A DNA stretch of 64,000 nucleotides from Microgenomates group bacterium (GTDB lineage Bacteria; Patescibacteriota; Microgenomatia; UBA10105; UBA927), in NCBI GenBank assembly GCA_049287205.1, contig JBAQFJ010000001.1, positions 191,041 to 255,040 on the forward strand, given 5' to 3'. Positions within the stretch are counted from its first letter, which is position 1. Every line of letters starts with the position of its first letter. Positions 1 through 64,000 of this stretch are shown here, one piece after another. Made by a program: the position numbers and the translations under genes. The notes below the pieces were generated by a model. It saw nothing but the letters and a program-made list of their open reading frames with translations, was not told the origin of the DNA and did no database searches.

Positions 1-1
1 C

Positions 2-247
2 GAGCAATGTCCGGAATGCGGCAATACACTGGTCATACGAACCGGGAAATTCGGCAAATTCATTGCCTGCAGCAATTTTCCGACGTGCAAGTATACCAGA
101 CAGAAACTCGAAACGATTGATATGAAATGTCCGAAATGCGGGGGAGATATTGTAGTGAAAAAAACACGGTATGGAAAAACATTCTATGGGTGCAGCAATT
201 ATCCAACATGTACATTTGCTGCGTGGAAAAAAGAAGATATTAAATAG
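2..247 (+). CDS. topA: DNA topoisomerase I, C-terminal zinc-ribbon fragment (5' partial)
   Basis: The frame-2 translation [32 protein letters not shown]...[39 protein letters not shown] contains two CxxC...GCSN(F/Y)PxC zinc-ribbon repeats typical of the TopA C-terminus. The stop codon is at 245-247. Confidence 0.7.
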
Positions 248-252
248 GAAGT
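217..252. repeat. Left copy of a 36-37 bp imperfect direct repeat (tgctgcgtggaaaaaagaagatattaaataggaagt). It spans the topA stop codon.
   Basis: Seen directly. About 34 of 36 positions are identical to 1371-1406. Both copies keep the frame ...AAWKK(E/G)DIK*. Confidence 0.8.
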
Positions 253-316
253 AGCTTCGTTGTTAATCTTTAAGAAAATATTGATAATACCAGATAAATC
301 TGTTACAACAGAATAA

Positions 317-340
317 GCTTAATAGCTTTTTTTACTTGAG
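317..340 (+). terminator. Weak intrinsic terminator downstream of topA
   Basis: Stem aagct, loop taat, stem agctt, followed by ttttttt. The stem is short and AT-rich. Confidence 0.35.
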
Positions 341-343
341 TTT

Positions 344-1357
344 TTGAACGTATGTATGAGAGTATATATTGACGCAAATATTTATCTTCAATTATTTGGT
401 CCTGCAGGAGACAAAGCCGATTATATTGGAAAAATAATAAAATTAATAAAAGCAGGTGATGTTGTTGTGATATTTCCTAAAATTACTCAAAATGAGGTGT
501 TTCGGAATATAGGCAGTATTTATGATCAAAAATTACAAAAAACAAAGGTGAAAAAATCTGAATTACAGGATGTTGATGAAGATGACAATGATGATATACG
601 AAGAATAAAAAATAAACATATTCAAATATGTCAAGAAAGTGTGACTAAAGACCTTGCAATTTTTAGAGAAGAATACCAAAAAACTAAACAGTCGGTTTTT
701 AACAGTATTTTTAAGGATTTAAGATTTCAAACAGATGATTTTCCTGAAACTGATGAATTAGTGAGTAAAGCAAATTTTAGACACATAAAAGGGTATCCGC
801 CAGGAAAAGGACCACATATTGGCGATGAGTTGGCTTGGGAAATTCTTTTAACAAATTGTTTAGATGACGATTTGACGATTATAGCAACTGATCCAGATTG
901 GCGTGATAAGACTTCAGAAAAATTGATTCTAAATATGTTTTTGAGAGAGGAATGGGAACAAAAAACAAAGAAAAAAATAATTTTACAAAATTCATTAGGT
1001 GAATTTATTTCTCAATATCCAAAAGTCGGTAAAATAAAAAAAGAAGATATTGAAGCAGAAGAAAGAATGAATACAATACCATTTTATAGAGAGACTATGT
1101 TGTATGGCTTGACTGGAACAACTGGACCAACTGGACCAACTGGAATAGCTGGAACAGAGATGATGACAGGTGCCACGGGTCCAACAGGTTTTTATCAGAT
1201 TGGTACGATTAAGGGAGATACTGGTATCAGCGGAACATCAGTTAATCTTGGTACTTTACGACCAGTACGTTGTTTAAATTGTAATAGATCTTACTATGAT
1301 ATGCCTTCAGGTGGAGTATGTCCCGAATGTGGATTGCCAACATTAGTGTTTTTTTGA
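344..1357 (+). CDS. Hypothetical protein with an N-terminal PIN-like nuclease domain, a collagen-like GxT repeat region and a C-terminal CxxC...CxxC zinc ribbon
   Basis: The N-terminus VYIDANIYL...QNEV...IIATDPDW shows PIN-like acidic residue spacing (assigned by eye). The repeat region reads GLTGTTGPTGPTGIAGTEMMTGATGPTG. The C-terminus reads CLNCN...CPECG. The gene is markedly AT-rich and has no clear SD (Shine-Dalgarno ribosome-binding site). An alternative start is at 356. Confidence 0.55.
   Translation: MNVCMRVYIDANIYLQLFGPAGDKADYIGKIIKLIKAGDVVVIFPKITQNEVFRNIGSIYDQKLQKTKVKKSELQDVDEDDNDDIRRIKNKHIQICQESVTKDLAIFREEYQKTKQSVFNSIFKDLRFQTDDFPETDELVSKANFRHIKGYPPGKGPHIGDELAWEILLTNCLDDDLTIIATDPDWRDKTSEKLILNMFLREEWEQKTKKKIILQNSLGEFISQYPKVGKIKKEDIEAEERMNTIPFYRETMLYGLTGTTGPTGPTGIAGTEMMTGATGPTGFYQIGTIKGDTGISGTSVNLGTLRPVRCLNCNRSYYDMPSGGVCPECGLPTLVFF
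1112..1156 (+). repeat. In-frame tandem 9-bp repeat (ACTGGAMMA, five units) encoding the GxT collagen-like segment
   Basis: Seen directly: actggaaca actggacca actggacca actggaata gctggaaca. Confidence 0.75.
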
Positions 1358-1370
1358 AATTTTAGTTGAT

Positions 1371-1406
1371 TGCTGCGTGGAAAAAGGGAGATATTAAATA
1401 GGAAGT
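1371..1406. repeat. Right copy of the direct repeat (tgctgcgtggaaaaagggagatattaaataggaagt)
   Basis: Seen directly. It reads as a vestigial topA 3' end (IAAWKKGDIK*). Confidence 0.8.
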
Positions 1407-1447
1407 CACTTTGACAACGCTTGTGCACCTCGTAGTATGATAAGGAT

Positions 1448-1663
1448 ATGGAAGAGCGGACAAAAACTATCGCGGCGATCACAATACTTGTAGGTATTGT
1501 GGTTGTCATCATTGTTGTTGTCGGTATTCTGTTATCCTCAAAAAAAGTTATTTCCCCAGTTCCTGCGGAAGGATCGATAAAAATAATTTTTATTTCTCCA
1601 ACGCCAATTTCAGGATTGCCTGCAACACCATCCGCAACGCCAAAAATTCCATCTGGCAGATAA
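1448..1663 (+). CDS. Small membrane protein with one TM helix and a Pro/Ser/Thr-rich tail
   Basis: ORF with a hydrophobic segment IAAITILVGIVVVIIVVVGILL. No homology was recognised. Confidence 0.4.
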   Translation: MEERTKTIAAITILVGIVVVIIVVVGILLSSKKVISPVPAEGSIKIIFISPTPISGLPATPSATPKIPSGR

Positions 1664-1688
1664 CAGAGTAATTTGATACGTTTAACAT

Positions 1689-2300
1689 ATGCAAACGATA
1701 GGTATTATTGATACAGCTGTTTTTTATGCGATCAATCAGCTTCCACACGGATGGTTGTCAGACGGATTTTTTGGCATGCTTTCCGGTCTTGGAGACAGCG
1801 GGTTTATCTGGTTGATGATCGGTATTTGGCTTATTTTTCGTGAAGAAAAACGGGATAAACGTTTTTTTCTCCCTCTTGGAATTGCAGGAGGTATGAGTTG
1901 GTTTTTATCGGAAATACTTATTAAATCCATTGTTGCCCGCCTGAGGCCATCCAATGCGCTTGATCATGTTATCTCAGTTGGATTTCCCAACGGGTATTCA
2001 TTTCCATCATCCCATGCAACGCTTGCGTTTGCGTTCGCTGTCGTACTTTCTTATAAAGAGCCAAAGTTGAAAAAATTCTTTTTCATTTTAGCGATCCTTA
2101 TAGGGTTTTCCCGTATCTATTTGGGGTACCACTATCCAGGTGACGTGCTTGCAGGAATCGCCTTGGGTCTTTTGATCGGGTATCTCACCACTCTTTGGTA
2201 TAGACAGAGCAAGAAAAAGAAGCAAAAGGGATTGAAGAAAAGTACACGGTCAAAAAAATATCAAAAAATGCCTCCACAAAAACACCGTCATCGCAGATAG
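1689..2300 (+). CDS. PAP2-family phosphatase, likely an undecaprenyl-diphosphate phosphatase
   Basis: PAP2 motifs KSIVARLRP, PSSH and SRIYLGYHYPGDV are present. The protein has multiple TM segments. Confidence 0.85.
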   Translation: MQTIGIIDTAVFYAINQLPHGWLSDGFFGMLSGLGDSGFIWLMIGIWLIFREEKRDKRFFLPLGIAGGMSWFLSEILIKSIVARLRPSNALDHVISVGFPNGYSFPSSHATLAFAFAVVLSYKEPKLKKFFFILAILIGFSRIYLGYHYPGDVLAGIALGLLIGYLTTLWYRQSKKKKQKGLKKSTRSKKYQKMPPQKHRHRR

Positions 2301-2327
2301 ATGGGCGTTCATTGTATAATACAACAG

Positions 2328-2870
2328 ATGAAAATGAATGCGAGTCAGCTTCGAACGCAACCAGTTGATATGGAGGTTGCAACATCAATTACAAAAAATC
2401 CCATTACCATTATTTTAGATAATGTACTCGATACGTATAATATTGGATCCATTTTCAGGCTTGCCGATGCAGTAGCAGTAGAAAAAGTGTATCTTTGTGG
2501 TGCAACAGAAATGCCGCCAAACACGAGGATCAAAAAAGCATCCATCAATACGTGTGAATGGGTGGATTGGGTATATACAAAGACAACCCTTGAGGGGCTT
2601 GCTGATTTTCGGAAAAATCATCCTGACGGGCAAATTATCGCTGTTGAGCAAGACAAAAAGAGTGTTCCGTTTCAAGATGTGGTGTATACAACGCCAATTG
2701 CAATTATCGTTGGTAATGAGACATACGGTGTAAGCCGCGAAGTATTGGAGAACGTCGATACGATTGTAGAACTGCCGATGTTTGGCATTAACACGTCACT
2801 GAATGTCATGGTAACGACGGGGATAGTGCTGTACGACATTATTAGAAATACACACAACAAACCCTCGTAA
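2328..2870 (+). CDS. SpoU/TrmH-family RNA 2'-O-methyltransferase
   Basis: Motifs ILDNVLDTYNIGSIFRLADA, IVGNETYGVS and ELPMFGINTSLNV are present. The start is uncertain (2328, 2334 or 2370). Confidence 0.8.
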   Translation: MKMNASQLRTQPVDMEVATSITKNPITIILDNVLDTYNIGSIFRLADAVAVEKVYLCGATEMPPNTRIKKASINTCEWVDWVYTKTTLEGLADFRKNHPDGQIIAVEQDKKSVPFQDVVYTTPIAIIVGNETYGVSREVLENVDTIVELPMFGINTSLNVMVTTGIVLYDIIRNTHNKPS

Positions 2871-2931
2871 TAAATACACCAAAAGAAAGCTTACCGTTTT
2901 GTATCTCCCTTCCATCAATTACTGCATCGCG

Positions 2932-4335
2932 TTACCGGTATTTCCGGTTTGCGTATAGGTAGGGTATATAGGTGCGGAGTGATCTTTTTTCTGACAGGCC
3001 GTTTAGTACTGTATAGATCAAATAGAACCAGAGCCGAAATAGTATATTTGATTTCCACCCGACAAGTTTTTTAATTATTGGCATGAGTTTTGGAAACTTA
3101 ACAGCGGTTTGAAAAAAGAAAAGCATATTCTGTACATAATTGGCGTTGAGTTTTTTGAGTATTGTTCTATCAAGAATAGTTTCGGGTAAATTGGTGAAAT
3201 CATAGTCTGCGTCTAGATATCCGTGTTTTTTTGCGATATCCACTATCTTGGTTCCTGGGAATGGGGTAAAAATTGCAGCTCTTGGATAATCTGTTTTCAT
3301 GCGTATATTCATTTCAACTGTTTCCCACATTTCATTTTCGGTTTCTGTTGGAAGTCCAAGCATGTTGAATGTTTTAAATTTAATGTTGTGTGCATGAAGG
3401 GATTCTGCCATCGTTACGAGATAGTCGTTTGTATAGTTGCGCTCCACAACTTGTTTTCGCACACGGGGTGAACCTGATTCGACTCCAATGGAGACGCTGC
3501 AACAGTTATATTTCGCTAAAATAGCAATACAGGCGGGTGTTGTGAGTTCTGGACGAAGTAGCATGACAAAAGGCAATGTAGTGATTTTCGTATATTCGTT
3601 GAATACGTCATTCATCCATGGAAGATCGATCCCAAAGGAATCTGATGCAAAAATGATTGGATTGGGGGGAAAATATTGGAGTGCTGCCTGTATTTCTTGT
3701 ATTGAGCGTTTGACGCTGAAATGTCTAATGTATGGGCCTAATCCATGATACAGCTCGCGTGTTTGTTCATTAAAGCAGTAATTGCAAGAAAATGGACAAC
3801 CCCGGATCAGAAATACTGTTGGTGATCCATAGAGGACTGCCGTATTTTTGTAGCAGGACCAGTCAATAAGTGGAATGGTATCGAGCGGATAAACCAATGG
3901 ACGAAGTGGATTTTTAAACACTTTTTTCTTGCGTTTCACCCAAAGGTTTTTAATATGGGTAATTGGTTTTTTTTGATCGATTGCATTTAAAAGGTCTACG
4001 AGCGCAAATTCACCTTCGCCCCTGCAGATGTAATCAATTGGTTTTTCATGAATCACTTCTGGAAATAATGTGGGATGCGGACCGCCTAAAATAATTGGTG
4101 TTTTTGTTATTTTTTTTATGCTCCGGCAAATGTCGAGTGTGTCATTCATGAAGCTGCTAAGGCAGGAAAAACCGATCAGATCAGGTTTTTCATGAGAAAG
4201 TTTTTCTAGAATACGTTTTTTATCAGTGCTTACGATAAGCAAAAACTGGTGGCCAGCTGTTTTGGTGGCTGCGTGTAAATAGGCAGTACCGCAATACGGC
4301 GCTGTTTGAAGTTGAATCATGACTATTTTTGCCAT
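2932..4335 (-). CDS. B12-binding-domain radical SAM protein (class B rSAM, probable methyltransferase)
   Basis: An N-terminal B12-binding-like region is followed by a CxxxCxxC cluster RGCPFSCNYC. Length is 467 aa. Confidence 0.85.
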   Translation of the reverse strand: MAKIVMIQLQTAPYCGTAYLHAATKTAGHQFLLIVSTDKKRILEKLSHEKPDLIGFSCLSSFMNDTLDICRSIKKITKTPIILGGPHPTLFPEVIHEKPIDYICRGEGEFALVDLLNAIDQKKPITHIKNLWVKRKKKVFKNPLRPLVYPLDTIPLIDWSCYKNTAVLYGSPTVFLIRGCPFSCNYCFNEQTRELYHGLGPYIRHFSVKRSIQEIQAALQYFPPNPIIFASDSFGIDLPWMNDVFNEYTKITTLPFVMLLRPELTTPACIAILAKYNCCSVSIGVESGSPRVRKQVVERNYTNDYLVTMAESLHAHNIKFKTFNMLGLPTETENEMWETVEMNIRMKTDYPRAAIFTPFPGTKIVDIAKKHGYLDADYDFTNLPETILDRTILKKLNANYVQNMLFFFQTAVKFPKLMPIIKKLVGWKSNILFRLWFYLIYTVLNGLSEKRSLRTYIPYLYANRKYR

Positions 4336-4419
4336 TCCTATTACAATACACTAAGTACCAAATTATATGCAATTTTGCTCTATGCGTTGCGTTTACATAC
4401 ACTGGAAGTTTTTATTCGT

Positions 4420-5418
4420 ATGATTAGACCATTAGCACGCTTTAGAAAATCTATCTTTATCGTGTTCGTGTTACTAGAAGTAATGTGTATTTTTTTTCTC
4501 GTTCGTTATATTATCATCAAACAAAAGGGACTATTTCAAATTCATCCGTTGGCGAGCTTTGCACCTACGTCAAAGAGTAGTACACCGTTACAATATTATT
4601 ATGAGTTGACTCCCAACACCCAAGCATACGACCACGCTTCATGGCTTACTCAGGATGTTGTATATCACTATAACGCTGATGGTCTTCATGAGCGATTTGA
4701 TTATCCGGTGCAGAAAGACGCCCACGTGTATCGCATCATTACATTGGGAGATTCATTTACTTTTGGTATGTGGGTGAATACAGAAGCGAATTTTTCTGAG
4801 CTACTGGAAGATGCATTGAATACTACAGCTTCTTGTCCAGGGATTGATAGGTTTGAAGTGATTAATCTTGGCGTTCCCGGATATGATTTGCATTATGCGT
4901 TCCAACGGTTTGAGGATAAGGGGAGTAAATATGCGCCTGATGCCGTTATTTGGTTTTTACGAGGGGAGAATTTTATTCTTCATACGGAACTATACCGTGA
5001 TTTAGAAGAAACGTATAAAAAAACTCTAAAAGAAAAAACTGTAGAAACCTCTGATCAATCAGATATGTATGCTGCTTCCACATTGGCGTATCAAGCATAC
5101 ATGGATGCATATGCTACCTATTCTGCTGAAAAACAGGAGCAGATTAAGCAAGAAGAATTAAAGAACATCACAGCGTTATCTAAACGGTATAGTATTCCAA
5201 TAGTGCTTGTAACGCTTGAAGAAGAGTCGGAAGAAAATAAAAAAAGTATGCAGCAACTAGCATTACGCGGAAAAAATATTTGGTATGATGCAGTTGTTGG
5301 AGCTGATACATTTCATCCAAACGATTACCATTTAAACGCCCCAGGACACACACGTATCGCGCAAACCGTTTTTACGTTTTTACTATCTCATTTTCTGCAA
5401 TCATGTCGAATGCAATAA
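4420..5418 (+). CDS. Membrane-anchored SGNH/GDSL hydrolase, paralog 1
   Basis: N-terminal TM helix; GDS block ITLGDSFTFG; C-terminal DxxH (NDYHLNAPGH). The internal ATG at 4420 is chosen over the 4306 start. Confidence 0.75.
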   Translation: MIRPLARFRKSIFIVFVLLEVMCIFFLVRYIIIKQKGLFQIHPLASFAPTSKSSTPLQYYYELTPNTQAYDHASWLTQDVVYHYNADGLHERFDYPVQKDAHVYRIITLGDSFTFGMWVNTEANFSELLEDALNTTASCPGIDRFEVINLGVPGYDLHYAFQRFEDKGSKYAPDAVIWFLRGENFILHTELYRDLEETYKKTLKEKTVETSDQSDMYAASTLAYQAYMDAYATYSAEKQEQIKQEELKNITALSKRYSIPIVLVTLEEESEENKKSMQQLALRGKNIWYDAVVGADTFHPNDYHLNAPGHTRIAQTVFTFLLSHFLQSCRMQ

Positions 5419-6420
5419 ATGGCACATATGCAAAAAGCTCGAGGAAAAATATTTATCGTATGCATTTTTGCAGAATGCCTCAGTATCGCCATACTTTGTG
5501 TCTATATTATTGCCTTACATAAAACGCAGGCGATGCGAGCATTCCATGTCCTTCCTTTGTCTCAGAATACTGTCCAGTTTCCGATAGATACGGCGCTTCG
5601 CTATTACTATGAATTAGCACCAAATACTACGAAAATAGATGATTTTGCTTACATGCGGCTGACCGGCAAAGCGGTTCATACTATTAACGCGGATGGATTA
5701 AACGAAAGAATGATGTATGCGCTATCAAAACCTATTACCACATATAGAATTGTGACAGTTGGCGACTCTTTCACTGAAGGCGCGTTTGTTGATACAAAAA
5801 ATAATTATTCGGAAGTTTTGGAGGATATGCTCAATAGTAGCGTACAGTGCCCTTCTTATCAGCATTTTGAAGTTATTAACTTGGGTGTTGCCGGATATGA
5901 TATGCAATATAATCTTGAACGATTTAAGCAAAAAGGACTGAAGTATGATCCAAATCTTGTTATTCTTTGGACAGACGAAAATGATTATGTTGCCAATAAC
6001 GAAAAATATTACGCCTTGGTTGATACGTGGGATCCAGTGAAAGAATCGCCTGAAATTATTGCTTTATATCAATCTCAAGGTGACTTTGCGCCAGAGTCAA
6101 ATGCTGTCTGGTATAAATTTAATTCGTTATATACAAGGACAACACTTGTTGCGGAAGAACTGACGTATCTTCGTAATTTTATGCAGTTTGTTCAGAGTCC
6201 ATTGATCATTTTTTCATTGAGCCGGACGCCGAAAGACATTCGGCAATCAATCCAAACGATGGCGTATCAACAACAGGGAGCATTCTATTTTCCTGAGATA
6301 CCAGATGTGTATGATAAATTTCCTGATGACCACCCCTCTGTTGTAGGACATACGCAGTTTGCGGAATTTTTATATAGAAAGCTTCAGTCTTCTGTTCTTA
6401 CCGATTGTGTTTTTCGGTGA
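5419..6420 (+). CDS. Membrane-anchored SGNH/GDSL hydrolase, paralog 2 (tandem duplicate)
   Basis: IVTVGDSFTEG and DDHPSVVGH are present. It shares the YYYEL(A/T)PNT...NADGL(H/N)ER region with paralog 1. Confidence 0.75.
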   Translation: MAHMQKARGKIFIVCIFAECLSIAILCVYIIALHKTQAMRAFHVLPLSQNTVQFPIDTALRYYYELAPNTTKIDDFAYMRLTGKAVHTINADGLNERMMYALSKPITTYRIVTVGDSFTEGAFVDTKNNYSEVLEDMLNSSVQCPSYQHFEVINLGVAGYDMQYNLERFKQKGLKYDPNLVILWTDENDYVANNEKYYALVDTWDPVKESPEIIALYQSQGDFAPESNAVWYKFNSLYTRTTLVAEELTYLRNFMQFVQSPLIIFSLSRTPKDIRQSIQTMAYQQQGAFYFPEIPDVYDKFPDDHPSVVGHTQFAEFLYRKLQSSVLTDCVFR

Positions 6421-8092
6421 TTATTTTTCGTACTGTAAGAATTTCTAGACAGGTAAAAAGCAATAATAATGCGTACGCGCCAGATGTATAGGAATTGGCG
6501 TTTGTATTTGTCGGTGATTTGACTGTTCCAAAAAAAGCGACAATAAAATAAAAAAATAATGAACAAAGGAGGAGTGAAGCCTGAAACCAGTCGGTGATAT
6601 TTAGTTTTTGTTGTTTGAAGAGGCGAATGAGAAAATGCATATAGAAAAATATAAATAGCATCGGCATAATTTTTTGATACCAGATACATATACTTCTAAA
6701 CGTTATTGATGTGAGAGTTGAGCGTTGCTGCGTATCCGTTTTTTGTGTCAGAATAATTCCTCTTGTTATTTCTCGAAAAAGTGCAATTTGATCACTCGGT
6801 CCCTCACTGTATTTTGGAATCGTGGAGATGTCGAGTTTATTTGCAAGAACACCTGTTTGGATAGTGTTAACAAATTGTTCATAAAACTGTTGACGGTCTT
6901 CGGGACTGAAAAAAGTAAATCCGCTTATTGGAAAAAGTCCGCAGGTAATATATTTTGCGGTACACGCGGCATTGATTTCTTTGGTGAGCTGTTCAAAAAA
7001 AAGTTGTTCATCTTTTTGTGATGGTTTGGTGATTTTCCAAACAGCGTCTCGAAGTGCAAAATGAAAAGCGCCACCAGCAAGTTCATGTTCTTCCGGTGGT
7101 ATCCCTGTCCAGACAACGCTGTTTTGCGCCCAATCATATCCGCCTTGTCCTTCAAAAAATGGTTGGAGCTTTGCAAATGTGGGACTTACGGTATAGAGGA
7201 TGTGTCGGGTTTGTTTTGGAAGACTAATGAGTGGGTTGTGTACATCAGGCTGTATGCGCAATAACACAGAAAAGGCGCTTGCATAGCTTGGGTGAGAAAA
7301 TTCCCGCGTTGTATAGATGCCATACATATGTTTGTTTATGGCACTGAGCGCATGTGTTCCAAGAAGAAAGATGGCGAGTGGAAGCAGAAGAGGGATAATA
7401 TATTTTTTTGATATTTGTTTTTCTTTCCATGTTATCCAAGATGAATATCCATAACAGACAGCAAGAAGCGGCAGCAAAAAAAATCCTTCTTCACGGTAAT
7501 ACCAAAAGAGGAAAAAGAATATGCCAAGAGCGCTTGCGTAGAGAAGTCTTTGTCTATATACCTTGGAGATAATAAGACCGAAAGCACTGAGCGCGACAGC
7601 CAAACTTAGTGCTGGATAGAGCGCGGATCGGGTAATTTCAAAAAATGTTTCATGGTCAAACATAAACGGATTAAACAGAATGATCGTATAGAGAGGTATA
7701 AGAAGCCATTTGTTTCTAACAAACTGCAACACGCAGGCAAGAAACAACAGCGACGCCATACAATAGAGAAGTGTTTGTGCGATGGTAAGTGGAATATGAA
7801 GCATATACGCCCCAGTGATAAATAATGGAAAAACTGGTCCTCTGGTTATGATGCGTTCATTGTATGGTCCAAACCAGTTGCCAAGCGCAAGAGATTTTGC
7901 GTTTGTAATATACAGTTGCATGTCATGCGGTGATGGTGTGATGGCAACTATTTCTCTATCTTTAATTAACCAAATGCGAAACAGAGATATTGCCAGGATA
8001 ACCATATAGAAAATTATTGAAGAAATGGCAGAGTGGTTTTTTATGTGAACGTGCAGATTCTTTTTCATGTGTTTTGTTATACCAACAAGCAC
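6398..8092 (-). CDS. Polytopic membrane protein, GT-C-fold (ArnT/PMT-like) glycosyltransferase candidate
   Basis: The protein has more than 10 predicted TM segments and a large extracytoplasmic loop. An HDMQLY motif lies near the first loop. The start is uncertain (8092 or 8068). Confidence 0.6.
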   Translation of the reverse strand: MLVGITKHMKKNLHVHIKNHSAISSIIFYMVILAISLFRIWLIKDREIVAITPSPHDMQLYITNAKSLALGNWFGPYNERIITRGPVFPLFITGAYMLHIPLTIAQTLLYCMASLLFLACVLQFVRNKWLLIPLYTIILFNPFMFDHETFFEITRSALYPALSLAVALSAFGLIISKVYRQRLLYASALGIFFFLFWYYREEGFFLLPLLAVCYGYSSWITWKEKQISKKYIIPLLLPLAIFLLGTHALSAINKHMYGIYTTREFSHPSYASAFSVLLRIQPDVHNPLISLPKQTRHILYTVSPTFAKLQPFFEGQGGYDWAQNSVVWTGIPPEEHELAGGAFHFALRDAVWKITKPSQKDEQLFFEQLTKEINAACTAKYITCGLFPISGFTFFSPEDRQQFYEQFVNTIQTGVLANKLDISTIPKYSEGPSDQIALFREITRGIILTQKTDTQQRSTLTSITFRSICIWYQKIMPMLFIFFYMHFLIRLFKQQKLNITDWFQASLLLCSLFFYFIVAFFGTVKSPTNTNANSYTSGAYALLLLFTCLEILTVRKIITEKHNR

Positions 8093-8098
8093 AGATTA

Positions 8099-9274
8099 TT
8101 ATCTGTTTTGTAATAATTCAAATATTTTTGGATAGAGTATTTCGGCAGCCGATTGATTTCCTAAGGTATTGAGATGCGTATCTTGAGGTTGATAGTATTG
8201 TGTTGCTAATTCGTCTTTTTTCCAAATTTCAAGTAAATTAATATATTGAATATTTTTTTGATGAAAATAATCCATTAATAATCGTTGTGGTAAATCTACT
8301 TCAAATGAATCTACAGATCTATGTAATCGTGAGGCAACTTTCGTAAGTAACTCACTATTTACTTGCATTTCCTCTGGAATGATTAAAACTAAAAATTGTG
8401 CATTTGCCTGTTCAGTCAATTCTTTCATATGAGTAATATATTGTTGAACACGTGGTAATGAGAGGTATATTGAGCTATTTGGTAGAAAAATTGATGCTTT
8501 GTGAGTTTCAATCTCCAAAAAATTTTCCAATGAAAATGTTGGCTCATTGGGATTATAAGATGAATAACTATCAATCCCCAACGATCCATACGAAGAGGAT
8601 GAACTGGTTTGATTTGCCATCATAGAGGTTCTACCAAAACGTATGGTGTAATATAAATTTCGTGTTAACGATACAATTTTTGATTGATAGAACATGAAAG
8701 GAAGAAGGTGGGGTTGTTTATTTTTTTCATCTGCATAGCGTTCTATATTTGTATGTGTGTCTAAAAAATCATTTCCGACATAAAACGCAAGAAGAACAAT
8801 GTCTGGTTGATAACGTATTCCTTCTAAAGAAAGAATAATCGTTTCAGTCGGCGGCCCAATGCAAGGCAACGCAAGATTAATGGCTTGAAATTTATTTGAA
8901 TAATTTGATTGAACATTTTTTTCTAAAAGGTTGATAAATAATTGATTATATGGAATGGGTCCAACTGATTGAGAGTCTCCAAGTAATACTAAGCGTTTGG
9001 TATCTAATGGTTTAGCGTATGGGGTTTCAGGTGTTCTGAATCCCTTAGAATTAAGAACAAATCCATATAATTCATATCCTGGCGGAGTAGGGCAATCAGA
9101 CAAAGTCCATAATCCTTGCCAATCAATGTTGGTTACGTACCGATTTTGCTGATACGGATTGGTGGTAAAAAATAATAATTTAGGTGATATTTTTTCAGCT
9201 TCACGAAGAAAAAGTTCCGATAGAACAAAAACAAAAAAAATTCCGATTATGCTATATAACAATTGTTTTACCAT
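8099..9274 (-). CDS. Membrane-anchored SGNH/GDSL hydrolase, paralog 3
   Basis: VLLGDSQSVG and DTHLNTLGN (DxxH) are present. There is an N-terminal TM helix. Confidence 0.75.
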   Translation of the reverse strand: MVKQLLYSIIGIFFVFVLSELFLREAEKISPKLLFFTTNPYQQNRYVTNIDWQGLWTLSDCPTPPGYELYGFVLNSKGFRTPETPYAKPLDTKRLVLLGDSQSVGPIPYNQLFINLLEKNVQSNYSNKFQAINLALPCIGPPTETIILSLEGIRYQPDIVLLAFYVGNDFLDTHTNIERYADEKNKQPHLLPFMFYQSKIVSLTRNLYYTIRFGRTSMMANQTSSSSSYGSLGIDSYSSYNPNEPTFSLENFLEIETHKASIFLPNSSIYLSLPRVQQYITHMKELTEQANAQFLVLIIPEEMQVNSELLTKVASRLHRSVDSFEVDLPQRLLMDYFHQKNIQYINLLEIWKKDELATQYYQPQDTHLNTLGNQSAAEILYPKIFELLQNR

Positions 9275-9280
9275 TGGTGG

Positions 9281-10975
9281 TTATTTTGTAATAAGATAGT
9301 TATTTATGATGAGACAGTGCATTGGAGTTTTTAAGAAATCTTCAATTGCTTGACGCGGTGTTTCGACAATCGGTTCTCCCTGAAGATTAAAACTGGTGTT
9401 CATAATGCAATCAATATGCGTTTTTTTTGCATACGTTTTTAACAGGTGATAATATCTTCCATTCTCTGGGGAAACAGTTTGTATGCGGCAGGATTCATCC
9501 TGATGCACAATCGCTGCAAGCGCGTCCTGTTTTTGTTTTTTTACCTGAAAACAGAAATTCATAAATGGACTGCCATGTTTTTTCTGTGGCACGTCAAAAT
9601 AGTCATGAATAGTTTCTTGCAGTGCAGATCCCGCAAAAGGCCTAAATTGTTCTCGATGTTTGATAATATTCATTTTTGTTTTCATTGATCTCGGATTGGT
9701 TGCGGAAAGAATTGATCTATTGCCAAGCGCACGTGGTCCAAATTCCATAGCTCCCTGAAACCATCCGATTATTTTTTTGCTTGCAAGCAAGTTCACTGCT
9801 TTTTTTAGCAAAATTTTTTCATCGGTTATTTTTTGATAGGAAAGGCCAGGGAATTGAGAAAGTATACGTTCAATATCTTCATCACTCGGACTCGTGCCGA
9901 GTGCAAGGGTTGGAAGCGGCAGGTGATGGATTGTCGTTGACCCAAAAAAATTGTAATACACATAGAGTGCGGCGCCAATAGCTGTTCCGCTGTCACTGGA
10001 ACTTCCCAATATATGAATTTTTTTGAATGGTGTACGCGCATAGAGTTTTCCGTTTGCAAGTGCATTTAAGGCAACGCCGCCGCTCATACAAAGATTTTTT
10101 TCTTTGGTTAGCGTTGAAAGATGGTTCAGCATGGAAATTAAGAGTTCTTCCGTCACTTTTTGTACGCTCGCTGCGATATCTTTGTGTCGTTTTTCAACAA
10201 CGTCGTGTGGTTTTCTTGGGGTTCCCAACAATTTTTCAAATTTTTTATTCCACATGCAAAAGGACGTTTGAAAACCAAAATAGCGCATATCCAATTTGAA
10301 GCTTCCGTCAGGTTTCACATCAATCAATGTTCGTATTTGTTCTTCATATACAGGTTTGCCATACGCAGCAAGCCCCATGACCTTATATTCATCTTCATTT
10401 ATTTTGAATCCTAAGAAGGCAGTAACCGTGGAATACAAAAGACCTACGGAATTGGGAAAATCAATGGATGCAAGATGCGTTATGGTATTGTTTTTCCCTG
10501 ACCATAATCCCGTGGTTTCGTATTCTCCTACGCCGTCAATAGTAAGAATTGCAGCGTGAGCAAACGGAGAAGTAAAAAACGAAGATGCTGCATGGGAAAG
10601 GTGATGGGGAACGTACATGATTTGTTTTGTAAAATGCAGGTCTTTCCGTATGACGTGTTCGACATTGATCTTTGTACTTAACCAATCGGGTATTGCTTGA
10701 AGAAATGGACGGAGTGCATAGGGATAGGTGGTTACAAACGTTTCTAGCAGCCGTTCAAATTTTAGCAGTGGTTTTTCGTAGTATGCAATGACATTGATAT
10801 CGTCAATCGTGTAGTTTGCAAGCTGCAACAACCGTGTTATAGCTTGACGAGGAAATTGATTATCGTGTTTGATTCTGGTGAATCGTTCTTCTTCCAGTGC
10901 GGCGATGACCTTGCCATCAACAATCAGTGCTGCTGCGCTGTCATGATAAAACGCTGATATGCCAAGAATGATCAT
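9281..10975 (-). CDS. NodU/CmcH-family carbamoyltransferase
   Basis: The N-terminus IILGISAFYHDSAAALIVDGKVIAALEEERFTRIKHD is the hallmark of the NodU/CmcH/TobZ carbamoyltransferase family. Length is 564 aa. Confidence 0.9.
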   Translation of the reverse strand: MIILGISAFYHDSAAALIVDGKVIAALEEERFTRIKHDNQFPRQAITRLLQLANYTIDDINVIAYYEKPLLKFERLLETFVTTYPYALRPFLQAIPDWLSTKINVEHVIRKDLHFTKQIMYVPHHLSHAASSFFTSPFAHAAILTIDGVGEYETTGLWSGKNNTITHLASIDFPNSVGLLYSTVTAFLGFKINEDEYKVMGLAAYGKPVYEEQIRTLIDVKPDGSFKLDMRYFGFQTSFCMWNKKFEKLLGTPRKPHDVVEKRHKDIAASVQKVTEELLISMLNHLSTLTKEKNLCMSGGVALNALANGKLYARTPFKKIHILGSSSDSGTAIGAALYVYYNFFGSTTIHHLPLPTLALGTSPSDEDIERILSQFPGLSYQKITDEKILLKKAVNLLASKKIIGWFQGAMEFGPRALGNRSILSATNPRSMKTKMNIIKHREQFRPFAGSALQETIHDYFDVPQKKHGSPFMNFCFQVKKQKQDALAAIVHQDESCRIQTVSPENGRYYHLLKTYAKKTHIDCIMNTSFNLQGEPIVETPRQAIEDFLKTPMHCLIINNYLITK

Positions 10976-10978
10976 AAA

Positions 10979-11167
10979 TCAATACGGCGATGAAAAATAC
11001 TGTTTCGGTAGTTTTTTTAGATCCGGTATACGCCAGTAACTGTTGACGGTTACTCGTGGGTGTTTGGTTGTTTTATGAATAATCCATGCCAGAGGGATTA
11101 TGAAGATGTAGAACATGCCGACAATGAGTGAAATAAACACTGCATTTATTTTTTTTACCAGTTTCAT
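10979..11167 (-). CDS. Small membrane protein downstream of the carbamoyltransferase
   Basis: MKLVKKINAVFISLIVGMFYIFIIPLAWIIHK... has one TM segment. The stop is 3 nt from the carbamoyltransferase start. Confidence 0.45.
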   Translation of the reverse strand: MKLVKKINAVFISLIVGMFYIFIIPLAWIIHKTTKHPRVTVNSYWRIPDLKKLPKQYFSSPY

Positions 11168-11369
11168 AAAATTGGATAGAGGAAGACAGGCAGCGGGCTT
11201 ATTTGTGCGCTGATAACAAGAAGCGCGATGATAATAAGAAAAAGGACAACTGGGATAATCCAAATTTTTTTGGAGTGTGTCGCTAAGATAAAGAGCTGCT
11301 TAATTGTTTGAAACATATAGCTCGATTCTATCTGAATTATGTATACTTGTAAATTGCATTGTTCTAGTA

Positions 11370-13337
11370 TTATGGATTAACTATTTTTATTATGTACATG
11401 GGGACAGATTCAAAATCTATTGTTGCAAATAACTGATACGTTGTTGGCATTTGCAGCACTTTTTGTATGAGTTCGCTATGCTCTTGAACAAAAAGATACT
11501 GAATATTATGTTTCACTATGTATTGATGCATGGCTTGAATTGTGTGTTCATCTGTTTTGTCAAAAGGTATTGTGAATAAATAGACATTGTTCCATTGATT
11601 GGTATTGGACGCAAAAAGCTGATAGTCGGGGGCGTTGAATGGTTCAATAACCAATATATTAGAATGGCTAGGAATTGTCGGTAACAGATTTTTATACGGA
11701 TTTTCTTGAAGACGCATGGCGTGTATCATTTCAATAGTTGGGGTGTGTGTCCATATATATATCGATCGCATTGTGGTTGTGAAAAGGGGCACTGATAGCA
11801 AAAGAATTCCGATGCTGAAAATGGTACTACTATATCGATATACTCGAGTGTCAATGTATGTAAATAGTCGATAACAAAAAAGCAGCATTACTGCAAATAC
11901 ACCGATGAGATGTTTATATGGAACTCCTGATTGATCTTCCCATCGTATGAGATACATCTGGATCAGTGTGATGCTCGTGAGTCCAAGCAGCAGGAGTTGA
12001 TTGGTGGAAAGCGGTTTTTTCTTTATGATGAGGGAATACAAGTCAGCGAGTGACAGAAAGATAAGAAAAAACCAAATTATGCCGCCAAATCCAAAATTTT
12101 TGTCTGGATCAGTTACGCCGTATTGAAACGTTCCTATCCAATTTTCTGTATCTTCTTTGTCCAATGGTGTATCTGCTCCAACAAAAGAAATAATTTTTTG
12201 CATTGTTGTATCAATGAATGGAAAACACGTATTGGTGTAACAGGGAAGTCTGAGAAAAAGAAATGGCAACCGTAGAGTATGTATATAGAGTTGTTTGAAA
12301 GATGTGGAAGCGGTATGAATGGCTGTGAATGGTTTTGAACCTCCCGGTGATCCATACAATTGATAATTTTGGTGGAGCAATAAAAGATATCCTGATAAAA
12401 CGAAGCTCATCAAAAACCCTGCGAGGACAATAGGTATGCGTTTTATGAATTTTTTTCTTAGTAACAGGAGTAAAAGCAAAGTATAAAACCATCCTGTAGG
12501 TTTTATAATTGGGAGGATTCCAAAGCTAAAACCTAAGTACCACCAGAATTGTCGCGTTGTTTTTTGTTCAGCATGGAATGCATGGATGACTGTGTATACA
12601 CAACTTAGTAATATGACTCCGAGCCACATTTCTTGAATAAGAATCATAGATGCATGTCTAAAAATGATTGGAGCTGTGACAAATAGCATTCCTGTTAGAA
12701 GTCTATGTATTTTATTTTTTGTAAATAGCGAGCCGATAACATAGAGTAAGATGGTGATGATAGGAAATGCTGTCCAATAAAGAATATTTGTTATGCGCTC
12801 TCCAGCCTGGAACAGGTTTGGCCACATACATAGTACGCCAGTGCCATAGAGGAAAATGTTTTTATGCTCCCTAGCTGATGGAAAACGAAATATACTTTTT
12901 TGCTCTATCCAATAGAGTGGAGTTGAAGCACGATATACGACGTCATCAAACGACAGAGTTGGTGTTGTTGCACGTAATAGGAAAGACAACAGGAGGAAAA
13001 ATCCGATAAATATCAATAGTATGATGATGTATCCGGATCGTTTTTGTTTTTTTACATGAGCGGCAATGTTTAACACTGCCTGTTTTATTTGCTTTGTCGA
13101 TATTCGATGTTTTGGAAAAAAGATGTACGTGCAGCTAAAAATGAAGCACTGAAGTATGAGGAAATTTGCTCCGGTAAGTTGTTGGGGAAACGACAATAAA
13201 GTTGATAGTGCAGTGAGGTAAAAAAACAATGCCGGAAAAAAAGCAATAAAGAGAAAAGTGGATCTGTAGCCAATGATGTGCAGCCAAGGAAGGATGGTAC
13301 ACACCAAAAGGAAAAAACTTATAAAGAAGCCGATCAT
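11370..13337 (-). CDS. Polytopic membrane protein, GT-C (ArnT/PMT-like) glycosyltransferase candidate
   Basis: Many TM helices; FDDVVY in the first loop resembles the DE-x-RY motif. Start moved to 13337 (MIGFFISFF...) because the sigma70 promoter at 13378-13406 and the hairpin at 13459-13475 occupy the 13338-13466 extension. Confidence 0.7.
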   Translation of the reverse strand: MIGFFISFFLLVCTILPWLHIIGYRSTFLFIAFFPALFFYLTALSTLLSFPQQLTGANFLILQCFIFSCTYIFFPKHRISTKQIKQAVLNIAAHVKKQKRSGYIIILLIFIGFFLLLSFLLRATTPTLSFDDVVYRASTPLYWIEQKSIFRFPSAREHKNIFLYGTGVLCMWPNLFQAGERITNILYWTAFPIITILLYVIGSLFTKNKIHRLLTGMLFVTAPIIFRHASMILIQEMWLGVILLSCVYTVIHAFHAEQKTTRQFWWYLGFSFGILPIIKPTGWFYTLLLLLLLRKKFIKRIPIVLAGFLMSFVLSGYLLLLHQNYQLYGSPGGSKPFTAIHTASTSFKQLYIHTLRLPFLFLRLPCYTNTCFPFIDTTMQKIISFVGADTPLDKEDTENWIGTFQYGVTDPDKNFGFGGIIWFFLIFLSLADLYSLIIKKKPLSTNQLLLLGLTSITLIQMYLIRWEDQSGVPYKHLIGVFAVMLLFCYRLFTYIDTRVYRYSSTIFSIGILLLSVPLFTTTMRSIYIWTHTPTIEMIHAMRLQENPYKNLLPTIPSHSNILVIEPFNAPDYQLFASNTNQWNNVYLFTIPFDKTDEHTIQAMHQYIVKHNIQYLFVQEHSELIQKVLQMPTTYQLFATIDFESVPMYIIKIVNP

Positions 13338-13377
13338 ATCTTTATTTATATCATAGAAATCTTGGAGACATTGGGGA

Positions 13378-13406
13378 TTGACGTGGGTCACGGCTTTCCG
13401 TATAAT
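13378..13406 (+). promoter_or_regulatory. Sigma70-type promoter, candidate rrn P1
   Basis: TTGACG, a 17-nt spacer, then TATAAT. Seen directly. Confidence 0.6.
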
Positions 13407-13458
13407 TGACTTTTGCAATGAGAAAGTAAGCCAATTCGCTTCGTGTATCTGGGTTCGA

Positions 13459-13483
13459 CCCCGCACAAGGCGGGGCTTTTTTT
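13459..13483 (+). promoter_or_regulatory. GC hairpin plus U7 in the rRNA leader. It is either a boxB-like element, a leader terminator/attenuator, or the terminator of a short sRNA.
   Basis: Stem ccccgc, loop acaag, stem gcgggg, then c and ttttttt. Seen directly. Confidence 0.5.
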
Positions 13484-13493
13484 CTCTCTTTTT

Positions 13494-13505
13494 TGCTCAT
13501 TAACA
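13494..13505 (+). promoter_or_regulatory. boxA-like antitermination element (TGCTCATTAACA)
   Basis: It matches the rrn boxA consensus TGCTCTTTAACAA at 11 of 12 positions. A possible P2 (TTGCAA, 18 nt, TAAATA) follows at 13509-13538. Confidence 0.55.
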
Positions 13506-13566
13506 TATTTGCAAGCAGTATAGTCAGTACAGTAAATATCTTGGTGAATTAAACGGTGATAGGAAA

Positions 13567-15056
<1,490 letters not shown>

Positions 15057-15248
15057 AATTTAAAATCGAAGATGCGAAGCATACACGAATGAGTAATCAT
15101 TCCACTATATGATGAGCATCGATAGATTTTTACACGCATCTCTTTGAGAGAGTGCGTATATATAAACTATTCTCGAGCAGAATAGTTCTCTCAAAATACC
15201 CATGTTCCTGTCACCGTTTAGTACATCAAGTATTTACTGTTTTTCGTT

Positions 15249-15275
15249 ATCCCGCTTTGCACGCGGGATTTTTTG
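15249..15275 (+). terminator. Intrinsic terminator after the 16S trailer
   Basis: Stem atcccgc, loop tttgcac, stem gcgggat, then tttttt. Confidence 0.7.
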
Positions 15276-15300
15276 TAGACACTTTGTCTATAATAGGAAT

Positions 15301-16338
15301 ATGTTTCGTAAAACAAATTTTTTATCCTGTTTTATTATCATAGGGATTTTGATTTTCTTTATTGTCGTATCTGAATGCATCGTCCGTTTTTTATCTGACA
15401 GACATATAGTGTCGTATTACAAGCCTATTGAACTGGTTAAGCAGCATGAAACAGCGGAGGAATTGCGGTTGAGTAATGTATTTTCAAATGGTGAATCTGA
15501 ATTTGAATATGATCCTTTGTTTTTTTGGCGTCCCAAAAAAAATGTAGGTGTGTTTAATACTTTAGGGATACGAGCTGATTCATCTGGTCTGCAAGAGTCA
15601 GTTAACACATCATGTACGGTCGTCATGTACGGCGATTCAAATACTGTGGGTGCGTTTCAGGGTGGGTACTATGATTCTCCTTGGCCTGAAGAATTGGGGA
15701 AATTACTTCAGAAACACATTCCTGATGTCAGAATATTTAATATGGGGGTCTCAGGTTATTCTTCCTATCAGGGATTGGAAAAATTTCGTCAGGATATTCC
15801 TTTCTTTCATCCGTCACTTGTTTTTGTTGCATTTGGTTGGAATGATGCCGCTCCTAATATGGGAATTTCAGATAAAGAGTTTCATACCATGCTTTCTTCC
15901 TTAGTATCACCGTTAAATAATTTTCGATTGTTTCAAGTAATTAAATACTATTCTGATGCCTTGCTTCAACGATATATCCAGAAAACTGTATCAGACGGAC
16001 CAAGAGTTTCATCTGAAGATTTTAAAAATAATTTAGTTGCGTTTATTCAACTTGCACAACAAAATAATAGTACGATTGTCTTCATAACTCGACCCCACAC
16101 AGATTTTTCAGATTCAGAATATTCCAATTGGCGAGTACGCGTTGTGGAAAATAACGCCATTATTCGTTCTGTTGCCTATGAATACGGCGTCCCGATTATT
16201 GACATGGAAGAAATGTTTCTCAACCAATACAAAAATGAGTTAATCGATGATTGCCATTTTACCCAAAGAGGTCATACGATTGCAGCTCATGAAATATATA
16301 CATTGCTTCAACGTGAACAGTTATCGTGTGGATACTAG
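15301..16338 (+). CDS. Membrane-anchored SGNH/GDSL hydrolase, paralog 4
   Basis: MYGDSNTVG, GWNDA and DDCHFTQRGH (DxxH) are present. There is an N-terminal TM helix. The start is at the internal ATG 15301. Confidence 0.75.
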   Translation: MFRKTNFLSCFIIIGILIFFIVVSECIVRFLSDRHIVSYYKPIELVKQHETAEELRLSNVFSNGESEFEYDPLFFWRPKKNVGVFNTLGIRADSSGLQESVNTSCTVVMYGDSNTVGAFQGGYYDSPWPEELGKLLQKHIPDVRIFNMGVSGYSSYQGLEKFRQDIPFFHPSLVFVAFGWNDAAPNMGISDKEFHTMLSSLVSPLNNFRLFQVIKYYSDALLQRYIQKTVSDGPRVSSEDFKNNLVAFIQLAQQNNSTIVFITRPHTDFSDSEYSNWRVRVVENNAIIRSVAYEYGVPIIDMEEMFLNQYKNELIDDCHFTQRGHTIAAHEIYTLLQREQLSCGY

Positions 16339-16343
16339 TGTTC

Positions 16344-17408
16344 TTACTTGCTGAGCATTGATTTCCATAGGATCGGTTGACCTAAGTTTCCTAAAATGCT
16401 CTGATATGCTTCGCATGGTGTCCAACAATTAGCGCAGCGTTTCATCTGGATTATGTGCAACGCATTGAGCATTTTTTTATCGTTCCACATAGTCATAAGG
16501 TTTCCTTTATTTTTTTTGATGTTTCCTAATGGTTGATTCCACATAGAGCAGGGGAAGATGTTCCCGTATGGGTCAATGAATATTGAACTTGAGAGAGACC
16601 TGCATGAGATTGGGGTTTTTTTGGTTGTAATATATTTTTGAATAAGGCGTTGATAGATTCGTTCAATCCATGCGATTTTTGTCCACGCAAACGGTTTTTT
16701 TTGGTTAAATTCACTGATACTCTTTATCATGGCGGAGCTGAGTGTCAAATGTTTCTCTTCATTTCCATAGTAATGTGATGATTGGTGAGCAATATTAAAA
16801 TGAATATCAGATCGTTTCAACGATGGAATCTCATTTTTTAACTCACGATACGTTTGTTCTATAGTCATAAAATTATAGTTTGAAATAGTCATCCCGAAAT
16901 AACAGTCAAATCGTGATGATCGCAATGCTTTTAGTTGTGTATATGTCGTTATCGCATGTTTCCAATTACCCTTGATACCACGAAGCTGATCATGTAGGCT
17001 TTCGGGACCGTCAAGAGATACAGAAACAAGAAAATGTGGAGGTTTCAGTTCTAGAATTTCTTTCACTTGATTTACTATTCTCTCTGTCAATAAGCCGTTA
17101 GTGGGAAAGTTAAGAAATAGCAGATGTTTTTGTGTCGTTAGAATTGTTTTACAAATAGAAACAAGATCGTTTCGAAGTATCAGTTCTCCTCCTGTCAGAT
17201 TTACCCAAGTAAAGAAGGTATTTTTTTTGAAAAAATCATGTATTTCAGATAATGTAAGTTCCTTCTTATATGGTTTTTTCCAAATGTTGCATATCGTGCA
17301 GCGGGAATTGCATCGATAGGTGATAGCGAAGGTAAGTTTATACGGAGAAGGTAACCGTATGAGGTTAGATTTGAGAATGGTGAAGATGCTATACAATGTA
17401 TTATTCAT
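16344..17408 (-). CDS. Radical SAM protein with a C-terminal SPASM-type Cys-rich domain
   Basis: CNSRCTIC (CxxxCxxC) is near the N-terminus. C-terminal cysteines CRSL...CSMW...CANCWTPCEAY follow. It overlaps the GT-C gene start by 8 nt. Confidence 0.85.
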   Translation of the reverse strand: MNNTLYSIFTILKSNLIRLPSPYKLTFAITYRCNSRCTICNIWKKPYKKELTLSEIHDFFKKNTFFTWVNLTGGELILRNDLVSICKTILTTQKHLLFLNFPTNGLLTERIVNQVKEILELKPPHFLVSVSLDGPESLHDQLRGIKGNWKHAITTYTQLKALRSSRFDCYFGMTISNYNFMTIEQTYRELKNEIPSLKRSDIHFNIAHQSSHYYGNEEKHLTLSSAMIKSISEFNQKKPFAWTKIAWIERIYQRLIQKYITTKKTPISCRSLSSSIFIDPYGNIFPCSMWNQPLGNIKKNKGNLMTMWNDKKMLNALHIIQMKRCANCWTPCEAYQSILGNLGQPILWKSMLSK

Positions 17409-18879
17409 TTGAGCTAATACTATCTTTAGTTATTCGATATAACGTGTGGTAATTATAACGATTTATCATACTATCATACAGAATGATGATTTTTTCTTTA
17501 TGAAGATCCAAAATAGGCGGGTCGTTTGGCTCATCGATATAGGAAGGATCAATAAAAATGATTGGTGATAAATTTTGTTTATTTGCATAATAAAAAACAT
17601 TTCCAAGTTCGATGGTTCCTTCATTGTTGATATTCCAAAAATGCATATTTTCTTTATATAGAGGATTGGAATATTTAAATGATGGTGTGTCCCATTGATA
17701 AAGCCAAGGGAGTGTGACGATTAAAGCGTTGGGATAGTTTGTATGAATATACTCTATCGATTTTGTATATAAGGTTGTTACATGAAATAGATTCAAATCT
17801 GTTTCACCCCAATAATCCATTGGTAGATAATAATAATGCGCTATATGAATGCATATAAATATAGTGCCTATGCATATACTTAGAATAAGTGCTTTTATTT
17901 TCGAGAAAAAAAACATCATCGTTGCACCTGAGACAATAAATAAATATGGATATAGCGGGAGCAAATATCTTGGAACGAACGCGCTAAAAAAATACAAGAG
18001 AACATAGAAGAAAAAAAGAAATAGAAAAAAGAGCAGTGGCATATATCGCTTTTTTTGAAATGGTATTTTTTTAGCTAAAAAAATAACAACATATGTAATA
18101 ATAGTTGGCCATATGAGCCAAATGCCATTAAAAAGAAAAATAAACTGTAGTATGTTTTGTATTGTTATTACAAAGTTTCTGTTAAAACTAAGTAGTCCAA
18201 AGTTGGCAGGATCTAAGTAAAAACTAAAAATCATTTTGTTTAATCCCATCCATATGAGAATTGCGATAAGAGGGAGGCAATACGGAATTGCTTGCCTGAT
18301 TGATTTTGATAGAGAGAAATGGAGTAAAAGCTTTAAGCGATATGCTTCATATAGACAGATAAAAAATGGAATAAATAGAAACGGTTCTTTTGTAAGCACG
18401 AGAAGGGTGGCTGAAATGTAGTACCAAAGTTTATTGTGTGTGAAATATGCATACATGGTCATAAGCAGCAAAAAAGTAAGAATTGAGACGTCGTTAAAAA
18501 AAAAGCTTTGTGACATGAAAAGAGGAAAAATACACAGAAGCACGGTTGCATACAAACCTGTTTTTTTATCAAAAAGCTGTTTCCCTAATAAATACGTGAA
18601 TAGTAGGGATAATGAGGAAAACGTATAAATAATAAGACTTCCGACTGTTAATGACGGACCGAAAAATTTGAATAATAATGCAGATAAAAAAATGAACACG
18701 GGAGGTCTATAGGAGATATACAATGTAAAAGGATTCAAATTATTATTTAACATTTTTAGAGTTGCATCGTAATAAACTGCTTGGTCGTTATATGGAAGTG
18801 TATGCATAAACGGAATACGAAGGAAGAAATTTAATATACAAAGAGCAATAACGAACAGAAGCCATTTATCAATCCTCAT
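17401..18879 (-). CDS. GT-C-fold glycosyltransferase (ArnT/PMT, GT39/83-like)
   Basis: About 12 TM helices. The first loop contains PYNDQAVYYDATLKM. The C-terminal soluble domain is about 130 aa. Confidence 0.75.
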   Translation of the reverse strand: MRIDKWLLFVIALCILNFFLRIPFMHTLPYNDQAVYYDATLKMLNNNLNPFTLYISYRPPVFIFLSALLFKFFGPSLTVGSLIIYTFSSLSLLFTYLLGKQLFDKKTGLYATVLLCIFPLFMSQSFFFNDVSILTFLLLMTMYAYFTHNKLWYYISATLLVLTKEPFLFIPFFICLYEAYRLKLLLHFSLSKSIRQAIPYCLPLIAILIWMGLNKMIFSFYLDPANFGLLSFNRNFVITIQNILQFIFLFNGIWLIWPTIITYVVIFLAKKIPFQKKRYMPLLFFLFLFFFYVLLYFFSAFVPRYLLPLYPYLFIVSGATMMFFFSKIKALILSICIGTIFICIHIAHYYYLPMDYWGETDLNLFHVTTLYTKSIEYIHTNYPNALIVTLPWLYQWDTPSFKYSNPLYKENMHFWNINNEGTIELGNVFYYANKQNLSPIIFIDPSYIDEPNDPPILDLHKEKIIILYDSMINRYNYHTLYRITKDSISSNE

Positions 18880-19011
18880 ATATTCGATGATACCTTTTTA
18901 CAGGTTATATTGATATTGTAGTAATACGTACGTTTATTATGGTTTAAACATATGAAAAAAACAATTCGATTATTACATTATCTTTTTAATAAAGAGGTTG
19001 ATATTTTATAT

Positions 19012-19686
19012 CTAAAAAGTAAGACAATTTTGTAATAAATTCCAAACAAATCGGCTCCACATATTTTTTAAAATAATTTTTGACTTTCCATATTTCCTTT
19101 TTAATTCATGGCTCGCTATTTCATTTACACAAAAGTGCTTATGCAGTGATTTCATAAGCATATCTTGTTCAATAGTGAAAGAATTTTCTTTACAAGAAAT
19201 ATTTTTTGCTACAGAGCAACGAATTGCACGGAATCCATTTTGGGAATCAGTTATTTGTGATTTGTATCTCCAATTGATAATTTGAGTTATTATAGCGCTT
19301 CCAATCATTCTGATAGTTTTTTCAAAATCACCATGTAGTTCATCACTTCCGCCTTTTCCTCGCGATGCTATAACGAGGTCAGCTTGCCCTTGAATAATGG
19401 GTGTAATTAATTTTGGGATGTCTGAGGCTTTGTGTGAACCGTCTGCATCCATCAAAACAATAATATCTCCAGTTGCTTTTTTTATTCCTAGTTGAACTCC
19501 TGCGCCTTTTCCTTTGCCGTTATCCAAAAATACTTGTACTCCATTGGATTTTGCAATAGCGCGTGAATCATCTTTCGAATGTCCATCGATAACCAGAATT
19601 TCGTTAACGTAGGGTTTTGCTTTTGTGATAACTGACGCAAGAGTAGAAGATTCATTTTTACAACAGATGACCAATGTTGTTTTCAT
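19012..19686 (-). CDS. GT2-family polyprenyl-phosphate glycosyltransferase (Dpm1/ArnC-like)
   Basis: VICCKNESSTL, IDGHSKDDS and LMDADGSH (DxD) motifs are present. Confidence 0.85.
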   Translation of the reverse strand: MKTTLVICCKNESSTLASVITKAKPYVNEILVIDGHSKDDSRAIAKSNGVQVFLDNGKGKGAGVQLGIKKATGDIIVLMDADGSHKASDIPKLITPIIQGQADLVIASRGKGGSDELHGDFEKTIRMIGSAIITQIINWRYKSQITDSQNGFRAIRCSVAKNISCKENSFTIEQDMLMKSLHKHFCVNEIASHELKRKYGKSKIILKNMWSRFVWNLLQNCLTF

Positions 19687-19799
19687 AAAAAGTTTTGATT
19701 GTCGTTATCTTATATTATCGCATGGAAAGTATCCATAGTAAGATGGTACAATAGGGAGGCTTGTGGCGGCACGTCAAACGTGCCAGCCGCGTTTGACGC

Positions 19800-19871
19800 G
19801 GCGCGTTGGCGAAGAGGTAACGCGGGAGTCTGCAAAACTTCTATGCGCCGGTTCGATTCCGGCACGCGCCT
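19800..19871 (+). tRNA. tRNA-Cys (GCA)
   Basis: Hand-folded cloverleaf. Acceptor GGCGCGT pairs with ACGCGCC. The anticodon loop CTGCAAA gives anticodon GCA. T-arm is GCCGG, TTCGATT, CCGGC. The U73 discriminator is typical of tRNA-Cys. CCA is not encoded. Confidence 0.85.
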
Positions 19872-19875
19872 CAAA

Positions 19876-19905
19876 AAATACCCCGAAGTTCGGGGTATTT
19901 TTATA
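19876..19905 (+). terminator. Intrinsic terminator after tRNA-Cys
   Basis: Stem ataccccg, loop aagtt, stem cggggtat, then ttttat. Confidence 0.7.
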
Positions 19906-19912
19906 AAGGAAT

Positions 19913-21091
19913 ATGAAACAAAAAACAACCGTACGGAAAATTGCAATTATATCCGCGTTACATTACGCGTGGTTTTGGGTGCCGATTTGGGTACTTTTTT
20001 ATCGGCGGTTTACCGATTACTCGGGTGTTGCAATGCTCGAAGCATTGTCGATGGGAGCATTTTTAGCAATGATTGTTCCCGGTGGGTTATTGGCTGATTA
20101 TATCGGAAGAAAACGATTACTTATCCTTGCAAGCATAGTCAATGCAATCGGTGCCACCATTGTTGGTTTTGCTGGTTCATTTACAGCTGTTGCAATCGGT
20201 ATCGGTATAATGAGTTTGTCTGGTGGACTCTTTACTACGTCTGTGGAGGCGCTTCTGTATGATTTTCTGAAAACGGAAAAGAGAGAAGAACAATATAAAA
20301 AGATATGGGGAAAAATGACAACTGTACGGATGCTGACTTGTGCTGCTGCAAGTTTGGTCGGGGGGTATATTTATAGTATTGATGTTCGACTTCCGTGGTT
20401 TGGTGTTGCGGTAGCGTCCTTTGCCGCCTTTTTTGTTGCCATAACACTTAAGGAGCCACGTATTGAAACCCCGCATGATTCATTCCCGCAATTTTTACGA
20501 GAGGCGGGGAAGGGAGTAACAGAGTTGTTCAGAAAATATGTTTGGAAAATCAGTATCCCGCTTCTGTTTATTGGTATATTTTTTACGACGGACTCATCAG
20601 GGATTTGGGATATTCAGGCAGTTGAATTTGGATTTTCCAGTCAAACACTGGGTGTGTTACTTACCGTAACCTATCTTTGTTTGGCTGTTGTGTCTTGGTA
20701 TGCGGCAAAAATAACGGCGAAATTGTCTTCGTTTGGAGGGATTCTCTTATTTGCCATTATTTGGGCAGTATTGTGGTTTGTTTCAGGGGTAACCGGAGGT
20801 GTTATCGGTGCAACGCTTTTGATTCTTCGTTCTTCGTTTTCAGTTGTTGCGGATATCCAAAGTTCTGGTGTGTGGAATAGTATGATTCCATCGCGAGTTC
20901 GGGCTACGACACTCTCAACAATCACCATCATTCGAGGACTACCGTATATTCTGGTTGCTGCAAATATCGGGATGGTCATCGATTCTGTCGGCATTCAATG
21001 GCTGATTCGTGCGTTTGCGATCCTGATGTTTATGTTGCTTCTCCCCACATGTGTTTGGTGGATACAAAAGGGAAGAAAGAGCACAGTGTGA
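19913..21091 (+). CDS. MFS-family transporter
   Basis: About 12 TM segments. The loop GRKRLLILASI lies between TM2 and TM3, as is typical of MFS transporters. Confidence 0.8.
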   Translation: MKQKTTVRKIAIISALHYAWFWVPIWVLFYRRFTDYSGVAMLEALSMGAFLAMIVPGGLLADYIGRKRLLILASIVNAIGATIVGFAGSFTAVAIGIGIMSLSGGLFTTSVEALLYDFLKTEKREEQYKKIWGKMTTVRMLTCAAASLVGGYIYSIDVRLPWFGVAVASFAAFFVAITLKEPRIETPHDSFPQFLREAGKGVTELFRKYVWKISIPLLFIGIFFTTDSSGIWDIQAVEFGFSSQTLGVLLTVTYLCLAVVSWYAAKITAKLSSFGGILLFAIIWAVLWFVSGVTGGVIGATLLILRSSFSVVADIQSSGVWNSMIPSRVRATTLSTITIIRGLPYILVAANIGMVIDSVGIQWLIRAFAILMFMLLLPTCVWWIQKGRKSTV

Positions 21092-21858
21092 CGTGCGGTT
21101 TATCGTATCCTTTTTTGTTAAAGAATAGGATGAAACGCACGAGGAACAAAACACAATAACAAATTACCCAACAAAGGGAGGAGAAGAAAAAGCCCTAAAA
21201 TTGGAGAATCATTATCGTGAATAGTCTATTCCTCGCCCCCAGTTGCGTTCATTCGCCGTTATGAATATGGATGAGTTGCCAGATAGCGCAGGAGTTGCTG
21301 CGTTTTAAACAGATACATATTTTAGTAAACCCGCGTGCTAATTTTTTGTTGGAGGATGAATTAGCTCTGTGCGGAAATGCTCCGGGCAATGGTGGAGTTG
21401 TTGTTTACTACAGCGATATTCTGTGAGAAGAAATTATTTACTCGCATTTTGGTTTTCTCCTGTTAGTGAACCGGTACGCCATAAGCGTCGTTCCGACAAA
21501 AATCCTGTTCTCTCTTTTGTGTTTACTCCGTGCGCCTCCTTTCCCTGCGTGTTTTTTGAAAAAACTACCGATAATATCTGGGTGCTCCCTTAGTACTAAT
21601 TTTATTCACCCAAAGAAGTTAGTAAGCTGCTAAACATACGCGTGTGTTATGTTCACCACCTTACTAACTTCCGATGTGAGAAATAGAAACATTTTGTTCC
21701 TCGTTTTTAAAGAGCTTGTATTGATCGCATCAAATATCGCAAAAGATAGTTGTGCAATATATAACTCCTCTCGTAATACATCTTTGTTTGTTTTCTTGTC
21801 AAGAGAGAAAGGGGTAGTAGTGAGGCAAAATCTTGTGGTACAATACGTCAGTGTTGAA

Positions 21859-21930
21859 GGGTGACTAGTTCATCGGTAGAACGCTTTCCTGATAAGAAAG
21901 AGGCGGATGGTCCGACTCCATCGTCACCCA
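21859..21930 (+). tRNA. tRNA-Ile (GAT), candidate
   Basis: Hand-folded. Acceptor GGGTGAC pairs with GTCACCC. The D-arm is canonical (A14, G18, G19). The anticodon loop CTGATAA gives anticodon GAT. T-stem GATGG pairs with CCATC. The T-loop TCCGACT has C at position 55 instead of U. Confidence 0.65.
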
Positions 21931-21982
21931 CACTTCGTTCGCCCGTTGGCGAACTACGCGTGGCAAGCCACATTGTATACCT

Positions 21983-22555
21983 ATGATTTTATCTGACGGT
22001 GATATCAGAAAAGCGTTGGTTGAAAAACGGATTGTTATTGATCCGTCCCCGAATTTTGAAACACAACTCGGTTCCTGTTCCATTGATTTTCGGCTTGGAA
22101 CAAAATTTCGTGTATTCAATCACAGCAAAGTTGCGCTCATTGACACCAATAACCCGAATGTTACGAGTGATCTGATGACGGAAGTGGAAGTTAAAGACGG
22201 GGAGCCGTTTATTTTACAGCCGGGTGATTTTGTTCTCGCAACAACCATGGAAACATTAACGATGCCAAACAATTTACTTGCACGGCTTGAGGGTCGTTCG
22301 AGTTTGGGAAGACTTGGTCTTGTGGTTCATTCCACCGCCTCTGTATTTGATCCGGGGTGGCATGGGGTAGCGGTTTTGGAACTTGGAAACCTTGGAAGAA
22401 TGCCGATTGCACTTTACAGCGGTATGCGTATCTGTTCATTTACGTTTGAGGAACTCACTTCGGATTCAGAACACCCGTATCTTACACGAAAATCTGCAAA
22501 ATATAAAAATCAGAATGCGCCAGTAGTCTCTCAGATCGCACGAGACCTCGAATAA
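21983..22555 (+). CDS. dcd: dCTP deaminase
   Basis: MILSDGDIRKAL...PGWHG...is typical of Dcd. Length is 190 aa. Confidence 0.9.
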   Translation: MILSDGDIRKALVEKRIVIDPSPNFETQLGSCSIDFRLGTKFRVFNHSKVALIDTNNPNVTSDLMTEVEVKDGEPFILQPGDFVLATTMETLTMPNNLLARLEGRSSLGRLGLVVHSTASVFDPGWHGVAVLELGNLGRMPIALYSGMRICSFTFEELTSDSEHPYLTRKSAKYKNQNAPVVSQIARDLE

Positions 22556-22564
22556 TCAGTCTTC

Positions 22565-24328
22565 TTATTTTACTGTCACACTTTTTGCCAAGTTCCTTGG
22601 TTTATCTGGATCTAAATGTTTGGAAAGTGTCAGATAGTAGGCAAGCAACTGTCCTGCGATAATGTTTGGGATGATGGTCGCCGTGCCCGCATCTGCTACT
22701 TCAATGTACGCATCAAATATTGTATTTGGTTTGTACGAAATACCGATGATGAATCCTCCGCGTGCTTTCATTTCCATTGCCGCTGCGAGGTTTGCTCCAT
22801 ATGTTTCATCGTTTGGTAAAAAGACGATGCATGGTGTGTTTTTTTCAATTAAGGCGATAGGTCCGTGTTTTAGCTCACCTGCTGCAAGACCCTCCGCATG
22901 AATATAGCTTATTTCTTTTATTTTCATTGCAGTTTCGAGTGCCGCAGGATATGAGGTACCGCGACCGACGACAAATAATTGCTTGTTTTCCTTAAGTTTT
23001 TCTGCAAGTGTTTTTATTGCGGCAAGTGATGTTGGTTCAAGTAATTTTTTGATTCCGCATGTTGCAGCAGTTAACACTTTTTTCCCTTCATCTAAATTCC
23101 CTGCGAGATCATATGCAGTCAAGAGAAGGATGCCAAGTTTTGTTGTCATGTCTTTTGTTGAGGCAACAGATATCTCAGGTCCTGCACCACATTGCACCTT
23201 GATATCGGATAATCGCCACAATGTTGATCCGTAGACATTGACGATGCTCGCAACTACCGCCTTGTGCGTTGCACCGCGTTTGACCGCATCGATGATATCC
23301 ATGGTTTCACCTGACTGCGAGAGCCCGATGAGAAGCGACTTATCATTTAGAAATTCTTCCTGATACGTAAATTCACTGGCAACACAGGCGTTGATATGTC
23401 GTTTGGCAATGCTAGAGAATAGGTAGGTACCAGCAAGACATGCGTAGTACGCACTTCCACAGCCGATAAGATACGTTCCGCGTGCGCTAGTTATTGCAGT
23501 TGCCAGTGTGTGTATATCATCACGGGTGAGCAATTCCTCCAGTATTGTCGGCTGCTCATGGATTTCTTTTTCCATGAACGTTGCATAGCCGTTTTTTTCC
23601 GCTGCGGTTACATTCCACGTTAATAGCGTTGGTTGTATGTCTTTTTTTTTGCCAGTGATTGCGTCAAATATTGTAATTGACTCGTCCGTTAACACTGCCA
23701 TTTCATTATCCTCCAAGAAATGCACTTTTTTGGTGTAGGGCAAAAGTCCTGCTGCATCGCTTGCGACGAATTGTTCGTTGTCTCCGTAGCCAACAACGAG
23801 TGGAGAACCGTTTCTAATTGCGACAATCTGCCGCTCTCCATTTTTGATTGCGATGATGGCATTGGAGCCGGTAAATTGTAAAAATGTTGTTCTGACACTT
23901 TCTACAAACGGCATGGTTTTGACTGCATCTTCAATCATGTGCGACGCAACCTCACTGTCTGTCTCCGACACAAATGTATGTTTGGTACGGAGTGCAGTTT
24001 TGAATGGTTCATAATTCTCAATGATTCCGTTGTGAATCACGGCAATGTTTTTTGTGCAATCTGCGTGCGGATGCGCATTTTCTTTCGTGACGCCTCCATG
24101 TGTTGCCCAGCGGGTATGCCCAAATGCAAGGGAGCTGTCTGGCATGCTATCAACCGTGGCATTGCCGATTTTTCCGATCTGTTTTTCGATCACTATTCCT
24201 TTGGCACCATCTGGTATTGCAGCAACGCCCCAACTGTCATATCCTCGGTATTCAAGGGTTTTGAGACCGGTTAATACGAGTTTTTGTGCATCAGTTCGTT
24301 TTCCAATGTATCCAAAAATTCCACACAT
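22565..24328 (-). CDS. glmS: Glutamine--fructose-6-phosphate aminotransferase
   Basis: The N-terminus MCGIFGYIG (Cys2 nucleophile), two SIS domains and a C-terminal ...KSVTVK are present. The start is set at the MCGIF methionine. Confidence 0.95.
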   Translation of the reverse strand: MCGIFGYIGKRTDAQKLVLTGLKTLEYRGYDSWGVAAIPDGAKGIVIEKQIGKIGNATVDSMPDSSLAFGHTRWATHGGVTKENAHPHADCTKNIAVIHNGIIENYEPFKTALRTKHTFVSETDSEVASHMIEDAVKTMPFVESVRTTFLQFTGSNAIIAIKNGERQIVAIRNGSPLVVGYGDNEQFVASDAAGLLPYTKKVHFLEDNEMAVLTDESITIFDAITGKKKDIQPTLLTWNVTAAEKNGYATFMEKEIHEQPTILEELLTRDDIHTLATAITSARGTYLIGCGSAYYACLAGTYLFSSIAKRHINACVASEFTYQEEFLNDKSLLIGLSQSGETMDIIDAVKRGATHKAVVASIVNVYGSTLWRLSDIKVQCGAGPEISVASTKDMTTKLGILLLTAYDLAGNLDEGKKVLTAATCGIKKLLEPTSLAAIKTLAEKLKENKQLFVVGRGTSYPAALETAMKIKEISYIHAEGLAAGELKHGPIALIEKNTPCIVFLPNDETYGANLAAAMEMKARGGFIIGISYKPNTIFDAYIEVADAGTATIIPNIIAGQLLAYYLTLSKHLDPDKPRNLAKSVTVK

Positions 24329-24679
24329 ATACGTATCTCCTTTTAAAAAATGAAGTGCTTGTTTTGTACTATTTGTGAAGCAACTCTCATGGATTGCTCT
24401 TTGTGCTTTTGTTGCCAAAAGATTTAAAACAATCGTTTTGGAAGAGAGTATTCCAAAGGGTTTCCGCTGATACTCTATAGAAGTATTCTATAGGTCCGAA
24501 TTTCGGCTATGCCGAACCCTTTTCCTCGTTATCCCACATAGTGGGACCATGCGCTCTTTTGTTTTTTTTGCTTCTCTTTGCTCCTTTCTTTGTCTATCAT
24601 ATGGTGTCTGTCTTGGACTGTCAAACTATTTGACAAATTGTAAAAAACAAGGAATAGTAGATAGTAAGGAGAAATTATT

Positions 24680-25141
24680 ATGAAAAAATCTGCTGCAATA
24701 GGTCATTCACAAGACCACGTAAAACCTTTTATTGTTGCTATAGGTATTGCCTTCACGTTTTTAGCACTTGTGGTCATCTACGTCGCATTTACCAAAGGCG
24801 GACTTGATATTCGAAGCCGTGCATCAGATTGTCCCGCAGCAACATATAACATAAAAACGAAAAAATACACCTGTTCCAGCGGAGTACTTCAAGGGAAGAA
24901 ATGTTGTCCTGCAAAAACAAATTTACAAAAAGCGCCAGCTGGAATGACAAAAAAATTAACGCCTACGCCGACATTTAGTATGAAAATGACTTCTACGACA
25001 ACGACTCCTGTTCCTGGAAGGTGTTGTCCAAAAGTGAATACGACATATGCAAAAAATACCTGTAATGGTGCCAGTAAAACAGCATGTACTAATAATCTAC
25101 GGTATTGCATGTGGACAACCGTCGCGTATTGTAGTTTTTAA
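24680..25141 (+). CDS. Small cysteine-rich, membrane-anchored or secreted protein
   Basis: Strong SD aaggag. N-terminal TM helix. There are 12 Cys, including the CC pairs KCCPAK and RCCPKV. The protein is Thr/Pro-rich. Confidence 0.6.
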   Translation: MKKSAAIGHSQDHVKPFIVAIGIAFTFLALVVIYVAFTKGGLDIRSRASDCPAATYNIKTKKYTCSSGVLQGKKCCPAKTNLQKAPAGMTKKLTPTPTFSMKMTSTTTTPVPGRCCPKVNTTYAKNTCNGASKTACTNNLRYCMWTTVAYCSF

Positions 25142-25173
25142 TTGTTTTGCCCGACAATAAACTAGGTGTTGGA

Positions 25174-25812
25174 ATGGTGAAATATCGACAGCATCATACA
25201 TATATATCTGTCATGGGCACGATGGGAAGCGGAAAAACAACCGCCGCCCGATTGCTTGCAAAGTCTTTGAAATTCAAGCTTCTTGAAGAAAATTTCGGGG
25301 AAAATGCGTTTCTTTCCCGTTTTTATGGTGATATGAAGCGGTGGGCGTTCCATTCACAGACATTTTTTCTTATGGAAAAAATACATCAGATGATGGATAC
25401 ATGTGCGCTTCTTGCAAAACATTCCATTATTCAGGATACGCCGATTCAGCAGGACGCATTTTCGTACGCAAAAGCGCAGCATGTGCTTGGGAATATTGAT
25501 GATGCGGAATGGAAACTGTACCAGAAAATTTATTTTTCGTTTGAATCGCAATTTCCTAAACCTGATTGCATCGTGTATCTTGAAACATCACTTCCTGCCA
25601 TTGCCAAACGAATTGCTTCCCGCGGACGGGGATATGAACAAAAAATCCCTGAAAATTATCTTGAGCTTCTGGATATGCTAAACCATAAGTGGCTTACGGA
25701 ACAAAAGGATATTCCTGTAGTAACGATTCAGACAGATGGTTTAAATATTGTAACGAGCATGAAAGCACAGAAACAATTTCTTGCTGTGGTGAGAAAACAA
25801 TGTAGGTTGTAA
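25174..25812 (+). CDS. Deoxynucleoside kinase (dCK/dGK/dAK family)
   Basis: P-loop VMGTMGSGKTT is present. FLSRFYGDMKRWAFHSQ is typical of the dNK family. Confidence 0.8.
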   Translation: MVKYRQHHTYISVMGTMGSGKTTAARLLAKSLKFKLLEENFGENAFLSRFYGDMKRWAFHSQTFFLMEKIHQMMDTCALLAKHSIIQDTPIQQDAFSYAKAQHVLGNIDDAEWKLYQKIYFSFESQFPKPDCIVYLETSLPAIAKRIASRGRGYEQKIPENYLELLDMLNHKWLTEQKDIPVVTIQTDGLNIVTSMKAQKQFLAVVRKQCRL

Positions 25813-25824
25813 GATACAAGATAT

Positions 25825-26478
25825 ATGGATGAACGATTTTCTGTTGTGAAAGTGCTTGTGTGGGACATTGATGGCACGTTGTATCCGCCGCACAAGGAAT
25901 TGTTTCATATGATCCGTGAAAGCGAATATAAAACCATCATGCATCATACAGGCTGGGATAAAGAGAAAGCGATGGAAGAGTTTGCCAAACTGCATAAGAA
26001 AACAATTCAAAGTGCAACGGAAGTGGTTGCCGTATTGAGTGGCAGGACTATTGCAGAAGTGGCGGTTGAATCGGAAACCTATTTTGACCGCAGAGATTTT
26101 ATACTAAAGGATGAACGTTTACCTCAATTGTTTACAAAACTTTCCAGTTACACGCATGTTACGCTTGGAAACGGATCTTTAGTGAAACAGAAAGAAACAC
26201 TCGTGTATCTCGGTTTAGACCTTTCACTGTTTTCTTTGTTTGTGACGGCAGAAACCGTTGGATTTACCAAGCCAAATCCCGCAGGTTTTCAGTATGTGCT
26301 CGCGCATACAGGATTTCCTCCAGAAGCACATATGATGATTGGAGATCGGGAAAAAGTGGATTTGGTTCCCGCTCACACGCTGGGCATGAAAACATGTCTA
26401 ATAGGAGAGGCTCCATCCGACACCATTGCAGACCTTGTCATTCCGACACTCTATGATATTGAAAGGAGTCTTGTATGA
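25825..26478 (+). CDS. HAD-superfamily hydrolase (possible nucleotidase)
   Basis: Motif I is WDIDGTL. Motif IV is IGDREKVD. Confidence 0.75.
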   Translation: MDERFSVVKVLVWDIDGTLYPPHKELFHMIRESEYKTIMHHTGWDKEKAMEEFAKLHKKTIQSATEVVAVLSGRTIAEVAVESETYFDRRDFILKDERLPQLFTKLSSYTHVTLGNGSLVKQKETLVYLGLDLSLFSLFVTAETVGFTKPNPAGFQYVLAHTGFPPEAHMMIGDREKVDLVPAHTLGMKTCLIGEAPSDTIADLVIPTLYDIERSLV

Positions 26479-27071
26479 ATACAGGTAAATTGATCGTGTT
26501 TGAAGGAGTAAGCGGTACAGGAAAAGAGACGCAAGCAAAATTACTTCAAACGTATTTAGCCAAGCAGCAGATCACATCAAGCATAGTATTTCATCCGACG
26601 CCGGATTTAAAAGAAGTGTTGTCATTGTGGCGGAAAACGCGATCAATTGATGCAACAACAGAATTTTATCTTCTTCTTGCCGACCGATATGATCGTGTTT
26701 CACAGGTTATTCAACCGGCCCTTGATCGAGGGGAATGGGTGATAAGCCTTCGAAATTATGTGAGTGCGCTCGTGTATCAGGCAAAAACACCGGAAGAACG
26801 GAAATGGATGAAGGAAGAATTTTTCCGATTCGAACCGAATCCTGATGGATTATTTCATTTTGACATTACTCCTGAGGCGGCGCTCAAACGAATTATGGAA
26901 CGGCATGAAAAAACGGGAGAGGCGATTGGGAAATTTGAAAACCCGAAAGCGCTTGAGGAAAAACGTGCAAAATTTATAGAAGTTATGCGTGATATTGATC
27001 ACGTTGCAATTGACGCAAGTCTATCCATTGAATATATTCATAAAAAAATCATTGCATCCATACATATTTAG
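26475..27071 (+). CDS. Thymidylate-kinase-like paralog (divergent)
   Basis: IVFEGVSGTGKETQ and LLLADRYDRVSQVIQPALDRGEWVIS align with the TMK core. The TREPGGT block is missing. Confidence 0.7.
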   Translation: MNTGKLIVFEGVSGTGKETQAKLLQTYLAKQQITSSIVFHPTPDLKEVLSLWRKTRSIDATTEFYLLLADRYDRVSQVIQPALDRGEWVISLRNYVSALVYQAKTPEERKWMKEEFFRFEPNPDGLFHFDITPEAALKRIMERHEKTGEAIGKFENPKALEEKRAKFIEVMRDIDHVAIDASLSIEYIHKKIIASIHI

Positions 27072-27130
27072 ATTTTTTGATCTCTTTGGTTTTTGATTTA
27101 CGCATGGTAGTATACTTTTTATTGTGACCT

Positions 27131-27775
27131 ATGAGAAACGGATTTTTTATTACATTTGAGGGGGGAGAAGGAGCAGGAAAATCCATGCAAGTTGAAATTC
27201 TTGCATGTCATCTTCGAGAAGTTGGCTATAAAATCACCGTAACCCGTGAACCAGGAGGCACGCGAATTGGAGAACAAATCCGTGCAATTACGCACAGCAG
27301 AGAAAACGTAGATCTGAATGAAAAAGCGGAAAGCTATCTGATGGCAGCAGCTCGTGCACAACACGTTGCTGAAACCATTATGCCTGCACTTGAGACGAAT
27401 AGAATTGTGATCTGTGATCGATTTGTGGATTCTTCCATTGTGTATCAGGGGTTTGGGCGAAATTTAGGTGCGGATAAAATTGCTTCCTTAAACGAAATGG
27501 CGGTGAATGGCGCAACACCTGATCTTACATTTCTTCTTGATATTGACCCTGCGATCGGTGCTAAACGCCAACAGGAAAAAAAGAATAAAGATCGGTTAGA
27601 TATGCAGCAGGAAGATTTTTATACGCGTGTTCGGAACGGCTATCAAACACTGGTGAGGAAAAATAAAAAACGATTTGTGGTGATCGACGCCAATCAATCA
27701 ATCGAAAAAATCGCAACAAAAATATGGCAGGTGGTACAAAAAAAGATTGGTACGACTGAGTATGAAAAAAAATAA
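27131..27775 (+). CDS. tmk: Thymidylate kinase
   Basis: FITFEGGEGAGKS, TREPGGT and CDRFVDSSIVYQG are canonical TMK motifs. Confidence 0.9.
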   Translation: MRNGFFITFEGGEGAGKSMQVEILACHLREVGYKITVTREPGGTRIGEQIRAITHSRENVDLNEKAESYLMAAARAQHVAETIMPALETNRIVICDRFVDSSIVYQGFGRNLGADKIASLNEMAVNGATPDLTFLLDIDPAIGAKRQQEKKNKDRLDMQQEDFYTRVRNGYQTLVRKNKKRFVVIDANQSIEKIATKIWQVVQKKIGTTEYEKK

Positions 27776-28355
27776 TACAAAAAAAGGGATTCCTGGCAAA
27801 TTAACCGTTATCGCAGGGCCAATGTTTGCGGGAAAAACAACGAAATTACTCACCATATTTCGTGTTCTGTCGGATTTAGGATTTAGCGTGTTATGTTTTA
27901 AAGCTGAGGCGAATAGCAACGGGGGTATGGGGCACACAAAGTCTCATGATGAACGGCCTCTTGCAGTTATCTATATTGATATGGATAAACCGGAACGCAT
28001 TTTGGACTATGTAGGAGAGCAGGGAATTCAAAAAGTTATTATCGATGCGATTCATTTTTTCCCGAAAGTCGGGTTTGAAAAGACAGTGGATAAACTCCTT
28101 GCAAAAGGCATTGATGTATATTTGAACGGCCTTATCTATGATTATCGAAAAAAAGAATACGGTGCAACACGCGCGCTCATGAATAAAGCAGATGAATGTT
28201 TGGAGCTTTTTTCCATCTGCGTTCGCTGCGGATCAAAAGCGATGCATTCCGAACGGGTTTCCGGAGGGACGCAACTTTCCATAGGTACAACGAGTACTAA
28301 AAAAGCAGAATATATTCCCGTCTGCGCTTCCTGCCACAAACTCTATCAAGGATGA
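27762..28355 (+). CDS. tdk: Thymidine kinase
   Basis: P-loop AGPMFAGKTT is present, with a C-terminal zinc ribbon CVRCGS...CASCH. It overlaps the tmk end. Confidence 0.9.
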   Translation: MKKNNTKKGIPGKLTVIAGPMFAGKTTKLLTIFRVLSDLGFSVLCFKAEANSNGGMGHTKSHDERPLAVIYIDMDKPERILDYVGEQGIQKVIIDAIHFFPKVGFEKTVDKLLAKGIDVYLNGLIYDYRKKEYGATRALMNKADECLELFSICVRCGSKAMHSERVSGGTQLSIGTTSTKKAEYIPVCASCHKLYQG

Positions 28356-28372
28356 ATCTGCAAACGAGAGAC

Positions 28373-29146
28373 ATGATTATTGTGACAGGGCCTTCTGCTT
28401 CAGGGAAAACCAAAGCGTTAAGTATTCTTCGGGCTATTATCCCTAATGAATATGAATTTCCTTATGAACCTGTTCCACTTTCAGATTCACATACAATTCT
28501 AAAACAAGTACGTGAAGATGATAGGTCGGGAGGACACAATCATTATCATCCATGGGAGGGTGGTGGGCTAGGGCATACGCATGAGCAGCATGATGGAATT
28601 ACCCCCTTTACCCTTGCAGGGAAATCTATCGGATTTAACTTTATGAGAGATTTTTTTGTAGCGCTCAAAGAGCTACCTCATGATGGGAAAATCAAATGCG
28701 CAGAATGGTCTGGTGGAAGAAATGGAAATGAACCAGAAGATCCTGCTTCAAGAACAGATATTGCGTTTTCGACAATTGTGGAACAACTGAAAACGTGGCC
28801 ATCAGAGGGTTTGGATCGAGTGATGGGAATATTACATATTTCTACTGATCGTGATATTCGGTTTTCCCAAAATAAAAGAAGAAGTACACCAACTGATGAA
28901 CAAATTCGTTTAGGACTTGCATCATGGGAATTATCACCAACAGCAATGCTAATTTTTGATAAAGATGATTTTCCATCACCTCTGGTGTGGCAGTATCTTG
29001 GATGTGAGCATCATATTCCATTTATGAGGACGATTTTTAATGATGGAAAAGACTCATTGGAAACAGGAATCCGCGCTGCACTTCCTCGAATGTTTGAAAT
29101 AGGTATGGGGAAGGAAATGGGAAAGTCTTACGGTAAAGAACGGTAA
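28373..29146 (+). CDS. Uncharacterised P-loop NTPase or kinase with a His-rich segment
   Basis: Walker A MIIVTGPSASGKT is present. His-rich segment GGHNHYHPWEGGGLGHTHEQHDG follows. No family was recognised. An alternative start is at 28352. Confidence 0.6.
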   Translation: MIIVTGPSASGKTKALSILRAIIPNEYEFPYEPVPLSDSHTILKQVREDDRSGGHNHYHPWEGGGLGHTHEQHDGITPFTLAGKSIGFNFMRDFFVALKELPHDGKIKCAEWSGGRNGNEPEDPASRTDIAFSTIVEQLKTWPSEGLDRVMGILHISTDRDIRFSQNKRRSTPTDEQIRLGLASWELSPTAMLIFDKDDFPSPLVWQYLGCEHHIPFMRTIFNDGKDSLETGIRAALPRMFEIGMGKEMGKSYGKER

Positions 29147-29184
29147 GAAATAATGCCCTTTTCCTGCTATAGTTAAATAATACT

Positions 29185-30006
29185 ATGTCAGAATCAATAA
29201 ATGAAATGCCAAAAGATGATGAAGCTGCATATCTGAGTTGGCAAAAAGCATTAGAAGAGGACACCTTACATGATGATCCACGTCTGCTTCCGGATACTGT
29301 TTCTACGGATGAATTTTTGCGTGTTGAAAAGAAAGCGGAAGTTGCAGAAAAAAAAGCTGTAGAAGCAGAAAAAGTTGCGCTTATTGATGAAAAAACAGGA
29401 CTTCCAAACGGAGCGGCTTTTCAACAGAGACTAGAACAATTTCATGCATCTCATACATCTGGTGCACTTATTATCATGGATTTGAATGGATTAAAGATTG
29501 TAAATGATGAAATGGGCGGACATGCAGTGGGAGATCATCTTTTAATTGCTATTGCAACAGAGCTTCGGCTCAACACATCCGAACAAGATTTTGTCGCGAG
29601 AATGAATGATAAAGGAGGAGATGAATTTGCAGTTTTGTTGCCTGGTTTATCTAAAACAAAATTGTCAGTTGTATTGCAACGGCTTCAGAAATTATTCCCT
29701 GGAGGATTTGATGAACAGGATCATTTAATACCAACGGTTTCTATCGGCGCAGTGCATACAGACGATATTGGCGATGCAGAGCGTTCTTCTTTACGTGATT
29801 GTGCTGACTACGCGATGTATAAAGCAAAACATCTGGCAAAAGCAGCTCCTTCGATTACGGAACATAATATGCATTTAGATACCGTATACACGTTACGGAA
29901 ACCGACTGCGTCCTATGTCTATAATCCGCAAGAGGATGGTCCTGTCTTAACAGTGAGAGACGCCCTTGCATCATTTCAGGCACAGCCACAAGCTCGCTTG
30001 AAATAA
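29185..30006 (+). CDS. GGDEF-domain protein (putative diguanylate cyclase)
   Basis: DEKTGLPN, GGDEF (KGGDEFAVLL) and IGAVHT motifs are present. There is an N-terminal coiled-coil region. Confidence 0.8.
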   Translation: MSESINEMPKDDEAAYLSWQKALEEDTLHDDPRLLPDTVSTDEFLRVEKKAEVAEKKAVEAEKVALIDEKTGLPNGAAFQQRLEQFHASHTSGALIIMDLNGLKIVNDEMGGHAVGDHLLIAIATELRLNTSEQDFVARMNDKGGDEFAVLLPGLSKTKLSVVLQRLQKLFPGGFDEQDHLIPTVSIGAVHTDDIGDAERSSLRDCADYAMYKAKHLAKAAPSITEHNMHLDTVYTLRKPTASYVYNPQEDGPVLTVRDALASFQAQPQARLK

Positions 30007-30132
30007 TCGCGTTCTTCTGGTATACTCCCTCTATTACACACGTTCGCATTTGTATCTTCTCTCTGGGTTTCCAGGGGAAGCGGACGGAGGAAAAAGAAGA
30101 TACACCGGATTTTAGCTTGTATAAATCATAAG

Positions 30133-30160
30133 CGCTCCAGTGTATAGGAGCGTTTTTTTT
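30133..30160 (+). terminator. Intrinsic terminator after the GGDEF gene
   Basis: Stem cgctcc, loop agtgtata, stem ggagcg, then tttttttt. Confidence 0.7.
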
Positions 30161-30256
30161 GATTCGTTAGTTAATACGTGAGTTTTACGAACGAATTTAC
30201 TAACGATCAATCCGCCGTAGCCCCAACAGGGCGAAGGTGGAAGGAGTCAAAATAGT

Positions 30257-31204
30257 ATGAAAGAAGTAACATTGCAGGAATTACTCGAAGCTGGATGTCA
30301 TTTTGGCCACAAATCAGAACGGTGGCACCCAAAAGCATCCAAGTTTATCTACGTTGAAAAAGATGGTATTCATATCATTGATTTAGCCAAAACCAAGGCT
30401 GGCCTTGAAGAAGCAGCCGGGTTTGTTCGTGACCTCGTGGCAGGTGGCAGCGAAATTTTGTTTGTTGGAACCAAGAGACAAGCAAAAGGAATTGTGAAAA
30501 CAGAAGGTGTTCGCGCAGAAGCTCCATATATTACAGAACGATGGATTGGTGGATTTTTGACCAACTGGGATGGTATCCACAAAAATATTCAAAAAATTAT
30601 CCGTATGCAGGAAGAAGAAGCAACGGGTAAATGGAAGAAATTTCCAAAGCATGAACAGATGAAAATGGGACGATACCTTCGAAGACTTAACGTCTTTTAC
30701 GGTGGTGTGTTGAAGCTTGATGTTCCTCCACAGGCACTCTTTATCATAGATGTGAAGAAAGAAATTGCCGCAGTGAGAGAAGCTGTGAGAATCGGTGTTC
30801 CGGTGGTAGCTATCGTTGACACAAATTCAGATCCAACCGGTATTGAACATGTGATTCCTGCAAATGATGATGCAGTCGGATCTGTGACACTCATTACCCA
30901 GACCATTGCAAATGCATATATCGAAGGAAAAGCCGAAGCTTTAAAAAATTCCGTCGACGCTAAAGCTGCGGCGGACAAGGCAGCAGAAAAAGCAAAAAAA
31001 GAAGCGGTAAAAACAACGGATGTGAATGAAGAAATAAAAAAAGAAGAAAAACGAGTGGCTGAAGAAATTACGGCAACACTGACAGTTGAAGCAAAACCTC
31101 GGCCAAAGGCCGATCAGCCTTTGGTTAAAAAAGCAGTCAAAAAACCGCGAGTGGCAAAAACGGCCCCTGCAAAAGCTGTGGCCGAAAAGAAAGAAACTGT
31201 ATAA
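30257..31204 (+). CDS. rpsB: 30S ribosomal protein S2, with a Lys/Ala-rich C-terminal extension
   Basis: ELLEAGCHFGHKSERWHPK is the S2 signature. SD ggaagg lies upstream. Confidence 0.95.
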   Translation: MKEVTLQELLEAGCHFGHKSERWHPKASKFIYVEKDGIHIIDLAKTKAGLEEAAGFVRDLVAGGSEILFVGTKRQAKGIVKTEGVRAEAPYITERWIGGFLTNWDGIHKNIQKIIRMQEEEATGKWKKFPKHEQMKMGRYLRRLNVFYGGVLKLDVPPQALFIIDVKKEIAAVREAVRIGVPVVAIVDTNSDPTGIEHVIPANDDAVGSVTLITQTIANAYIEGKAEALKNSVDAKAAADKAAEKAKKEAVKTTDVNEEIKKEEKRVAEEITATLTVEAKPRPKADQPLVKKAVKKPRVAKTAPAKAVAEKKETV

Positions 31205-31225
31205 TAGTTGATAAGGAGTAAACTC

Positions 31226-31696
31226 ATGAATTTTTCACTTGATTTATTAAAAAAGCTTCGTGAAGAAACACAGGCAGGGGTTGCTGATTGTAAAAAGGCC
31301 TTGGACGAATCCAAAGGTGATTATAAAAAAGCCATGGAGCTGTTGAAGTCATGGGGTATCGAGAAAGCAGCTAAAAAAGGTGATCGGGAAACTGCAGTTG
31401 GCATTATCGAATCCTATGTGCATGCAAATTCCAAGGTTGGTGTTTTGGTTGAAGTCAGATGTGAAACAGATTTTGTGGCAAAGAATGAAGAATTCAAAAA
31501 ACTTGCTCATGAACTTGCTTTGCAGATTGCGGCGATGGATCCAAAAAACGTGGACGAACTGTTAAAAAGTTCATACATCCGTGATGGAAAAACCACGATG
31601 GGGGATCTTGTAAAACAGACGATCACCAAAATTGGTGAAAACATAACTGTTGTGCAGTTTACCCGCATGCAGCTGGATAAAAAAGAATTGGTCTGA
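31226..31696 (+). CDS. tsf: Elongation factor Ts (short form)
   Basis: GVADCKKALDES and VEVRCETDFVAKNEEF are present. SD aaggag lies 7 nt upstream of ATG 31226. Confidence 0.9.
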   Translation: MNFSLDLLKKLREETQAGVADCKKALDESKGDYKKAMELLKSWGIEKAAKKGDRETAVGIIESYVHANSKVGVLVEVRCETDFVAKNEEFKKLAHELALQIAAMDPKNVDELLKSSYIRDGKTTMGDLVKQTITKIGENITVVQFTRMQLDKKELV

Positions 31697-31711
31697 TAGT
31701 ATAGTCTTACT

Positions 31712-32275
31712 ATGATAGATACCATCCTATCCCTTGCGCAGGGGAAAATGCGTAAAGCAATAGAAATTACCCGCAATGATCTGTCTTCCATCAGATCCGG
31801 TCGTGCAACTGGTGCATTGGTAGAAAATATTATCATCACCGCATACGACGGAACCCAGAAATTGAAACTTCAGGAAATGGCAACCATTGGTGTTCCTGAT
31901 GCAAAAACCATTGTGATTACCCCGTATGATCCGAGCGTTGCGCAGGATATCATCAAAAGTATTCAAGGATCCGACACGGGTATGAATCCCGTATCTGACG
32001 GGGAAGTCATCCGTATTACGATTCCTCCAATGAGTCAGGAACAACGTGAAGAATATATCAAGCTTGCACGCACGAAACTTGAAGGTGGTCGCATTATGGT
32101 TCGTCAAATCCGTCAGGAAGCAATGAAAGATTTGAAAAAAGAAGTGGAAAGCGGAACATTGACTGAAGATCAGCAAAAGGTCGGTGAGAAAAAAGTACAG
32201 GAGCTCACTGATGAGATGATTTCCGAAGTTGATGCAACTGGCGAGAAAAAAGAAGCGGAACTCATGCAAATTTAA
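31712..32275 (+). CDS. frr: Ribosome recycling factor
   Basis: LSSIRSGRATGALVENI...RITIPPMSQEQREE is canonical RRF. Confidence 0.95.
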   Translation: MIDTILSLAQGKMRKAIEITRNDLSSIRSGRATGALVENIIITAYDGTQKLKLQEMATIGVPDAKTIVITPYDPSVAQDIIKSIQGSDTGMNPVSDGEVIRITIPPMSQEQREEYIKLARTKLEGGRIMVRQIRQEAMKDLKKEVESGTLTEDQQKVGEKKVQELTDEMISEVDATGEKKEAELMQI

Positions 32276-32322
32276 TTAGTTTATTGGCTTATTGGTCGGA
32301 TTGGCAATTATTGGTTTATTGT

Positions 32323-33426
32323 ATGTTCCTCACTGCCGTAACGTTTATTATTATTTTGAGCTTGCTCGTGATGATTCACGAGCTTGGGCATTATACTGTC
32401 GCACGTCTTTTCGGCGTTCATGTAGAAGAATTCGGATTTGGACTTCCTCCTCGGATTTGGGGTAAAAAAATCAAAGGCACGATCTATTCCATTAACTGGC
32501 TTCCTATCGGCGGATTTGTAAAACTTGCGGGGGAAGATGAAGAAGATGTTGACCGTGAAAAAAAGAAAATTACATCGGCGAGTGTGAGAAACACATACTT
32601 CTGGGCGAAGTCCCGCGGACAGAGAGCACTTATTTTGTGTGCGGGCGTGTTCATGAATTTTCTGCTTGCTGTTGGTATCACCACCTATCTGTTGACTCGT
32701 GGCGTGACGGAGCCAACTAAAATTGTGCATGTGGAATCTGTGACGGCAAACAGTCCCGCAGCACTCGGCGGACTCAAAGAGCAGGATATCATGAAGTCAA
32801 TCCAATACGCAGATGCTGGCGGTGTGCAGACAAAAAATCTTGAAACTCCGGATGAACTTATTTCTATTGTGAAAGCGCATGCAGGGACGACTGTGACGCT
32901 TTCAATTGTTCGAAATGCTGAACCGATTACTGTATCATTAATTCCGCGAACGAACCCGCCTGAGGGAGAAGGTCCTTTGGGGGTAGCAGTGTCAAATCTG
33001 GAAAAGCACAAATATCCGTTATCCAAAGCGCCGTTTATGGCGGTGAAAATTAATGTCGAACGTATGTGGACAATGCTTACTTCGCTTGGATCTGTCATTT
33101 CCAAATTGGTGATGGGAGACAAGCTCGCATCAGGGGAAATTTCAGGGCCGATCGGGATTGCACAGGTGACGGGCGAAGCAGTGAAATACGGATTTGATGC
33201 CGTCCTTGAATTTATGGCGATTCTTTCTTTAAATTTGGCACTCTTAAATATTCTTCCATTTCCAGCGCTTGACGGGGGACGACTCGCATTCGTCATTGCC
33301 GATAAATTCGGCAAAAAAGCTCGACCTGCCGTTGAACGCATGATTCACCAAATCGGCATGATTATTTTGATGGCTCTTATTCTTCTTGTAACGGTTAACG
33401 ACATCTTGAGGATCGTGAGGGGATAA
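32323..33426 (+). CDS. rseP: RIP (regulated intramembrane proteolysis) zinc metalloprotease, site-2 protease
   Basis: HELGH zinc-binding motif, a PDZ region, and LNLLPFPALDGGR are present. Confidence 0.85.
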   Translation: MFLTAVTFIIILSLLVMIHELGHYTVARLFGVHVEEFGFGLPPRIWGKKIKGTIYSINWLPIGGFVKLAGEDEEDVDREKKKITSASVRNTYFWAKSRGQRALILCAGVFMNFLLAVGITTYLLTRGVTEPTKIVHVESVTANSPAALGGLKEQDIMKSIQYADAGGVQTKNLETPDELISIVKAHAGTTVTLSIVRNAEPITVSLIPRTNPPEGEGPLGVAVSNLEKHKYPLSKAPFMAVKINVERMWTMLTSLGSVISKLVMGDKLASGEISGPIGIAQVTGEAVKYGFDAVLEFMAILSLNLALLNILPFPALDGGRLAFVIADKFGKKARPAVERMIHQIGMIILMALILLVTVNDILRIVRG

Positions 33427-33485
33427 AAATAAAATTACTTCTCTTGTTTTTCATATATTGTTGGTATATATTACTTATATACATG

Positions 33486-33617
33486 CATTCCGAGATCCGA
33501 CCGGAATAAGGCAGTTTCGCTAATAACGAAAACGGGTGAGCCCGTCATAGCAAAATAAGAAGTAAATAAGGTGGTACCACGAATTTACCGTTCGTCCTTA
33601 TAGGAGAACGGTTTTTT
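33486..33617 (+). promoter_or_regulatory. Putative T-box riboswitch leader (proline-type) with an intrinsic terminator
   Basis: The T-box-like sequence AAGGTGGTACCACG (33568-33581) is immediately followed by the terminator ccgttcgtcct, loop tat, aggagaacgg, then tttttt (33588-33617). Upstream hairpins include attccg-AGATCCGAC-cggaat, whose loop carries CCG followed by A. Confidence 0.55.
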
Positions 33618-33638
33618 ATTGGAAAAAAGGAGGATACC

Positions 33639-33974
33639 ATGTCAATGTATGATAATTTTCAGTCTCTCGACGTTCGAGTTGGAAAGATTGTGGGTGTTGA
33701 AGATTTTCCGGAAGCTCGAAAACCCGCATATAAACTGATTATTGATTTCGGTTTAGAAATTGGACAGAAACGGTCAAGTGTCCAAATCGTAAAGTACTAT
33801 AAAAAAGAAGAGCTTGTTGGTAAAAAAGTACTCGGAGTTGTAAATTTTCCTCCTCGTCAAATCGGTCCTTTTATTTCCGAATGCTTGACGTTGGGAGTGC
33901 CGGATGAAAGTCATGACTGCATCTTGATTGTTCCCGATAAAGTTAATGCAGTAATTGGTGGTAAACTATATTAA
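33639..33974 (+). CDS. tRNA-binding-domain protein (CsaA/Trbp111/Myf-like)
   Basis: LDVRVGKIVGVEDFPEARKPAYKLIIDFG...VLGVVNFPPRQIGPFISECLTLG is present. Strong SD aggagg. Confidence 0.8.
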   Translation: MSMYDNFQSLDVRVGKIVGVEDFPEARKPAYKLIIDFGLEIGQKRSSVQIVKYYKKEELVGKKVLGVVNFPPRQIGPFISECLTLGVPDESHDCILIVPDKVNAVIGGKLY

Positions 33975-33985
33975 AGGTACATATT

Positions 33986-35431
33986 ATGAAACAATTTGAT
34001 AAAAAAGACGCAAAGAAAAAACTCGATAATATTTCTGACTGGTATAACGATATTGTTCTCAAAGCAGAACTTGCAGATTACGGTCCTGTCAGGGGAACAA
34101 TGGTTATCCGGCCATACGGCTATGCAATTTGGGAGACGGTGCAGCATATTTTTGACAAGATGATCAAAGCTGCAGGGGTGGAAAATGCGTATTTTCCTAT
34201 GTTTATCCCTGAATCGCTCCTCAAAAAAGAAAAAGAACATGTGGAAGGATTTTCTCCGGAACTTGCAGTTGTTACTCATGCGGGCGGGGAAAAGCTTACA
34301 GAGCCGTTGATTGTGAGACCTACGTCGGAAACGATTATGTATTCCATGTACGCCAAATGGGTGAAAAGCTGGAGGGATTTGCCGCTGCTTCTCAATCAAT
34401 GGTGTAATATTGTGCGTTGGGAAAAACGAACCTATCTGTTTTTGCGTACGACGGAATTTTTGTGGCAGGAAGGGCATACCGCACATGCCAGCCATGAAGA
34501 GGGAATCGCATTTGCCTTGAAAGCACACGAATGGTACAGGCAAATTTTTGAAGACTATTTCGCGATGCCGGTTCTCTTGGGCAAGAAAAGCAAAACTGAA
34601 CAATTTGCTGGTGCTGCAACAACCTTTACGGTTGAAAGTTTGATGCCGGATGGAAAAGCTTTGCAAGCAGCAACATCTCATGATTTAGGACAGAATTTTT
34701 CTAAAGTGTTTGATATTCAATTTCAAGATAAAGAAAAGAAGTTAGAATACGCATGGCAAACTTCGTGGGGACTCTCGACACGGGCACTTGGTGGACTGTT
34801 TTTGACACATGGGGATGATGCAGGACTCATTCTTCCTCCAAAGGTTGCGCCTATCCAGCTAGTCATCGTACCGATCCTATCTTCAAAAATGACACCGAAA
34901 AAAGATCAGCCGCAGTATGTGAAACGGATTACTGACGCATTTATTTCTCAAGGAATTCGCGTCAAACTGGATGATACGGATGACAGCCCGGGACGGAAAT
35001 TCAACAAATGGGAAATGAAAGGCGTGCCGATGCGTATTGAGATTGGCGTGAAAGAAACAGATGATGAAACTGTAACACTTGTTTTCCGTGATACGGGAGA
35101 AAAGAAAACAATGCCGTGGAAAGAAGCAGTGATGCAGATTGATGATGAACTTGCAGCGATGCAGGTGCGACTTTTTGAAAAACAAAAAGCATTCTTAAAA
35201 AGCCGTACATACACTGTTTCATCATATGATGAATTCAAAAAGATTATGAGTACGACAAAAGGATTTATCAGCGCCTTGTGGTGTGAGGATGCCGCATGTG
35301 AAAAAGCAATCAAGGATGAAACAAAAGCAACAACTAGGTGTTTACCAATGGATGCGCATGAGGAAAAAGGTGTGTGTGTACATTGCGGAAAACCAAGTAC
35401 TCACCGTTGGATTTTCGGACAAAGTTATTGA
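33986..35431 (+). CDS. proS: Prolyl-tRNA synthetase (archaeal/eukaryote-like short form with a C-terminal zinc-binding domain)
   Basis: Class II motifs are present. The N-terminus is ISDWYNDIVLKAELADYGPVRGTMVIRPYGYAIWE. The C-terminus is CVHCGKPSTHRWIFGQSY. Length is 481 aa. Confidence 0.95.
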   Translation: MKQFDKKDAKKKLDNISDWYNDIVLKAELADYGPVRGTMVIRPYGYAIWETVQHIFDKMIKAAGVENAYFPMFIPESLLKKEKEHVEGFSPELAVVTHAGGEKLTEPLIVRPTSETIMYSMYAKWVKSWRDLPLLLNQWCNIVRWEKRTYLFLRTTEFLWQEGHTAHASHEEGIAFALKAHEWYRQIFEDYFAMPVLLGKKSKTEQFAGAATTFTVESLMPDGKALQAATSHDLGQNFSKVFDIQFQDKEKKLEYAWQTSWGLSTRALGGLFLTHGDDAGLILPPKVAPIQLVIVPILSSKMTPKKDQPQYVKRITDAFISQGIRVKLDDTDDSPGRKFNKWEMKGVPMRIEIGVKETDDETVTLVFRDTGEKKTMPWKEAVMQIDDELAAMQVRLFEKQKAFLKSRTYTVSSYDEFKKIMSTTKGFISALWCEDAACEKAIKDETKATTRCLPMDAHEEKGVCVHCGKPSTHRWIFGQSY

Positions 35432-35432
35432 T

Positions 35433-35888
35433 ATGGTAAAACACTACACGTCAACTGCAGTGTTGGTTACGGATACTAAACCTCGAAAAGTTCTTTTGGG
35501 ACTTCATCAAAAACTACAGATGTGGCTACCACCTGGTGGGCATCAGGAAGCAAATGAAAACCCCTTTGAGTGTTTGATACGGGAGGTTCTTGAGGAAACG
35601 GGATTTGATGTGACATCGTATTTGCCGAAATCACAGAAGTTGGATGAACGGGTCAATTCGCTTGCCATTCCTGATTATCTGTTTGAGGAACCGATTCCCG
35701 CGCGTGGTGACACGTCAGAACATATTCATATGGATTTTGTGTATGTTATTGTTGTTCCAGAATTTGAGCCGCACTTTTCTGAACGCGAATATGCCCAGAT
35801 GCGATGGTTTGGTGAGGGAGATGTTGAAGATCTTGCGTTATACCCAAATATCAAAGAAATTATTCTTCCTCGGTGTTTTTCCAAATAA
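35433..35888 (+). CDS. NUDIX hydrolase
   Basis: Nudix box PGGHQEANENPFECLIREVLEETGF is present. Confidence 0.8.
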   Translation: MVKHYTSTAVLVTDTKPRKVLLGLHQKLQMWLPPGGHQEANENPFECLIREVLEETGFDVTSYLPKSQKLDERVNSLAIPDYLFEEPIPARGDTSEHIHMDFVYVIVVPEFEPHFSEREYAQMRWFGEGDVEDLALYPNIKEIILPRCFSK

Positions 35889-35892
35889 AAAG

Positions 35893-35945
35893 CCCTTGAT
35901 AAGTTTTGATTGTGCCTTACCAAGGGCGGTGGTGTTTTGTGATAT
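35893..35945. terminator. Bidirectional hairpin terminator between convergent genes
   Basis: gcccttgataag, 12-nt loop, cttaccaagggc, with T-rich flanks. Confidence 0.5.
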
Positions 35946-35947
35946 TG

Positions 35948-36184
35948 TTAAAAACTGCGACCTACTGTGTACTCACCAAATTTTGTACTTGCATCATGCA
36001 TTATTCCGGTACACGCGATATGGTATTGTTCAAGTAATTGGGTGATGATAGGCATCCAGTAAAACGGATTATATTCTGTAAAGCCAAGACTTACTACAGT
36101 GTTTTCACCGGGTTTGACATCCTTGAGTGCTTCAGCGATTGTTTTTACTACTTCATCTTGCGTTGGTCTCTTTTGTTGCGCCAT
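35948..36184 (-). CDS. Hypothetical small protein
   Basis: ORF with SD aagagga upstream of ATG 36184. No homology was recognised. Confidence 0.45.
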   Translation of the reverse strand: MAQQKRPTQDEVVKTIAEALKDVKPGENTVVSLGFTEYNPFYWMPIITQLLEQYHIACTGIMHDASTKFGEYTVGRSF

Positions 36185-36370
36185 AATTTCCTCTTTTCTT
36201 GGATTCCTGAATGGGTGAGTAAACAATATCGTATTAAAAAATAATGAGCGATGATGTTGTAACGATGATGGTAATGCTATATATTGCCTTTCATTAACAA
36301 CTATGGGGCATTATAACACGCTATCTGTCGATCTTCACCTCATGGTAGGTTTTCAGGTATAATGAGTGGT

Positions 36371-37195
36371 ATGAAAACGATTATCACCCATTTTGCTCCT
36401 GATCTTGATGCCATTACCTCTGTGTGGCTTCTCAAGACATTTGTGCCGGATTTGAAAGAAGCGGCAATCGCATTTGTGCCCGCGGGGAAGACACTCAATG
36501 GTATGGCACCTGACAGCGATCCTGAAATTATTCATGTTGATACAGGCTACGGGAAATTTGATCATCATCAGACAAATGATGATACGTGTGCGGCACTGTT
36601 GGTCTATCAATCCTTAGGGAAAAAAGATGAGGCACTGGAGCGGCTCCTTCATGTGGTGAATGATGTGGATCATTTTAAGGAAGTATTTTATCCCAATCCG
36701 ACTGCTGATTTTTATGATTTATCCCTTCCCGTCATCATCGATGGGTTGCAACTGAATATGGTGGATAACCCTGTCGGCATGATGGATACGGTCATGGATT
36801 GTTTGGACGGAGCATACAAGATGTTTCAAAATAAAGTATGGGCAGAAATTGATATTAAAGATAATGCAATCCAATTTGATACAAAATTTGGCAAGGCATT
36901 TGGTATCGAAACAGTGAATCGGGAAGTGGTGCACTACGGACAGAAAATGGGATTTGTTTTGGTGGTCAGGAAAGATCCGAAAAACGGAAACGCGCAGATT
37001 AAAACCATTCCAAATGATGACATTGATCTTACGGCTATCTATGAAGTGCTTCTGAAAAAAGATGCGTCAGCCACATGGTTTTTACATCCAAGCCTTCACA
37101 TGCTTCTCAATGGAAGCGCAAAAAATCCTGATATGAAACCGACCAGCTTATCTCTTGAGGCGCTCATCGCCGAGGTAAAAACAATCTATGGATAA
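36371..37195 (+). CDS. DHH-family phosphoesterase (NrnA-like), putative
   Basis: THFAPDLDAITS and HVDTGYGKFDHHQ (DHH motif) are present. TATAAT lies at 36355-36360. Confidence 0.65.
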   Translation: MKTIITHFAPDLDAITSVWLLKTFVPDLKEAAIAFVPAGKTLNGMAPDSDPEIIHVDTGYGKFDHHQTNDDTCAALLVYQSLGKKDEALERLLHVVNDVDHFKEVFYPNPTADFYDLSLPVIIDGLQLNMVDNPVGMMDTVMDCLDGAYKMFQNKVWAEIDIKDNAIQFDTKFGKAFGIETVNREVVHYGQKMGFVLVVRKDPKNGNAQIKTIPNDDIDLTAIYEVLLKKDASATWFLHPSLHMLLNGSAKNPDMKPTSLSLEALIAEVKTIYG

Positions 37196-37598
37196 CTGTT
37201 TATTTTGCAATATCGTTGCTGGTTCTTCTCCTTCATATACCGTGTATGAAGATGACAAAACAAAAGCATTTTTGGATATTTTTCCATCAACTCAGGGGCA
37301 TGTCGTTGTAATTTTGAAAAAACACGGATGGGCGATTGGCGATTATACGCCGGAAGAACTGGGTACACTCATGGGTACGGTGCAAAAGGTGGTTGCAGCA
37401 CTTACCGTAGCATTCAAGACGGAAGTATTTACTATTGGCATGAATCACAAGGAAGAAAATGGTGTGCATCACCTGCATATTCATGTGTTGCCGCGGTTTT
37501 TCGATGACAAGGGCAGTGTGATACAATCAGTAGTTGAACGAGAGGGAAAAGACTCTCTTACAGAAACGCAAGAAAAAATTAAAAAAGAAATTCGGTGA
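37188..37598 (+). CDS. HIT-family (histidine triad) hydrolase
   Basis: CLFCNIV... and VHHLHIHVLPR (HxHxHxx) are present. Confidence 0.85.
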   Translation: MDNCLFCNIVAGSSPSYTVYEDDKTKAFLDIFPSTQGHVVVILKKHGWAIGDYTPEELGTLMGTVQKVVAALTVAFKTEVFTIGMNHKEENGVHHLHIHVLPRFFDDKGSVIQSVVEREGKDSLTETQEKIKKEIR

Positions 37599-37617
37599 GG
37601 AGGTGTTCTAATATTTT

Positions 37618-37806
37618 ATGGTATTTGTAAAAGCACAACCAGGAGATAATTCAGATTCATTAATTCGTAAATTTACTCGTAAAGTCCTTACGGAAGGTAT
37701 TTTGCAGGACTTGAAGAAACGGGAATTTTATCAGAAACCGGCTGAAATCAAAAAAGAAAAAAAGCGCGACTTGGCACGACGATTACGTCACCCAGGAAGA
37801 ATATAA
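37618..37806 (+). CDS. rpsU: 30S ribosomal protein S21
   Basis: MVFVKAQPGDNSDSLIRKFTRKV...RREFYQKPAEIKKEKKR is S21. SD ggaggtg. Confidence 0.9.
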   Translation: MVFVKAQPGDNSDSLIRKFTRKVLTEGILQDLKKREFYQKPAEIKKEKKRDLARRLRHPGRI

Positions 37807-37819
37807 GGAGCAACTCTTT

Positions 37820-38266
37820 ATGATGCTTGATACGTTAAAAGCTGACCTCGTCACGGCGATGAAAGCACACGACCAAATGGCAGTGGATACCATTCGTTTT
37901 TTGCTGTCTGCAATTCGGAATATGGCAATTGCCAAATATGGGGCAGCAAGTGATACTGCACTTACAGATAGCGACGTTGCTGATACGATCAAAAAGCAAG
38001 TGAAAACGCACAAGGAAAGTATTGAGGCTTTTAAAACTGCAGGCCGAGATGAGCTTGTGAATAAGGAATCAGGGGAACTTGCAGTATTGGAGCGATATGT
38101 TCCTGCGGAAATGAGTGATGAAGAGCTAAAAAATTTACTTGCACCTGTTGCCGCGTCCGGTGAGCCAAACTTCGGTTTATTGATGAGGAATGCAATGCAA
38201 GTGGTAGCTGGGAAAGCAGACGGCGCACGCGTATCTTCCATCCTCAAAAGCCTGATTGCAAAATAA
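37820..38266 (+). CDS. yqeY: GatB/YqeY-domain protein
   Basis: LKADLVTAMKAHDQMAVDTIRFLLSAIRN is the YqeY family. It sits in the conserved position after rpsU. Confidence 0.85.
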   Translation: MMLDTLKADLVTAMKAHDQMAVDTIRFLLSAIRNMAIAKYGAASDTALTDSDVADTIKKQVKTHKESIEAFKTAGRDELVNKESGELAVLERYVPAEMSDEELKNLLAPVAASGEPNFGLLMRNAMQVVAGKADGARVSSILKSLIAK

Positions 38267-38267
38267 T

Positions 38268-38669
38268 ATGGTGACTGTAACTATTCAGACAGAATCCCGC
38301 TACCCGATTGCACGAAAAAAAATAACAAAAGCTATTCAGGATTTTTTGGTAGGGAAAATTGAGAGTGATGCTGATGTGAGTGTTTCTTTTGTCGGGGACA
38401 GGAAAATTCATGAGTTGAATAAAACATACCGGAAAAAAGATTATCCGACCGATGTTCTGTCATTTCCATTGTACGATCCCACCCAACCGAGTCCTGTTTC
38501 ATTTGTAGGACCGCCTGATGATATTCTCCATTTAGGAGACATTGTTGTTTCCTATCCAATGGCGGTGAAAGAAGCAGGGGAACAAGAAAAAATGGTGGAT
38601 GACATGATTGAATTTTTGGTGCTGCACGGACTTGATCATCTTCTTGGAAATCATCATCCTGAGGAGTAA
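38268..38669 (+). CDS. ybeY: rRNA maturation endoribonuclease YbeY
   Basis: DVLSFP and HGLDHLLGNHH (H3xH5xH) are present. Confidence 0.85.
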   Translation: MVTVTIQTESRYPIARKKITKAIQDFLVGKIESDADVSVSFVGDRKIHELNKTYRKKDYPTDVLSFPLYDPTQPSPVSFVGPPDDILHLGDIVVSYPMAVKEAGEQEKMVDDMIEFLVLHGLDHLLGNHHPEE

Positions 38670-38750
38670 ATACATACCAATAATTACCAATTTCCAATAC
38701 ATACCAATATAGTGTATTATCATTTGGTATTAGATATCCAAATGTAAATT

Positions 38751-40184
38751 ATGTCTTTTTACCGAACGTATAGACCACAGCTGATTGATGAAATTGATAA
38801 CGTTCATGTTCGTGAACAGGTGCATTCTTTACTTCAAAAAGACGTTTCAGAACTTCCGCATGCGTACTTGTTGACGGGACCAAAGGGCGCCGGAAAGACA
38901 ACGACCGCAAGAATTCTTGCCAAACTCTATAACTGTGAAAAAACTTCCAAAAAAACAGGCCCTTGTGGCACGTGTCAGATGTGTACGTCTATTGCAAACG
39001 GAACGAATATGGATGTGTTGGAAATTGACGCAGCATCAAACCGTGGTATTGATGAAATCCGTGAGCTTCGTGACAGAATTGCACTTGCATCCATCGGCGG
39101 CGGGTACAAAATATATATTATTGATGAAGTGCACATGTTGACGACAGAAGCATTTAATGCACTGTTAAAAACGCTCGAAGAACCGCCTAAACATGCAGTG
39201 TTTATTTTGGCAACGACTGATCCACAAAAAGTACCGGCTACGATCAAGTCACGGTGTATTTCCATTGTATTTCGAAAGGCAAATGATACAGAATTGTTGA
39301 GCGCACTCAAGAAAATCGTATTGACGGAAAAAATGGATATCACAGATGACGCGTTGCAATTCATCGTGTCAGAGGCAGACGGTGCGTTTCGGGATGCAGT
39401 GAAAATTTTGGAACAGGTGAGTTTTTCCAAAGGCAAAATTACGATTGATACAATTACGGATTTGTTCTCGTCCTCAGGCGATGATATCGTTTCTCAGTTT
39501 TTAGACGCACTTTCTAAAAAAGATGAAAAAGCGGCGTTTGCACTGATAGAAAAACTTACCAATGAATCCAAAGATATCAAGGGATTTATCACCGATGTCT
39601 TGCATAAACTGCAGGAGATGCTTGTTATTCTTGGAAAAGGAGACACACTTTCGGGGTGGAATAAAACGAGTGTTCAGCATGCATCGCATTGTTTTATTGA
39701 CGCATATGGAATGGTAAAAAATTCTCCAATCGCAGAACTTCCTTTGGAACTTGCGGTGTTTGATTATTTTGGTCAAGGTATTGCGCCAACACAGTTACAG
39801 CAGTCAAAACCGGCAGGCATACCATCGGTGGAAATGCAACCGGCGCCGAAGCCGAAATTATATGAAGGCGGTGAAATGCCGTCTCCAGTTTCAGAAGAGC
39901 ATTCGGAAATACCAGCCAAAAAATTTGATGAATCGTTTACTGTCGAAAAACTGCAGGAATACTGGAAAGATATTATTGAAGCGCTCAAGCCGTTTAATCA
40001 TTCCGTTGCAGGTGTTATGCGTTCAGCACGGCCAAAAACAATACATGGTGATGTTTTGACTATTGAAACGCAATATAAATTTCATCAGGAACGCTTGTCA
40101 GAAGTGAATGTCCGTGATATGTTGTCTACGGTACTCAAGAAATTATTTGGAGTGCACGTAAAAGTAGAAGTTGTATTGGCTTAG
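38751..40184 (+). CDS. dnaX: DNA polymerase III subunit gamma/tau
   Basis: FYRTYRPQ, GPKGAGKTT, the zinc module CGTCQMC, DEVHML and SRC are present. Confidence 0.95.
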   Translation: MSFYRTYRPQLIDEIDNVHVREQVHSLLQKDVSELPHAYLLTGPKGAGKTTTARILAKLYNCEKTSKKTGPCGTCQMCTSIANGTNMDVLEIDAASNRGIDEIRELRDRIALASIGGGYKIYIIDEVHMLTTEAFNALLKTLEEPPKHAVFILATTDPQKVPATIKSRCISIVFRKANDTELLSALKKIVLTEKMDITDDALQFIVSEADGAFRDAVKILEQVSFSKGKITIDTITDLFSSSGDDIVSQFLDALSKKDEKAAFALIEKLTNESKDIKGFITDVLHKLQEMLVILGKGDTLSGWNKTSVQHASHCFIDAYGMVKNSPIAELPLELAVFDYFGQGIAPTQLQQSKPAGIPSVEMQPAPKPKLYEGGEMPSPVSEEHSEIPAKKFDESFTVEKLQEYWKDIIEALKPFNHSVAGVMRSARPKTIHGDVLTIETQYKFHQERLSEVNVRDMLSTVLKKLFGVHVKVEVVLA

Positions 40185-40203
40185 GAAGTAAGGAGGAATA
40201 TAT

Positions 40204-40464
40204 ATGTTTAATCCGTTTAAACAATTAGGTGATATGAATGAAATGAGGAAGTCAGCGATGGCAATCCAAAAAGCATTAGCCGTCATGTCATTTACCGCAA
40301 AAGAAGGTGATGTTGAAATAACAATAAATGGAAATCAGGAAGTACAATCCGTGACGATTGCAGGGGTTCCAAATGAATCCATTAAACGGGCAATGGGCAA
40401 TGTGATTAAGCAAGCTCAACAGGCAGCCGCAGGACAGTTTGCACAAATGTCAAAGGGCATGTAA
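40204..40464 (+). CDS. ybaB: Nucleoid-associated protein YbaB/EbfC
   Basis: The 86-aa YbaB family protein reads MFNPFKQLGDM...VEITINGNQEV. SD aaggagg. Confidence 0.9.
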   Translation: MFNPFKQLGDMNEMRKSAMAIQKALAVMSFTAKEGDVEITINGNQEVQSVTIAGVPNESIKRAMGNVIKQAQQAAAGQFAQMSKGM

Positions 40465-40468
40465 TATC

Positions 40469-41410
40469 ATGGCAATTGTTGTTACAGGAAGCATCGGGTA
40501 CGACTATATCATGGGGTTTCAAGGAAAAATTTCCGATCGGATCATGCCGGATAAAATTCACACGATTTCCTTATCGCTTCTTGCAGATAAATTACATAAA
40601 CAATTTGGCGGAACCGCGGGGAATATCGCGTATTCATTAAAATTACTTGGCGTCGAGCCGATTGTGCAGACGTACGCAGGGAATGATTTCGCTTCGTATA
40701 GGGAATTCTGGAACAAGCATGCCATTGCAACACATCATGTTGCAATAGACCAAAAAAATTCGAGTGGAACGTATTTTGTCGTCACTGACCAAGCGGATAA
40801 TCAAATCGGTGCCTATTATAAAGGCGCACTCGTTCGAAATACATCGCTTCATCTTTCTGGCATTCATGAACGTTTTGAGCTCGTGGTGATTTCTGCAAAT
40901 GAACCGAAAGCAATGGTGCAATACGTCACCGAATGTGCGAAACAAAAGATTCCGTATATGTACGATCCTTCGTTTCAGATTGGAAATTTTTCAAAGAAAG
41001 AATTATATGATGGCGTGAGACACGCGGCGATGCTTATCGGAAATGATTACGAGATTGCGCTTCTTGAAAAACGTCTTGAAATAACGCACAGTGATTTGCT
41101 TGCACTCTGTCCTATCGTCATTACTACACTTGGGGCAAAGGGATCATTGATTGAGACGCGTGAAAAACGGATACCAATACGCCCAGCCAAAGTAAAGGCA
41201 ATTGTTGATCCGACTGGTGCAGGTGATGCGTATAGATCAGGATTTTTAGGAGGATTCACAAGAGGTTTTGATTTGAAAACGTGTGGGCAAATGGGATCGA
41301 TTGCTGCTGTATATACAGTCGAAGAATTTGGGACACAAACACATATGTATACAAAAAAAGAATTTTGCACGCGGTATAAGAAAAATTATAAAAATATTTT
41401 ATCGTTATAA
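40469..41410 (+). CDS. PfkB-family ribokinase-like kinase (possible adenosine/nucleoside kinase)
   Basis: FGGTAGNIA and DPTGAGDAY are PfkB motifs. It lies next to ahcY. Confidence 0.75.
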   Translation: MAIVVTGSIGYDYIMGFQGKISDRIMPDKIHTISLSLLADKLHKQFGGTAGNIAYSLKLLGVEPIVQTYAGNDFASYREFWNKHAIATHHVAIDQKNSSGTYFVVTDQADNQIGAYYKGALVRNTSLHLSGIHERFELVVISANEPKAMVQYVTECAKQKIPYMYDPSFQIGNFSKKELYDGVRHAAMLIGNDYEIALLEKRLEITHSDLLALCPIVITTLGAKGSLIETREKRIPIRPAKVKAIVDPTGAGDAYRSGFLGGFTRGFDLKTCGQMGSIAAVYTVEEFGTQTHMYTKKEFCTRYKKNYKNILSL

Positions 41411-41428
41411 GATAAAGGAGAAAGAGCT

Positions 41429-42691
41429 ATGGAAAAAACAGGAGATGTAAAAAATATACAACTTGCCAAGGCCGGAAAACTTCGTATTGAATGGGCGGGA
41501 AATGCAATGCCAGTGTTAAAACTTATTGAAAAACGATTCATAAAAGAACAACCACTTAAAGGATTGACGATTGCCGCATGTTTGCATGTGACAGCAGAGA
41601 CTGCGAATTTGATGTTGGCACTCAAGGCGGGGGGAGCAAAAGTATATTTGTGCGCAAGTAATCCACTTTCCACACAAGACGATGTCGCGGCATCACTCGT
41701 TAGCGATTATCATATTCCGACATTCGCCATCAAAGGCGAGGATACAAAAACGTACTATTCTCATTTGAATGCGGTGTTGGATATGCATCCGAATATCACC
41801 ATGGATGATGGTGCGGATCTGGTCTCGCTCCTTCACACAAAACGAAAATCGCAATTGCCTGAAATTATCGGATCAAGCGAGGAAACAACAACAGGAGTTA
41901 TTCGTTTAAAAGCGATGATGAAAGATGCGGCACTCAAGATTCCGGTATTTGCGGTCAACGATAGTGATACAAAACACATGTTTGATAATCGGTATGGCAC
42001 AGGACAATCAACGCTTGACGGTATCATGCGTGCAACGAATATGCTGCTTGCAGGAAAAACATTTGTTGTTGCAGGATATGGATGGTGTGGACGGGGACTA
42101 GCTAGCCGCGCTCATGGGATGGGCGCACATGTCGTCGTAACGGAAGTAGATTCCATTAAAGCGCTCGAGGCAGTGATGGATGGATATGCTGTTATGCCCA
42201 TGAACAAAGCTGCTAAAATTGGTGATATGTTTGTGACGGTGACGGGAGATAAAAATGTTGTTTCTCTCGATCACATGATGAGCATGAAAGATGGGGCGGT
42301 TATTGCAAATTCTGGCCACTTCAATGTTGAGGTTGCAGTTGAAGCATTGCAGAAAAAAGCAAAATCACGACGGACAATCAGGACGTATGTGGAAGAATAT
42401 ACGCTTGCGGATAAGACAAAACGATTTGTACTTGCAGATGGCAGGCTTATTAATTTGTCTGCAGCGGAAGGCCATCCTGCAGAGGTAATGGACATGAGTT
42501 TTGCCAATCAGGCGCTTGCCGCGGAATTTTTTATTAAGAACAAAGGGAAACTTGAAGTGAAGGTGTATACTATCTCAAAAGAAATGGATCAGGAAATTGC
42601 AAGATTGAAGTTAAAAGCAATGGGTGTGCAGTTTGATACGCTTACCAAAGAACAGGAAGCATACTTAGGGAGTTGGCAAGAAGGAACATAA
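41429..42691 (+). CDS. ahcY: Adenosylhomocysteinase
   Basis: SAH hydrolase. The NAD fold is [12 protein letters not shown]. Conserved HxTxQT-like blocks are present. Length is 420 aa. Confidence 0.9.
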
Positions 42692-42698
42692 CTGAAGT

Positions 42699-43421
42699 AT
42701 GAAGCTTATTTTATTTGATATTGACGGAACACTAGTGAGTCAAGATGGTGCCGCAACGTTTGAGATGGTTCCTCATGGAGAATCAAAATTTTCTTATGCT
42801 ATACGCACGGTGTTTGGTAAATCCGTTCACGTTGATATGACGAAATTTAACGGATTTGTTGACAGGAGTATTTTGTGGTTTTGCGCTGAGAGCGTGGGAA
42901 TTAAGCGAAGTGATTTTGAACGGGAACTGCCTCGTCTTGCTTCAGAAATGCATCAGTATATTGTCTCTTCAACACCAGCTGATACCACACTGTATCATTC
43001 GATTGCATCAGCAAAACAATTTGTGGATTTGGTGGTTGCTAGTAAAACAATCGCATATGGAGTTTTATCTGGCAACGTGCAAAGCATTGGTCTTTGGAAA
43101 CTGGATAAGGCAGGATATGGGCATATGTTTGATTTCGGTGTGTATGGGGAAGATGCGGATGACAGGATCGAGCTTGCAAAAAAAACTGTTGTACGGGCAG
43201 ATGCGTTTTTTCACACATCATTTTCTCCGCGTGATATCTCGGTGATTGGGGACACCGTACACGATGTCCGGTGTGGTAAAGCAATTGGTGCGCACACGAT
43301 TGCCGTCATGACAGGCAGACATCATGACCCTGTAGTGCTTGATGCAGAACACCCTGATTTTTTAGTGGACACGCTCATGGATAATTCAGTCCTTGATTAC
43401 TTCGGGTTGAAGAAGGTATAA
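42699..43421 (+). CDS. HAD-superfamily hydrolase
   Basis: LILFDIDGTLV (motif I) and IGDTVHDV are present. Confidence 0.75.
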   Translation: MKLILFDIDGTLVSQDGAATFEMVPHGESKFSYAIRTVFGKSVHVDMTKFNGFVDRSILWFCAESVGIKRSDFERELPRLASEMHQYIVSSTPADTTLYHSIASAKQFVDLVVASKTIAYGVLSGNVQSIGLWKLDKAGYGHMFDFGVYGEDADDRIELAKKTVVRADAFFHTSFSPRDISVIGDTVHDVRCGKAIGAHTIAVMTGRHHDPVVLDAEHPDFLVDTLMDNSVLDYFGLKKV

Positions 43422-43430
43422 CAAATATAT

Positions 43431-44345
43431 ATGAAAGACCATTTATTGTTTTCCGGATCCAGTAATCAGACTCTAGCTTCTAAAGTCGCAAGTCAATTAC
43501 ATATTCAACTTGGGAAAGTGGATCTTTCCCGTTTTGCTGACGGTGAAGTGCGTCCATGGATTCAGGAAGATGTTCGGGATAAAACAGTGTTTGTTATGCA
43601 ATCACTGTCAACACCCATGGATGAATATATTATGGAAATGGCTTTGATGGGGGATGCAATCAGAAGAAGTGCTCCTAAGACAATGATTGCCGTCATTCCA
43701 TATCTTGGGTATTCAAGACAGGATAAACAGCACCGCGTCGGCGAGCCAATTTCAGCCCGCGTGATTGCAAAATTTATTGAAATATCAAAATTTAAAGAAG
43801 TGATTGTCGTTGATCTTCATAATGATGCAATTGTCGGTTTTTTCCAAATCCCCGTGACGCATGTGAGTGCAATGCCGGTATTAGTTGAAGCGATTAAAAA
43901 ATTGCAATTGAACAATCCTGTGGTCGTCTCTCCTGATGTCGGTGGAGTGAGACGAGCCAGAAATTTTGCATATCAGATGGATGCGGATCTTGTGGTTATG
44001 GAAAAGAAACGGTTTATTGACCGCCATGATGAAAGCGAAAATTTTCAGATCATAGGAGATGTGAAAGGAAGAACCGCGATCATTCATGATGATATGATTT
44101 CAACGGGTGGCACCATCATCCATAGTGCAGCGGCACTTCGGGATGCAGGTGCAACATCTGTTGTTGTATGTGCATCGCACGCGGTATTGTCAGGGGAAGC
44201 AAAACATAATTTGGAGCATGCGGCTATTGATCATCTGATTCTCACTGACACGATTATTGATGCAGAGGATCGGCTACCAAAAGGAACGACCATTGTTTCT
44301 GTCGCGCCAATCATCGCTGATGCCATTTCAACCATTGTCCGGTAA
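43431..44345 (+). CDS. prs: Ribose-phosphate pyrophosphokinase
   Basis: LFSGSSNQTLA... and the PRPP-binding loop DDMISTGGT are present. Confidence 0.95.
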   Translation: MKDHLLFSGSSNQTLASKVASQLHIQLGKVDLSRFADGEVRPWIQEDVRDKTVFVMQSLSTPMDEYIMEMALMGDAIRRSAPKTMIAVIPYLGYSRQDKQHRVGEPISARVIAKFIEISKFKEVIVVDLHNDAIVGFFQIPVTHVSAMPVLVEAIKKLQLNNPVVVSPDVGGVRRARNFAYQMDADLVVMEKKRFIDRHDESENFQIIGDVKGRTAIIHDDMISTGGTIIHSAAALRDAGATSVVVCASHAVLSGEAKHNLEHAAIDHLILTDTIIDAEDRLPKGTTIVSVAPIIADAISTIVR

Positions 44346-44356
44346 CACAGTACCTT

Positions 44357-44962
44357 ATGAATATTCTTCCTAAATCAGTCACGCGTGTTGTTGAGTCGTT
44401 CGAACGGCTTCCCGGCATCGGGCCAAAAACAGCCCAGAGGCTTGCGTTTTATCTTTTGCATGTGCCGGAGGATGAAATTAAACGGTTTGCGGATTCTCTG
44501 ACGGATTTGAAATCACATACGGTTCTTTGCAGTGTGTGTAAAAATGTGACGGAAACAGATCCGTGTTCTGTGTGTAGCGATCCACGGCGTGATCACACAA
44601 TGATTTGTTTGGTGGAACAACCAACCGATGTGTTATCTATCGAACGGACTGGGGCATTCCATGGTGTGTACCATGTCTTGCATGGAAGCATTGATCCTTT
44701 AAACAATATCGGTCCGGATGAAATTTATTTAGCTGATCTTTTGAAACGGATTAAAAATCAGACAGATACAGTGAAAGAACTTATTTTTGCGATGAATCCG
44801 ACGATGGAAGGGGAAGCGACAGCAATGTATATTCAAAAACAACTGCAAGGTACGGACATAAAAATTACGAGGCTTGCACATGGCATCCCCATCGGCGGAG
44901 ATATTGAATATGCGGATGAAGTCACCCTCAAACGCGCACTCGAAGGCAGACGCGATTATTGA
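44357..44962 (+). CDS. recR: Recombination protein RecR
   Basis: LPGIGPKTAQRLAFYLL (HhH), the C4 zinc finger CSVCKNV...CSVC, and a Toprim region are present. Confidence 0.95.
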   Translation: MNILPKSVTRVVESFERLPGIGPKTAQRLAFYLLHVPEDEIKRFADSLTDLKSHTVLCSVCKNVTETDPCSVCSDPRRDHTMICLVEQPTDVLSIERTGAFHGVYHVLHGSIDPLNNIGPDEIYLADLLKRIKNQTDTVKELIFAMNPTMEGEATAMYIQKQLQGTDIKITRLAHGIPIGGDIEYADEVTLKRALEGRRDY

Positions 44963-45095
44963 TTTTTCCAAAAAAAAGCGCCAAGGTAATGTAAACAACA
45001 CGAGTAGTGTCATTCATGTTTGTCCTTGACGCTTAATTTCCTTCAAATACTTATTATTTCCTTCTGTTCTACAAGATGGCTGGGATGATATTTTT

Positions 45096-45458
45096 TTAGA
45101 TATCTTTTATGCTTTTTGTTTTTACAATTTGACCGCCTCGATTGATTCTCAATGCGATTCGTGGATTCATTTTTGGTCCAACGATAACATGGCATCGTTT
45201 CGCACGAAAAATATTGTGGTCGGCGAGTGCAATAAACGCTTCGTTAACGACAAATCCTAGTCGTATTGCGGCTTCAACTTCAGCTTCTCTTCTTTCTTGG
45301 TTTTTCCAATCGATTACAATCATATCTCTGTAATCAATCGTGGCTTTCTTTATTTGATTCGTCTCGTTTAGAATGATGCCTATCAGTATTCGGTATTCTC
45401 CGTACTTAGCCATTTTTATGCGGTCTCCCTTGTGTAGTGTAATTTTTTGAGTAGCCAT
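45096..45458 (-). CDS. Hypothetical protein
   Basis: ORF with coherent codon usage. No family was recognised. Confidence 0.45.
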   Translation of the reverse strand: MATQKITLHKGDRIKMAKYGEYRILIGIILNETNQIKKATIDYRDMIVIDWKNQERREAEVEAAIRLGFVVNEAFIALADHNIFRAKRCHVIVGPKMNPRIALRINRGGQIVKTKSIKDI

Positions 45459-45678
45459 CTCGTACCCTAATAGATCCTCTAGGGAAGTCTAGACCCATAG
45501 TTATAGATCCACACTTCCCTAGAAGAAATTCTTTGTAAGTATATGTTGGAAAAGAGCCCAAATAGCTTCAAAACGACCCTTGCTAGCAAGAAGAAATTCA
45601 AGGCTATTTGAAGCAAAAAGTATACCATTTTTCGTTGCGGTTGTCAATCACTATAGGACAATTGCGGTCTGTCAAAAA

Positions 45679-45999
45679 ATGGGCGATAATACAAGCCGTA
45701 TGACAGAACTTAGACCAAAAGTAGAAAAGGTTCTCAAAGAAATCATGGATCCGGAGCTGAACATCAGTTTGTGGGATTTGGGATTGATTTATGATCTCAA
45801 TATCAAAAGTGGGCATGTGGAGGTGGTGATGACACTTACTTCTGTCGGATGTCCGTTATTTGGCACGATTCAAGGTGATATTGAAGAACGGATTGGTAAA
45901 ATTAAAGGTGTGACACAAGTATCCGTTGAACTGACGTTTGAGCCACCGTGGAGTATGGATAGGATGAGCGACGAAGCCCGCGCCAATTTAGGATTTTAA
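45679..45999 (+). CDS. DUF59/MIP18-family Fe-S cluster assembly protein (SufT-like)
   Basis: DPELNISLWDLGLIYDL...TLTSVGCPL...FEPPWS is present. Confidence 0.8.
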   Translation: MGDNTSRMTELRPKVEKVLKEIMDPELNISLWDLGLIYDLNIKSGHVEVVMTLTSVGCPLFGTIQGDIEERIGKIKGVTQVSVELTFEPPWSMDRMSDEARANLGF

Positions 46000-46024
46000 C
46001 TTCATTCCTTGGTATACTACATAT

Positions 46025-46504
46025 ATGGCACCGCCAAAAATGCGTCCCCCTATTATCGGTTCGTTTGAAGATATCGGCAAAGACGTTGCGCGAGAAGTGA
46101 CGAAAGCGCCGGTGGATATCGCGGGGAAGGTTTTGGAAAGTTTGACCGGCGGATCATCAGTGAAAGGACAAAAACAAGCGACTACCGGAGCGGGAAATGA
46201 GGGAACAAAAAAACCGGATGGCGCACTCGGCGCAATGGAAGAAACAAACGATAAGAAAGTAAAAAAGGCGATTGCACGGGCCGCACTGGAACAGCTTGCA
46301 GGACACGCACAAAAAGAAATGCCGTCCATATTTGAAGAAAAACAAAAAGAAGAACAGCAAAAAAAACAAGTTGATCAGGAGCAGGCCAAAAAGGCGGCGT
46401 TTGCCGAGATGCCAAAAATGTCTTCCAAAAAACGACGAGGCGACCTGTATGGTATTAAAGGAAAAAGTTCTACAGAGATGAGTAAAAATGTCCGGCAAGA
46501 CTGA
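46025..46504 (+). CDS. Hypothetical low-complexity charged protein
   Basis: Lys/Glu/Gln-rich ORF. The opposite-strand ORFs overlap it. The coding call is tentative. Confidence 0.45.
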   Translation: MAPPKMRPPIIGSFEDIGKDVAREVTKAPVDIAGKVLESLTGGSSVKGQKQATTGAGNEGTKKPDGALGAMEETNDKKVKKAIARAALEQLAGHAQKEMPSIFEEKQKEEQQKKQVDQEQAKKAAFAEMPKMSSKKRRGDLYGIKGKSSTEMSKNVRQD

Positions 46505-46521
46505 TATAATAGGGAAAGCAT

Positions 46522-47937
46522 ATGCTTCAATTGTTTAATACACTATCAAGAAAAAAAGAAGAATTTATTCCCGTTGCCGCAGGGAAGGTGTTATTTTATC
46601 ACTGCGGACCGACTGTGTATTGGACGCAGCATATCGGCAACCTTCGTGGTATGACGTTGGGAGACTTAGTGAGACGAACGTTGGAATATCAAGGGTTTGA
46701 AGTGAAACATGTGAGGAATTACACGGATGTCGGGCATCTCACGTCAGACAATGATACAGGTGAGGATAAAATGGAAAAAGGTGCGAAGCGGGAAGGAAAA
46801 ACACCGGATGAAATTGCAAAATTTTATATCGACCAATTTGAGACGGATACAAAAAAATTAAATCTTCTGGAACCGACTGTAAAACCCCGAGCAACCCAAT
46901 ATATTCAGGACATGATTGCTATCGTGTCAGCACTCATCGAAAAAGGATATGCATACTCGACTGATCTTGCAGTCTATTTTGATATCACAAAATTTGCTGA
47001 CTACACAAAATTATCCCATCAGCAGATGGATAAGCTTATGGAAGGGGCGGGAAAAGCGGAAGTCTCGGATCCGAGAAAAAAACATGCGGCAGATTTTGTA
47101 TTATGGTTTTTTACGGCGGGTGTGCATACTAACGCATTGCAACACTGGAAGTCTCCATTCCAGTCACTTCTTGTGAAAGACGGGGACGGATTTCCGGGAT
47201 GGCATTTGGAATGTTCTGCAATGACAAAAGCATTGTTAGGTAACACGATTGATATTCATATGGGAGGTGTTGAACATATTCCCGTGCATCACACCAATGA
47301 AATTGCCCAGAGTGAAGCGGCAAATGGTGTGAAGTTTGTGAACTATTGGCTGCATAATGAGCATTTACTGGTGAATGATAAAAAAATGGCAAAGTCGGAA
47401 GGGACAGGCTTTGCATTATCTGAAATTATCGATCGCGGATACGATCCGTTAGTCTTGCGCTATTTTTTCCTGCAATCGCATTACCGGTCAAAGCAGAATT
47501 TTACGTGGGAGGCATTGGACGGCGCAAAAACAGCGCTTTTTACACTTCGCGATCTCGCTTTGTCTTGGAAAGCGAATGAAAAGTTTGACGGCGAGGTAAG
47601 CGACGCGGGCGCAACATACAAAACAAAATTTATTGAGGCAATTTCTGACGATCTCAATATTCCAAAAGCGCTTGGCGTTGTATGGGATCTGACAAAAGCG
47701 ACTATTCCAAGTTCGGAAAAGCTGCCATTACTCTTGGATTTTGATCGGGTGTTGGGTCTTGGACTTGCAGGTTGGAAAGAAGCGGAAATTCCAGCTGATA
47801 TTCAAAAAAAAGCTGCGTTGATTACAACCCTTCGGAAAGAGAAAAAATTTACGGAAGCAGATGCGGTACGGAAAGAGATAACAGAGGCGGGGTATATTGT
47901 TCAGGATACAACAGCAGGAACAATCGTGAAACGATAA
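46522..47937 (+). CDS. cysS: Cysteinyl-tRNA synthetase
   Basis: HIGNLRG (HIGH-class) and KMAKSEG (KMSKS) are present. The zinc-binding Cys in CGPTVY is present. Confidence 0.95.
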   Translation: MLQLFNTLSRKKEEFIPVAAGKVLFYHCGPTVYWTQHIGNLRGMTLGDLVRRTLEYQGFEVKHVRNYTDVGHLTSDNDTGEDKMEKGAKREGKTPDEIAKFYIDQFETDTKKLNLLEPTVKPRATQYIQDMIAIVSALIEKGYAYSTDLAVYFDITKFADYTKLSHQQMDKLMEGAGKAEVSDPRKKHAADFVLWFFTAGVHTNALQHWKSPFQSLLVKDGDGFPGWHLECSAMTKALLGNTIDIHMGGVEHIPVHHTNEIAQSEAANGVKFVNYWLHNEHLLVNDKKMAKSEGTGFALSEIIDRGYDPLVLRYFFLQSHYRSKQNFTWEALDGAKTALFTLRDLALSWKANEKFDGEVSDAGATYKTKFIEAISDDLNIPKALGVVWDLTKATIPSSEKLPLLLDFDRVLGLGLAGWKEAEIPADIQKKAALITTLRKEKKFTEADAVRKEITEAGYIVQDTTAGTIVKR

Positions 47938-47944
47938 ACGTTTT

Positions 47945-48331
47945 TTATTTCTTCTTAATTTCTTTGGCAGTGAGGGTGTGTTTTTCAATATCGAGGGTTG
48001 CAGGGTCAATGGTAATTTTCACTTTTGTTCCCGAGAGCAGTGCGTCCATATTTGCGGATGTCGGGGGTGTTATATTCCAACTGCCCAAATTTTTATCCGG
48101 ACTGCTTGTGAATGTTAATTGATCAACAATTATGGTGTTATCGTTGTAGTTTATTTCGTTTATTACTGCTGTTGCCGTAATGCCACTTGTTACACTTGCC
48201 CTTGACCGGATATCGGTTGAAACTCGGGTTTTATTGATAATGCCGGTAAGAACAATTCCTGCGATGATAAATGCAACGGTACTAACCAGATAGAGCAGAG
48301 AATTGTCCTTTTTTTTCGCTTCTATTGCCAT
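47945..48331 (-). CDS. Hypothetical membrane-anchored protein
   Basis: One TM helix (LLYLVSTVAFIIAGIVLTGII) followed by a Thr/Ser-rich extracellular part. The start is uncertain (48361 or 48331). Confidence 0.45.
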   Translation of the reverse strand: MAIEAKKKDNSLLYLVSTVAFIIAGIVLTGIINKTRVSTDIRSRASVTSGITATAVINEINYNDNTIIVDQLTFTSSPDKNLGSWNITPPTSANMDALLSGTKVKITIDPATLDIEKHTLTAKEIKKK

Positions 48332-48493
48332 ACGTTTCCTCACAGATATTGTTTCACGCATGGCAGTAATGTGTCAATGGATCGGGGGAGGAATATGTAA
48401 TGAAGCTGTATGTTCTTGCGTGGTAAAACAGTATATACTCAAGTATACAAATATGTGTTCAGAGGGATATCTCTGATGGTATGGTGAATCACT

Positions 48494-49906
48494 ATGAAAA
48501 AATTCACAAAAATTGTTGCAACCATTGGTCCGACTTCTGACACCCGTTCGGGCATTATTTCTTTGATAAAAGCGGGAGTGAATGTGTTTCGGTTTAATAT
48601 GAAACACAATACGATCGCGTGGCATGAAGAACGGATCGGACTGGTAGAGCAAATTGCGGAAGAATTGCATACGAACGTCGGAATACTCATTGATTTGCAG
48701 GGGCCGGAAATTCGTTTGGAGACACCGGATAAACAGTCTATTACCCTTAAAAAAGGCGACCGGTATCCGGTAACGTCCGCGTTTATTCCGGGGGTGCAGT
48801 CTATTTGTGTGCCGCTTGCCGCGGTTTTTTCAGTTCTTAAGGTTGGCGATGCGTTCCTGATAGATGACGGATTTATTGAAGCGACTATTGTTGAGGTGAG
48901 CAAAGACGGCTTCATTATCGAGATGAAAGAAGATGCGGTGATCAAGCACCGGAAAGGCGTGAATTTTCCTGGGATTCATATTGATCTTCCATCGCTTATT
49001 AGTGATGATTTGTTAAAGCTCGATATGGCGTCTAAAAATAAAGTTGATTTTGTGGCGTTATCATTTACGAGGACAAAAACAGATATTGAAATTCTTCGGG
49101 AAGAAATGAAAAAACGGCATGTTGAAGCGATGATTATCGCAAAAATTGAAAGTCAGCCTGCGCTGGATCATTTGAAGGAAATCATTACGGCAGCTGACGG
49201 TATTATGGTTGCACGCGGAGACTTGGGTATTGAGACTCCGATTGAACGGCTTGCCTATGAACAAAAACAGATGATTATCGAATGCAGGAAACAGAGAAAA
49301 CCGGTTATTGTTGCAACTCAAATGTTGCAATCTATGTGCGACAACCCAAGACCAACGCGTGCGGAAGCCACGGATGTAGCTAACGCAGTGTATGATTTGA
49401 CGGACGCGACTATGCTGTCACAAGAATCCGCATCAGGATTATTCCCGGAAAAATCAGTTTCAACCATGACACGGATACTTGCATGGAATGAAAAACATAC
49501 CATTCCTTCATGGGTGGAGCCAGTGGAAGAAAAAGCAACGGACACGATCGTGCATGCGATGTTGCCGATTGTCATGGACACCAAGAAACATACCGTTGAT
49601 GCGATTGTCGTGTTGACAGAAACAGGGTATACGGCACGGTGCGTTTCCAGTACGAGACCCGGAGTACCGATTATCGCTGTATCAGATAACAAAAAAACGA
49701 TTGAAACACTGACATTATCGTATGGGGTCATTCCCGTACAGATGCAATTTCCTGCGTCCGGATTAATCACCACAACAGATGATGTCATTTCAGAATTGAA
49801 AAAAATGGAATTAGTGAACGTCGGACATAAAGTTATTCTGATTCATGGATCAACGTGGAAAAAACCGGGACTGACCAATACCGTGAGTTTGGTTACTGTA
49901 GAATAA
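48494..49906 (+). CDS. pyk: Pyruvate kinase
   Basis: KIVATIGPTS, MVARGDLGIE and the other pyruvate-kinase conserved blocks are present. Confidence 0.95.
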   Translation: MKKFTKIVATIGPTSDTRSGIISLIKAGVNVFRFNMKHNTIAWHEERIGLVEQIAEELHTNVGILIDLQGPEIRLETPDKQSITLKKGDRYPVTSAFIPGVQSICVPLAAVFSVLKVGDAFLIDDGFIEATIVEVSKDGFIIEMKEDAVIKHRKGVNFPGIHIDLPSLISDDLLKLDMASKNKVDFVALSFTRTKTDIEILREEMKKRHVEAMIIAKIESQPALDHLKEIITAADGIMVARGDLGIETPIERLAYEQKQMIIECRKQRKPVIVATQMLQSMCDNPRPTRAEATDVANAVYDLTDATMLSQESASGLFPEKSVSTMTRILAWNEKHTIPSWVEPVEEKATDTIVHAMLPIVMDTKKHTVDAIVVLTETGYTARCVSSTRPGVPIIAVSDNKKTIETLTLSYGVIPVQMQFPASGLITTTDDVISELKKMELVNVGHKVILIHGSTWKKPGLTNTVSLVTVE

Positions 49907-49987
49907 TTTTTTGGTGGTTTTTCATTTTTTCCTCTGGCAGCATATTTTGTTTTCCTTTATCATGGATATAAGAAAGGTTTTTTTGGT

Positions 49988-52120
49988 ATGGAAGCTTCAC
50001 AGTTATCTTCAGTTTTTTCACCAACATCCGTTGCTTTGGTTGGAGCTTCAGCAAAAGCGGGAAGTGTCGGCAATAATCTGATGAAAAATTTGGTCGGCAG
50101 TGGATTTAAAGGCGTTGTATATCCTGTGAACCCGACAAGTCAAACCATAGAAGGAATTGCGTCAGTGTCATCTATTACTGCAATTGGAAGTCCCATTGAT
50201 CTTGCAATTATTGCAGTACGAGCAGATCTTGTGAGGAGCGTTGTGGAGGAAGCAGGGAAATGTGGGGTAAAGGGACTGATTATTATTTCTGCAGGATTTC
50301 GTGAAGCAGGTGTTGAAGGAAAAAAACGGGAAGAAGAAATAAAAGCATTATGTGAAAAATATAACATGATGATGATAGGTCCAAATTGTTTAGGAGTGTT
50401 GCATCCGTCATTGGGACTGAATGCTTCGTTTGCTCCACTCATGCCGAAAGCTGGATCCATCGCGTTTATCTCGCAAAGCGGCGCACTTGGTACAGCTGTG
50501 ATTGATTTTGCCAGAGATCTTGATATCGGATTTTCCACATTTATCAGCATGGGAAATAAAGCAACAGTCGATGAAGTTGCGCTCATTACCTATTTTCAAC
50601 ATGATCCGGAGACAAAAGTCATTCTTATGTATGTGGAAGACATTCGGGATGCAGCTGCGTTTGTGGCAATTGCCAAGAAAGTGACGCACGGGGAGCACGC
50701 AAAACCGATTATTTTTTTGAAAGCAGGCAGGACAAAAGCGGGAGCGAACGCATCTGTTTCTCATACGGGTGCTCTTGGTGGAAACGATGCGTATTATGAT
50801 GCTGTGGCGCTTGAGTCCGGTGCAATTCGTGTTAATACCATCCAGGAATTATTTTCTGATGCGCTTATGTTTGCGCATAATCCGTTGCCAAAAGGGAACA
50901 GAGTGGTGATCATTACCAATGCGGGAGGGCCGGGGGTACTCATGACGGATACTGCGGTGCTTTCAGGACTGACGATGGCAACGCTTGAAGAGACAACTAT
51001 TACCAAACTTCGTGAGGTATTGCCGATGTGTGCAAATTGTGTAAATCCAATTGATGTATTAGGGGATGCAAAAAGTGATAGATACAGTCTTGCGTTTGAT
51101 GCGATTGCAAAAGACATTGGCGTTGACAGTTTTCTTATATTGCTGACACCACAGGCAGGAACGGAGATTATTGAAACGGCCCAAAAGATTATCGAATTAA
51201 AAGAAAACATTGATAAACCAATCGGCGTTTCGTTTGTTGGTGGCCCTTTGGTTGCACCCGGTATGGCACTCCTAAGAAGTAAGAATGTCGCTGCATTTTC
51301 GTATCCCGAAGATGCATCCAAAGCACTTGCAACATTGACACAATTTGCACTCGCGACTAAAAAGTTGTCGGAAGAAGTACTCATGAGTTTTTTGGATATA
51401 CAACCAGAAAAAGTAATCACAGCGCTTGCACCGTTTGGGAGCCAAAAAAAAGAATTGATTCCAGAGGAGCTTGCCCATGAAATACTCAGGTTGTACGGAT
51501 TTCTAATGCTTCATTCAGCACGGGTACAAACGAGAGATGCCTTAACAACGGCGATGGAACAGTTTGTAGGCGAAGTTGCGATGAAAATTGTATCACCTGA
51601 TATTACGCATAAAAGTGATGTGGGAGGAGTGCTTCTCAATGTGACAAAAAGTACTGCGCTCGCATCATACGACACACTTATGCAGACGGTTTCATCTCAC
51701 GTGCCAAACGCAAAATTGGAAGGAGTGCTTTTAGTTGAGATGGCGCCGACTGGTGGCATGGAAATTATTTTAGGCATATCCAAACAACAGGGATTCGGCA
51801 CCATGGTGATGGTGGGACTTGGTGGCATTTATGTGGAAGCGTTTAAAGATGTAAGTTTTGGTGTTGTGCCTGTCACAGAGGAAGATGCAATGGGAATGAT
51901 TAACCGGCTTCGCATTCATACGATTCTTGATGGAGTGAGAGGGAAGCCAGCAATGGACAAAAAACTCCTTGCAACCTGTATTCAACGGTTATCAAAACTC
52001 GTGTCAGATCATCCTGAGATTGTGGAACTGGATATCAATCCGTTTGTACTTCTTGTCGATGGCGGAAAAGTGTTGGACGCGAGAATTGCAGTGGAGCACA
52101 CTTCTTTAGGAAACAAATGA
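49988..52120 (+). CDS. acd: ADP-forming acetyl-CoA synthetase (fused alpha/beta, NDP-forming acyl-CoA synthetase family)
   Basis: A CoA-binding N-terminal domain (VALVGASAKAGSVGNNL, VYPVNP), a succinyl-CoA-synthetase-like domain and a C-terminal ATP-grasp domain are present. Length is 710 aa. Confidence 0.85.
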   Translation: MEASQLSSVFSPTSVALVGASAKAGSVGNNLMKNLVGSGFKGVVYPVNPTSQTIEGIASVSSITAIGSPIDLAIIAVRADLVRSVVEEAGKCGVKGLIIISAGFREAGVEGKKREEEIKALCEKYNMMMIGPNCLGVLHPSLGLNASFAPLMPKAGSIAFISQSGALGTAVIDFARDLDIGFSTFISMGNKATVDEVALITYFQHDPETKVILMYVEDIRDAAAFVAIAKKVTHGEHAKPIIFLKAGRTKAGANASVSHTGALGGNDAYYDAVALESGAIRVNTIQELFSDALMFAHNPLPKGNRVVIITNAGGPGVLMTDTAVLSGLTMATLEETTITKLREVLPMCANCVNPIDVLGDAKSDRYSLAFDAIAKDIGVDSFLILLTPQAGTEIIETAQKIIELKENIDKPIGVSFVGGPLVAPGMALLRSKNVAAFSYPEDASKALATLTQFALATKKLSEEVLMSFLDIQPEKVITALAPFGSQKKELIPEELAHEILRLYGFLMLHSARVQTRDALTTAMEQFVGEVAMKIVSPDITHKSDVGGVLLNVTKSTALASYDTLMQTVSSHVPNAKLEGVLLVEMAPTGGMEIILGISKQQGFGTMVMVGLGGIYVEAFKDVSFGVVPVTEEDAMGMINRLRIHTILDGVRGKPAMDKKLLATCIQRLSKLVSDHPEIVELDINPFVLLVDGGKVLDARIAVEHTSLGNK

Positions 52121-53605
52121 AGTGCCAGTCATCTCCTTTGGTTTTTCGATTCCGAAGATTTTCAGGATGGTCGGTGCAATATCCGCGAGGGTCAGACCCT
52201 CTCTGGTGATTGTTGTGTAGGTATTGCTTACGAGAATGAGTGGAACGGGATTGGTGCTGTGACTTGTAATCATTTCTCCTGTTTTTCCATTCGTCATTTC
52301 ATCTGCGTTTCCGTGATCAGCCGTGACGATGACAGAATAGCCATGCTCTAGCGCTCTCGGTATGAGAGTGCTAAGTGCTTGATCAATTGTCTCGATTCCT
52401 TTAATTGTTGCTTCCATATTTCCTGTGTGTCCGACCATGTCGGCGTTACACATATTGGTTGCGATGAATTGATGCTTTTCATGTGTGATGTCATCAAGAA
52501 TTTCTTGAGCAATATCAGGGGTGCGCATCTCAGGTCGTTCGTCATGCGTTTTGATGTCGGAGTAGGAGTCAAGGAGGATGCGGTCTTCTCCTTCACAGGC
52601 GTCTAGTTTTTTGCTGTTAAAGAAATAGGTGAGGTGATTGAATTTTTCCGTCTCTGTGATCCGGAGTTCTTTCACCCGATTGGTTCCCAGTATCTCTCCG
52701 AGGGTATTATTGATGACTTCCGGAGGGAAGGCGACGGGGCAGTCAAATTCTGCCCGATATTGGGTCATAGCCACGAAATGGAGGTTTGGAATCCCTGCTT
52801 CTAAGGTCTTTTTGGTCAATTCGACGGCCCGATCGCTTCTAAAGTTCACGAATATGACACTGTCATTCTCTTTGATTGTCGTTGGGGTACCGATTATCGA
52901 AGGCTGTATAAACTCATCGGTTTCTCCTCGGGTGTAGGCATCTTCTATTGCCTTTGTTGCCGTGGCGTATGGACGGCCCGTTCCTTTGGTCAACATATCC
53001 CACGCATGTTCGATGCGATCCCAATTTGTGTCCCTGTCCATGGCATAATACCTGCCGATAATACTGGCGATTTTTCCAACGCCAATTTCCTGCATTTTTT
53101 CCTCAAGTTCAATCAAAAATTGTTTGCCACTTTTGGGTGACGTATCACGGCCATCAGTAAAAACATGAATGCATACATTTTGTACTCCTATTTGTTTTGC
53201 AAGGGTAAGCAGGGCATGCATATGAGTACTATAAGAGTGCACGCCACCAGTTCCGAGGAGTCCTTCAAGATGGAGCGTACTGCCATACTTTTTTGCATGT
53301 TCCATTGCATCAATAAGTACCTTATTTTTGAAAAATGAACCATCCGTAATGGAGGTATTTATTTTGACGAGATCTTGATAAATGATGCGTCCGGATCCGA
53401 TGACCATATGATTCACTTCGCTCGTTCCCATTTGCCCTTCAGGAAGTCCTACTGCAAGACCTGATGCGGGAATGATTGCGTGTGGGTACTTGTTCCATAA
53501 CGCATCAAACGTCGGCTTTTTGGCAAGGGCGATTGCATTCCCTGTTACATCTTTGCGATACCCCCAACCATCCATGATGATAAGGAGGACTTTGTTATCT
53601 GTCAT
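52106..53605 (-). CDS. gpmI: 2,3-bisphosphoglycerate-independent phosphoglycerate mutase
   Basis: The N-terminus LLIIMDGWG and the alkaline-phosphatase-like metal-binding blocks are present. Length is 499 aa. Confidence 0.95.
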   Translation of the reverse strand: MTDNKVLLIIMDGWGYRKDVTGNAIALAKKPTFDALWNKYPHAIIPASGLAVGLPEGQMGTSEVNHMVIGSGRIIYQDLVKINTSITDGSFFKNKVLIDAMEHAKKYGSTLHLEGLLGTGGVHSYSTHMHALLTLAKQIGVQNVCIHVFTDGRDTSPKSGKQFLIELEEKMQEIGVGKIASIIGRYYAMDRDTNWDRIEHAWDMLTKGTGRPYATATKAIEDAYTRGETDEFIQPSIIGTPTTIKENDSVIFVNFRSDRAVELTKKTLEAGIPNLHFVAMTQYRAEFDCPVAFPPEVINNTLGEILGTNRVKELRITETEKFNHLTYFFNSKKLDACEGEDRILLDSYSDIKTHDERPEMRTPDIAQEILDDITHEKHQFIATNMCNADMVGHTGNMEATIKGIETIDQALSTLIPRALEHGYSVIVTADHGNADEMTNGKTGEMITSHSTNPVPLILVSNTYTTITREGLTLADIAPTILKIFGIEKPKEMTGTSFVS

Positions 53606-53610
53606 AGTAT

Positions 53611-54864
53611 TTATTGTAGCTCTTCTTCGATACGGAGTAATCGGTTATATTTTGCAAGTCTCTCTCCGCGATCCGGTCCGCCGAATTTACTTTGTTTGGA
53701 TGTGCCAACAACTAAGTCTGCGATGAAATCGTCATTGGTCTCTCCACCTCGGTGAGACACAACGGTTGTATATCCTGCTTTGTGAGCAAGTGTTATCGCA
53801 TCGAGTGTTTCTGAAACTGTTCCAATTTGATTGACCTTGATGAGTACACTGTTGACTGCTTTTTTGTCGATTGCTGTTTGTATGTGTTTGACGTTTGTTG
53901 TGAGCAAATCGTCTCCAACGATTTGGTGATCCTGTCCAATAGTACTAGTGAAGTATGTCCATTCATCCCAATCAGATTCGCTGTGTACATCTTCAAGTGA
54001 CCAGATTGGGTATTTCTTTGTCCAGTCAATAACCTTTTCCGTCCATTGTCTCGAAGTGAGTTTTAGGTCACCTTCACTTTTGAGTGTATATGTGCCGTTT
54101 GCAAAAAATTCTGATGCAGCTGCATCAAGTCCTAAGACCACTTCACTTCCCATTTTGTACCCAGCTTTTTCCGTGGCTTCGATCATAAGTTGAAACGCTT
54201 CCTCGTTGGACTTCATTTCGATAGGACAAAATGCACCTTCATAGCCGACGCCAGTTGCATAGTGCTTTTCTGCTAATATTTTTTCGAGTGCATGGAAAAT
54301 CTCTGCTCCTGCTCGAAGCGCTTCTTTGAATGTTGGGAAACGTTCTTTCTTTGGAACGACAAAATATTCTTGACAATCCGTTGACCAATTTCCGTGTTTG
54401 CCACCTTCAAGTACTAAGAGGAGTGGTTGGGGAAGTTCAAATTTCGTGTTGCCAACAAGTGATCCTAAATATTTGTAGAGTGGAGTATTCTGTGACATAG
54501 CTGCGGCTCGAGAGGCAGCCATGGAAACGGCAACGATTGCATTGCCGCCAAGTCTACCTTTGTTTTCTGTTCCATCAGCTTGAATCATGAGGTTGTCGAG
54601 GTTTCGTTGATTGGTCACATCTTGGCCTACAACAATTTTTTTGAGTTCCGTATTTACGTTTTCAACCGCGTGTAGTACGCCCTTTCCAAAGTATCGAGTC
54701 TTATCACCATCTCGAAGTTCTACGGCTTCTGTAGAACCTGTGGATGCTCCGGATGGCACGGATGCAGTTGCTGTCATGCCGTTTTCGAGGGTCAGATCAA
54801 CTTCAACAGTTGGATGTCCTTTTGAATCAAGAATTTCTCGTGCGTGGATGTTTTTTATGTTCAT
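53611..54864 (-). CDS. eno: Enolase
   Basis: AREILDSKGHPTVEVD...SGASTGSTEAVELRDGDK... is present. The start is at MNIKNIH. Confidence 0.95.
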   Translation of the reverse strand: MNIKNIHAREILDSKGHPTVEVDLTLENGMTATASVPSGASTGSTEAVELRDGDKTRYFGKGVLHAVENVNTELKKIVVGQDVTNQRNLDNLMIQADGTENKGRLGGNAIVAVSMAASRAAAMSQNTPLYKYLGSLVGNTKFELPQPLLLVLEGGKHGNWSTDCQEYFVVPKKERFPTFKEALRAGAEIFHALEKILAEKHYATGVGYEGAFCPIEMKSNEEAFQLMIEATEKAGYKMGSEVVLGLDAAASEFFANGTYTLKSEGDLKLTSRQWTEKVIDWTKKYPIWSLEDVHSESDWDEWTYFTSTIGQDHQIVGDDLLTTNVKHIQTAIDKKAVNSVLIKVNQIGTVSETLDAITLAHKAGYTTVVSHRGGETNDDFIADLVVGTSKQSKFGGPDRGERLAKYNRLLRIEEELQ

Positions 54865-55028
54865 GGGTTTCTCCTTATATGAATAAAAATACAATAAACT
54901 ACGAATTTTAGTCGATTACAAAAAGTATATCTGGTTTGAGGGTGGGTTACAATGCGGCAGGGTGATGCATGAGCGCAACAATAGGTAACAGAAAAGAAGT
55001 ATCAAATAATATTGATATATCGGTAGCC

Positions 55029-55895
55029 TCAGGGTCTGACCCTGAGGCTAGGAGGATTAGTAACTTTTGGATGAAGCGCCATTGTTTGTAATATCTGCAG
55101 GAATGTTTCACCTTTCGTTTTATTGGTTGTATCAATGACGGCACTATAGAGATGGGATGTTCTTGCCTGTTCTGGTGATAAGAGTTTTCCTTTAGCAATA
55201 TCGTTTCTGTTTCGTTCTACGATGCTCATATATGCTTCAGCTTCCGAGATGGTGATGCCATTTTTCTTTTGTCGAGACATTTCTCGTTCAACAAGTACCT
55301 TGTCTGATGCGTATATATATACCAGAAGGTCTGTTATAGGAGGGGGAGCAATAAGCCATGTGTCTCTACCTTCCGTAACAATCTGTTTACTTTCTTTGAT
55401 ACGTTTTGTTTGTTGTGGCGCCAGAAATTCGCGCACTGGTGTCCGCGAAGCTACTTCTGAAACGGTGTCGTTAATACGTGGGAGTTCAAGTACGGATGTT
55501 AGGTCAATTATTTCCGGTTTTGTTTGGGTGTGGTAGTGAAGCAAAATGCGGTTTTCTTTGTCATCTTTTTTAAATTGTATATCTATTGTTTGTAAGTATT
55601 CAGCGAGTTGTTCGTCTGAAAGTGTTTGATAATTCATTTGATGATCCATGAGTAAAGCAAATGTCACCGTGCGATACATGAGTCCCGTGGAAAGTCGTTC
55701 AATACCAAGGTGTTTTTCAAACAGTTCAATAAGTGATCCTTTTCCTGCTGCAGCAGGCCCGTCGATACCGATTTTCCAATCATATGGTTTTAAAAACTCT
55801 GAGAATTCGTGTATGTTTCGTTGAACGGGATTGGAAATAAATTCCTTATTCTGTTGTTGTGACGCGCTATAAGATTCAATTGGTTTTCCTGCCAT
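55029..55895 (-). CDS. cmk: Cytidylate kinase with an N-terminal extension of about 40 aa
   Basis: P-loop IGIDGPAAAGKGS and CMP kinase blocks are present. Confidence 0.8.
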   Translation of the reverse strand: MAGKPIESYSASQQQNKEFISNPVQRNIHEFSEFLKPYDWKIGIDGPAAAGKGSLIELFEKHLGIERLSTGLMYRTVTFALLMDHQMNYQTLSDEQLAEYLQTIDIQFKKDDKENRILLHYHTQTKPEIIDLTSVLELPRINDTVSEVASRTPVREFLAPQQTKRIKESKQIVTEGRDTWLIAPPPITDLLVYIYASDKVLVEREMSRQKKNGITISEAEAYMSIVERNRNDIAKGKLLSPEQARTSHLYSAVIDTTNKTKGETFLQILQTMALHPKVTNPPSLRVRP

Positions 55896-55953
55896 GCGCG
55901 CATTATAGGATTAAAAGTAGACCTCGTCAAACAAGAAGAGGTATACTGAAAGA

Positions 55954-56247
55954 GTGAAAAATATTTTGTATTGGTTACCACGAATCCTTGCAATTTTTTA
56001 TGTAGTATTTTTCAGCATATTTGCACTTGATGTGTTCAGTGAACCACAGTGGATTCTTGCACTTTTCATGCATTTGATTCCAAGTATGGTGTTGTTGATT
56101 ATGACAATTGTTGCTTGGAAGAGAGAGCGAGTGGGCGGAATTCTATTTTGTCTTGCAGGTGTGTTTATGCTTGTGTTCTATCACACTGTTTGGATTACAC
56201 TCCCAGCATTTGTCATTAGCTTTCTTTTATTAATCAAAAAAGGTTGA
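55954..56247 (+). CDS. Small 3-TM membrane protein (GTG start)
   Basis: Hydrophobic ORF. No family was recognised. Confidence 0.45.
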   Translation: MKNILYWLPRILAIFYVVFFSIFALDVFSEPQWILALFMHLIPSMVLLIMTIVAWKRERVGGILFCLAGVFMLVFYHTVWITLPAFVISFLLLIKKG

Positions 56248-56290
56248 TATATCGGTAACCTGACTGGTCAGCCCCTTGAACCTTATGGAA

Positions 56291-57163
56291 TTAAAATGTT
56301 GCTGGCGTGCCAGCGAGAGCAAGGAACCCATATTGATTTGGGGCAAACACTGCAATTTTTGTAGATGACTTTTCCACAAAATCGGTCAATATTTTTACTC
56401 CCACGTCTCCTTGTTTATATGGACCCCATGGGTCTATGATAAGCGGATTATTGTCAGCATCAAGACTGCTGAAAAGCACCATATGTGTTGCTGAGCCTTT
56501 TTCAGCGCCATACTTGAGGATTTTTGCGAAGAGAAAATCACCTGTATCAAGTACAGATTCTTTCGCCTCATCCATGAGTTCCGGCCATTTTGATGTTGGA
56601 ATTATATGATTTGCGTTGAATCCCCATTTTGGCATCGGTTCCGTATAGGAATAGAGATCTGTCGGTGAGCAAAAAGATTTGAGTGTGTTAAGGGCACCGA
56701 TGAACGGTCCATCAAACATGCCAATGTCATTTTTGGTGATAATAGGATTATTTTTATACTGTTTGTCCATAAGGTGATTGATGATATCAGCAATCGAAAT
56801 ATCAGGGACATCGCCTGTTTTGAAATAGATAAGTGTCTTGAGCACTGTTGCCATGGAAGCCTCGCAACACGCATGACTTTTGTAATTGTAGGCAGTAAAG
56901 GCTTCCAAATATTTCGAATCGAGTCTTTCATACTGTTTGTCGTCACCTTGTCCGGTGAGTAGTATCCGTCTATTTTTACCGAGCGGTTCTGTAAAGAATT
57001 TGGGATTTGCCATGAGTAGCGTTCGCTCTTTTGTTGTAGGAATTTCCCAATGCATAGGTCGCTCGGGTGTTAGAAATGATTCAGGTATACGGGGGAGGGC
57101 GAAAGCTGTCAGTAGAATTCCTGCTTGTTTTAAGAAGTCTCTTCTTGTTATTCGTTCTTGCAC
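56291..57163 (-). CDS. Tat-signal secreted protein, putative papain-like or C39-like cysteine peptidase
   Basis: The twin-arginine motif TRRDFLKQAGILLTAFAL is present. SHACCEASMATVL is a candidate catalytic Cys. A distal His lies in ATHMVLFSS...DPW. Confidence 0.55.
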   Translation of the reverse strand: MQERITRRDFLKQAGILLTAFALPRIPESFLTPERPMHWEIPTTKERTLLMANPKFFTEPLGKNRRILLTGQGDDKQYERLDSKYLEAFTAYNYKSHACCEASMATVLKTLIYFKTGDVPDISIADIINHLMDKQYKNNPIITKNDIGMFDGPFIGALNTLKSFCSPTDLYSYTEPMPKWGFNANHIIPTSKWPELMDEAKESVLDTGDFLFAKILKYGAEKGSATHMVLFSSLDADNNPLIIDPWGPYKQGDVGVKILTDFVEKSSTKIAVFAPNQYGFLALAGTPATF

Positions 57164-57630
57164 ACTACGTCTTTCTTTTTTCGTTTGATGGCTTCATTAA
57201 TGAGAAATACTTGATTGCTGCGAAGCAAGGGCATCGAGTCCTCGGAAAAAAAACCATATTCTGCAACTTCATGAGAAGGAGTAAATTCACCACCGATAAA
57301 GACACCGGTGTAACACAGATCAAGTCTGGCACTTGTTCTATCGGTGCGGGTTAGAAAGGATTCATCAATGCTTACAACAAGGCCGGATTCTTCTTTTATT
57401 TCCCGTTCCAGTCCCTCTTTTGGATGTTCACCTTTTTTTAAGTATCCGCCGGGAAGACTCCATGCATGTTGCCGGTAGGTGTGCTTGAAGAGAAGTATTT
57501 CATTTTTGTCATTAAAAATGATGCCGGTGGTTCCGACAAGAAATTTTGTTTCCAATATGCGCATAAAAAATAACTGGGCATCTTTAGGGAGATGTAACGC
57601 TGTCCAGATTTTGGCAAGAATTGATTTCAC
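57148..57630 (-). CDS. NUDIX hydrolase
   Basis: Nudix box PGGYLKKGEHPKEGLEREIKEESGL is present. Confidence 0.8.
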   Translation of the reverse strand: MKSILAKIWTALHLPKDAQLFFMRILETKFLVGTTGIIFNDKNEILLFKHTYRQHAWSLPGGYLKKGEHPKEGLEREIKEESGLVVSIDESFLTRTDRTSARLDLCYTGVFIGGEFTPSHEVAEYGFFSEDSMPLLRSNQVFLINEAIKRKKKDVVCKNE

Positions 57631-57974
57631 AATGCGTTTTTGTCCGAAGGCTCTATAACTGTGGAATTATTTTTGAGCCGTTCATTTTCTAGTTCGAGTT
57701 GATGAACTCGTTTGGTGAGTTCAACAATTTCGTTTTTTCCTTCTTTGATTTTTGTATCTTTTTTGTGAAATTTAAAGGATACAGAAACCGCGTTGATAAG
57801 AAAAAGAATATATGCCAGCGTAAGACCCGCTACGAGAGATCCGATGATGATGTAAAAAAGTGGAATATCAGAAAATACATATGGTCCGAGATGGAGTGGA
57901 ACAAGCAGTAGATTATTTTGTGCTAAGTACGCCATGATGCCACCAACGATTAAAAGAAGAATCAGAATAAGCAT
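57627..57974 (-). CDS. LapA/DUF1049-like small membrane protein (two TM helices plus a coiled coil)
   Basis: Two N-terminal TM helices are followed by LELENERLKN. Confidence 0.55.
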   Translation of the reverse strand: MLILILLLIVGGIMAYLAQNNLLLVPLHLGPYVFSDIPLFYIIIGSLVAGLTLAYILFLINAVSVSFKFHKKDTKIKEGKNEIVELTKRVHQLELENERLKNNSTVIEPSDKNAL

Positions 57975-58033
57975 TGTTTGTAGTATACTCGCTATGGTGT
58001 GTTAAAGATACAATTAGTACAAATATATGTAAT

Positions 58034-58072
58034 TTGACAATTAGTTGTAATGTCTATACTATGACGATAGAC
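58034..58072 (+). promoter_or_regulatory. Promoter (TTGACA, 17 nt, TACTAT) with an overlapping inverted repeat GTCTAT-N9-ATAGAC
   Basis: Seen directly. This is the classic arrangement for an autoregulated RHH protein. Confidence 0.5.
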
Positions 58073-58083
58073 AAAAAACATAT

Positions 58084-58314
58084 ATGAAAACTGATTCGAA
58101 GCAACGTCTTACAGCATTTATTGATCCCATTTTAGTGAAACGGGCGAAAGTTCGTGGAGCGCTTGAAGGATTAACAATATCAGAAGTTGTTGAGCGTGCG
58201 CTTGATGCATATGCGCCGTATATCAAAAAGGCGAGTGATAAGGATATCCATGTGAGTTTCATTAATTATCCGACTGTTGATATATCGGTTTCCAAAAAAA
58301 CGTTAAAATTATAA
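58084..58314 (+). CDS. Ribbon-helix-helix (CopG/antitoxin-like) DNA-binding protein
   Basis: RLTAFIDPILVKRAKVRGALEGLTISEVVERALDAY has the RHH beta-alpha-alpha pattern. Confidence 0.65.
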   Translation: MKTDSKQRLTAFIDPILVKRAKVRGALEGLTISEVVERALDAYAPYIKKASDKDIHVSFINYPTVDISVSKKTLKL

Positions 58315-58371
58315 AATACTTGGGTTTGTAGACGTACATCTGTGTAAATAAAAGTATATTTATCCAGTTGT

Positions 58372-58953
58372 ATGGATATAAACAAACTTGGTAAAATTCC
58401 GCAATCAATCTACGCGCGTATCGCTTCCTTGGGAAAGATAGAACACGTTCCACTTGTTATTTCCCCTCAAGTAACAGATCAAGCGTTAAAAGAAGAAGGA
58501 AAAAATGAGCAGAAGATAAATATAGCGACCAAAAAAGAAGAGGATAAACAATTAGTGAATGATCTTATAAAAAAATCGAACAGATGTATTATCAGTATTT
58601 CTACTCACTTCCCGTGGACATTGCTTCCTAACACAATTCAGGTTGAGGAAAGTCGTGTTACATTTATTTTTCGTCAACTATTAGGATCGCAGTCGCACAG
58701 TGTTGATATAAAAGATATATCGAATGTATTTATCGAATCTTCCCCATTTTTTGCAACCTTGCAGATCGTTTCTCGGACATATATACAAAACGATATTATG
58801 ATCGGACATCTGAATGTGAAGAGAGCACATCATGTCCAAGCGGTGATTGAAGGATTGCGGACATTTGCTGAGCATAACATAGATACCTCTAACTACGAAG
58901 TGAAAGAACTTATAGCAAAAATTGAAGAGTTTCAAAAAAATAAAAAAATCTAA
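58372..58953 (+). CDS. Hypothetical protein (193 aa)
   Basis: AT-rich ORF with plausible codon usage. No family was recognised. Confidence 0.5.
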   Translation: MDINKLGKIPQSIYARIASLGKIEHVPLVISPQVTDQALKEEGKNEQKINIATKKEEDKQLVNDLIKKSNRCIISISTHFPWTLLPNTIQVEESRVTFIFRQLLGSQSHSVDIKDISNVFIESSPFFATLQIVSRTYIQNDIMIGHLNVKRAHHVQAVIEGLRTFAEHNIDTSNYEVKELIAKIEEFQKNKKI

Positions 58954-58968
58954 GGAGGTGAAACGAAT

Positions 58969-59205
58969 ATGACGGATGTACATAAAAAAATAAATGATAA
59001 AAATAAACATGGAATGAATCCAGTTGTTGCCGGTATTGCAGGAGCTGTTGCTGGTGGTGTCGCCGTGGCGGCTGCAGTTGCACTTTCGAGTGAAAAAAAT
59101 CGGGAAAAAATCAAAGATGCGTTTGAGGACGCAAAAGAAAAAGTGACAGAAAAAGTGGAAGATGTTGTGAGTGACATAAAAGAGAAAATAGAAGAGAAGA
59201 AGTAA
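58969..59205 (+). CDS. Small Gly/Ala-rich TM protein with a charged C-terminal helix
   Basis: Strong SD aaggaggtg. PVVAGIAGAVAGGVAVAAAVAL is followed by a KE-rich tail. Confidence 0.6.
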   Translation: MTDVHKKINDKNKHGMNPVVAGIAGAVAGGVAVAAAVALSSEKNREKIKDAFEDAKEKVTEKVEDVVSDIKEKIEEKK

Positions 59206-59234
59206 TGTGAATTTTTTTTGAAAGGAGGTTCTAT

Positions 59235-59378
59235 ATGAATTTTTCAACAACGAATCTGAGTCCGTTCGCCTCGCTTGTGTTTGGTGTGCTGATTTTGATT
59301 TTTCCAAAATTTCTTAATTATCTTATTGCCGGCTATCTTATTTTTGTCGGAGTTATCGGATTAGGATTAATTGGGTAG
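59235..59378 (+). CDS. Small membrane protein (DUF3096-like, 47 aa)
   Basis: SD aaaggagg. MNFSTTNLSPFASLVFGVLILIFPKFLNYLIAGYLIFVGVIGLGLIG. Not in the ORF track because it is shorter than 60 aa. Confidence 0.5.
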   Translation: MNFSTTNLSPFASLVFGVLILIFPKFLNYLIAGYLIFVGVIGLGLIG

Positions 59379-59407
59379 TCTGACCCTCGCAAAAATGTAG
59401 CGTATAC

Positions 59408-59441
59408 TTGACATAATGTAAAAAATATATTACATTTGTCA
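59408..59441 (+). promoter_or_regulatory. Promoter TTGACA with an overlapping imperfect ~12-bp inverted repeat (TGACATAATGTAA...TTACATTTGTCA)
   Basis: Seen directly. It lies immediately upstream of the apparently leaderless DUF2178-XRE operon. Confidence 0.5.
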
Positions 59442-59444
59442 TAT

Positions 59445-59843
59445 ATGAACTTAAAAAAATATAAGCAACTTCGGGCAGCTATCGCGTTTTTTGTGGCAAT
59501 GATTGTTTCGTTTGCGGTGACCAGTAATAATTATCTCCTTGCGTTTTTTGGTGTTGTTACAGGCATGATGTTTTTGACGCTTGTTCGTACGAAGGTCAAG
59601 ATAACGGTTGATGAGCGGGAAGTTTCAATACGGGAAAAAGCAGCGCAGACGACTTACGCGATTTTTGCTCCAACCATCGGATTTGGATCATTGTTCCTCA
59701 TTCTGTTTGCTCGGGGGGAATATATATTTCTGCAGTCTCTCGGCATGATTCTGACCTACCTAACATTATTTCTCATTGCCCTATATTCCATTTCCTATTT
59801 TGTATTAAACAGAAAGATGGGAGGCGGTGGCAATGAAGAATAA
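59445..59843 (+). CDS. DUF2178-like membrane protein
   Basis: 4 TM helices. It forms a conserved pair with the downstream HTH regulator. The start is at ATG 59445. Confidence 0.6.
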   Translation: MNLKKYKQLRAAIAFFVAMIVSFAVTSNNYLLAFFGVVTGMMFLTLVRTKVKITVDEREVSIREKAAQTTYAIFAPTIGFGSLFLILFARGEYIFLQSLGMILTYLTLFLIALYSISYFVLNRKMGGGGNEE

Positions 59844-60042
59844 GATTAAAGTGTACCGTGCTATAAAAGGATTGACGCAGGAAGAGCTCGCTGAAAAAAT
59901 CGGGGTCACCAGACAAACTGTGAATGCTATTGAGAGTGATAAATATCTGCCATCACTTGGGCTTGCGTTTAAGATCGCCCGTTTATTCCACACAACCGTT
60001 GAAGATGTATTTATATATGATGATAAGGAGGGAACTGTATGA
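59833..60042 (+). CDS. XRE-family helix-turn-helix transcriptional regulator
   Basis: IKVYRAIKGLTQEELAEKIGVTRQTVNAIESDKYLPSLGLAFKIARLF is a canonical HTH_XRE. Confidence 0.85.
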   Translation: MKNKIKVYRAIKGLTQEELAEKIGVTRQTVNAIESDKYLPSLGLAFKIARLFHTTVEDVFIYDDKEGTV

Positions 60043-60437
60043 GAAAGATAATACAAGCTGTATTACATCTTGGAGCTATTGGTGTGAGCGTGTTTCTGTT
60101 GTTTTTTGTCATTTGTTGTGTATGGATCGGGTATGATGTGAAACAGCAATGTCAAACAGCGAGTCGTACCTATGGGGGCGATTGTGTTACCGCACTAAGT
60201 ACACTGCTCTCTGATGAGCATCGAGGATTTCGTGAACGAAATAACGCCATTTGGGCTTTGGGGCAACTTGGGGACAGTCGTGCATATCCGTTGCTTTCCA
60301 ACATGTATACTGGAAATATTCCTGACCGTGAACCGCTCGACACGATGATTAGCCAGTACGAGCTGAAGAAAGCGGTTGCGCTGACGAACGGTGGATTCAA
60401 TATGACAGCCGTATTCTGGCGGTACGGCATACAATAA
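60039..60437 (+). CDS. Membrane-anchored HEAT/PBS-lyase-repeat-like protein
   Basis: N-terminal TM helix. AIWALGQLGDSRAYPLL is a HEAT-like repeat. Confidence 0.5.
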   Translation: MRKIIQAVLHLGAIGVSVFLLFFVICCVWIGYDVKQQCQTASRTYGGDCVTALSTLLSDEHRGFRERNNAIWALGQLGDSRAYPLLSNMYTGNIPDREPLDTMISQYELKKAVALTNGGFNMTAVFWRYGIQ

Positions 60438-60471
60438 TCTTCTGGAGGGGTTTTTACTTTCTTGTGTTATT

Positions 60472-61593
60472 ATGAGTGGAATGCATAGGAAAAAAATTTT
60501 TCGTGTGGTTTTTTGGACGTGTTTTGTGCTGCTTCTTGATTGTTGCATTGGTCATTTTTATTTACAAAAAACGCATCGTCAATATTATACGGATTTGATG
60601 CAAAAAGAACGCGGCAATTCCAACCGTGTTTCTGATAGTATGTATCACCATGGTCTCGTTCCTAATACAGAAGTTCTGTATAGTTGGAACAACAGTGATC
60701 CGTATCCTTTATATGTCAATTCTCTTGGTTTATTGGATAAAGAGATTCGTTTTATCCCGAAAACAACAGAGAAACACAGAATTCTTTTCTTGGGTGATTC
60801 TTTTACGGAGGGATTAGGGTATCCATATAAAAAAACGTTTGTCGGACGGATCGCTCAGGCGTTAGGCGATGAGAACTACGATGTGTTAAATGGTGGACTG
60901 ATGACGTATTCTCCGAAGCTGTATCTGGAAAAAACAAAATACATCGTCGCATCTCAAGAGATTCAGGTAGATGAAGTTGTCATATTGCTTGATCTATCAG
61001 ATATTCATAATGAAGCCTACAAATATAGAAATTTTCAGCCTGTTGAGAATTCGAATATTGCAGGTGCAACACAGACGATTATTCGTCATGCATTGTGGGA
61101 CAAGCTGAAAGGGGCGAGTATTGATAATTCATTGTTGGTCAATTCGCTCTACACGATTACGGTACGGAAAAAGGAAAAAGAACGGATGCTTGCCAGTTTA
61201 TATCCGTATCAAACAGATTATCAGGCGTGGACATATAACAATAAACAATTTGCTGCATATGGAAACATCGGACTGTCCTTGTGCAAGACATATCTTGCGG
61301 AATTAGTTGCCTTTTTACGAAATCATGCAATCACCAACATAACATTAGTCGTGTATCCGTGGCCGCAACAGATTACCTATGATACGGTTGATTGCATACA
61401 GGCGACATATTGGCAGACATTCGCCACTGAACAAAATATTTCCTTTGTCAATTTGTTTCCGCAGTTTTTTTCCTTCCAGCAAAAGGAAAATCTGTATAAC
61501 AGTGATAATCATTTTAACGAACGAGGGCATCAGGTCGTTGCCGATGTTCTCATGAAAACCATTGGCGCAACTACGGAAGCAACAATTAAGTAA
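60472..61593 (+). CDS. Membrane-anchored SGNH/GDSL hydrolase, paralog 5
   Basis: LFLGDSFTEG and SDNHFNERGH (DxxH) are present. There is an N-terminal TM helix. Confidence 0.75.
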   Translation: MSGMHRKKIFRVVFWTCFVLLLDCCIGHFYLQKTHRQYYTDLMQKERGNSNRVSDSMYHHGLVPNTEVLYSWNNSDPYPLYVNSLGLLDKEIRFIPKTTEKHRILFLGDSFTEGLGYPYKKTFVGRIAQALGDENYDVLNGGLMTYSPKLYLEKTKYIVASQEIQVDEVVILLDLSDIHNEAYKYRNFQPVENSNIAGATQTIIRHALWDKLKGASIDNSLLVNSLYTITVRKKEKERMLASLYPYQTDYQAWTYNNKQFAAYGNIGLSLCKTYLAELVAFLRNHAITNITLVVYPWPQQITYDTVDCIQATYWQTFATEQNISFVNLFPQFFSFQQKENLYNSDNHFNERGHQVVADVLMKTIGATTEATIK

Positions 61594-61602
61594 TCTATTT
61601 TC

Positions 61603-63069
61603 ATGGCACTACGCAGATTACATATACAAAACATTGATCTACTTATCGCTGTTGTACTTTTTGCACTTTCTTTTTGTATTAAACTGCCGCTTGTGAAAGA
61701 GAACGCGTTGGGATTTTTTGCCGATGAAGTTCGGTATAGCATGTATTTAACTGATGAGTTTAATACAGCTATGATAAAAGAGGATTTCCACATCTTTTGG
61801 CAGTCTATTTTTGACATACATGCCCGTCCTGCATATGGCGTTCTATATACGCCGTCTTTATATCTTACTAATATTACAAAGAATGATTTGTTCGGCCCTG
61901 TATATAATCTTGTATTAAATTCCTTATGTATCGTGTTGTTATTTTTTATCGTGAAAAAAATATTCTCCTATAAAACAGCGTTCATCAGTACCGGTGTTTT
62001 TTTGTTTTCCATGACCTCTTTATCCTATGTACGACATATGTTTCCGTATGACGGAGCACTGCTGTTTTTTCTGTTTGGCTTATGCGTCTATGTTTATTCG
62101 AATTCTGTTTTCTTTTTTGGGGTGCTTATGGGCATATCATTTGCCGTGTATCCGGGGAATTATTTTTATATTTTGCCGATTCCGTTTCTTATGCTTTTTT
62201 GGCCGTTGGAGAGTCAATGGAAAACGCGACTTTGGCGATCAACAAAATTTTTGATTGGGTTTTTGTTCGTGGTATCTGTTTTTGAATATGTTTCCATATC
62301 CCTTGGGAATCCCATGTCGTATATACAGACAGCAATGCAGTTATCGCACACGGTAACACAAGGTGACTTTGTACCCGCTGTCAAATTTATTGTTCAATAT
62401 ATATATGCAAACGACGGCTTTGTCGGCATAATGGTTTTTGTGACGGGTATACTTGCGCTTCGGCATATGTATCTGCTTCGCCGAAAAAATCGTTACTATA
62501 CCATTATATTTTTTTACATTGTGTGTATGTATTTCATCATGGAGCTTATGTCGTTTGGCACACATAGCATGGTGCTGTATGGAAGGACAGTTCGGATATT
62601 GTATATGTTTATGATGCTTTCGAGTGCTGTGTGGTTGTCCGTAAAAATAAAACACGTTGTTTTTATCGAGATATTGGCGCTGTGCATAATCATTTCTTGG
62701 ATCCCGCGATATAATTCGTATGTTGCTGTTGTGTATCCGAAAGACGTTCTTTATTACGCCTCATTGCTGACTAGTTCTCTTGCTCCCTTGCATGTTGTTT
62801 CTGCCTATAAGCGGGAAGCGGGTGAGGCAGGTACAGTTGATTTAGGAAGCGCGAACCAGTTCTACATAACGAATGTTGAGTTTCTCTATCCTTATTACGG
62901 AACGAAAGCCATTACCTGTGGAAACAAAATTGTTTTGCTTCATACGTTGTATCCGTTAGCTACGTACAAACCGTATTTATTTGAAGGTTTTTCAGAAATA
63001 GAGCGCGGTAATTTTTATCGCGATCCACCGTATTATCAGCTTATTCACTGTCAAGACGAATCATCTTAG
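61603..63069 (+). CDS. GT-C-fold glycosyltransferase (ArnT/PMT-like)
   Basis: FADEVRY matches the DE-x-RY first-loop motif of the ArnT/PMT family. More than 10 TM helices. Confidence 0.8.
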   Translation: MALRRLHIQNIDLLIAVVLFALSFCIKLPLVKENALGFFADEVRYSMYLTDEFNTAMIKEDFHIFWQSIFDIHARPAYGVLYTPSLYLTNITKNDLFGPVYNLVLNSLCIVLLFFIVKKIFSYKTAFISTGVFLFSMTSLSYVRHMFPYDGALLFFLFGLCVYVYSNSVFFFGVLMGISFAVYPGNYFYILPIPFLMLFWPLESQWKTRLWRSTKFLIGFLFVVSVFEYVSISLGNPMSYIQTAMQLSHTVTQGDFVPAVKFIVQYIYANDGFVGIMVFVTGILALRHMYLLRRKNRYYTIIFFYIVCMYFIMELMSFGTHSMVLYGRTVRILYMFMMLSSAVWLSVKIKHVVFIEILALCIIISWIPRYNSYVAVVYPKDVLYYASLLTSSLAPLHVVSAYKREAGEAGTVDLGSANQFYITNVEFLYPYYGTKAITCGNKIVLLHTLYPLATYKPYLFEGFSEIERGNFYRDPPYYQLIHCQDESS

Positions 63070-63119
63070 TATTTGTTCTTCATTGCTAATTTTTTTATTC
63101 TTTGATACAACAAAGACAT

Positions 63120-64000
63120 ATGAAAACGTATATACGACTTCGTGATGGTAACACTATTCCGGTGTTAGGACTTGGAACTTGGAAATCTGACAAAACAGTT
63201 GTTGGTGATGCAGTTCGATGTGCACTAACGAAAGCAGGGTATACCCATATTGATTGCGCAAGTATTTATCGAAATGAGAAAGAAATTGGTGATGTGTTTG
63301 GTGAGGTTTTTGGATCCTCTATAAAACGGGACAGTATTTTTATCACCAGTAAATTGTGGAATACAGAGCATCGTGCAGAGGATGTGGAAAAGGCATGTAA
63401 GAAAACGTTGTCAGATTTGCGTCTCGAATATCTTGATTTATATCTGATGCATTGGGGTATTGCATTTCCGCATGGAGAAAATTTAGAACCGGTTGATACC
63501 GAAGGGTATGCAGTGACAGATACTGTATCTATTCGAGAAACATGGGAAGCAATGGAAGGACTTGTAAAAAAAGGATTGGTCAAATCTATTGGTGTAGCAA
63601 ATTTTACGACGATGATGCTTGTCGATTTGTTGGCGTATGCACATATACTCCCTGTGATGAATCAAGTGGAGCTTCATCCATATAACACGCAAGATTCATT
63701 ACTTGCGTTTTGTCAACATCATGCTATTGCAGTGACTGCATATTCACCACTTGGTCGGCAAGGGGCTGATAGGCAAGGTGCACGGGTATTTGACGAGCCC
63801 GTCGTGAAAAACCTTGCAGAAAAATATCATAAGACACCGGCACAAATTCTTTTGCGGTGGGGAATACAACGGGGAACGATAGTGATTCCAAAAAGTGTTA
63901 CACCGGATCGAATTATAGAAAATAGTCAGGTGTTTGATTTTGAAATGACTGAAGAAGACAGCAAGGAAATACGTGTACTCGATAACAATTATCGATTTGT
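63120..64000 (+). CDS. Aldo/keto reductase (3' partial, runs off the window)
   Basis: LGLGTWKS, IDCASIY (Tyr), LWNTEH, IGVANF and IPKS (AKR signature blocks) are present. Confidence 0.85.
   Translation, partial: MKTYIRLRDGNTIPVLGLGTWKSDKTVVGDAVRCALTKAGYTHIDCASIYRNEKEIGDVFGEVFGSSIKRDSIFITSKLWNTEHRAEDVEKACKKTLSDLRLEYLDLYLMHWGIAFPHGENLEPVDTEGYAVTDTVSIRETWEAMEGLVKKGLVKSIGVANFTTMMLVDLLAYAHILPVMNQVELHPYNTQDSLLAFCQHHAIAVTAYSPLGRQGADRQGARVFDEPVVKNLAEKYHKTPAQILLRWGIQRGTIVIPKSVTPDRIIENSQVFDFEMTEEDSKEIRVLDNNYRF

Follow-up and report, generated by a model that had tools for sequence, protein, structure and literature searches.

Which product, if any, is encoded by the spacer of about 0.77 kb that separates the stop codon of an MFS gene (21091) from the start of a tRNA-Ile gene (21859) in a Gottesmanbacteria-like genome of the CPR? 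The genomes of CPR bacteria are tiny and contain very little non-coding DNA, and within the window (the whole stretch of 64,000 nucleotides that was analysed) no other non-rRNA gap between ORFs of 90 amino acids or more is as large as this spacer. A preliminary description of the stretch had called the segment gene-free, rightly in that the longest ORF between the two genes has at most 74 amino acids. It had also set the GC content above average and all other intergenic distances at 0–250 bp; the GC content of the spacer is 0.398, against 0.405 for the window, with 0.418 reached only when the tRNA is added, and the range of distances was loose, gaps of 331, 316 and 706 nt being present as well. 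The most likely product of the spacer is a highly folded RNA from the minus strand, headed by a leader in the style of an rRNA operon (promoter and BoxA), and the spacer is a candidate for a new structured RNA gene that matches no known RNA family. In the fuller form of this model, which we consider about evenly poised, the spacer would be a self-contained accessory module, having as its core this minus-strand RNA gene, divergent from the promoter of tRNA-Ile.

The comparison covers seven orthologous long spacers from one narrow clade, namely those of the window, of the joined ortholog L092+L096, and of L089, L090, L083, L091 and L093; the MFS proteins beside them are 60–88% identical and the 4-fold degenerate sites are near saturation. 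The order of the blocks is identical in all seven, and their conservation exceeds chance and lies far above the neutral level: the minus-strand leader blocks are 78–88% identical to those of near relatives, against 47–54% at 4-fold degenerate sites in the MFS gene next to them, and the leader still reaches 61% against 40% in L091 and 51% against 32% in L093. The interior of the spacer aligns poorly between relatives. All seven orthologs fold better than their shuffles (z from -1.7 to -6.6), with the stronger value on the minus strand in four of six, which is a weak lean only. The module is conserved yet dispensable, having been lost at least twice among close relatives: four relatives have the MFS gene without the whole segment, and in the short-spacer relatives the deletion runs precisely from the MFS stop to about 21812, taking out the entire unit with its promoter and sparing the promoter of the tRNA. 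The best-conserved signals (promoter, BoxA, long-range helix, short ORF) are those of the minus strand and had been missed in the preliminary description.

The leader comprises three elements:

21773 to 21802, minus strand: putative sigma-70-type promoter, with -35 TTGACA (21802–21797), 18 nt, and -10 TATTAC (21778–21773).
21722 to 21762, minus strand: leader hairpin in the position of boxB, formed by AUAUAUUGCA with one of two UGCGAU(AU) repeats.
21704 to 21715, minus strand: BoxA-like element GCTCTTTAAAAA, a perfect match to the consensus, found in the same place in all seven orthologs.

Both promoter hexamers are invariant in the seven orthologs, separated by 16–18 nt of variable sequence; a weakness of the putative promoter is the C at position -7 of the -10 element, and a consensus promoter scan did not report it. 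The rrs promoter of this genome is TTGACG-N17-TATAAT (13378–13406), with the 16S gene starting at 13568. The leader hairpin contains a U.G pair that can form only on the minus strand, as it would be a C.A mismatch on the plus strand. The BoxA consensus GYTCTTTAANA (PMC5725501) is matched perfectly in the window, L089 and L090 (GCTCTTTAAAA) and with one mismatch each in L092+L096, L083, L091 and L093, always 56–79 nt past the putative -10. A BoxA-like element, TTGCTCATTAACA, is also found in the genome's own 16S leader (13493–13505, between TTGACG-N17-TATAAT and the 16S start); the spacer BoxA resembles it, and that of L093 is identical to it over 13 nt. Across the 64 kb there is one perfect match to the consensus, where our own estimate expects about 0.5 (roughly chance), and there are four matches with at most one mismatch, where 1.75 are expected; the count being near chance, the weight is carried by position and conservation.

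Directly behind BoxA begins one strand of a long-range pairing, whose other strand lies near the far end of the spacer:

21692 to 21704, minus strand: M3, the leader strand, ACGAGGAACAAAA, directly after BoxA.
21139 to 21151, minus strand: M1, the trailer strand, UUUUGUUCCUCGU, with a 10-nt core invariant in all seven orthologs.
21225 to 21235, unstranded: M2, TCTATTCCTCG, where the motif occurs for the third time, a conserved alignment block and an alternative partner of M1 on the plus strand.

On the minus strand, ACGAGGAACA is complementary to UGUUCCUCGU about 550 nt downstream; M1 and M3 form a perfect 13-nt inverted repeat, where 0.08 matches are expected. The inverted pair was found only in loci with the long spacer, and its strands are complementary over 10–13 nt in all seven orthologs. 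When the minus strands of the seven are folded, the helix is predicted with P 0.61–0.94 and is part of the MFE structure in five, L083 and L093 being the two in which it is not predicted; on the plus strand, P is 0–0.43 in the six full-length orthologs folded, and the pairing of M1 with M2 is predicted there at P of about 1 in L089 and L090. Both arms of the M3:M1 helix are invariant, and the pairing is thus not proven by covariation.

Covariation is seen in the local hairpins, two of which (A and G) show it clearly across the orthologous spacers, an examination that the preliminary description had proposed:

21092 to 21141, plus strand: hairpin A, with outer stem CGTGCG/CGCACG, beginning one base past the MFS stop, at the far end of the module.
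21615 to 21671, unstranded: hairpin G, with a perfect 12-bp stem and 24-nt arms that are 88% complementary overall.
21285 to 21304, plus strand: hairpin C1 (AGCGCAGG...CTGCGTT), followed by TTTTAAA, terminator-like on the plus strand.
21323 to 21410, unstranded: central domain, read from sequence and alignment, with TAGTAAAC (21323–21330) complementary to GTTTACTA (21403–21410).
21337 to 21365, unstranded: hairpin C3, GCTAATT...AATTAGC, enclosed by the arms of the central domain.

In hairpin A, the 19 pairs are 94.7% paired over seven orthologs and six of them have changed on both sides; none of 500 shuffles reaches its percentage of pairing, its number of double-change cells or its covariation score, and one reaches its count of double-changed pairs. 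Hairpin G, the 12-bp-stem hairpin already noted in the preliminary description (one base to the right of its actual position), has 17 pairs, 91.9% paired over six orthologs, of which 14 have changed on both sides, and none of 500 shuffles equals it in any of the same four measures; in L093 its stem sequence is wholly different. The inner pairs of hairpin C1 covary as well (G-C/U-A, C-G/A-U). The arms of the central domain are invariant, precluding such a test. Together with the folding of all seven orthologs and the conservation of the blocks, the covariation supports the structured RNA that had been one of three options offered for the segment, beside a decayed gene and a regulatory region.

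The strand of this RNA is less uniform in its signals. The G.U pairs of hairpins A and C1 favour the plus strand, and with it speak against the minus-strand model: hairpin A has invariant U.G pairs possible on the plus strand only, and C1 has a plus-strand G.U pair in all four sequences compared. For hairpin G, the counts of G.U against A.C do not decide the strand; in L090 and L091, it is followed by U-rich sequence on the plus strand. These features would fit a plus-strand segment that belongs to the MFS mRNA as its long, structured 3' UTR, with hairpins that protect or terminate the message, and possibly reading into tRNA-Ile. That hairpin A starts one base past the MFS stop, that C1 is followed by UUUU, and that the MFS gene leaves no room for a promoter of its own, whereby transcription here is unusual in any case, also count towards it. 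We nonetheless regard a 3' UTR as unlikely: the most conserved blocks are a promoter, hairpin and BoxA on the opposite strand, prediction of the long-range helix is weak for the plus strand, and the four relatives without the segment retain the MFS gene while lacking even hairpin A. Neither hairpin A nor hairpin G was reported by a terminator scan, and in the window no run of U follows either of them on either strand; the canonical form of terminator does exist in this genome, behind tRNA-Cys (19877–19902). A U-tract terminator was likewise looked for in the minus-strand unit and none was seen.

The proposed minus-strand RNA would contain a possible reading frame and, upstream of it, a ribosome-binding-like block:

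21361 to 21447, minus strand: candidate 28-codon ORF, MRVNNFFSQNIAVVNNNSTIARSISAQS, with SD AGGAG at 21461–21457.
21530 to 21543, minus strand: block F, GAAAGGAGGCGCAC, perfectly complementary to the 3' tail of 16S, CCUCCUUUC, and not followed by a start codon.

Block F is conserved in the window, L092+L096, L089, L090 and L083. In these same five the SD and AUG of the short ORF are aligned, being weak in L093 and unclear in L091, and the earlier statement that the segment holds no convincing ORF thus stands for long ORFs but has to be qualified for this one (21447–21361). Its product might be a small protein of 28–40 amino acids, the remainder forming long regulatory 5' and 3' UTRs. In a test of five orthologous ORFs, this frame alone was free of stops, for which the chance is 0.07–0.18 per sequence, and it is also open in the joined L092+L096; differences in length are all multiples of three, and the stop remains TAA or TAG. 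Against this, differences at codon positions 1, 2 and 3 number 170, 163 and 153, most codon changes alter the amino acid, and this even spread points to no selection at the amino-acid level. Homologous bases are read in different frames in the window and L089, L091 and L093 have peptides that are unrelated or unclear, Pfam and NCBIfam searches with the peptides gave no match, and the ORF itself is conserved far less well than the UTR blocks. In composition, the peptides are polar, with much Ser, Asn and Ala and no hydrophobic stretch or helix. A small protein as the product is thus about as improbable, in our estimate, as a 3' UTR. Two further frames were rejected: a 16-codon leader ORF (MHNYLLRYL...) carries a frameshift in L083 and is cut short in L096, and a 71-aa ORF of the Logan assembly (21649–21864) enters the tRNA and is interrupted in orthologs. 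The similarity of block F to a 3' fragment of tRNA-Cys, as in an att remnant, is weak where it exists, and L091 and L093 lack it; that idea was dropped.

At its other end, the spacer borders on the tRNA gene:

21859 to 21931, plus strand: tRNA-Ile(GAT), found by ARAGORN and, at full length, by Infernal (59.2 bits), with T-loop TCCGACT.
21836 to 21844, plus strand: promoter of tRNA-Ile, an extended -10, TGGTACAAT, back to back with the putative minus-strand promoter.

The tRNA, described earlier with the same anticodon and T-loop, is real; it has the cloverleaf, GAT and a high score, but not the canonical T-loop U54-U55-C56, position 55 being C by the sequence of the loop. According to PMC7912444, U55 is a conserved base, and no other tRNA modification is conserved as universally as its pseudouridine form. 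C55 is present in the tRNA-Ile of all close relatives except L086, and also in the tRNA-Cys of L003, L088 and L093; it is a stable, clade-wide trait of several tRNAs and not a defect of one gene, of which the preliminary description was unaware. Its stability in the clade is relevant to the question of how stringent the requirement for U55 (pseudouridine 55) is.

The nonamer of the tRNA-Ile promoter also precedes tRNA-Cys at 19744. The spacer as a whole might act at the level of DNA, as a regulatory region of the tRNA-Ile/dcd promoter with repeated protein-binding sites working from upstream, as could be read from blocks H–J, which are conserved in sequence without covariation, from three copies of the motif CGAGGAA, and from two direct repeats of TTGCGAT 12 nt apart; this seems improbable, as the covariation of two hairpins is not required of DNA-binding sites, the relatives without the segment retain the same tRNA promoter, and an upstream regulatory region of 700 nt would be large for a compact genome. 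Still more improbable is the remnant of a non-autonomous, MITE-like mobile element whose 13-bp terminal inverted repeats would be 21139–21151 and 21692–21704: the perfection of this repeat, the patchy occurrence of the segment among close relatives and the status of the locus as a hot spot of insertion, with a GIY-YIG gene, other ORFs or repeats of tRNA fragments in relatives, speak for it, but self-BLAST of the window (64 kb of the genome) and a search of about 100 loci gave no second copy, in no relative do the repeats enclose an empty site, the deletions reaching past them into the flanks, phage or viral links were looked for and none found, and the content of the module is colinear, vertically inherited and present in basal lineages.

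A decayed protein gene, another of the options offered earlier, or neutral filler DNA is the least probable of all: long ORFs are absent and the interior aligns poorly, but Pfam searches of the six-frame translations of the spacer were empty, blastx of the spacers against all ORFs of 80–95 loci and the window, neighbouring ORFs included, returned only spacer-to-spacer matches, on both strands, no relative has an intact protein gene here, the blocks are conserved well above 4-fold sites, and the hairpins show compensatory changes. Known RNAs were sought with Infernal in Rfam 15, as had been suggested at the outset; besides the tRNA, nothing in the region matched, whether the cut-off was the gathering threshold or an E of up to 10. 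In the window and five orthologous loci, the same search yielded just tRNAs, 16S and glmS, and in the orthologous spacers tRNAs and a chance match of a microRNA to hairpin G. A T-box suggested by GGGTGGTGG in L092 was dropped, as it has no Rfam match and the motif is not conserved; the likeness of CTATTCCTCG to the 16S trailer of L098 was judged compatible with chance.

For the minus-strand RNA, these elements can be arranged into a conditional course of events, the strand and ends of the unit being what we infer from sequence. The sigma-70-type promoter would initiate transcription near 21766, and the nascent leader would fold its hairpin and then expose BoxA, which, by analogy with rRNA operons, would recruit NusB/NusE; RNA polymerase would thereby make a largely untranslated RNA of about 650 nt without Rho-dependent termination. 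The 10–13 nt just past BoxA would pair with their complement near the 3' end, closing the RNA into a single large domain much as leader and trailer do around pre-rRNA. The interior of this domain would hold the covarying hairpin G, the SD-like GAAAGGAGG without a start codon, and the fast-evolving short ORF with its own SD; the unit would terminate at hairpin A, facing the convergent MFS gene. As to its role, we would sooner guess at an RNA that regulates or interacts with the ribosome than at a protein product. A bolder proposal, which we put forward tentatively and consider doubtful, is a new class of bacterial RNA gene in the form of a miniature rRNA operon, with a strong promoter and BoxA leader, and a Nus-dependent structured RNA of 0.65–0.9 kb that is closed by a leader-trailer helix and is perhaps cut by RNase III; such an RNA would display the conserved GAAAGGAGG, perfectly complementary to the 16S 3' tail, and could therefore dock on 30S subunits or titrate them in genome-reduced CPR bacteria.

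To our knowledge, almost nothing is known of the regulatory RNAs of CPR bacteria. If the model is true, a structured RNA of 0.7 kb, conserved yet dispensable and headed by a BoxA leader of the rRNA type, would be among the few candidate large non-coding RNAs of this group, and Nus/BoxA antitermination would be employed outside rRNA; even if the unit is untranscribed, the segment is neither a pseudogene nor a known RNA, and that remains useful.

Among known systems, hok-type (type I toxin) mRNAs show pairing of the 5' region with the 3' end by fold-back, and share with the spacer unit a short ORF in a compact RNA and a dispensable locus; unlike theirs, the spacer peptides are polar, without a hydrophobic helix, no antisense RNA was identified, and BoxA is not a known feature of those systems. 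GOLLD and ROOL are large orphan structured RNAs, often found beside tRNA genes, and both are in Rfam. The spacer RNA would be like them in its length of several hundred nucleotides, its many helices, its position next to a tRNA, its patchy occurrence among relatives and its lack of an assigned function, which they share; it differs in matching no Rfam model up to E 10, in having no phage context and in its taxon, the CPR. BoxA elements occur upstream of CRISPR arrays. They are also described in the 5' UTR of suhB and in other candidate targets outside rRNA (PMC5725501). As in these cases, the spacer BoxA lies near the 5' end of what would be a long, mostly untranslated transcript and would, by analogy, protect it against Rho; the spacer locus differs in having neither CRISPR repeats nor genes of Nus factors, and from suhB in distance, the BoxA of suhB lying at most about 50 nt from the start codon of the gene that it represses, and that of the spacer about 270 nt from the short ORF. 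In its layout, the unit reads like the leader and trailer of an rRNA operon, where a BoxA for the Nus-factor antitermination complex is combined with a leader-trailer processing helix. The RNA that would be enclosed here, of about 540 nt, matches no rRNA or other Rfam family, its predicted long-range helix has just 10–13 bp, the unit is dispensable and confined to one small clade, and Nus binding and processing are putative. Alike in both are the order of promoter, hairpin, BoxA and a strand whose complement lies beyond the body of the RNA, a BoxA that fits the published consensus and resembles the element in the genome's own 16S leader, and a promoter, putative in the spacer, of the same type as that of rrs.

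The segment held in the preliminary description to be gene-free lies in a Candidatus Gottesmanbacteria-like CPR bacterium, as judged from relatives of the dcd protein, and is laid out as follows.

Features of the locus (window coordinates)
19800-19872, plus strand, tRNA-Cys
19913-21091, plus strand, MFS transporter gene
21092-21858, spacer of 767 nt with no ORF longer than 74 aa
21447-21361, minus strand, short ORF within the spacer
21859-21931, plus strand, tRNA-Ile(GAT), found by ARAGORN and Infernal (59.2 bits)
21983-22555, plus strand, dcd

The absence of long ORFs was thus correctly seen, as was the hairpin with a perfect 12-bp stem (hairpin G, 21615-21671, one base to the left of the position first given), whose loop contains additional pairing beyond that stem. 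ARAGORN and Infernal also agree on the tRNA-Ile, whose T-loop TCCGACT places C at position 55. The supposedly elevated GC is not found (0.398 against a window mean of 0.405), and no non-rRNA gap is larger than this one, although gaps of 316, 331 and 706 nt also occur. The last of these (57975-58680, GC 0.343) is a second long stretch without an ORF of at least 90 aa and gives no Rfam match at the gathering threshold. Upstream of the MFS gene, a canonical terminator (19877-19902; ATACCCCGAAGTTCGGGGTAT followed by TTTTT) lies directly 3' of tRNA-Cys; its end is separated from the MFS start codon by 10 nt, too few for a separate MFS promoter, so that transcription of the MFS gene would rely on read-through. 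Farther downstream, a glmS ribozyme (24381-24566, minus strand, 55.2 bits) precedes a glmS-like gene (22565-24418, minus strand); this known element, here in CPR genomes, recurs in the relatives L089, L090, L083 and L091.

Relatives, found by a dcd scan of a genome collection, an MFS scan of metagenomes and look-ups of MFS and dcd homologues, fall into three types. More distant Gottesmanbacteria (L004, L005, L003) have neither MFS gene nor spacer, with 46-75 nt between tRNA-Cys and tRNA-Ile; in the four short-type relatives (L002, L082, L084, L095) the tRNA-Ile promoter follows the MFS gene almost immediately; and in seven long-type loci (the window, L089, L090, L083, L091, L093, and L092+L096, joined from two contigs of one sample by a 30-nt overlap) a spacer of 0.65-0.9 kb intervenes. 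A neighbour-joining tree of MFS places the long-type L093 and L091 at the base, makes short-type L082 the sister of long-type L092 (bootstrap 89%) and joins short-type L084 and L095 in another clade (92%); it follows that the common ancestor of the MFS-bearing clade had the module and that two or more losses came later. The deleted stretch runs from the MFS stop to about 21812 and leaves the tRNA promoter in place. In L098, which lacks both MFS and module, a stretch between the tRNA-Cys terminator and the tRNA-Ile promoter (~395-440, CGTGCGGTTATTAATCGAT...ATCGAGGAG) resembles the 5' arm of hairpin A plus a CGAGGA motif, and could be a remnant or precursor of the module.

The orthologous spacers share an ordered series of blocks. 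MFS 4-fold degenerate sites are close to saturation, with identities to the window of 0.47-0.54 in near relatives, 0.40 in L091 and 0.32 in L093; the block set adjacent to tRNA-Ile is 78-88%, 61% and 51% identical, respectively. The covariation check proposed in the preliminary description yields compensatory changes in two hairpins: A (21092-21141; 19 pairs, 94.7% paired, two-sided changes in 6 pairs) and G (17 pairs, 91.9% paired, two-sided changes in 14), the latter with a completely different stem sequence in L093. None of 500 shuffles reached the observed percentage paired or covariation score of either hairpin, and pairing collapses when the partners are slid by 1-3 columns. Of the seven long spacers, the six full-length ones were compared with dinucleotide shuffles, and each gave the better fold on either strand (z -1.7 to -6.6).

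On the minus strand, none of the seven orthologs departs from TTGACA (21802-21797) and TATTAC (21778-21773), while the 16-18 nt between the two vary in sequence, as would be expected if these were -35 and -10 hexamers; together they mark a putative promoter, although a consensus promoter scan does not report the -10 candidate, which carries C at position -7. Next comes a hairpin in which AUAUAUUGCA pairs with UGCGAUAU (with a U.G pair that would be a C.A mismatch on the plus strand), and then, ~57 nt 3' of the -10, a BoxA-like element, GCTCTTTAAAAA (21715-21704). It matches the BoxA consensus GYTCTTTAANA (PMC5725501) perfectly; none of the other orthologs deviates from the consensus at more than one position. 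Directly 3' of it lies ACGAGGAACA(AAA), whose perfect complement abuts hairpin A ~550 nt downstream; this inverted pair is confined to long-type loci. The arms of the predicted long-range helix do not vary among the seven orthologs. When the minus strand is folded over the length of the unit, beginning at the predicted start, the helix belongs to the minimum-energy structure in 5 of 7 orthologs (P 0.61-0.94); on the plus strand P is only 0-0.43 in the six full-length orthologs.

The 16S gene of the same genome, unlinked because the window holds no 23S gene, has a leader with these elements.

Elements of the 16S leader (window coordinates)
13378-13406, near-consensus promoter TTGACG-N17-TATAAT, of the same type as TTGACA/TATTAC of the spacer
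13459-13486, G+C-rich leader hairpin with T-run
13494-13505, BoxA-like TGCTCATTAACA, ~63 nt before the 16S start

The BoxA version of L093, TTGCTCATTAACA, is identical to the window element 13493-13505, which lies 3' of the 16S promoter and hairpin and 5' of the 16S gene and is therefore the rRNA-leader BoxA of this genome. A duplex of -25.8 kcal/mol can form between the 16S leader (within 13378-13567) and the 16S trailer.

The body of the unit contains hairpin G, a central domain with the complementary arms TAGTAAAC and GTTTACTA, and block F, which reads GAAAGGAGGCGCAC on the minus strand and is perfectly complementary to the 3' tail of 16S at 15044-15055; in none of the orthologs is it followed by a start codon. 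Immediately before the Shine-Dalgarno (SD) sequence of the short ORF, L089, L090 and L083 share a pseudoknot-like minus-strand element, GGGG ... GUCGCG ... CCCC ... GCGAC with an inserted hairpin (approximately 5560-5620, 5750-5810 and 2470-2530, respectively), which has no Rfam match; the window and L092+L096 have different sequence in its place.

The spacer might alternatively be read as a plus-strand 3' UTR. Hairpin A has U.G pairs on the plus strand only, and hairpin C1 (21285-21304) has a plus-strand G.U pair followed by UUUU; these signals may serve the convergent MFS transcript, in which case hairpin A would lie between convergent units and act as an end structure for both. Hairpin A is lost along with the module in short-type relatives, and hairpin G gives no clear indication of strand. 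A small-protein gene would account for the short ORF, whose SD and AUG are aligned in five orthologs and whose frame is the only stop-free one in the five orthologous ORFs tested, being open in L092+L096 too; its length differences are all multiples of three, and its stop is kept as TAA or TAG. Differences are nevertheless spread equally over the codon positions (170/163/153), the majority of codon changes are non-synonymous, certain homologous bases are read in different frames, the L091 and L093 versions are doubtful and the peptides match no family; the ORF may be translated, yet its peptide sequence seems not to be what selection preserves. A DNA-level regulatory region is a further rival; binding sites in DNA would not call for the two-sided changes of hairpins A and G. 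For a MITE remnant there is the inverted pair of the long-range helix; the window holds no second copy of the spacer, and no link to phages or viral contigs was found. A pseudogene, the decayed gene of the preliminary description, finds no counterpart in Pfam searches of six-frame translations or in blastx of the spacers against every ORF of the loci and window, no frame of the tRNA-proximal part is open across orthologs, and the spacer is under selection and not a gene remnant.

The flanking tRNA-Ile has its own history. Its T-loop (21912-21918) is TCCGAYT in every close relative except L086 (TTCGATT); loci with C55 T-loops include L003, L004, L088, L089, L091, L093 and others, tRNA-Cys has TCCGATT in L003, L088 and L093, and all tRNAs of non-CPR loci have TTCGA. 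C55 is thus a clade-wide trait, not a defect of one gene. According to PMC7912444, position 55 is conserved as U, and pseudouridine 55 is of all tRNA modifications the most universally conserved; the T-loop distribution indicates that the clade tolerates switching between U55 and C55. Since the 16S gene ends ~250 nt upstream of tRNA-Cys in L091 and L093, this tRNA-Ile was once the 16S-23S spacer tRNA of an rRNA operon that has since been broken up, and this region has turned into an insertion hot spot. At the tRNA-Ile/dcd locus, itself such a hot spot, genes inserted upstream of dcd (3' of tRNA-Ile where the tRNA was mapped) differ between relatives: an 87-aa GIY-YIG protein (L099 146-409, L100 62-325), a 301-aa ORF (L003 1277-2182) and a 396-aa ORF (L086 5859-7049). 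Between the tRNA-Ile promoter and the tRNA, L002 (5732-5889), L084 (~5237-5359) and L096 (531-619) carry units of 79-89 nt, single or two in tandem, that are absent from the window; each opens by repeating the 12 nt with which the tRNA starts (GGGTGACTAGTT), followed by two 6-bp hairpins that covary between loci (TCCACC/GGTGGA, TCTGGC/GCCAGA, TCGGCC/GGCCGA), and resembles a small RNA element that was inserted with duplication of its target.

The more secure conclusion by far is that a structured RNA module under selection lies here, on whichever strand; it is drawn from seven sequences of one narrow clade. The best-supported reading, to which we give roughly an even chance, is that the spacer would be an accessory RNA gene on the minus strand whose rRNA-style leader carries a BoxA. 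No described family matches the module; in the Rfam search first proposed for the region, the tRNA is the sole match even at E up to 10. The putative promoter, the BoxA and the predicted leader-trailer helix are of known kinds, in an unfamiliar combination. Unlike in an rRNA operon, the body is ~540 nt long and matches no known RNA; the layout is nonetheless that of an rRNA operon, with putative promoter, hairpin, BoxA and a leader strand predicted to pair with the trailer around the RNA body.

Follow-up and report, generated by a model that had tools for sequence, protein, structure and literature searches.

The window analysed here, 64,000 nucleotides from a bacterium of the Microgenomates group (CPR, a lineage with tiny genomes), carries at 25147-29146 the six co-directional, closely packed or overlapping + strand genes that a previous sequence-only reading had described. 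In order, these are open reading frames for a dNK-like kinase (25147-25812), a HAD-IA phosphatase (25825-26478), a TMK paralog referred to below as TMK2 (ORF3; 26475-27071), tmk (ORF4; 27131-27775), a TK1-type tdk (27747-28355), and ORF6, a P-loop protein of 264 residues (28352-29146). The HAD and TMK2 genes overlap by 4 nt (ATGA). The two overlaps already noted in that reading are also present: tmk and tdk share 14 nt if tdk begins at ATG 27762, its likely start, or 29 nt if it begins at TTG 27747, and tdk and ORF6 share 4 nt, with the ORF6 start overlapping the tdk stop. The true start of the dNK-like gene is likely ATG 25174, which corrects 25147. A G-x4-GK motif is common to all five kinase-like proteins. 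The cluster includes one textbook enzyme (tmk), one protein family not described before, and three enzymes whose active sites have changed. Of the four kinases that can be recognised, these three each lack a residue that is considered catalytic in their families: the dNK-like protein has no DRX-type Arg, TK no proton-acceptor Glu, and TMK2 no Walker-B Asp. Because these changes are fixed lineage-wide, they do not represent decay.

Upstream of the cluster, beyond glmS, lies a gene of the dCTP deaminase family, dcd (21983-22555, + strand; Pfam DCD, 1.2e-46), which is a conserved neighbour in most related loci. Divergent promoter-like hexamer pairs, not assigned to a strand, are located at 24596-24658, in the gap that separates the glmS ribozyme from the first + strand ORF (consensus scan, 11/12 and 10/12 matches). 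They are a weak candidate for the start of the transcription unit, the total of promoter-like sites in the region being no higher than in shuffles. The first of the + strand ORFs, ORF0 (24680-25141), encodes a Cys-rich protein of 153 residues that has a single hydrophobic segment at its N-terminus and matches no family, and ends 5 nt upstream of the dNK ORF. ORF0 is a doubtful member of the module; its place is taken in one related locus (L001) by a 128-residue gene without a Pfam match, and no gene was found there in L004 and L016. Downstream, the + strand gene at 29185-30006 encodes a diguanylate cyclase whose GGDEF motif is intact (residues 144-148) and in which no sensor domain was recognised. 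This gene is probably co-transcribed with the cluster only in the window and its closest relatives; in other relatives the slot is filled by His_Phos_1 and SHMT genes. A terminator-like hairpin with a T-run (30130-30155, + strand; 9-bp stem with 5 GC pairs, T-rich tail), upstream of rpsB and, like the promoter-like pairs, identified by consensus matching alone, is a candidate for the end of the transcription unit.

On related contigs, the core order HAD-TMK2-(tmk or ParB-CE)-tdk-ORF6 recurs between glmS/dcd and rpsB-tsf-frr, and in most of these loci a dNK gene lies upstream of the core genes. The order dcd/glmS(-)/[dNK]/HAD/TMK2/tmk/TK/ORF6/...rpsB-tsf-frr was observed at L001-L005, L007 (a Gottesmanbacteria MAG), L010, L016, and L017, and variant gene orders at L006, L014, and L015. 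Canonical tmk is missing from the L014 cluster and apparently from that of L006 as well, with TMK2 or TK present. HAD and TMK2 are adjacent in every fetched locus that covers both gene positions. The ORF6 slot is retained at ORF6 identities as low as 22-29%, and the overlapping junction between the tdk stop and the ORF6 start down to 29%. Since the same arrangement turned up at the related loci that were fetched, the cluster is not a chance adjacency. As proposed earlier, it is a genuine nucleotide-metabolism module: linkage is kept across related genomes, rather than the cluster being split without conserved order. All six genes are under purifying selection, with dN/dS between the window and L001 of 0.03-0.20 (rough ratios, as dS is near saturation). 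In relatives, the neighbouring genes encode further nucleotide enzymes, including PNP/UDP phosphorylase, guanylate kinase, adenosine deaminase, an IMPDH-family enzyme, GMP synthase, SHMT, and a ThyA-like protein; the latter, fused to MtrA-like and pterin-binding domains, flanks the cluster together with SHMT.

The dNK-like ORF matches Pfam PF01712 (3.8e-42, 144.8 bits) and has a Walker A motif (GSGKTT, residues 27-32), an LEEN motif (46-49), and a LID (RIASRGRGYE, 155-164). In alignments with PDB entries 8puu and 2jas, however, the D/E-R-S motif (DRS) corresponds to Q-D-T-P (96-99), with Thr in place of Arg. DTP is found in 118 of the 120 closest homologs, and also at L001, L004, L007, and L016. 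The earlier assignment as a deoxynucleoside kinase thus holds for the family, but not for the Arg of the D/E-R-S motif. The HAD hydrolase is as had been described, with matches to PF00702, PF13419, and PF13242 and intact HAD-IA motifs (D14-x-D16, T113, K149, and G173-D174...D179). Its best NCBIfam scores fall below cut-off (TIGR02253, 73 vs 170 bits), as does its score against the pyrimidine 5'-nucleotidase family TIGR01993 (51 bits, cut-off 143). The gene lies directly upstream of TMK2, with the 4-nt overlap also seen at several related loci, and the protein is probably a (d)NMP nucleotidase.

ORF4 is a textbook dTMP kinase, in agreement with its earlier designation as canonical: it matches Thymidylate_kin at 1.5e-56, scores 203.9 bits against TIGR00041 (cut-off 83.25) and 155 bits against S. 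aureus TMK, and contains the full set of motifs (GAGKSM, TREPGGT, CDRF, VYQ, and a basic LID). The same description does not fit tdk in detail. Although the protein matches Pfam TK (PF00265; 1.2e-25, 90.8 bits) and has the Walker A (GPMFAGKTT) and SHDER motifs and a Cys4 zinc ribbon (C158, C161, C193, and C196), it scores below the NCBIfam thymidine-kinase equivalog cut-offs (NF003296, 102 bits vs 183). Alignment to T. maritima TK (2orw) shows that IDEVQFF has become IDAIHFF, with Ala101 in place of the proton-acceptor Glu and His103 in place of Gln. The proton acceptor in hTK1 is Glu98 (PMC8757434). The variant motif IDA[IV]HFF is shared by the window TK and eight related loci.

TMK2 matches Pfam Thymidylate_kin (1.6e-29), and its AF2 model (pLDDT 93.5), for which the top Foldseek match is Aquifex TMK (TM 0.80, 33% identity), demonstrates a TMK fold. 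The TREPGGT block is indeed absent, as reported before, with FHPTP (residues 39-43) where it is expected. Moreover, the P-loop reads GTGKET, placing Glu18 at K+1 instead of Ser/Thr, and an SLRN motif places Leu92 where the Walker-B/DRX Asp would be. Arg93, Arg71, Tyr101-Gln102, and the LID residues Arg139 and Arg143 are retained, and there are extra conserved basic residues at Lys46, Arg53, Arg56, and Arg74. The residues that are invariant across 55-119 orthologs include K17, E18, H40, P41, R93, Y101, Q102, R139, and R143. Since TMK2 is conserved as well as tmk (identities of 55-66% vs 60-64%; TMK2 dN/dS 0.04), it is not a decaying gene, which argues against the catalytically dead paralog considered earlier. 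In NMP kinases the attacking phosphate does not require a proton acceptor, and loss of the K+1 Ser/Thr is therefore tolerated (PMC9599734). Most likely, judging from its residues, TMK2 works as a kinase whose acceptor site has been remodelled. The Walker Lys, the Arg finger of DRX, the LID arginines, and the pyrimidine-contacting Arg and Gln are all kept. By contrast, the TREPGGT Arg for the acceptor phosphate is lost, as is the acid in the P-loop that reads the 3'-OH, and Glu-Leu has replaced the pair formed by Ser/Thr (K+1) and Asp (Walker B). The acceptor expected from this pattern would be a pyrimidine deoxynucleotide other than plain dTMP, or a more highly phosphorylated one.

A distinct (d)NMP substrate, which the earlier reading deduced from the presence of a second TMK paralog, is only one possible reading, alongside two others. 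TMK2, and possibly the variant dNK-like protein and TK too, could be non-catalytic regulatory or scaffolding subunits of true kinases. There is a precedent in rPPK3, an inactive TMK paralog that activates its partner cPPK3 via oligomerisation (PMC12995831), and the TMK2 gene adjoins canonical tmk; the missing Walker-B Asp and K+1 Ser/Thr of TMK2, the DRX-type Arg of the dNK-like protein, and the proton-acceptor Glu of TK would all fit. We nevertheless consider this unlikely. The inactivity of rPPK3 is ascribed to a lost DRX Arg (PMC12995831), which is present in TMK2 as Arg93 and, like the Walker Lys, the LID arginines, and the base-contacting Arg71 and Gln102, is invariant in 55 orthologs. 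TMK2 also persists where the supposed partner is not nearby (L014 and apparently L006), and the substitutions are specific and fixed rather than variable (Glu18 in TMK2, His103 in TK), which suggests relocated catalytic groups rather than a relaxed site. Alternatively, TMK2 could itself be a PPK3-type polyphosphate kinase, buffering energy or phosphate without a role in dTMP metabolism. PPK3 enzymes are TMK paralogs, once annotated as thymidylate kinases, that were exapted for phosphate transfer between polyP and ADP/NDP; their clade consists mainly of bacterial dTMPK paralogs from genomes that also encode canonical dTMPK (PMC12995831). The extra basic residues (K46, R53, R56, and R74) are invariant and surround the acceptor site, the model fits an S. 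tokodaii cPPK3 homolog as well as it fits TMKs (TM 0.80-0.83), and genes for His_Phos_1 (PhoE/SixA-type fold) and NUDIX proteins occur close by, both in relatives and in the window. Yet all predicted PPK3 operons but one contain both subunits (PMC12995831), whereas there is no cPPK3/rPPK3 pair here, and the neighbours are nucleoside and nucleotide enzymes, with PPX, CHAD, and Pst absent. TMK2 is closer to canonical TMKs (Aquifex, 33%, 58.9 bits) than to St1543 (22-24%, 44.6 bits), keeps the thymine-contacting Arg and Gln although PPK3 lost the dTMP-binding residues, and has an overall pI of 7.0, which is not basic. A polyphosphate kinase is accordingly quite improbable.

ORF6 had been flagged as an unclassified P-loop protein, and it has a Walker A motif (GPSASGKT) and no family match in Pfam, NCBIfam, PHROGs, or PADLOC. 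Its AlphaFold model (pLDDT 83, pTM 0.84) shows a predicted NMP/nucleoside-kinase-like (adenylate-kinase-like) P-loop fold, resembling adenylate, dephospho-CoA, thymidylate, and deoxynucleoside kinases weakly and no single family in particular (TM 0.44-0.57, E ~3e-4). ORF6 is the founder of a small orphan family of P-loop kinase-like proteins, with ~100 cluster representatives among 1.84 billion. Invariant or nearly so are G18, K19, and T20 of Walker A, Asp45 just past strand 2, Asp56, Gly61, an HxH...HxH/Asp cluster (His64-x-His66 and His75-x-His77), Phe86, Glu118 at the Walker-B position (AEW), Gly122, Asn124, Arg170, Asp206, and Asn230. The proteins downstream of TK at L014-L016 are full-length remote homologs (hhalign probability 97.4%). 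Distant relatives occur in unrelated neighbourhoods with sugar oxidoreductases (GFO/IDH/MocA, SDR), transketolase, and miscellaneous genes, so that a tie to thymidine metabolism is not universal in the family. The overlap of its start with the tdk stop, seen at the loci examined, makes ORF6 most likely a partner of TK, acting as an ATP-dependent kinase on a small molecule. Its four invariant His residues probably bind a metal and thereby shape a substrate-binding insert, and the acceptor could be a hydroxyl group (of a nucleoside or sugar) or a dNDP.

The same His and Asp residues could instead belong to a metal-binding NTPase, or ORF6 could be an unrelated sugar-metabolism enzyme that merely shares the transcript and is no kinase of the pathway. 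A few family members show weak Pfam CobW/HypB/UreG matches, the oxidoreductases and transketolase next to distant relatives point the same way, and in several relatives a His_Phos_1 phosphatase follows ORF6 with a 4-nt overlap, a pairing that recalls the architecture of 6-phosphofructo-2-kinase/fructose-2,6-bisphosphatase. However, by fold ORF6 resembles AK/DPCK/TMK/dNK-type kinases and not SIMIBI GTPases, no 6PF2K structure is among the top 50 structural matches, and remote homologs that lack the His hold the same slot, the overlap with TK being kept to 29% identity; we thus regard an outsider role as distinctly unlikely. For the module as a whole, it is conceivable that it makes or channels a non-canonical, phage-like deoxynucleotide such as dUTP or 5-substituted dUTP, although we hold this highly improbable. 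Bacillus phages with uracil-DNA or hydroxymethyluracil-DNA induce a dCTP deaminase, a nucleotidase, and an extra dNMP kinase, activities which the locus resembles. In such a scheme, dcd would supply dU nucleotides, HAD would remove dTMP or dUMP, TMK2 would act specifically on the unusual dNMP, and ParB-CE and ORF6 would serve as further modification kinases. The ThyA-like fusion and SHMT beside the cluster in relatives would fit, as would the kept pyrimidine contacts and changed sugar and phosphate contacts of TMK2. Against this, the cluster resides in a conserved chromosomal core, from glmS to rpsB, together with canonical tmk and TK. No match to a phage or defence family was obtained for ORF6, and the window yielded no DNA-modification enzymes.

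We lean, by a little better than even chances, towards a deoxynucleotide salvage operon, conserved in CPR bacteria of the Microgenomates/Gottesmanbacteria type, which would capture deoxynucleosides, phosphorylate them, and keep the deoxynucleotide pools in balance. Weighing against it are the catalytic residues missing from three of the kinases, the weak fold matches of ORF6, and the unrelated neighbourhoods of its more distant relatives. Nucleotide synthesis pathways are commonly missing in CPR bacteria (PMC6389311). The dNK-like kinase (dA/dG/dC type) and the TK1-type kinase (dT/dU) would act on deoxynucleosides obtained from a host or from degraded DNA, phosphorylating them, and tmk would convert dTMP to dTDP. 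The HAD phosphatase, and in relatives His_Phos_1 likewise, may return surplus (d)NMPs to nucleosides and so re-balance the pools. The dUMP/dTMP branch would be fed by dcd and, in relatives, also by SHMT and the ThyA-like gene; given these flanking genes, dTMP may also arise from dCTP/dUMP in this lineage.

The kinase array comprises six genes that follow one another on the forward strand at 25147-29146 with almost no spacing. ORF1 (25147-25812) encodes a protein of the deoxynucleoside kinase family (dNK-like), ORF2 (25825-26478) a HAD-IA hydrolase, ORF3 (26475-27071) a member of the thymidylate kinase family that we call TMK2 (PF02223, 103 bits), ORF4 (27131-27775) a further member of that family, tmk, ORF5 (27747-28355) a TK1-type thymidine kinase (tdk/TK), and ORF6 (28352-29146) a protein that carries the Walker A motif GPSASGKT but matches no family. 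The HAD and TMK2 genes overlap by 4 nt, as do tdk and ORF6, and the overlap between tmk and tdk amounts to 14 nt when counted from the likely tdk ATG at 27762. Because the reading frames, family assignments, and overlaps are all present in the sequence, the six-gene cluster described in the sequence-only reading is confirmed. A promoter-like pair at 24596-24658 and a terminator-like hairpin at 30130-30155, the latter following a GGDEF gene at 29185-30006, are both consensus matches only. Divergent from the operon on the reverse strand lie glmS (22565-24418) and, upstream of it, a glmS ribozyme/riboswitch (24381-24566; Rfam RF00234, 55 bits).

In order to see how far the arrangement extends, we compared it with the DNA fetched around homologs of ORF6 and TMK2 (loci L001-L017). 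The full order in relatives runs dcd, glmS on the opposite strand, dNK, HAD, TMK2, tmk, TK, an ORF6-family gene and, further on, rpsB-tsf-frr. It is kept in L001-L003, where the ORF6 protein is 81% identical to that of the window, in the Gottesmanbacteria locus L007 (49-51%), in L004 and L005 (46%), in L017 (29%), and in L016 (25%). Variant orders lack the dNK gene (L010 and L015, the latter flanked by genes for adenosine deaminase, an IMPDH-family enzyme, and GMP synthase) or have a gene for a 208-residue "ParB CE" domain protein where tmk would be (L014) or directly upstream of TK (L006). The invariant core across the loci is thus HAD-TMK2-(tmk or ParB-CE)-TK-(ORF6 or relative), with amino acid identities to the window proteins ranging from 22% (ORF6) up to 91% (TK). 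Chance adjacency is ruled out, since the gene order recurs in all of the related loci fetched; a cluster split up among related genomes, which would have spoken against a functional module, is not what these relatives display. Between the window and L001, dN/dS is 0.03-0.20 for all six genes, ratios that are rough given that dS is near saturation. As for taxonomic distribution, a narrow ORF6 alignment retrieved a single match among GTDB representative genomes, a Candidatus Gottesmanbacteria MAG, and the named homologs of ORF1 and ORF3 come from Gottesmanbacteria, Microgenomates, or Patescibacteria. Our literature search found no report on this gene cluster in CPR bacteria. An association with defense systems was rejected using PADLOC, and a phage origin is unsupported, as ORF6 lacks a PHROG match and the GC content is uniform.

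Several features of the related loci deserve mention in their own right. The ParB CE protein (PF24392, 3e-15) is encoded directly upstream of TK at L014:7603-8229, between TMK2 and TK, and at L006:81-707, where the contig ends before the TMK2 position; in these two genomes, this ParB/Srx-fold enzyme may substitute non-orthologously for dTMP kinase, or tmk could be located elsewhere in them. In L014, a 515-residue protein adjoining dcd (L014:1190-2737) combines MtrA-like, thymidylate-synthase-like (PF00303, 1.2e-12), and pterin-binding DUF4346 domains, an unusual ThyA-like fusion. A His_Phos_1 gene is found 3' of the ORF6-family gene at L004:8735-9319, L017:8810-9400, and L016:10637-11212, with a 4-nt overlap between the two in L004 and L017; the corresponding slot of the window is occupied by the GGDEF gene, whose diguanylate cyclase product has no sensor domain.

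ORF4 is, judged by its sequence, a dTMP kinase. It scores 203.9 bits against the dTMP kinase model TIGR00041 (curated cut-off 83.25) and 155 bits against the S. aureus enzyme, and its hallmarks are complete, namely GAGKSM, TREPGGT, CDRF, VYQ, and a basic LID KRQQEKKNKDRLD. The module's bacterial counterparts, tdk, tmk, and the dAK/dGK-type enzymes of Gram-positive bacteria and mycoplasmas, belong to the same families and folds. While ORF4 is a full member of its family, ORF1 and ORF5 score well above their Pfam cut-offs and retain the P-loop and the LID, but depart from the known enzymes at specific positions, and here the genes form one conserved operon that also encodes a phosphatase, the additional TMK, and an orphan kinase. 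ORF1 (PF01712, 144.8 bits; cut-off 27) has the Walker A motif GSGKTT, an acidic LEEN following strand 2, and a LID rich in Arg, RIASRGRGYE. In alignments, however, it reads Q-D-T-P where solved deoxynucleoside kinases show D-R-S/T, so that the Arg of the D/E-R-S motif, the equivalent of the DRX Arg finger, is replaced by Thr. Four related loci show the same replacement, as do 118 of the 120 closest homologs (72-86% identity).

The thymidine kinase departs from its relatives in a comparable manner. ORF5 (PF00265, 90.8 bits; cut-off 20.6) carries the Walker A motif GPMFAGKTT and a Cys4 zinc ribbon (C158/C161/C193/C196), and aligns without gaps with the T. maritima enzyme. In this alignment, the TK1 motif I-D-E-V-Q-F-F becomes I-D-A-I-H-F-F, and the same IDAIHFF (Ala101, His103) occurs in eight related loci as well as in the window. 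The residue at the position of Ala101 in hTK1, Glu98, is the proton acceptor (PMC8757434). ORF5 also falls below the cut-offs of all NCBIfam thymidine kinase equivalogs (NF003296 and siblings), its best score being 102.4 bits where 183 are required. The gene is thus not a fully canonical tdk. Since both the dNK-like protein and TK are very strongly conserved, their changes are fixed lineage-specific solutions rather than damage. In the simplest view, the role of the base could have passed to His103, which lies two residues past the lost Glu and points to the same side of the strand.

The HAD protein has all four HAD-IA motifs intact (D14/D16, T113, K149, and D174/D179) and exceeds the cut-offs of PF00702, PF13419, and PF13242. 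It shares motifs I-IV and cap type with the HAD-IA pyrimidine 5'-nucleotidases (YjjG and the TIGR01993/SDT1 type) and with TIGR02253, and these subfamilies are its weak best matches, yet it falls far below every equivalog cut-off: 50.7 vs. 142.9 bits for TIGR01993, 40.1 vs. 159.9 bits for TIGR02254 (YjjG), and 73 vs. 170 bits for the TIGR02253 "CTE7" subfamily. ORF2 is therefore an unclassified HAD-IA member, whose substrate is suggested only by its context.

TMK2 also exceeds the TIGR00041 cut-off of 83.25 bits, at 100.6 bits, while being only 26% identical to ORF4. Its AlphaFold (AF2) model (pLDDT 93.5) superposes on Aquifex TMK with a TM score of 0.80 at 33% identity. Its orthologs, found in more than 100 clusters at 55-86% mutual identity, are as conserved as tmk, and TMK2 is clearly not a decaying gene. 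We scored residue conservation over 55-119 orthologs, counting positions that are invariant or nearly so. In the P-loop, GTGKET, Glu18 directly follows the Walker Lys, where TMKs carry a Mg-binding Ser/Thr; in W-x-I-S-L-R, Leu92 takes the place of the Walker-B/DRX Asp next to a retained Arg93. Among 55 orthologs, Glu18 is invariant and Leu92 at least 90% conserved, such that both the Mg-ligand Ser/Thr and the DRX Asp are lost. The acceptor-phosphate Arg of the R(E/F)P block is lost too, as the invariant His40-Pro41 stands in place of the TREPGGT block. Other TMK positions are preserved: R93, Y101-Q102 of the retained S-A-x-V-Y-Q motif, and R139 and R143 of the LID (R139-x3-R143-x4-GE-x2-G-x-FE) are invariant and align with TMK positions, and R71 of LLADR, the pyrimidine-contact Arg, is at least 90% conserved. 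We take R71 and Q102 to be thymine contacts. R53 and R56 of W-R-K-x-R are extra basic residues.

In human TMK, the corresponding residues are Ser20 (Mg ligand), Asp96 (Walker-B), Arg97, and Arg45, the acceptor-phosphate Arg (PMC9599734); by this reference, the Arg finger is still present in TMK2. The K+1 Ser/Thr has been lost repeatedly in NMP kinases, since an attacking phosphate can react without a proton acceptor (PMC9599734), and for this reason the changes in TMK2 are compatible with catalytic activity. The same Asp-to-Leu change as at Leu92 has been introduced into T. thermophilus TMK (D90L, PDB 5x8d).

TMK2 resembles in several respects PPK3 of Sulfolobus, a polyphosphate kinase made up of two TMK paralogs (Saci_2019/Saci_2020), one a catalytic and the other an inactive regulatory subunit, and the clade that contains PPK3 consists mainly of bacterial TMK paralogs (PMC12995831). 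Like PPK3, TMK2 is a TMK-fold paralog annotated as "dTMP kinase" in a genome that also holds a canonical TMK, the acceptor site is altered in both, several extra basic residues are conserved in TMK2, and its model superposes comparably well (TM 0.80-0.83) on St1543, the S. tokodaii homolog of the catalytic subunit cPPK3. We nevertheless think it quite improbable that TMK2 is a PPK3-type polyphosphate kinase. The cluster has no catalytic/regulatory pair, but one variant paralog next to one canonical tmk. The DRX Arg, which is replaced in the regulatory subunit rPPK3 (PMC12995831), is present in both TMK2 and ORF4, and TMK2 has kept the pyrimidine-contact residues while losing the DRX Asp. Its sequence is closer to the Aquifex and Thermus TMKs, with 58.9 bits to Aquifex TMK vs. 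44.6 bits to St1543, and its pI is neutral. The genomic context points the same way, as predicted PPK3 operons also hold the polyphosphate-related genes PPX, CHAD, SixA/PhoE, NUDIX, and Pst (PMC12995831), whereas PPX, CHAD, and Pst are absent from the TMK2 neighborhood, which instead consists of dcd, glmS, dNK, HAD, tmk, tdk, SHMT, and rpsB, that is, largely nucleotide salvage genes. The only lookalikes from that list near the cluster are the His_Phos_1 gene of some relatives and distant NUDIX genes. A different idea is that TMK2 stands in for a missing UMP kinase; the retained Tyr101, however, given how TMKs discriminate between sugars, speaks against ribonucleotide acceptors. We prefer to read TMK2 as a probably active kinase whose acceptor would be a pyrimidine deoxynucleotide other than dTMP or a more phosphorylated compound.

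ORF6 belongs to a small family. A word-index search returned 13 relatives, and a profile run against 1.84 billion cluster representatives gave 106 matches at E ≤ 1e-3, 44 of them at E ≤ 1e-30, corresponding to a family of ~100 cluster representatives. Beyond the P-loop, ORF6 has no match in Pfam, NCBIfam, PHROGs, PADLOC, or the PDB sequences. When 56 family members were scanned at E ≤ 10, only generic P-loop models were hit, including PRK/uridine kinase in four (best E 0.0013), and in hhalign comparisons with the dNK, TMK, TMK2, TK, and CMK proteins of the window the P-loop alone aligned; membership in a known family was accordingly rejected. ORF6 is not the phosphoribulokinase of Gottesmanbacteria described by Jaffe et al. 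either, because the latter was reported as a recognizable homolog (PMC6389311) and ORF6 has no PF00485 match.

In the AlphaFold model of ORF6 (pLDDT 83, pTM 0.84), strands and helices are ordered as in a P-loop kinase. Its nearest Foldseek matches are adenylate kinases (AK1/AK5), dephospho-CoA kinases, TMKs, dNKs, and UCK2, all with weak scores (E about 3e-4, TM 0.44-0.57; for AK1, E 2.5e-4, TMq 0.44, and TMt 0.57). Candidate points in common with the NMP and nucleoside kinases are the N-terminal Walker A motif, a five-stranded parallel core, Glu118, and Arg residues in the LID-like region, but ORF6 differs from them in having an insert of ~45 residues with invariant HxH...HxH and Asp residues. 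Across 56 diverse members, G18, K19, H64, H66, and H75 are invariant, and T20, D45, D56, G61, H77, F86, E118, G122, N124, S138, R170, D206, and N230 are at least 90% conserved. E118 lies at the end of strand 3, the Walker-B position, and in the LID-like region R170 is conserved family-wide and R177 in closer homologs only. The four His are located in a lower-confidence part of the model, the insert at residues 59-90, which corresponds to the region of the acceptor-binding domain in NMP kinases. Taken with the Asp residues, they have the look of a metal site. Some adenylate kinases contain structural metal sites, and the iron-containing adenylate kinase 3l0p is among the Foldseek matches. D45 immediately follows strand 2, and P-loop kinases acting on hydroxyl groups typically have a conserved Asp right after this strand, which gives a lead as to the type of kinase. 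To our eye, some motifs also resemble those of uridine-cytidine kinase (SDSH vs. QDSFY, AEW vs. FEG, and HISTDRDIR vs. FVDTDxDxR), but this likeness is supported neither by HMM comparison nor by the fold ranking, where UCK2 comes at rank 28-31.

Family members at least 29% identical to ORF6 occupy the slot downstream of TK, while more distant ones adjoin sugar oxidoreductases, transketolase, or unrelated genes. In L014-L016, this slot encodes proteins of 236-241 residues that are full-length remote homologs of ORF6 (hhalign probability 97.4%, 212 columns) without the histidine cluster. The family also includes a few tandem duplications of ~500 residues with two domain copies (P0014, P0016, P0017, and P0040, which come from other metagenomes, and L009:688-2208), in which one copy often lacks the Walker A motif; P0014 adjoins transketolase.

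The conserved nucleotide-gene context, two nucleoside kinases, and tmk together point to a salvage function; dcd lies upstream, and relatives have genes for SHMT and a nucleoside phosphorylase, gmk, and genes of purine interconversion close by. The general interpretation of the cluster as a deoxynucleotide salvage or remodeling module holds. In our model, the kinases would convert scavenged deoxynucleosides into deoxynucleotides and adjust the pools, with reverse steps supplied by two phosphatases, the HAD protein adjoining TMK2 and the His_Phos_1 protein adjoining ORF6 in relatives, while ORF6 would most plausibly be a partner of TK, an ATP-dependent kinase of small molecules. We lean towards this overall picture, with much less confidence in any specific substrate. 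It is unlikely, in our judgment, that the changes in TMK2, TK, and the dNK-like protein, along with ORF6, reflect CPR-specific phosphotransferases with new acceptor or donor chemistry and that ORF6 is the first of a new nucleotide kinase family; examples of such chemistry would be a kinase dedicated to dUMP or a modified dNMP, or a metal-dependent enzyme that stands in for a missing nucleoside-diphosphate or UMP kinase. The module is a lineage-specific version of a known type of system, with an uncharacterized protein family in ORF6 and three conserved active-site departures.

Much of bacterial diversity belongs to the CPR bacteria, which mostly lack nucleotide synthesis of their own. The route from scavenged nucleosides to dNTPs therefore underlies their dependence on hosts, and in one major CPR lineage the operon seems to form the conserved heart of this conversion. 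The absence of nucleotide synthesis pathways is common in these bacteria (PMC6389311). Standard pipelines would mis-annotate half of the module's proteins or leave them without annotation, yielding two "dTMP kinases", one "hypothetical", and a TK below the equivalog cut-off. As natural variants, these proteins probe current views on which residues of P-loop kinases are indispensable, namely the Ser/Thr of Walker A and the Asp of Walker B, the DRX Arg, and the Glu base of TK1, and ORF6 is a defined candidate for filling a gap in minimal nucleotide metabolism.

The 64-kb window, roughly 6% of the genome, was found to contain none of the genes thyA/thyX, nrd, ndk, pyrH, adk, and gmk; it does encode cmk, PRPP synthetase, a PfkB kinase, and pyruvate kinase. 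In bacteria, pyrH usually sits between tsf and frr. In the window (30257-32275), as in L001, L004, L006, L014, and L017, rpsB, tsf, and frr are contiguous without pyrH, the gene for the UMP kinase of the AA_kinase fold. A complete 16S rRNA gene is present at 13568-15054, followed by genes for a GDSL lipase and glycosyltransferases, with tRNA-Ile 6.8 kb away; 23S and 5S were not found in the window, and the rRNA operon appears to be unlinked. Four large reading frames of 391-698 residues, at 6398-8092, 8099-9274, and 11370-13466 on the reverse strand and 61603-63069 on the forward strand, have no Pfam match at E ≤ 1e-4. Another small cluster related to nucleotides lies at 40439-44345, where genes for the PfkB-family kinase, S-adenosylhomocysteine hydrolase, a further HAD hydrolase, and PRPP synthetase are co-directional. 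The cytidylate kinase (55029-55895, reverse strand; 288 residues) has an N-terminal extension of ~40 residues, its Pfam match starting at residue 42, and a NUDIX hydrolase is encoded near it at 57148-57630 on the same strand, with a second NUDIX gene at 35283-35888.

Follow-up and report, generated by a model that had tools for sequence, protein, structure and literature searches.

T-box riboswitches that end in a terminator are, in current accounts, thought to need a long Stem I for fast capture of the tRNA elbow, and kinetic arguments have led to the view that transcriptional T-boxes cannot do without the Stem I elbow platform (PMC7583486). The same accounts regard terminal-loop specifiers on a short Stem I as a peculiarity of translational, ileS-only leaders of Actinobacteria. 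These ultrashort (US) T-boxes (M. smegmatis, M. tuberculosis, N. farcinica) work through a Shine-Dalgarno sequestrator and answer only tRNA-Ile (AUC) (bioRxiv 10.1101/2023.02.28.530422), and they possess a Stem II bearing an S-turn together with Stem III (PMC7583486); our comparison with this class draws on reviews and later papers. Another naturally reduced form, this one transcriptional, is found in the glyQS T-boxes: these retain Stem III and a long Stem I with its platform but are devoid of Stem II and IIA/B. A search of a limited full-text collection for T-boxes in connection with the Candidate Phyla Radiation, Patescibacteria or candidate phyla returned no match.

Here we analyse a leader from a Microgenomates-group (CPR) MAG, contained in a window of 64,000 nt (the whole stretch of DNA that was analysed). 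For this locus the initial annotation had proposed, in a CPR-like genome, that a CsaA-like gene and proS are under the control of a proline T-box. The comparative data support that proposal: the segment 33485-33617 is very probably a proline-specific T-box riboswitch that acts by transcription attenuation (Table 1), a reading based on an alignment to the full length of RF00230, covariation, an invariant CC in the specifier loop, a stronger terminator that overlaps the antiterminator, and proline-related genes downstream. Together with ~30 related leaders located ahead of the same operon in Patescibacteria genomes and metagenomes, it appears to combine a terminal-loop Stem I with a terminator, and the class thus departs from both generalisations above.

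Table 1. Features of the putative proline T-box leader and of the genes that follow it (positions in the window).
Feature	Position	Strand	Composition	Basis
Promoter-like site	33444..33472	+	-35 TTGTTT 33444-33449; 17-nt spacer; -10 TATATT 33467-33472	inferred; read by eye from the sequence
Probable T-box leader	33485-33617	+	~116 nt from base of Stem I to antiterminator end	Rfam alignment, folds, covariation
Stem I domain	33485..33512	+	base of GC/GC pairs, 33485-86 with 33511-12, plus 3-nt AAG bulge; 6-bp helix AUUCCG/CGGAAU, 33487-92 with 33502-07; hairpin AUUCCG-AGAUCCGAC-CGGAAU, 33487-33507; 9-nt terminal loop AGAUCCGAC, 33493-33501	fold and covariation
Predicted specifier and purine	33497..33500	+	CCG (proline codon) 33497-33499; A 33500	loop conservation among homologues
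Stem II, 5-bp hairpin	33515..33531	+	UUUCG/CGAAA; A-rich 7-nt loop CUAAUAA	covariation in 11 close relatives
Stem IIA hairpin and UCA	33533..33547	+	CGGG-UGAG-CCCG then UCA, giving F-box-like CCGUCA	Rfam alignment; relatives
A-rich linker	33548..33566	+	AGCAAAAUAAGAAGUAAA; retains RAG-like AAG	at the place of Stem III; unpaired in folds
Antiterminator	33567..33600	+	helix A1 UAAGG/CCUUA; helix A2 ACGAA/UUCGU; 14-nt T-box sequence AAGGTGGTACCACG (= AAGGUGGUACCACG) 33568-33581; 7-nt T-box bulge UGGUACC 33572-33578	fold -6.3 kcal/mol; covariation
Intrinsic terminator	33587..33617	+	ACCGUUC-G-UCCU/UAU/AGGA-GAACGGU, an 11-bp hairpin with one bulged G; U6 tract 33612-33617	fold -13.6 kcal/mol, z = -4.1
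Shine-Dalgarno	33627..33633	+	AAGGAGG	read from the sequence; unpaired in folds
First regulated gene, CsaA-like	33639..33974	+	111 aa	PF01588; TIGR02222; NF007495
Second regulated gene, proS	33986..35431	+	481 aa	PF00587, PF03129, PF09180; TIGR00408

Both predicted genes were confirmed by profile matches. The first product passes the cut-off of TIGR02222 (CsaA; 137.9 bits against 119.65) and that of NF007495 ('tRNA-binding protein'; 147.5 bits), and corresponds to a Trbp/EMAPII-type OB fold of the CsaA family with predicted tRNA binding. Its best solved relatives are CsaA from A. tumefaciens (2q2i, E = 2.3e-32) and from B. subtilis (2nzh, E = 1.1e-30); Trbp111 (1pyb) follows at E = 6e-10. The solved CsaA structures align over the full length of the protein, and on score and full-length similarity we assign it to the CsaA family (TIGR02222). 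The second product matches proS_fam_I (TIGR00408) with 576 bits, identifying an archaeal/eukaryote-like prolyl-tRNA synthetase (ProRS). An M50 protease gene lies on the other side of the leader from the csaA-proS operon.

The promoter and the terminator were identified by reading the sequence and folding. A scan for consensus promoters did not list 33444..33472, where the -35 hexamer has three of six matches, and the corresponding program scan for terminators missed the one on the + strand because its stem is bulged. Among the relatives, the promoters read TTGCGC-17-TATAGT in L161 and TTGCAC-17-TATTCT in L169, and in both the -10 hexamer likewise lies 9-10 nt from the conserved AUGC at the start of the leader. 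Transcription of the window's leader likely starts near 33479.

Rfam RF00230 aligns with the leader from end to end (model positions 1-219) at 44.5 bits, E = 6.6e-9 in a 281-nt search. The T-box core letters are perfect, and the small Stem II hairpin falls on the Stem II positions, albeit lacking the GAA...AGUA letters of the S-turn. The gathering score of 93 is not reached and the leader is absent from the default gathering scan; that its score amounts to less than half of this threshold counts against the T-box reading. In the alignment, 21 nt stand in for 90 model positions of Stem I and every Stem III position is deleted, which explains the sub-threshold value. None of the 18 compact relatives reached the gathering score either, so T-box regulation in Patescibacteria is probably under-counted.

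The elements that the model expects and the leader lacks can be named individually. The distal Stem I platform (interdigitated T-loops/AG bulge and distal loop), which in other T-boxes stacks on the tRNA elbow, is absent from the leader, its Stem II has no S-turn internal loop, and neither the Rfam alignment nor the folds place a Stem III hairpin, which would stack under the discriminator, in 33548-33566. A convincing pairing of the IIA/B loop with downstream sequence was not found in the window, where a pseudoknot would amount to perhaps only GC/GC. The CCGUCA that follows from Stem IIA matches, letter for letter, the N. farcinica F-box as given in a review (PMC7583486). At the 3' end, the match of AAGGTGGTACCACG to the T-box consensus and the strong terminator adjoining it, both pointed out in the initial annotation, are real. 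The 13-mer AGGTGGTACCACG occurs once in the window, and with up to one mismatch 0.16 matches to the core motif are expected per window, making the motif by itself weak evidence. The initial annotation had also held that a sub-threshold Rfam score, coupled with the lack of any antiterminator able to compete for the 5' strand of the terminator, would speak against a T-box. The score is indeed low (44.5 against 93), but the antiterminator is there and canonical, with UAAGG, the UGGUACC bulge and ACGAA followed by UUCGU and CCUUA, its 3' strand being common to the terminator.

To recover relatives, a covariance model was built from four leaders and searched over 161 loci; L090 was left out of the model because its Stem I was misaligned in the MAFFT alignment. 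The model recovered 33 leaders, and found the leader in 13 of 13 sources that hold close relatives. For Stem I, a gapless MAFFT alignment of 20 homologues had 84% of cells paired against 55% in shuffles, with double-sided changes at all six pairs and a covariation score of 0.751 against 0.206 (0/500 shuffles), while slid registers scored 0.08-0.31. Stem II showed double-sided changes at five of five pairs among 11 distinct close relatives, in variants such as UUUCG/CGAAA, CUCUG/CAGAG, CUCCG/CGGAG and CCCGC/GCGGG, around a loop with the consensus C-Y-A-A-N-A-A. The antiterminator (MAFFT, 23 leaders) paired in 92.6% of cells against 79% in shuffles, seven of its ten pairs having changed on both sides, with a score of 0.445 against 0.194 (0/500). 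When Stem I, Stem II and A2 were taken jointly in the 11 close relatives, 97.8% of cells were paired, compared with 27-50% in slid registers, and 14 pairs carried double-sided changes; this alignment was fitted to the model and is therefore biased towards it.

Other parts of the leader vary in different ways. The Stem IIA helix is invariant among close relatives, and in distant ones the pairing between the IIA/B loop and downstream sequence covaries (CUGC/GCAG, CCUAC/GUAGG, UAGC/GCUA, GGAU/AUCC). Three of the 11 close relatives (L004, L177 and L179) have a hairpin inserted exactly where Stem III would stand, and seven have none. Most relatives share the K-turn-like base of Stem I, and the T-box bulge is invariant. 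The compact leaders are, as judged from these alignments, a conserved family across Patescibacteria that routine annotation has missed.

This conservation bears on the view that the element has lost its response to tRNA, being either a decayed T-box relic or, between the M50 protease gene and csaA-proS, a simple terminator or attenuator. The sub-threshold Rfam score would fit such a relic, as would the loss of the elbow platform, S-turn and Stem III, parts thought essential for transcriptional T-boxes, and the reduced genomes of the CPR. However, Stem I, Stem II and A2 have been preserved by compensatory changes in many lineages of Patescibacteria, the bulge does not vary, and the codon remains proline while its third base drifts. 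Furthermore, a constitutive terminator of -13.6 kcal/mol ahead of the essential proS would presumably be harmful without antitermination. We therefore consider a relic very unlikely.

The specifier loop provides the evidence for a proline T-box in particular. The CCG followed by A that the initial annotation had picked out in the loop of a short stem contains the CC that is invariant in ~30 homologous leaders; in an alignment of 20 loops no column other than these two is invariant. [quoted passage not shown] Loop variants include GAUCCGA, GAACCGA, GUACCGA, GAUCCUA, GUUCCUA, AUUCCGG, UUUCCCG, UAUCCCG, UUUCCUG, UACCCAG, UACCCCG, CUCCGAA and AAACCCAAA. The genes downstream are always proline-related: proBAC, an ornithine-cyclodeaminase-like gene, or proS of one type or the other. 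These observations support a proline codon as the specifier, matching the regulated gene. Other codons that could be read in the window's loop, AUC (Ile), GAU (Asp), UCC (Ser) and CGA (Arg), were rejected, being unconserved in homologues.

Among these, AUC deserves separate mention, as it would make the leader an Ile-specific ultrashort T-box of the actinobacterial ileS kind. The triplet is present in AGAUCCGAC at 33495-33497, and the only terminal-loop class so far described answers tRNA-Ile (bioRxiv 10.1101/2023.02.28.530422). Yet homologous loops read GAACCGA, GUACCGA, UUUCCCG or CUCCGAA, the base after AUC is C and no purine, and the cargo is proS or proBAC and never ileS, leaving this possibility next to no credence.

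The tRNA itself would offer a further check on proline specificity, since the UGGU of the bulge predicts an A73 discriminator on the cognate tRNA, and the CCG an anticodon CGG or UGG. Neither the window nor the 160-179 fetched loci contained a tRNA-Pro gene. A single compact leader (L044) has a UGGC bulge instead; its loop shows UCC, and the gene after it is SerA-SerB-like. The discriminator of tRNA-Ser is G73. The joint presence of UGGC and UCC fits this tRNA, and L044 can thus serve as an internal control for the way in which specificity is read here.

The 3' half of the leader points to control of transcription. The 5' strand of the terminator (33587-33598) includes the 3' strands of A2 and A1, with 33591-33598 common to both structures; the two are mutually exclusive, the terminator with its -13.6 kcal/mol being much more stable than the antiterminator with -6.3 kcal/mol. 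An arrangement of this kind recurs in the family, a terminator overlapping the antiterminator in 20 of 21 homologous leaders. The remaining one, L003, has no terminator, and this relative, along with the fact that the short-Stem-I T-boxes described previously are all translational, is what could be cited in favour of a Shine-Dalgarno sequestrator as in Actinobacteria. In the window, though, the helix that excludes the antiterminator has a U6 tract behind it and its end is 14 nt upstream of the Shine-Dalgarno, which sits 5 nt upstream of the ATG, outside the terminator and unsequestered; with a hairpin and U-tract in all but one of the 21 relatives as well, translational control is extremely unlikely.

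We propose the following scheme for the proline T-box, in which the binding of tRNA, the sensing of its charging and the effect on regulation are inferred by analogy with the established T-box mechanism. Transcription would begin near 33479, and the nascent leader would form the very short Stem I, whose terminal loop displays CCG and a purine, with the small Stem II hairpin and the Stem IIA/B element backing this loop. The anticodon of uncharged tRNA-Pro would pair with CCG, and its free ACCA-3' end with the UGGU of the bulge, stabilising the weak antiterminator so that RNA polymerase could read on into the csaA-like gene and proS. With charged tRNA-Pro, or with no tRNA, the stronger terminator would form and transcription would stop at 33612-33617. 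Besides the low Rfam score and the failure to find a tRNA-Pro gene or a convincing IIA/B pairing, two further points count against this scheme. Stem I and the U-tract are separated by only ~130 nt, a short interval in which tRNA would have to be captured, and in known structures the S-turn of Stem II, which the leader lacks, decodes the anticodon duplex.

In several respects the leader resembles canonical class I T-boxes (RF00230), such as the proline T-boxes of Firmicutes and that of Ktedonobacterales: a specifier followed by a purine, a K-turn-like Stem I base in most relatives, Stem IIA with its F-box, a 14-nt T-box with a UGGN bulge, competing antiterminator and terminator, and a cognate aminoacyl-tRNA synthetase gene as cargo. 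It differs in having lost all of Stem I above the specifier, which occupies a terminal loop of 7-9 nt, as well as the S-turn of Stem II and Stem III. Set beside all T-box classes described so far it is pared down, yet its expression platform is still a terminator. The reduction is the opposite of that in glyQS. With the US class it shares a short Stem I that presents the specifier in its terminal loop, the lack of an elbow contact and, apparently, Stem II and IIA/B elements placed next to Stem I. Unlike that class, the Patescibacteria leaders appear to be proline-specific (with one serine example), end in a terminator, have a Stem II that is hairpin only, and often do without Stem III. Hence the parallel to actinobacterial T-boxes with minimal Stem I, drawn in the initial annotation, holds for the short stem but not for the mode, which is translational there and involves a terminator here. 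That annotation made no mention of the absence of Stem III, the reduced Stem II, the conservation throughout Patescibacteria, or the terminator mode as opposed to the actinobacterial one.

From this comparison we regard the leader class as a new T-box variant, apparently proline-specific and transcriptional, with a terminal-loop Stem I. To our knowledge, a leader of ~116 nt is among the smallest natural T-boxes. As a minimal scaffold of natural origin it should be of use in structural work and engineering, and it poses a kinetic question, namely how tRNA can be captured within ~130 nt of transcription. The distal Stem I platform is present in the canonical T-boxes of CPR and Chloroflexi that the same data set contains. 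In particular, Ktedonobacterales (L050, L074) have a canonical Pro T-box with a long Stem I (GAA-CCC-A) before proS and then csaA, which suggests that the CPR forms are truncated derivatives.

The position of the csaA-like gene directly after the leader raises the question of whether its product takes part in the regulation. The protein might be a T-box-induced working partner that binds the same free 3'-CCA of uncharged tRNA-Pro, an idea we rate as unlikely; a dependence of the leader on its own CsaA-like gene product, or modulation by it, through capture of the uncharged 3'-CCA and in addition to the T-box mechanism, seems to us distinctly unlikely. Such a protein might pass tRNA-Pro on, either to ProRS or to the leader, and so make up for the absent platform and Stem III; alternatively, it might exert negative feedback by competing with the T-box bulge. 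Linkage of csaA-like genes to proS or proBAC, seen in ~45 of 161 loci, spans two unrelated ProRS types and both gene orders, and is compatible with a partnership. The homologue Trbp111 binds only the 3'-terminal CA of tRNA, with ~3 uM affinity, so its target is the very end read by the T-box discriminator, and it has been suggested that Trbp111 could shield the tRNA tail from UGGN sequences (PMC11286949). This support is purely associative, however, and a role as secretion chaperone is the more frequent description of CsaA. Moreover, many of the sampled csaA homologues are found away from proline genes or T-boxes, and since Ktedonobacterales join csaA to a full-length T-box the protein is not tied to truncation. 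A related idea, in which a Trbp-like protein replaces the Stem I platform by binding the tRNA elbow, was ruled out, as Trbp111 contacts nothing but the terminal CA (PMC11286949).

A full-text literature search found no description of CsaA or Trbp linked to proS or under T-box control. Were the partnership true, it would provide the first case of a T-box with an output protein acting on the ligand end of its own riboswitch, and CsaA would gain a function linked to tRNA-Pro. The linkage of csaA-like genes with both proS and proBAC points to an unrecognised role of the protein family related to tRNA-Pro.

The T-box core AAGGTGGTACCACG lies at positions 33568-33581, and the window contains a single exact copy of the 13-mer AGGTGGTACCACG. 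Since 0.16 matches to the core motif at ≤1 mismatch are expected by chance per window, the motif by itself is little proof. With default settings, Rfam reported only 16S rRNA, tRNA-Cys, tRNA-Ile and the glmS ribozyme across the window, and no T-box. RF00230, the Rfam T-box covariance model, was rerun with permissive filters on region 33400-33680, where it gave a full-length alignment (model positions 1-219) to 33479-33602 with a score of 44.5 bits (E = 6.6e-9), well below its gathering score of 93. Stem II, Stem IIA and the antiterminator aligned well; the low score arises because 21 nt stand in place of ~90 Stem I positions and the model's Stem III is deleted. The initial annotation had proposed a proline T-box with the specifier CCG and had looked to RF00230 and to an antiterminator/terminator alternative for confirmation. 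All of the sequence elements it named are present where it placed them and the two structures do overlap, but the score fell short of the threshold despite the full-length alignment. The glmS ribozyme of this CPR genome (24381-24566, minus strand) scored 55.2 bits against an Rfam gathering score of 37, and carries a 48-nt insertion at a place for which the model has 12 positions.

Features of the leader and the genes that follow it (window coordinates)
Feature	Position	Strand	Details
Promoter-like TTGTTT-17-TATATT	33444-33472	+	inferred
Stem I	33487-33507		6-bp helix AUUCCG/CGGAAU, terminal loop AGAUCCGAC
Stem II	33515-33531		5-bp hairpin, A-rich loop CUAAUAA, no S-turn
Stem IIA			CGGG-UGAG-CCCG, then UCA, giving CCGUCA
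Linker	33548-33566		A-rich, unstructured, in place of Stem III
Antiterminator	33567-33600		UAAGG / UGGUACC bulge / ACGAA-loop-UUCGU / CCUUA; -6.3 kcal/mol
Terminator, then U-tract	33587-33612		-13.6 kcal/mol, z = -4.1
Shine-Dalgarno AAGGAGG	33627-33633		outside antiterminator and terminator
First ORF, CsaA-like	33639-33974	+	111 aa; PF01588; above curated cut-offs of TIGR02222 (CsaA) and NF007495
Second ORF, archaeal-type ProRS	33986-35431	+	481 aa; TIGR00408, 576 bits

The terminator takes up UUCGUCCU, which supplies the 3' strand of each antiterminator helix, and the position of the Shine-Dalgarno sequence indicates that the switch acts on transcription. The CCGUCA of Stem IIA is the F-box sequence quoted for N. 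farcinica (PMC7583486). In relatives a -10 hexamer and the leader are spaced as TATATT and the leader are in the window. NCBI entry MFZ2024834.1, which comes from a Microgenomates-group MAG, has exactly the sequence of the 111-aa protein. The closest solved structures to this protein are the CsaA proteins 2q2i and 2nzh.

With the 111-aa protein as anchor we collected 80 loci from genomes, 80 from metagenomes and another 19 close relatives, and built a covariance model from the window leader and three similar ones. Searching the first 161 sources with the model gave 33 leaders, and all 13 sources holding close relatives had one. When 20 Stem I hairpins were aligned by MAFFT without gaps, 84% of cells were paired (55% in shuffles) and all six pairs showed double-sided changes; the covariation score was 0.75 against 0.21 in shuffles (0/500 shuffles), and slid registers scored 0.08-0.31. 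For the antiterminator (MAFFT alignment, 23 leaders) 92.6% of cells were paired compared with 79% in shuffles, with double-sided changes at 7 of the 10 pairs. Among 11 distinct close relatives of the window type 97.8% of cells were paired, with double-sided changes at 14 pairs, including 5/5 in Stem II; having been fitted to the model, this alignment is biased in its favour, although slid registers nonetheless drop to 27-50% paired. A hairpin and U-tract overlapping the antiterminator close 20 of 21 leaders. None of 18 compact leaders tested reached the Rfam gathering score, which a canonical Tyr T-box in the same set did.

Two C's are the only invariant columns of the Stem I loop in the 20 aligned hairpins. 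The loop sequences seen among the leaders are GAUCCGA, GAACCGA, GUACCGA, GAUCCUA, GUUCCUA, AUUCCGG, UUUCCCG, UAUCCCG, UUUCCUG, UACCCAG, UACCCCG, CUCCGAA and AAACCCAAA. The putative specifier reads CCN, a proline codon whose third base varies freely and is succeeded by a purine; counted from the loop's 3' side, its position does not change. A T-box specifier behaves in this way. An isoleucine reading through the AUC in the window loop was rejected, as AUC is not conserved among homologous loops. Neither the window nor any of the collected loci holds a tRNA-Pro gene.

Helix covariation, the conserved CCN and the cargo bear out a proline T-box over the csaA-like gene and proS, and the leader is both more reduced and more widespread than the initial annotation could see. 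Based on its elements, covariation, energetics and cargo, the window leader is very likely a functional proline T-box attenuator, and the evidence best supports classical T-box attenuation with specificity for tRNA-Pro. Termination would be the default; uncharged tRNA-Pro would pair with CCG and, via its ACCA end, with UGGU, stabilising the antiterminator and allowing csaA-proS to be transcribed. Here tRNA binding and the sensing of charging are presumed from the established T-box mechanism.

Transcriptional T-boxes are described as generally requiring a long Stem I platform, the disabling of which compromises function, with intermediate and ultrashort Stem I's belonging to translational T-boxes (PMC7583486). 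The TBDB paper takes the same view, with a short-Stem-I model built from Actinobacteria only. The ultrashort class (2023 preprint, bioRxiv 10.1101/2023.02.28.530422) is translational, carries its specifier in the terminal loop, and regulates ileS in all members. The compact leaders share the terminal-loop specifier, but their codon is for Pro where that class has Ile, a terminator takes the place of the sequestrator, and their hosts are Patescibacteria, not Actinobacteria. Unlike canonical T-boxes they lack the platform and S-turn (in the window also Stem III) and fall below the Rfam threshold. A full-text search of one library found no literature joining T-boxes with CPR or Patescibacteria. 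The core mechanism is already known, and the architecture-platform combination and the distribution appear undescribed within that library.

Proline genes, proS among them, neighbour the csaA-like gene in ~45 of 161 loci, and most of the closest relatives have proS beside it; both gene orders occur, and the ProRS is of either archaeal (~480 aa) or bacterial (418 or 574 aa) type. In some loci it is the last gene of a proB-proA-proC operon, and in locus L005 the leader is followed by an ArgZ-C-terminal/ornithine-cyclodeaminase-like gene, proS and csaA. This suggests a tRNA-Pro- or ProRS-related role for this CsaA subgroup. Replacement of the missing elbow platform by the CsaA-like protein was rejected, because in its tRNA co-crystal structure Trbp111 contacts solely the 3'-terminal CA (PMC11286949). 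Such binding makes it possible that a T-box-induced protein binds the same uncharged tRNA end that the bulge reads. Speculatively, and from repeated gene linkage only, the CsaA-like protein might pass tRNA-Pro on to ProRS, or exert feedback by competing with the leader, which we consider improbable.

Two sets of loci serve as internal controls, those of Ktedonobacterales and L044. In the Ktedonobacterales loci (L050, 1150-1440; L074, 1170-1450), proS and csaA follow a canonical long-Stem-I Pro T-box (distal loop GGUGCAAG, specifier GAA-CCC-A), indicating that the regulon is older than the truncation. This T-box is likely the ancestral form, of which the CPR leaders look like shortened derivatives. 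The long form was not lost generally in the lineage, since CPR loci L078 (minus strand) and L097 hold canonical long-Stem-I Tyr T-boxes. Nor is the compact transcriptional architecture confined to proline: locus L044 (4857-5060) has a compact terminal-loop Stem I T-box with bulge UGGC instead of UGGU and UCC in the loop, ahead of the gene for a SerA-like dehydrogenase with a fused HAD (SerB-like) domain. Bacterial tRNA-Ser carries G73, and the bulge, UCC and cargo together fit tRNA-Ser.

The L078 Tyr T-box (minus strand, ~1340-1073; specifier UAC) ends in a terminator followed directly by a tRNA-Tyr(GUA) gene, a 330-aa ORF and tyrS; its first target would be its own ligand tRNA. Four loci (L001, L002, L016, L036) have a small ORF of 79-118 aa without Pfam match between the T-box terminator and the csaA-like gene (~2111-2461 in L001), which in L001 and L002 starts with a GGUGAUCCUUCACC hairpin. 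Patescibacteria-like csaA-proS operons with compact leaders also occur in the MAGs of L006, L008-L011, L027, L028, L044, L072 and L078, whose records are titled 'uncultured Gammaproteobacteria', 'Pseudomonadales' or 'Methanosarcinales archaeon'; the taxonomy given to these TPA assemblies looks unreliable. In the window, a NUDIX hydrolase gene (35433-35888, plus strand) begins 2 nt past the proS stop codon and probably shares a transcript with proS, with a hairpin and T-run 3' of it at ~35893-35940. Syntenic relatives (e.g. L161) have no NUDIX gene here, and DHH-like and HIT genes come directly.
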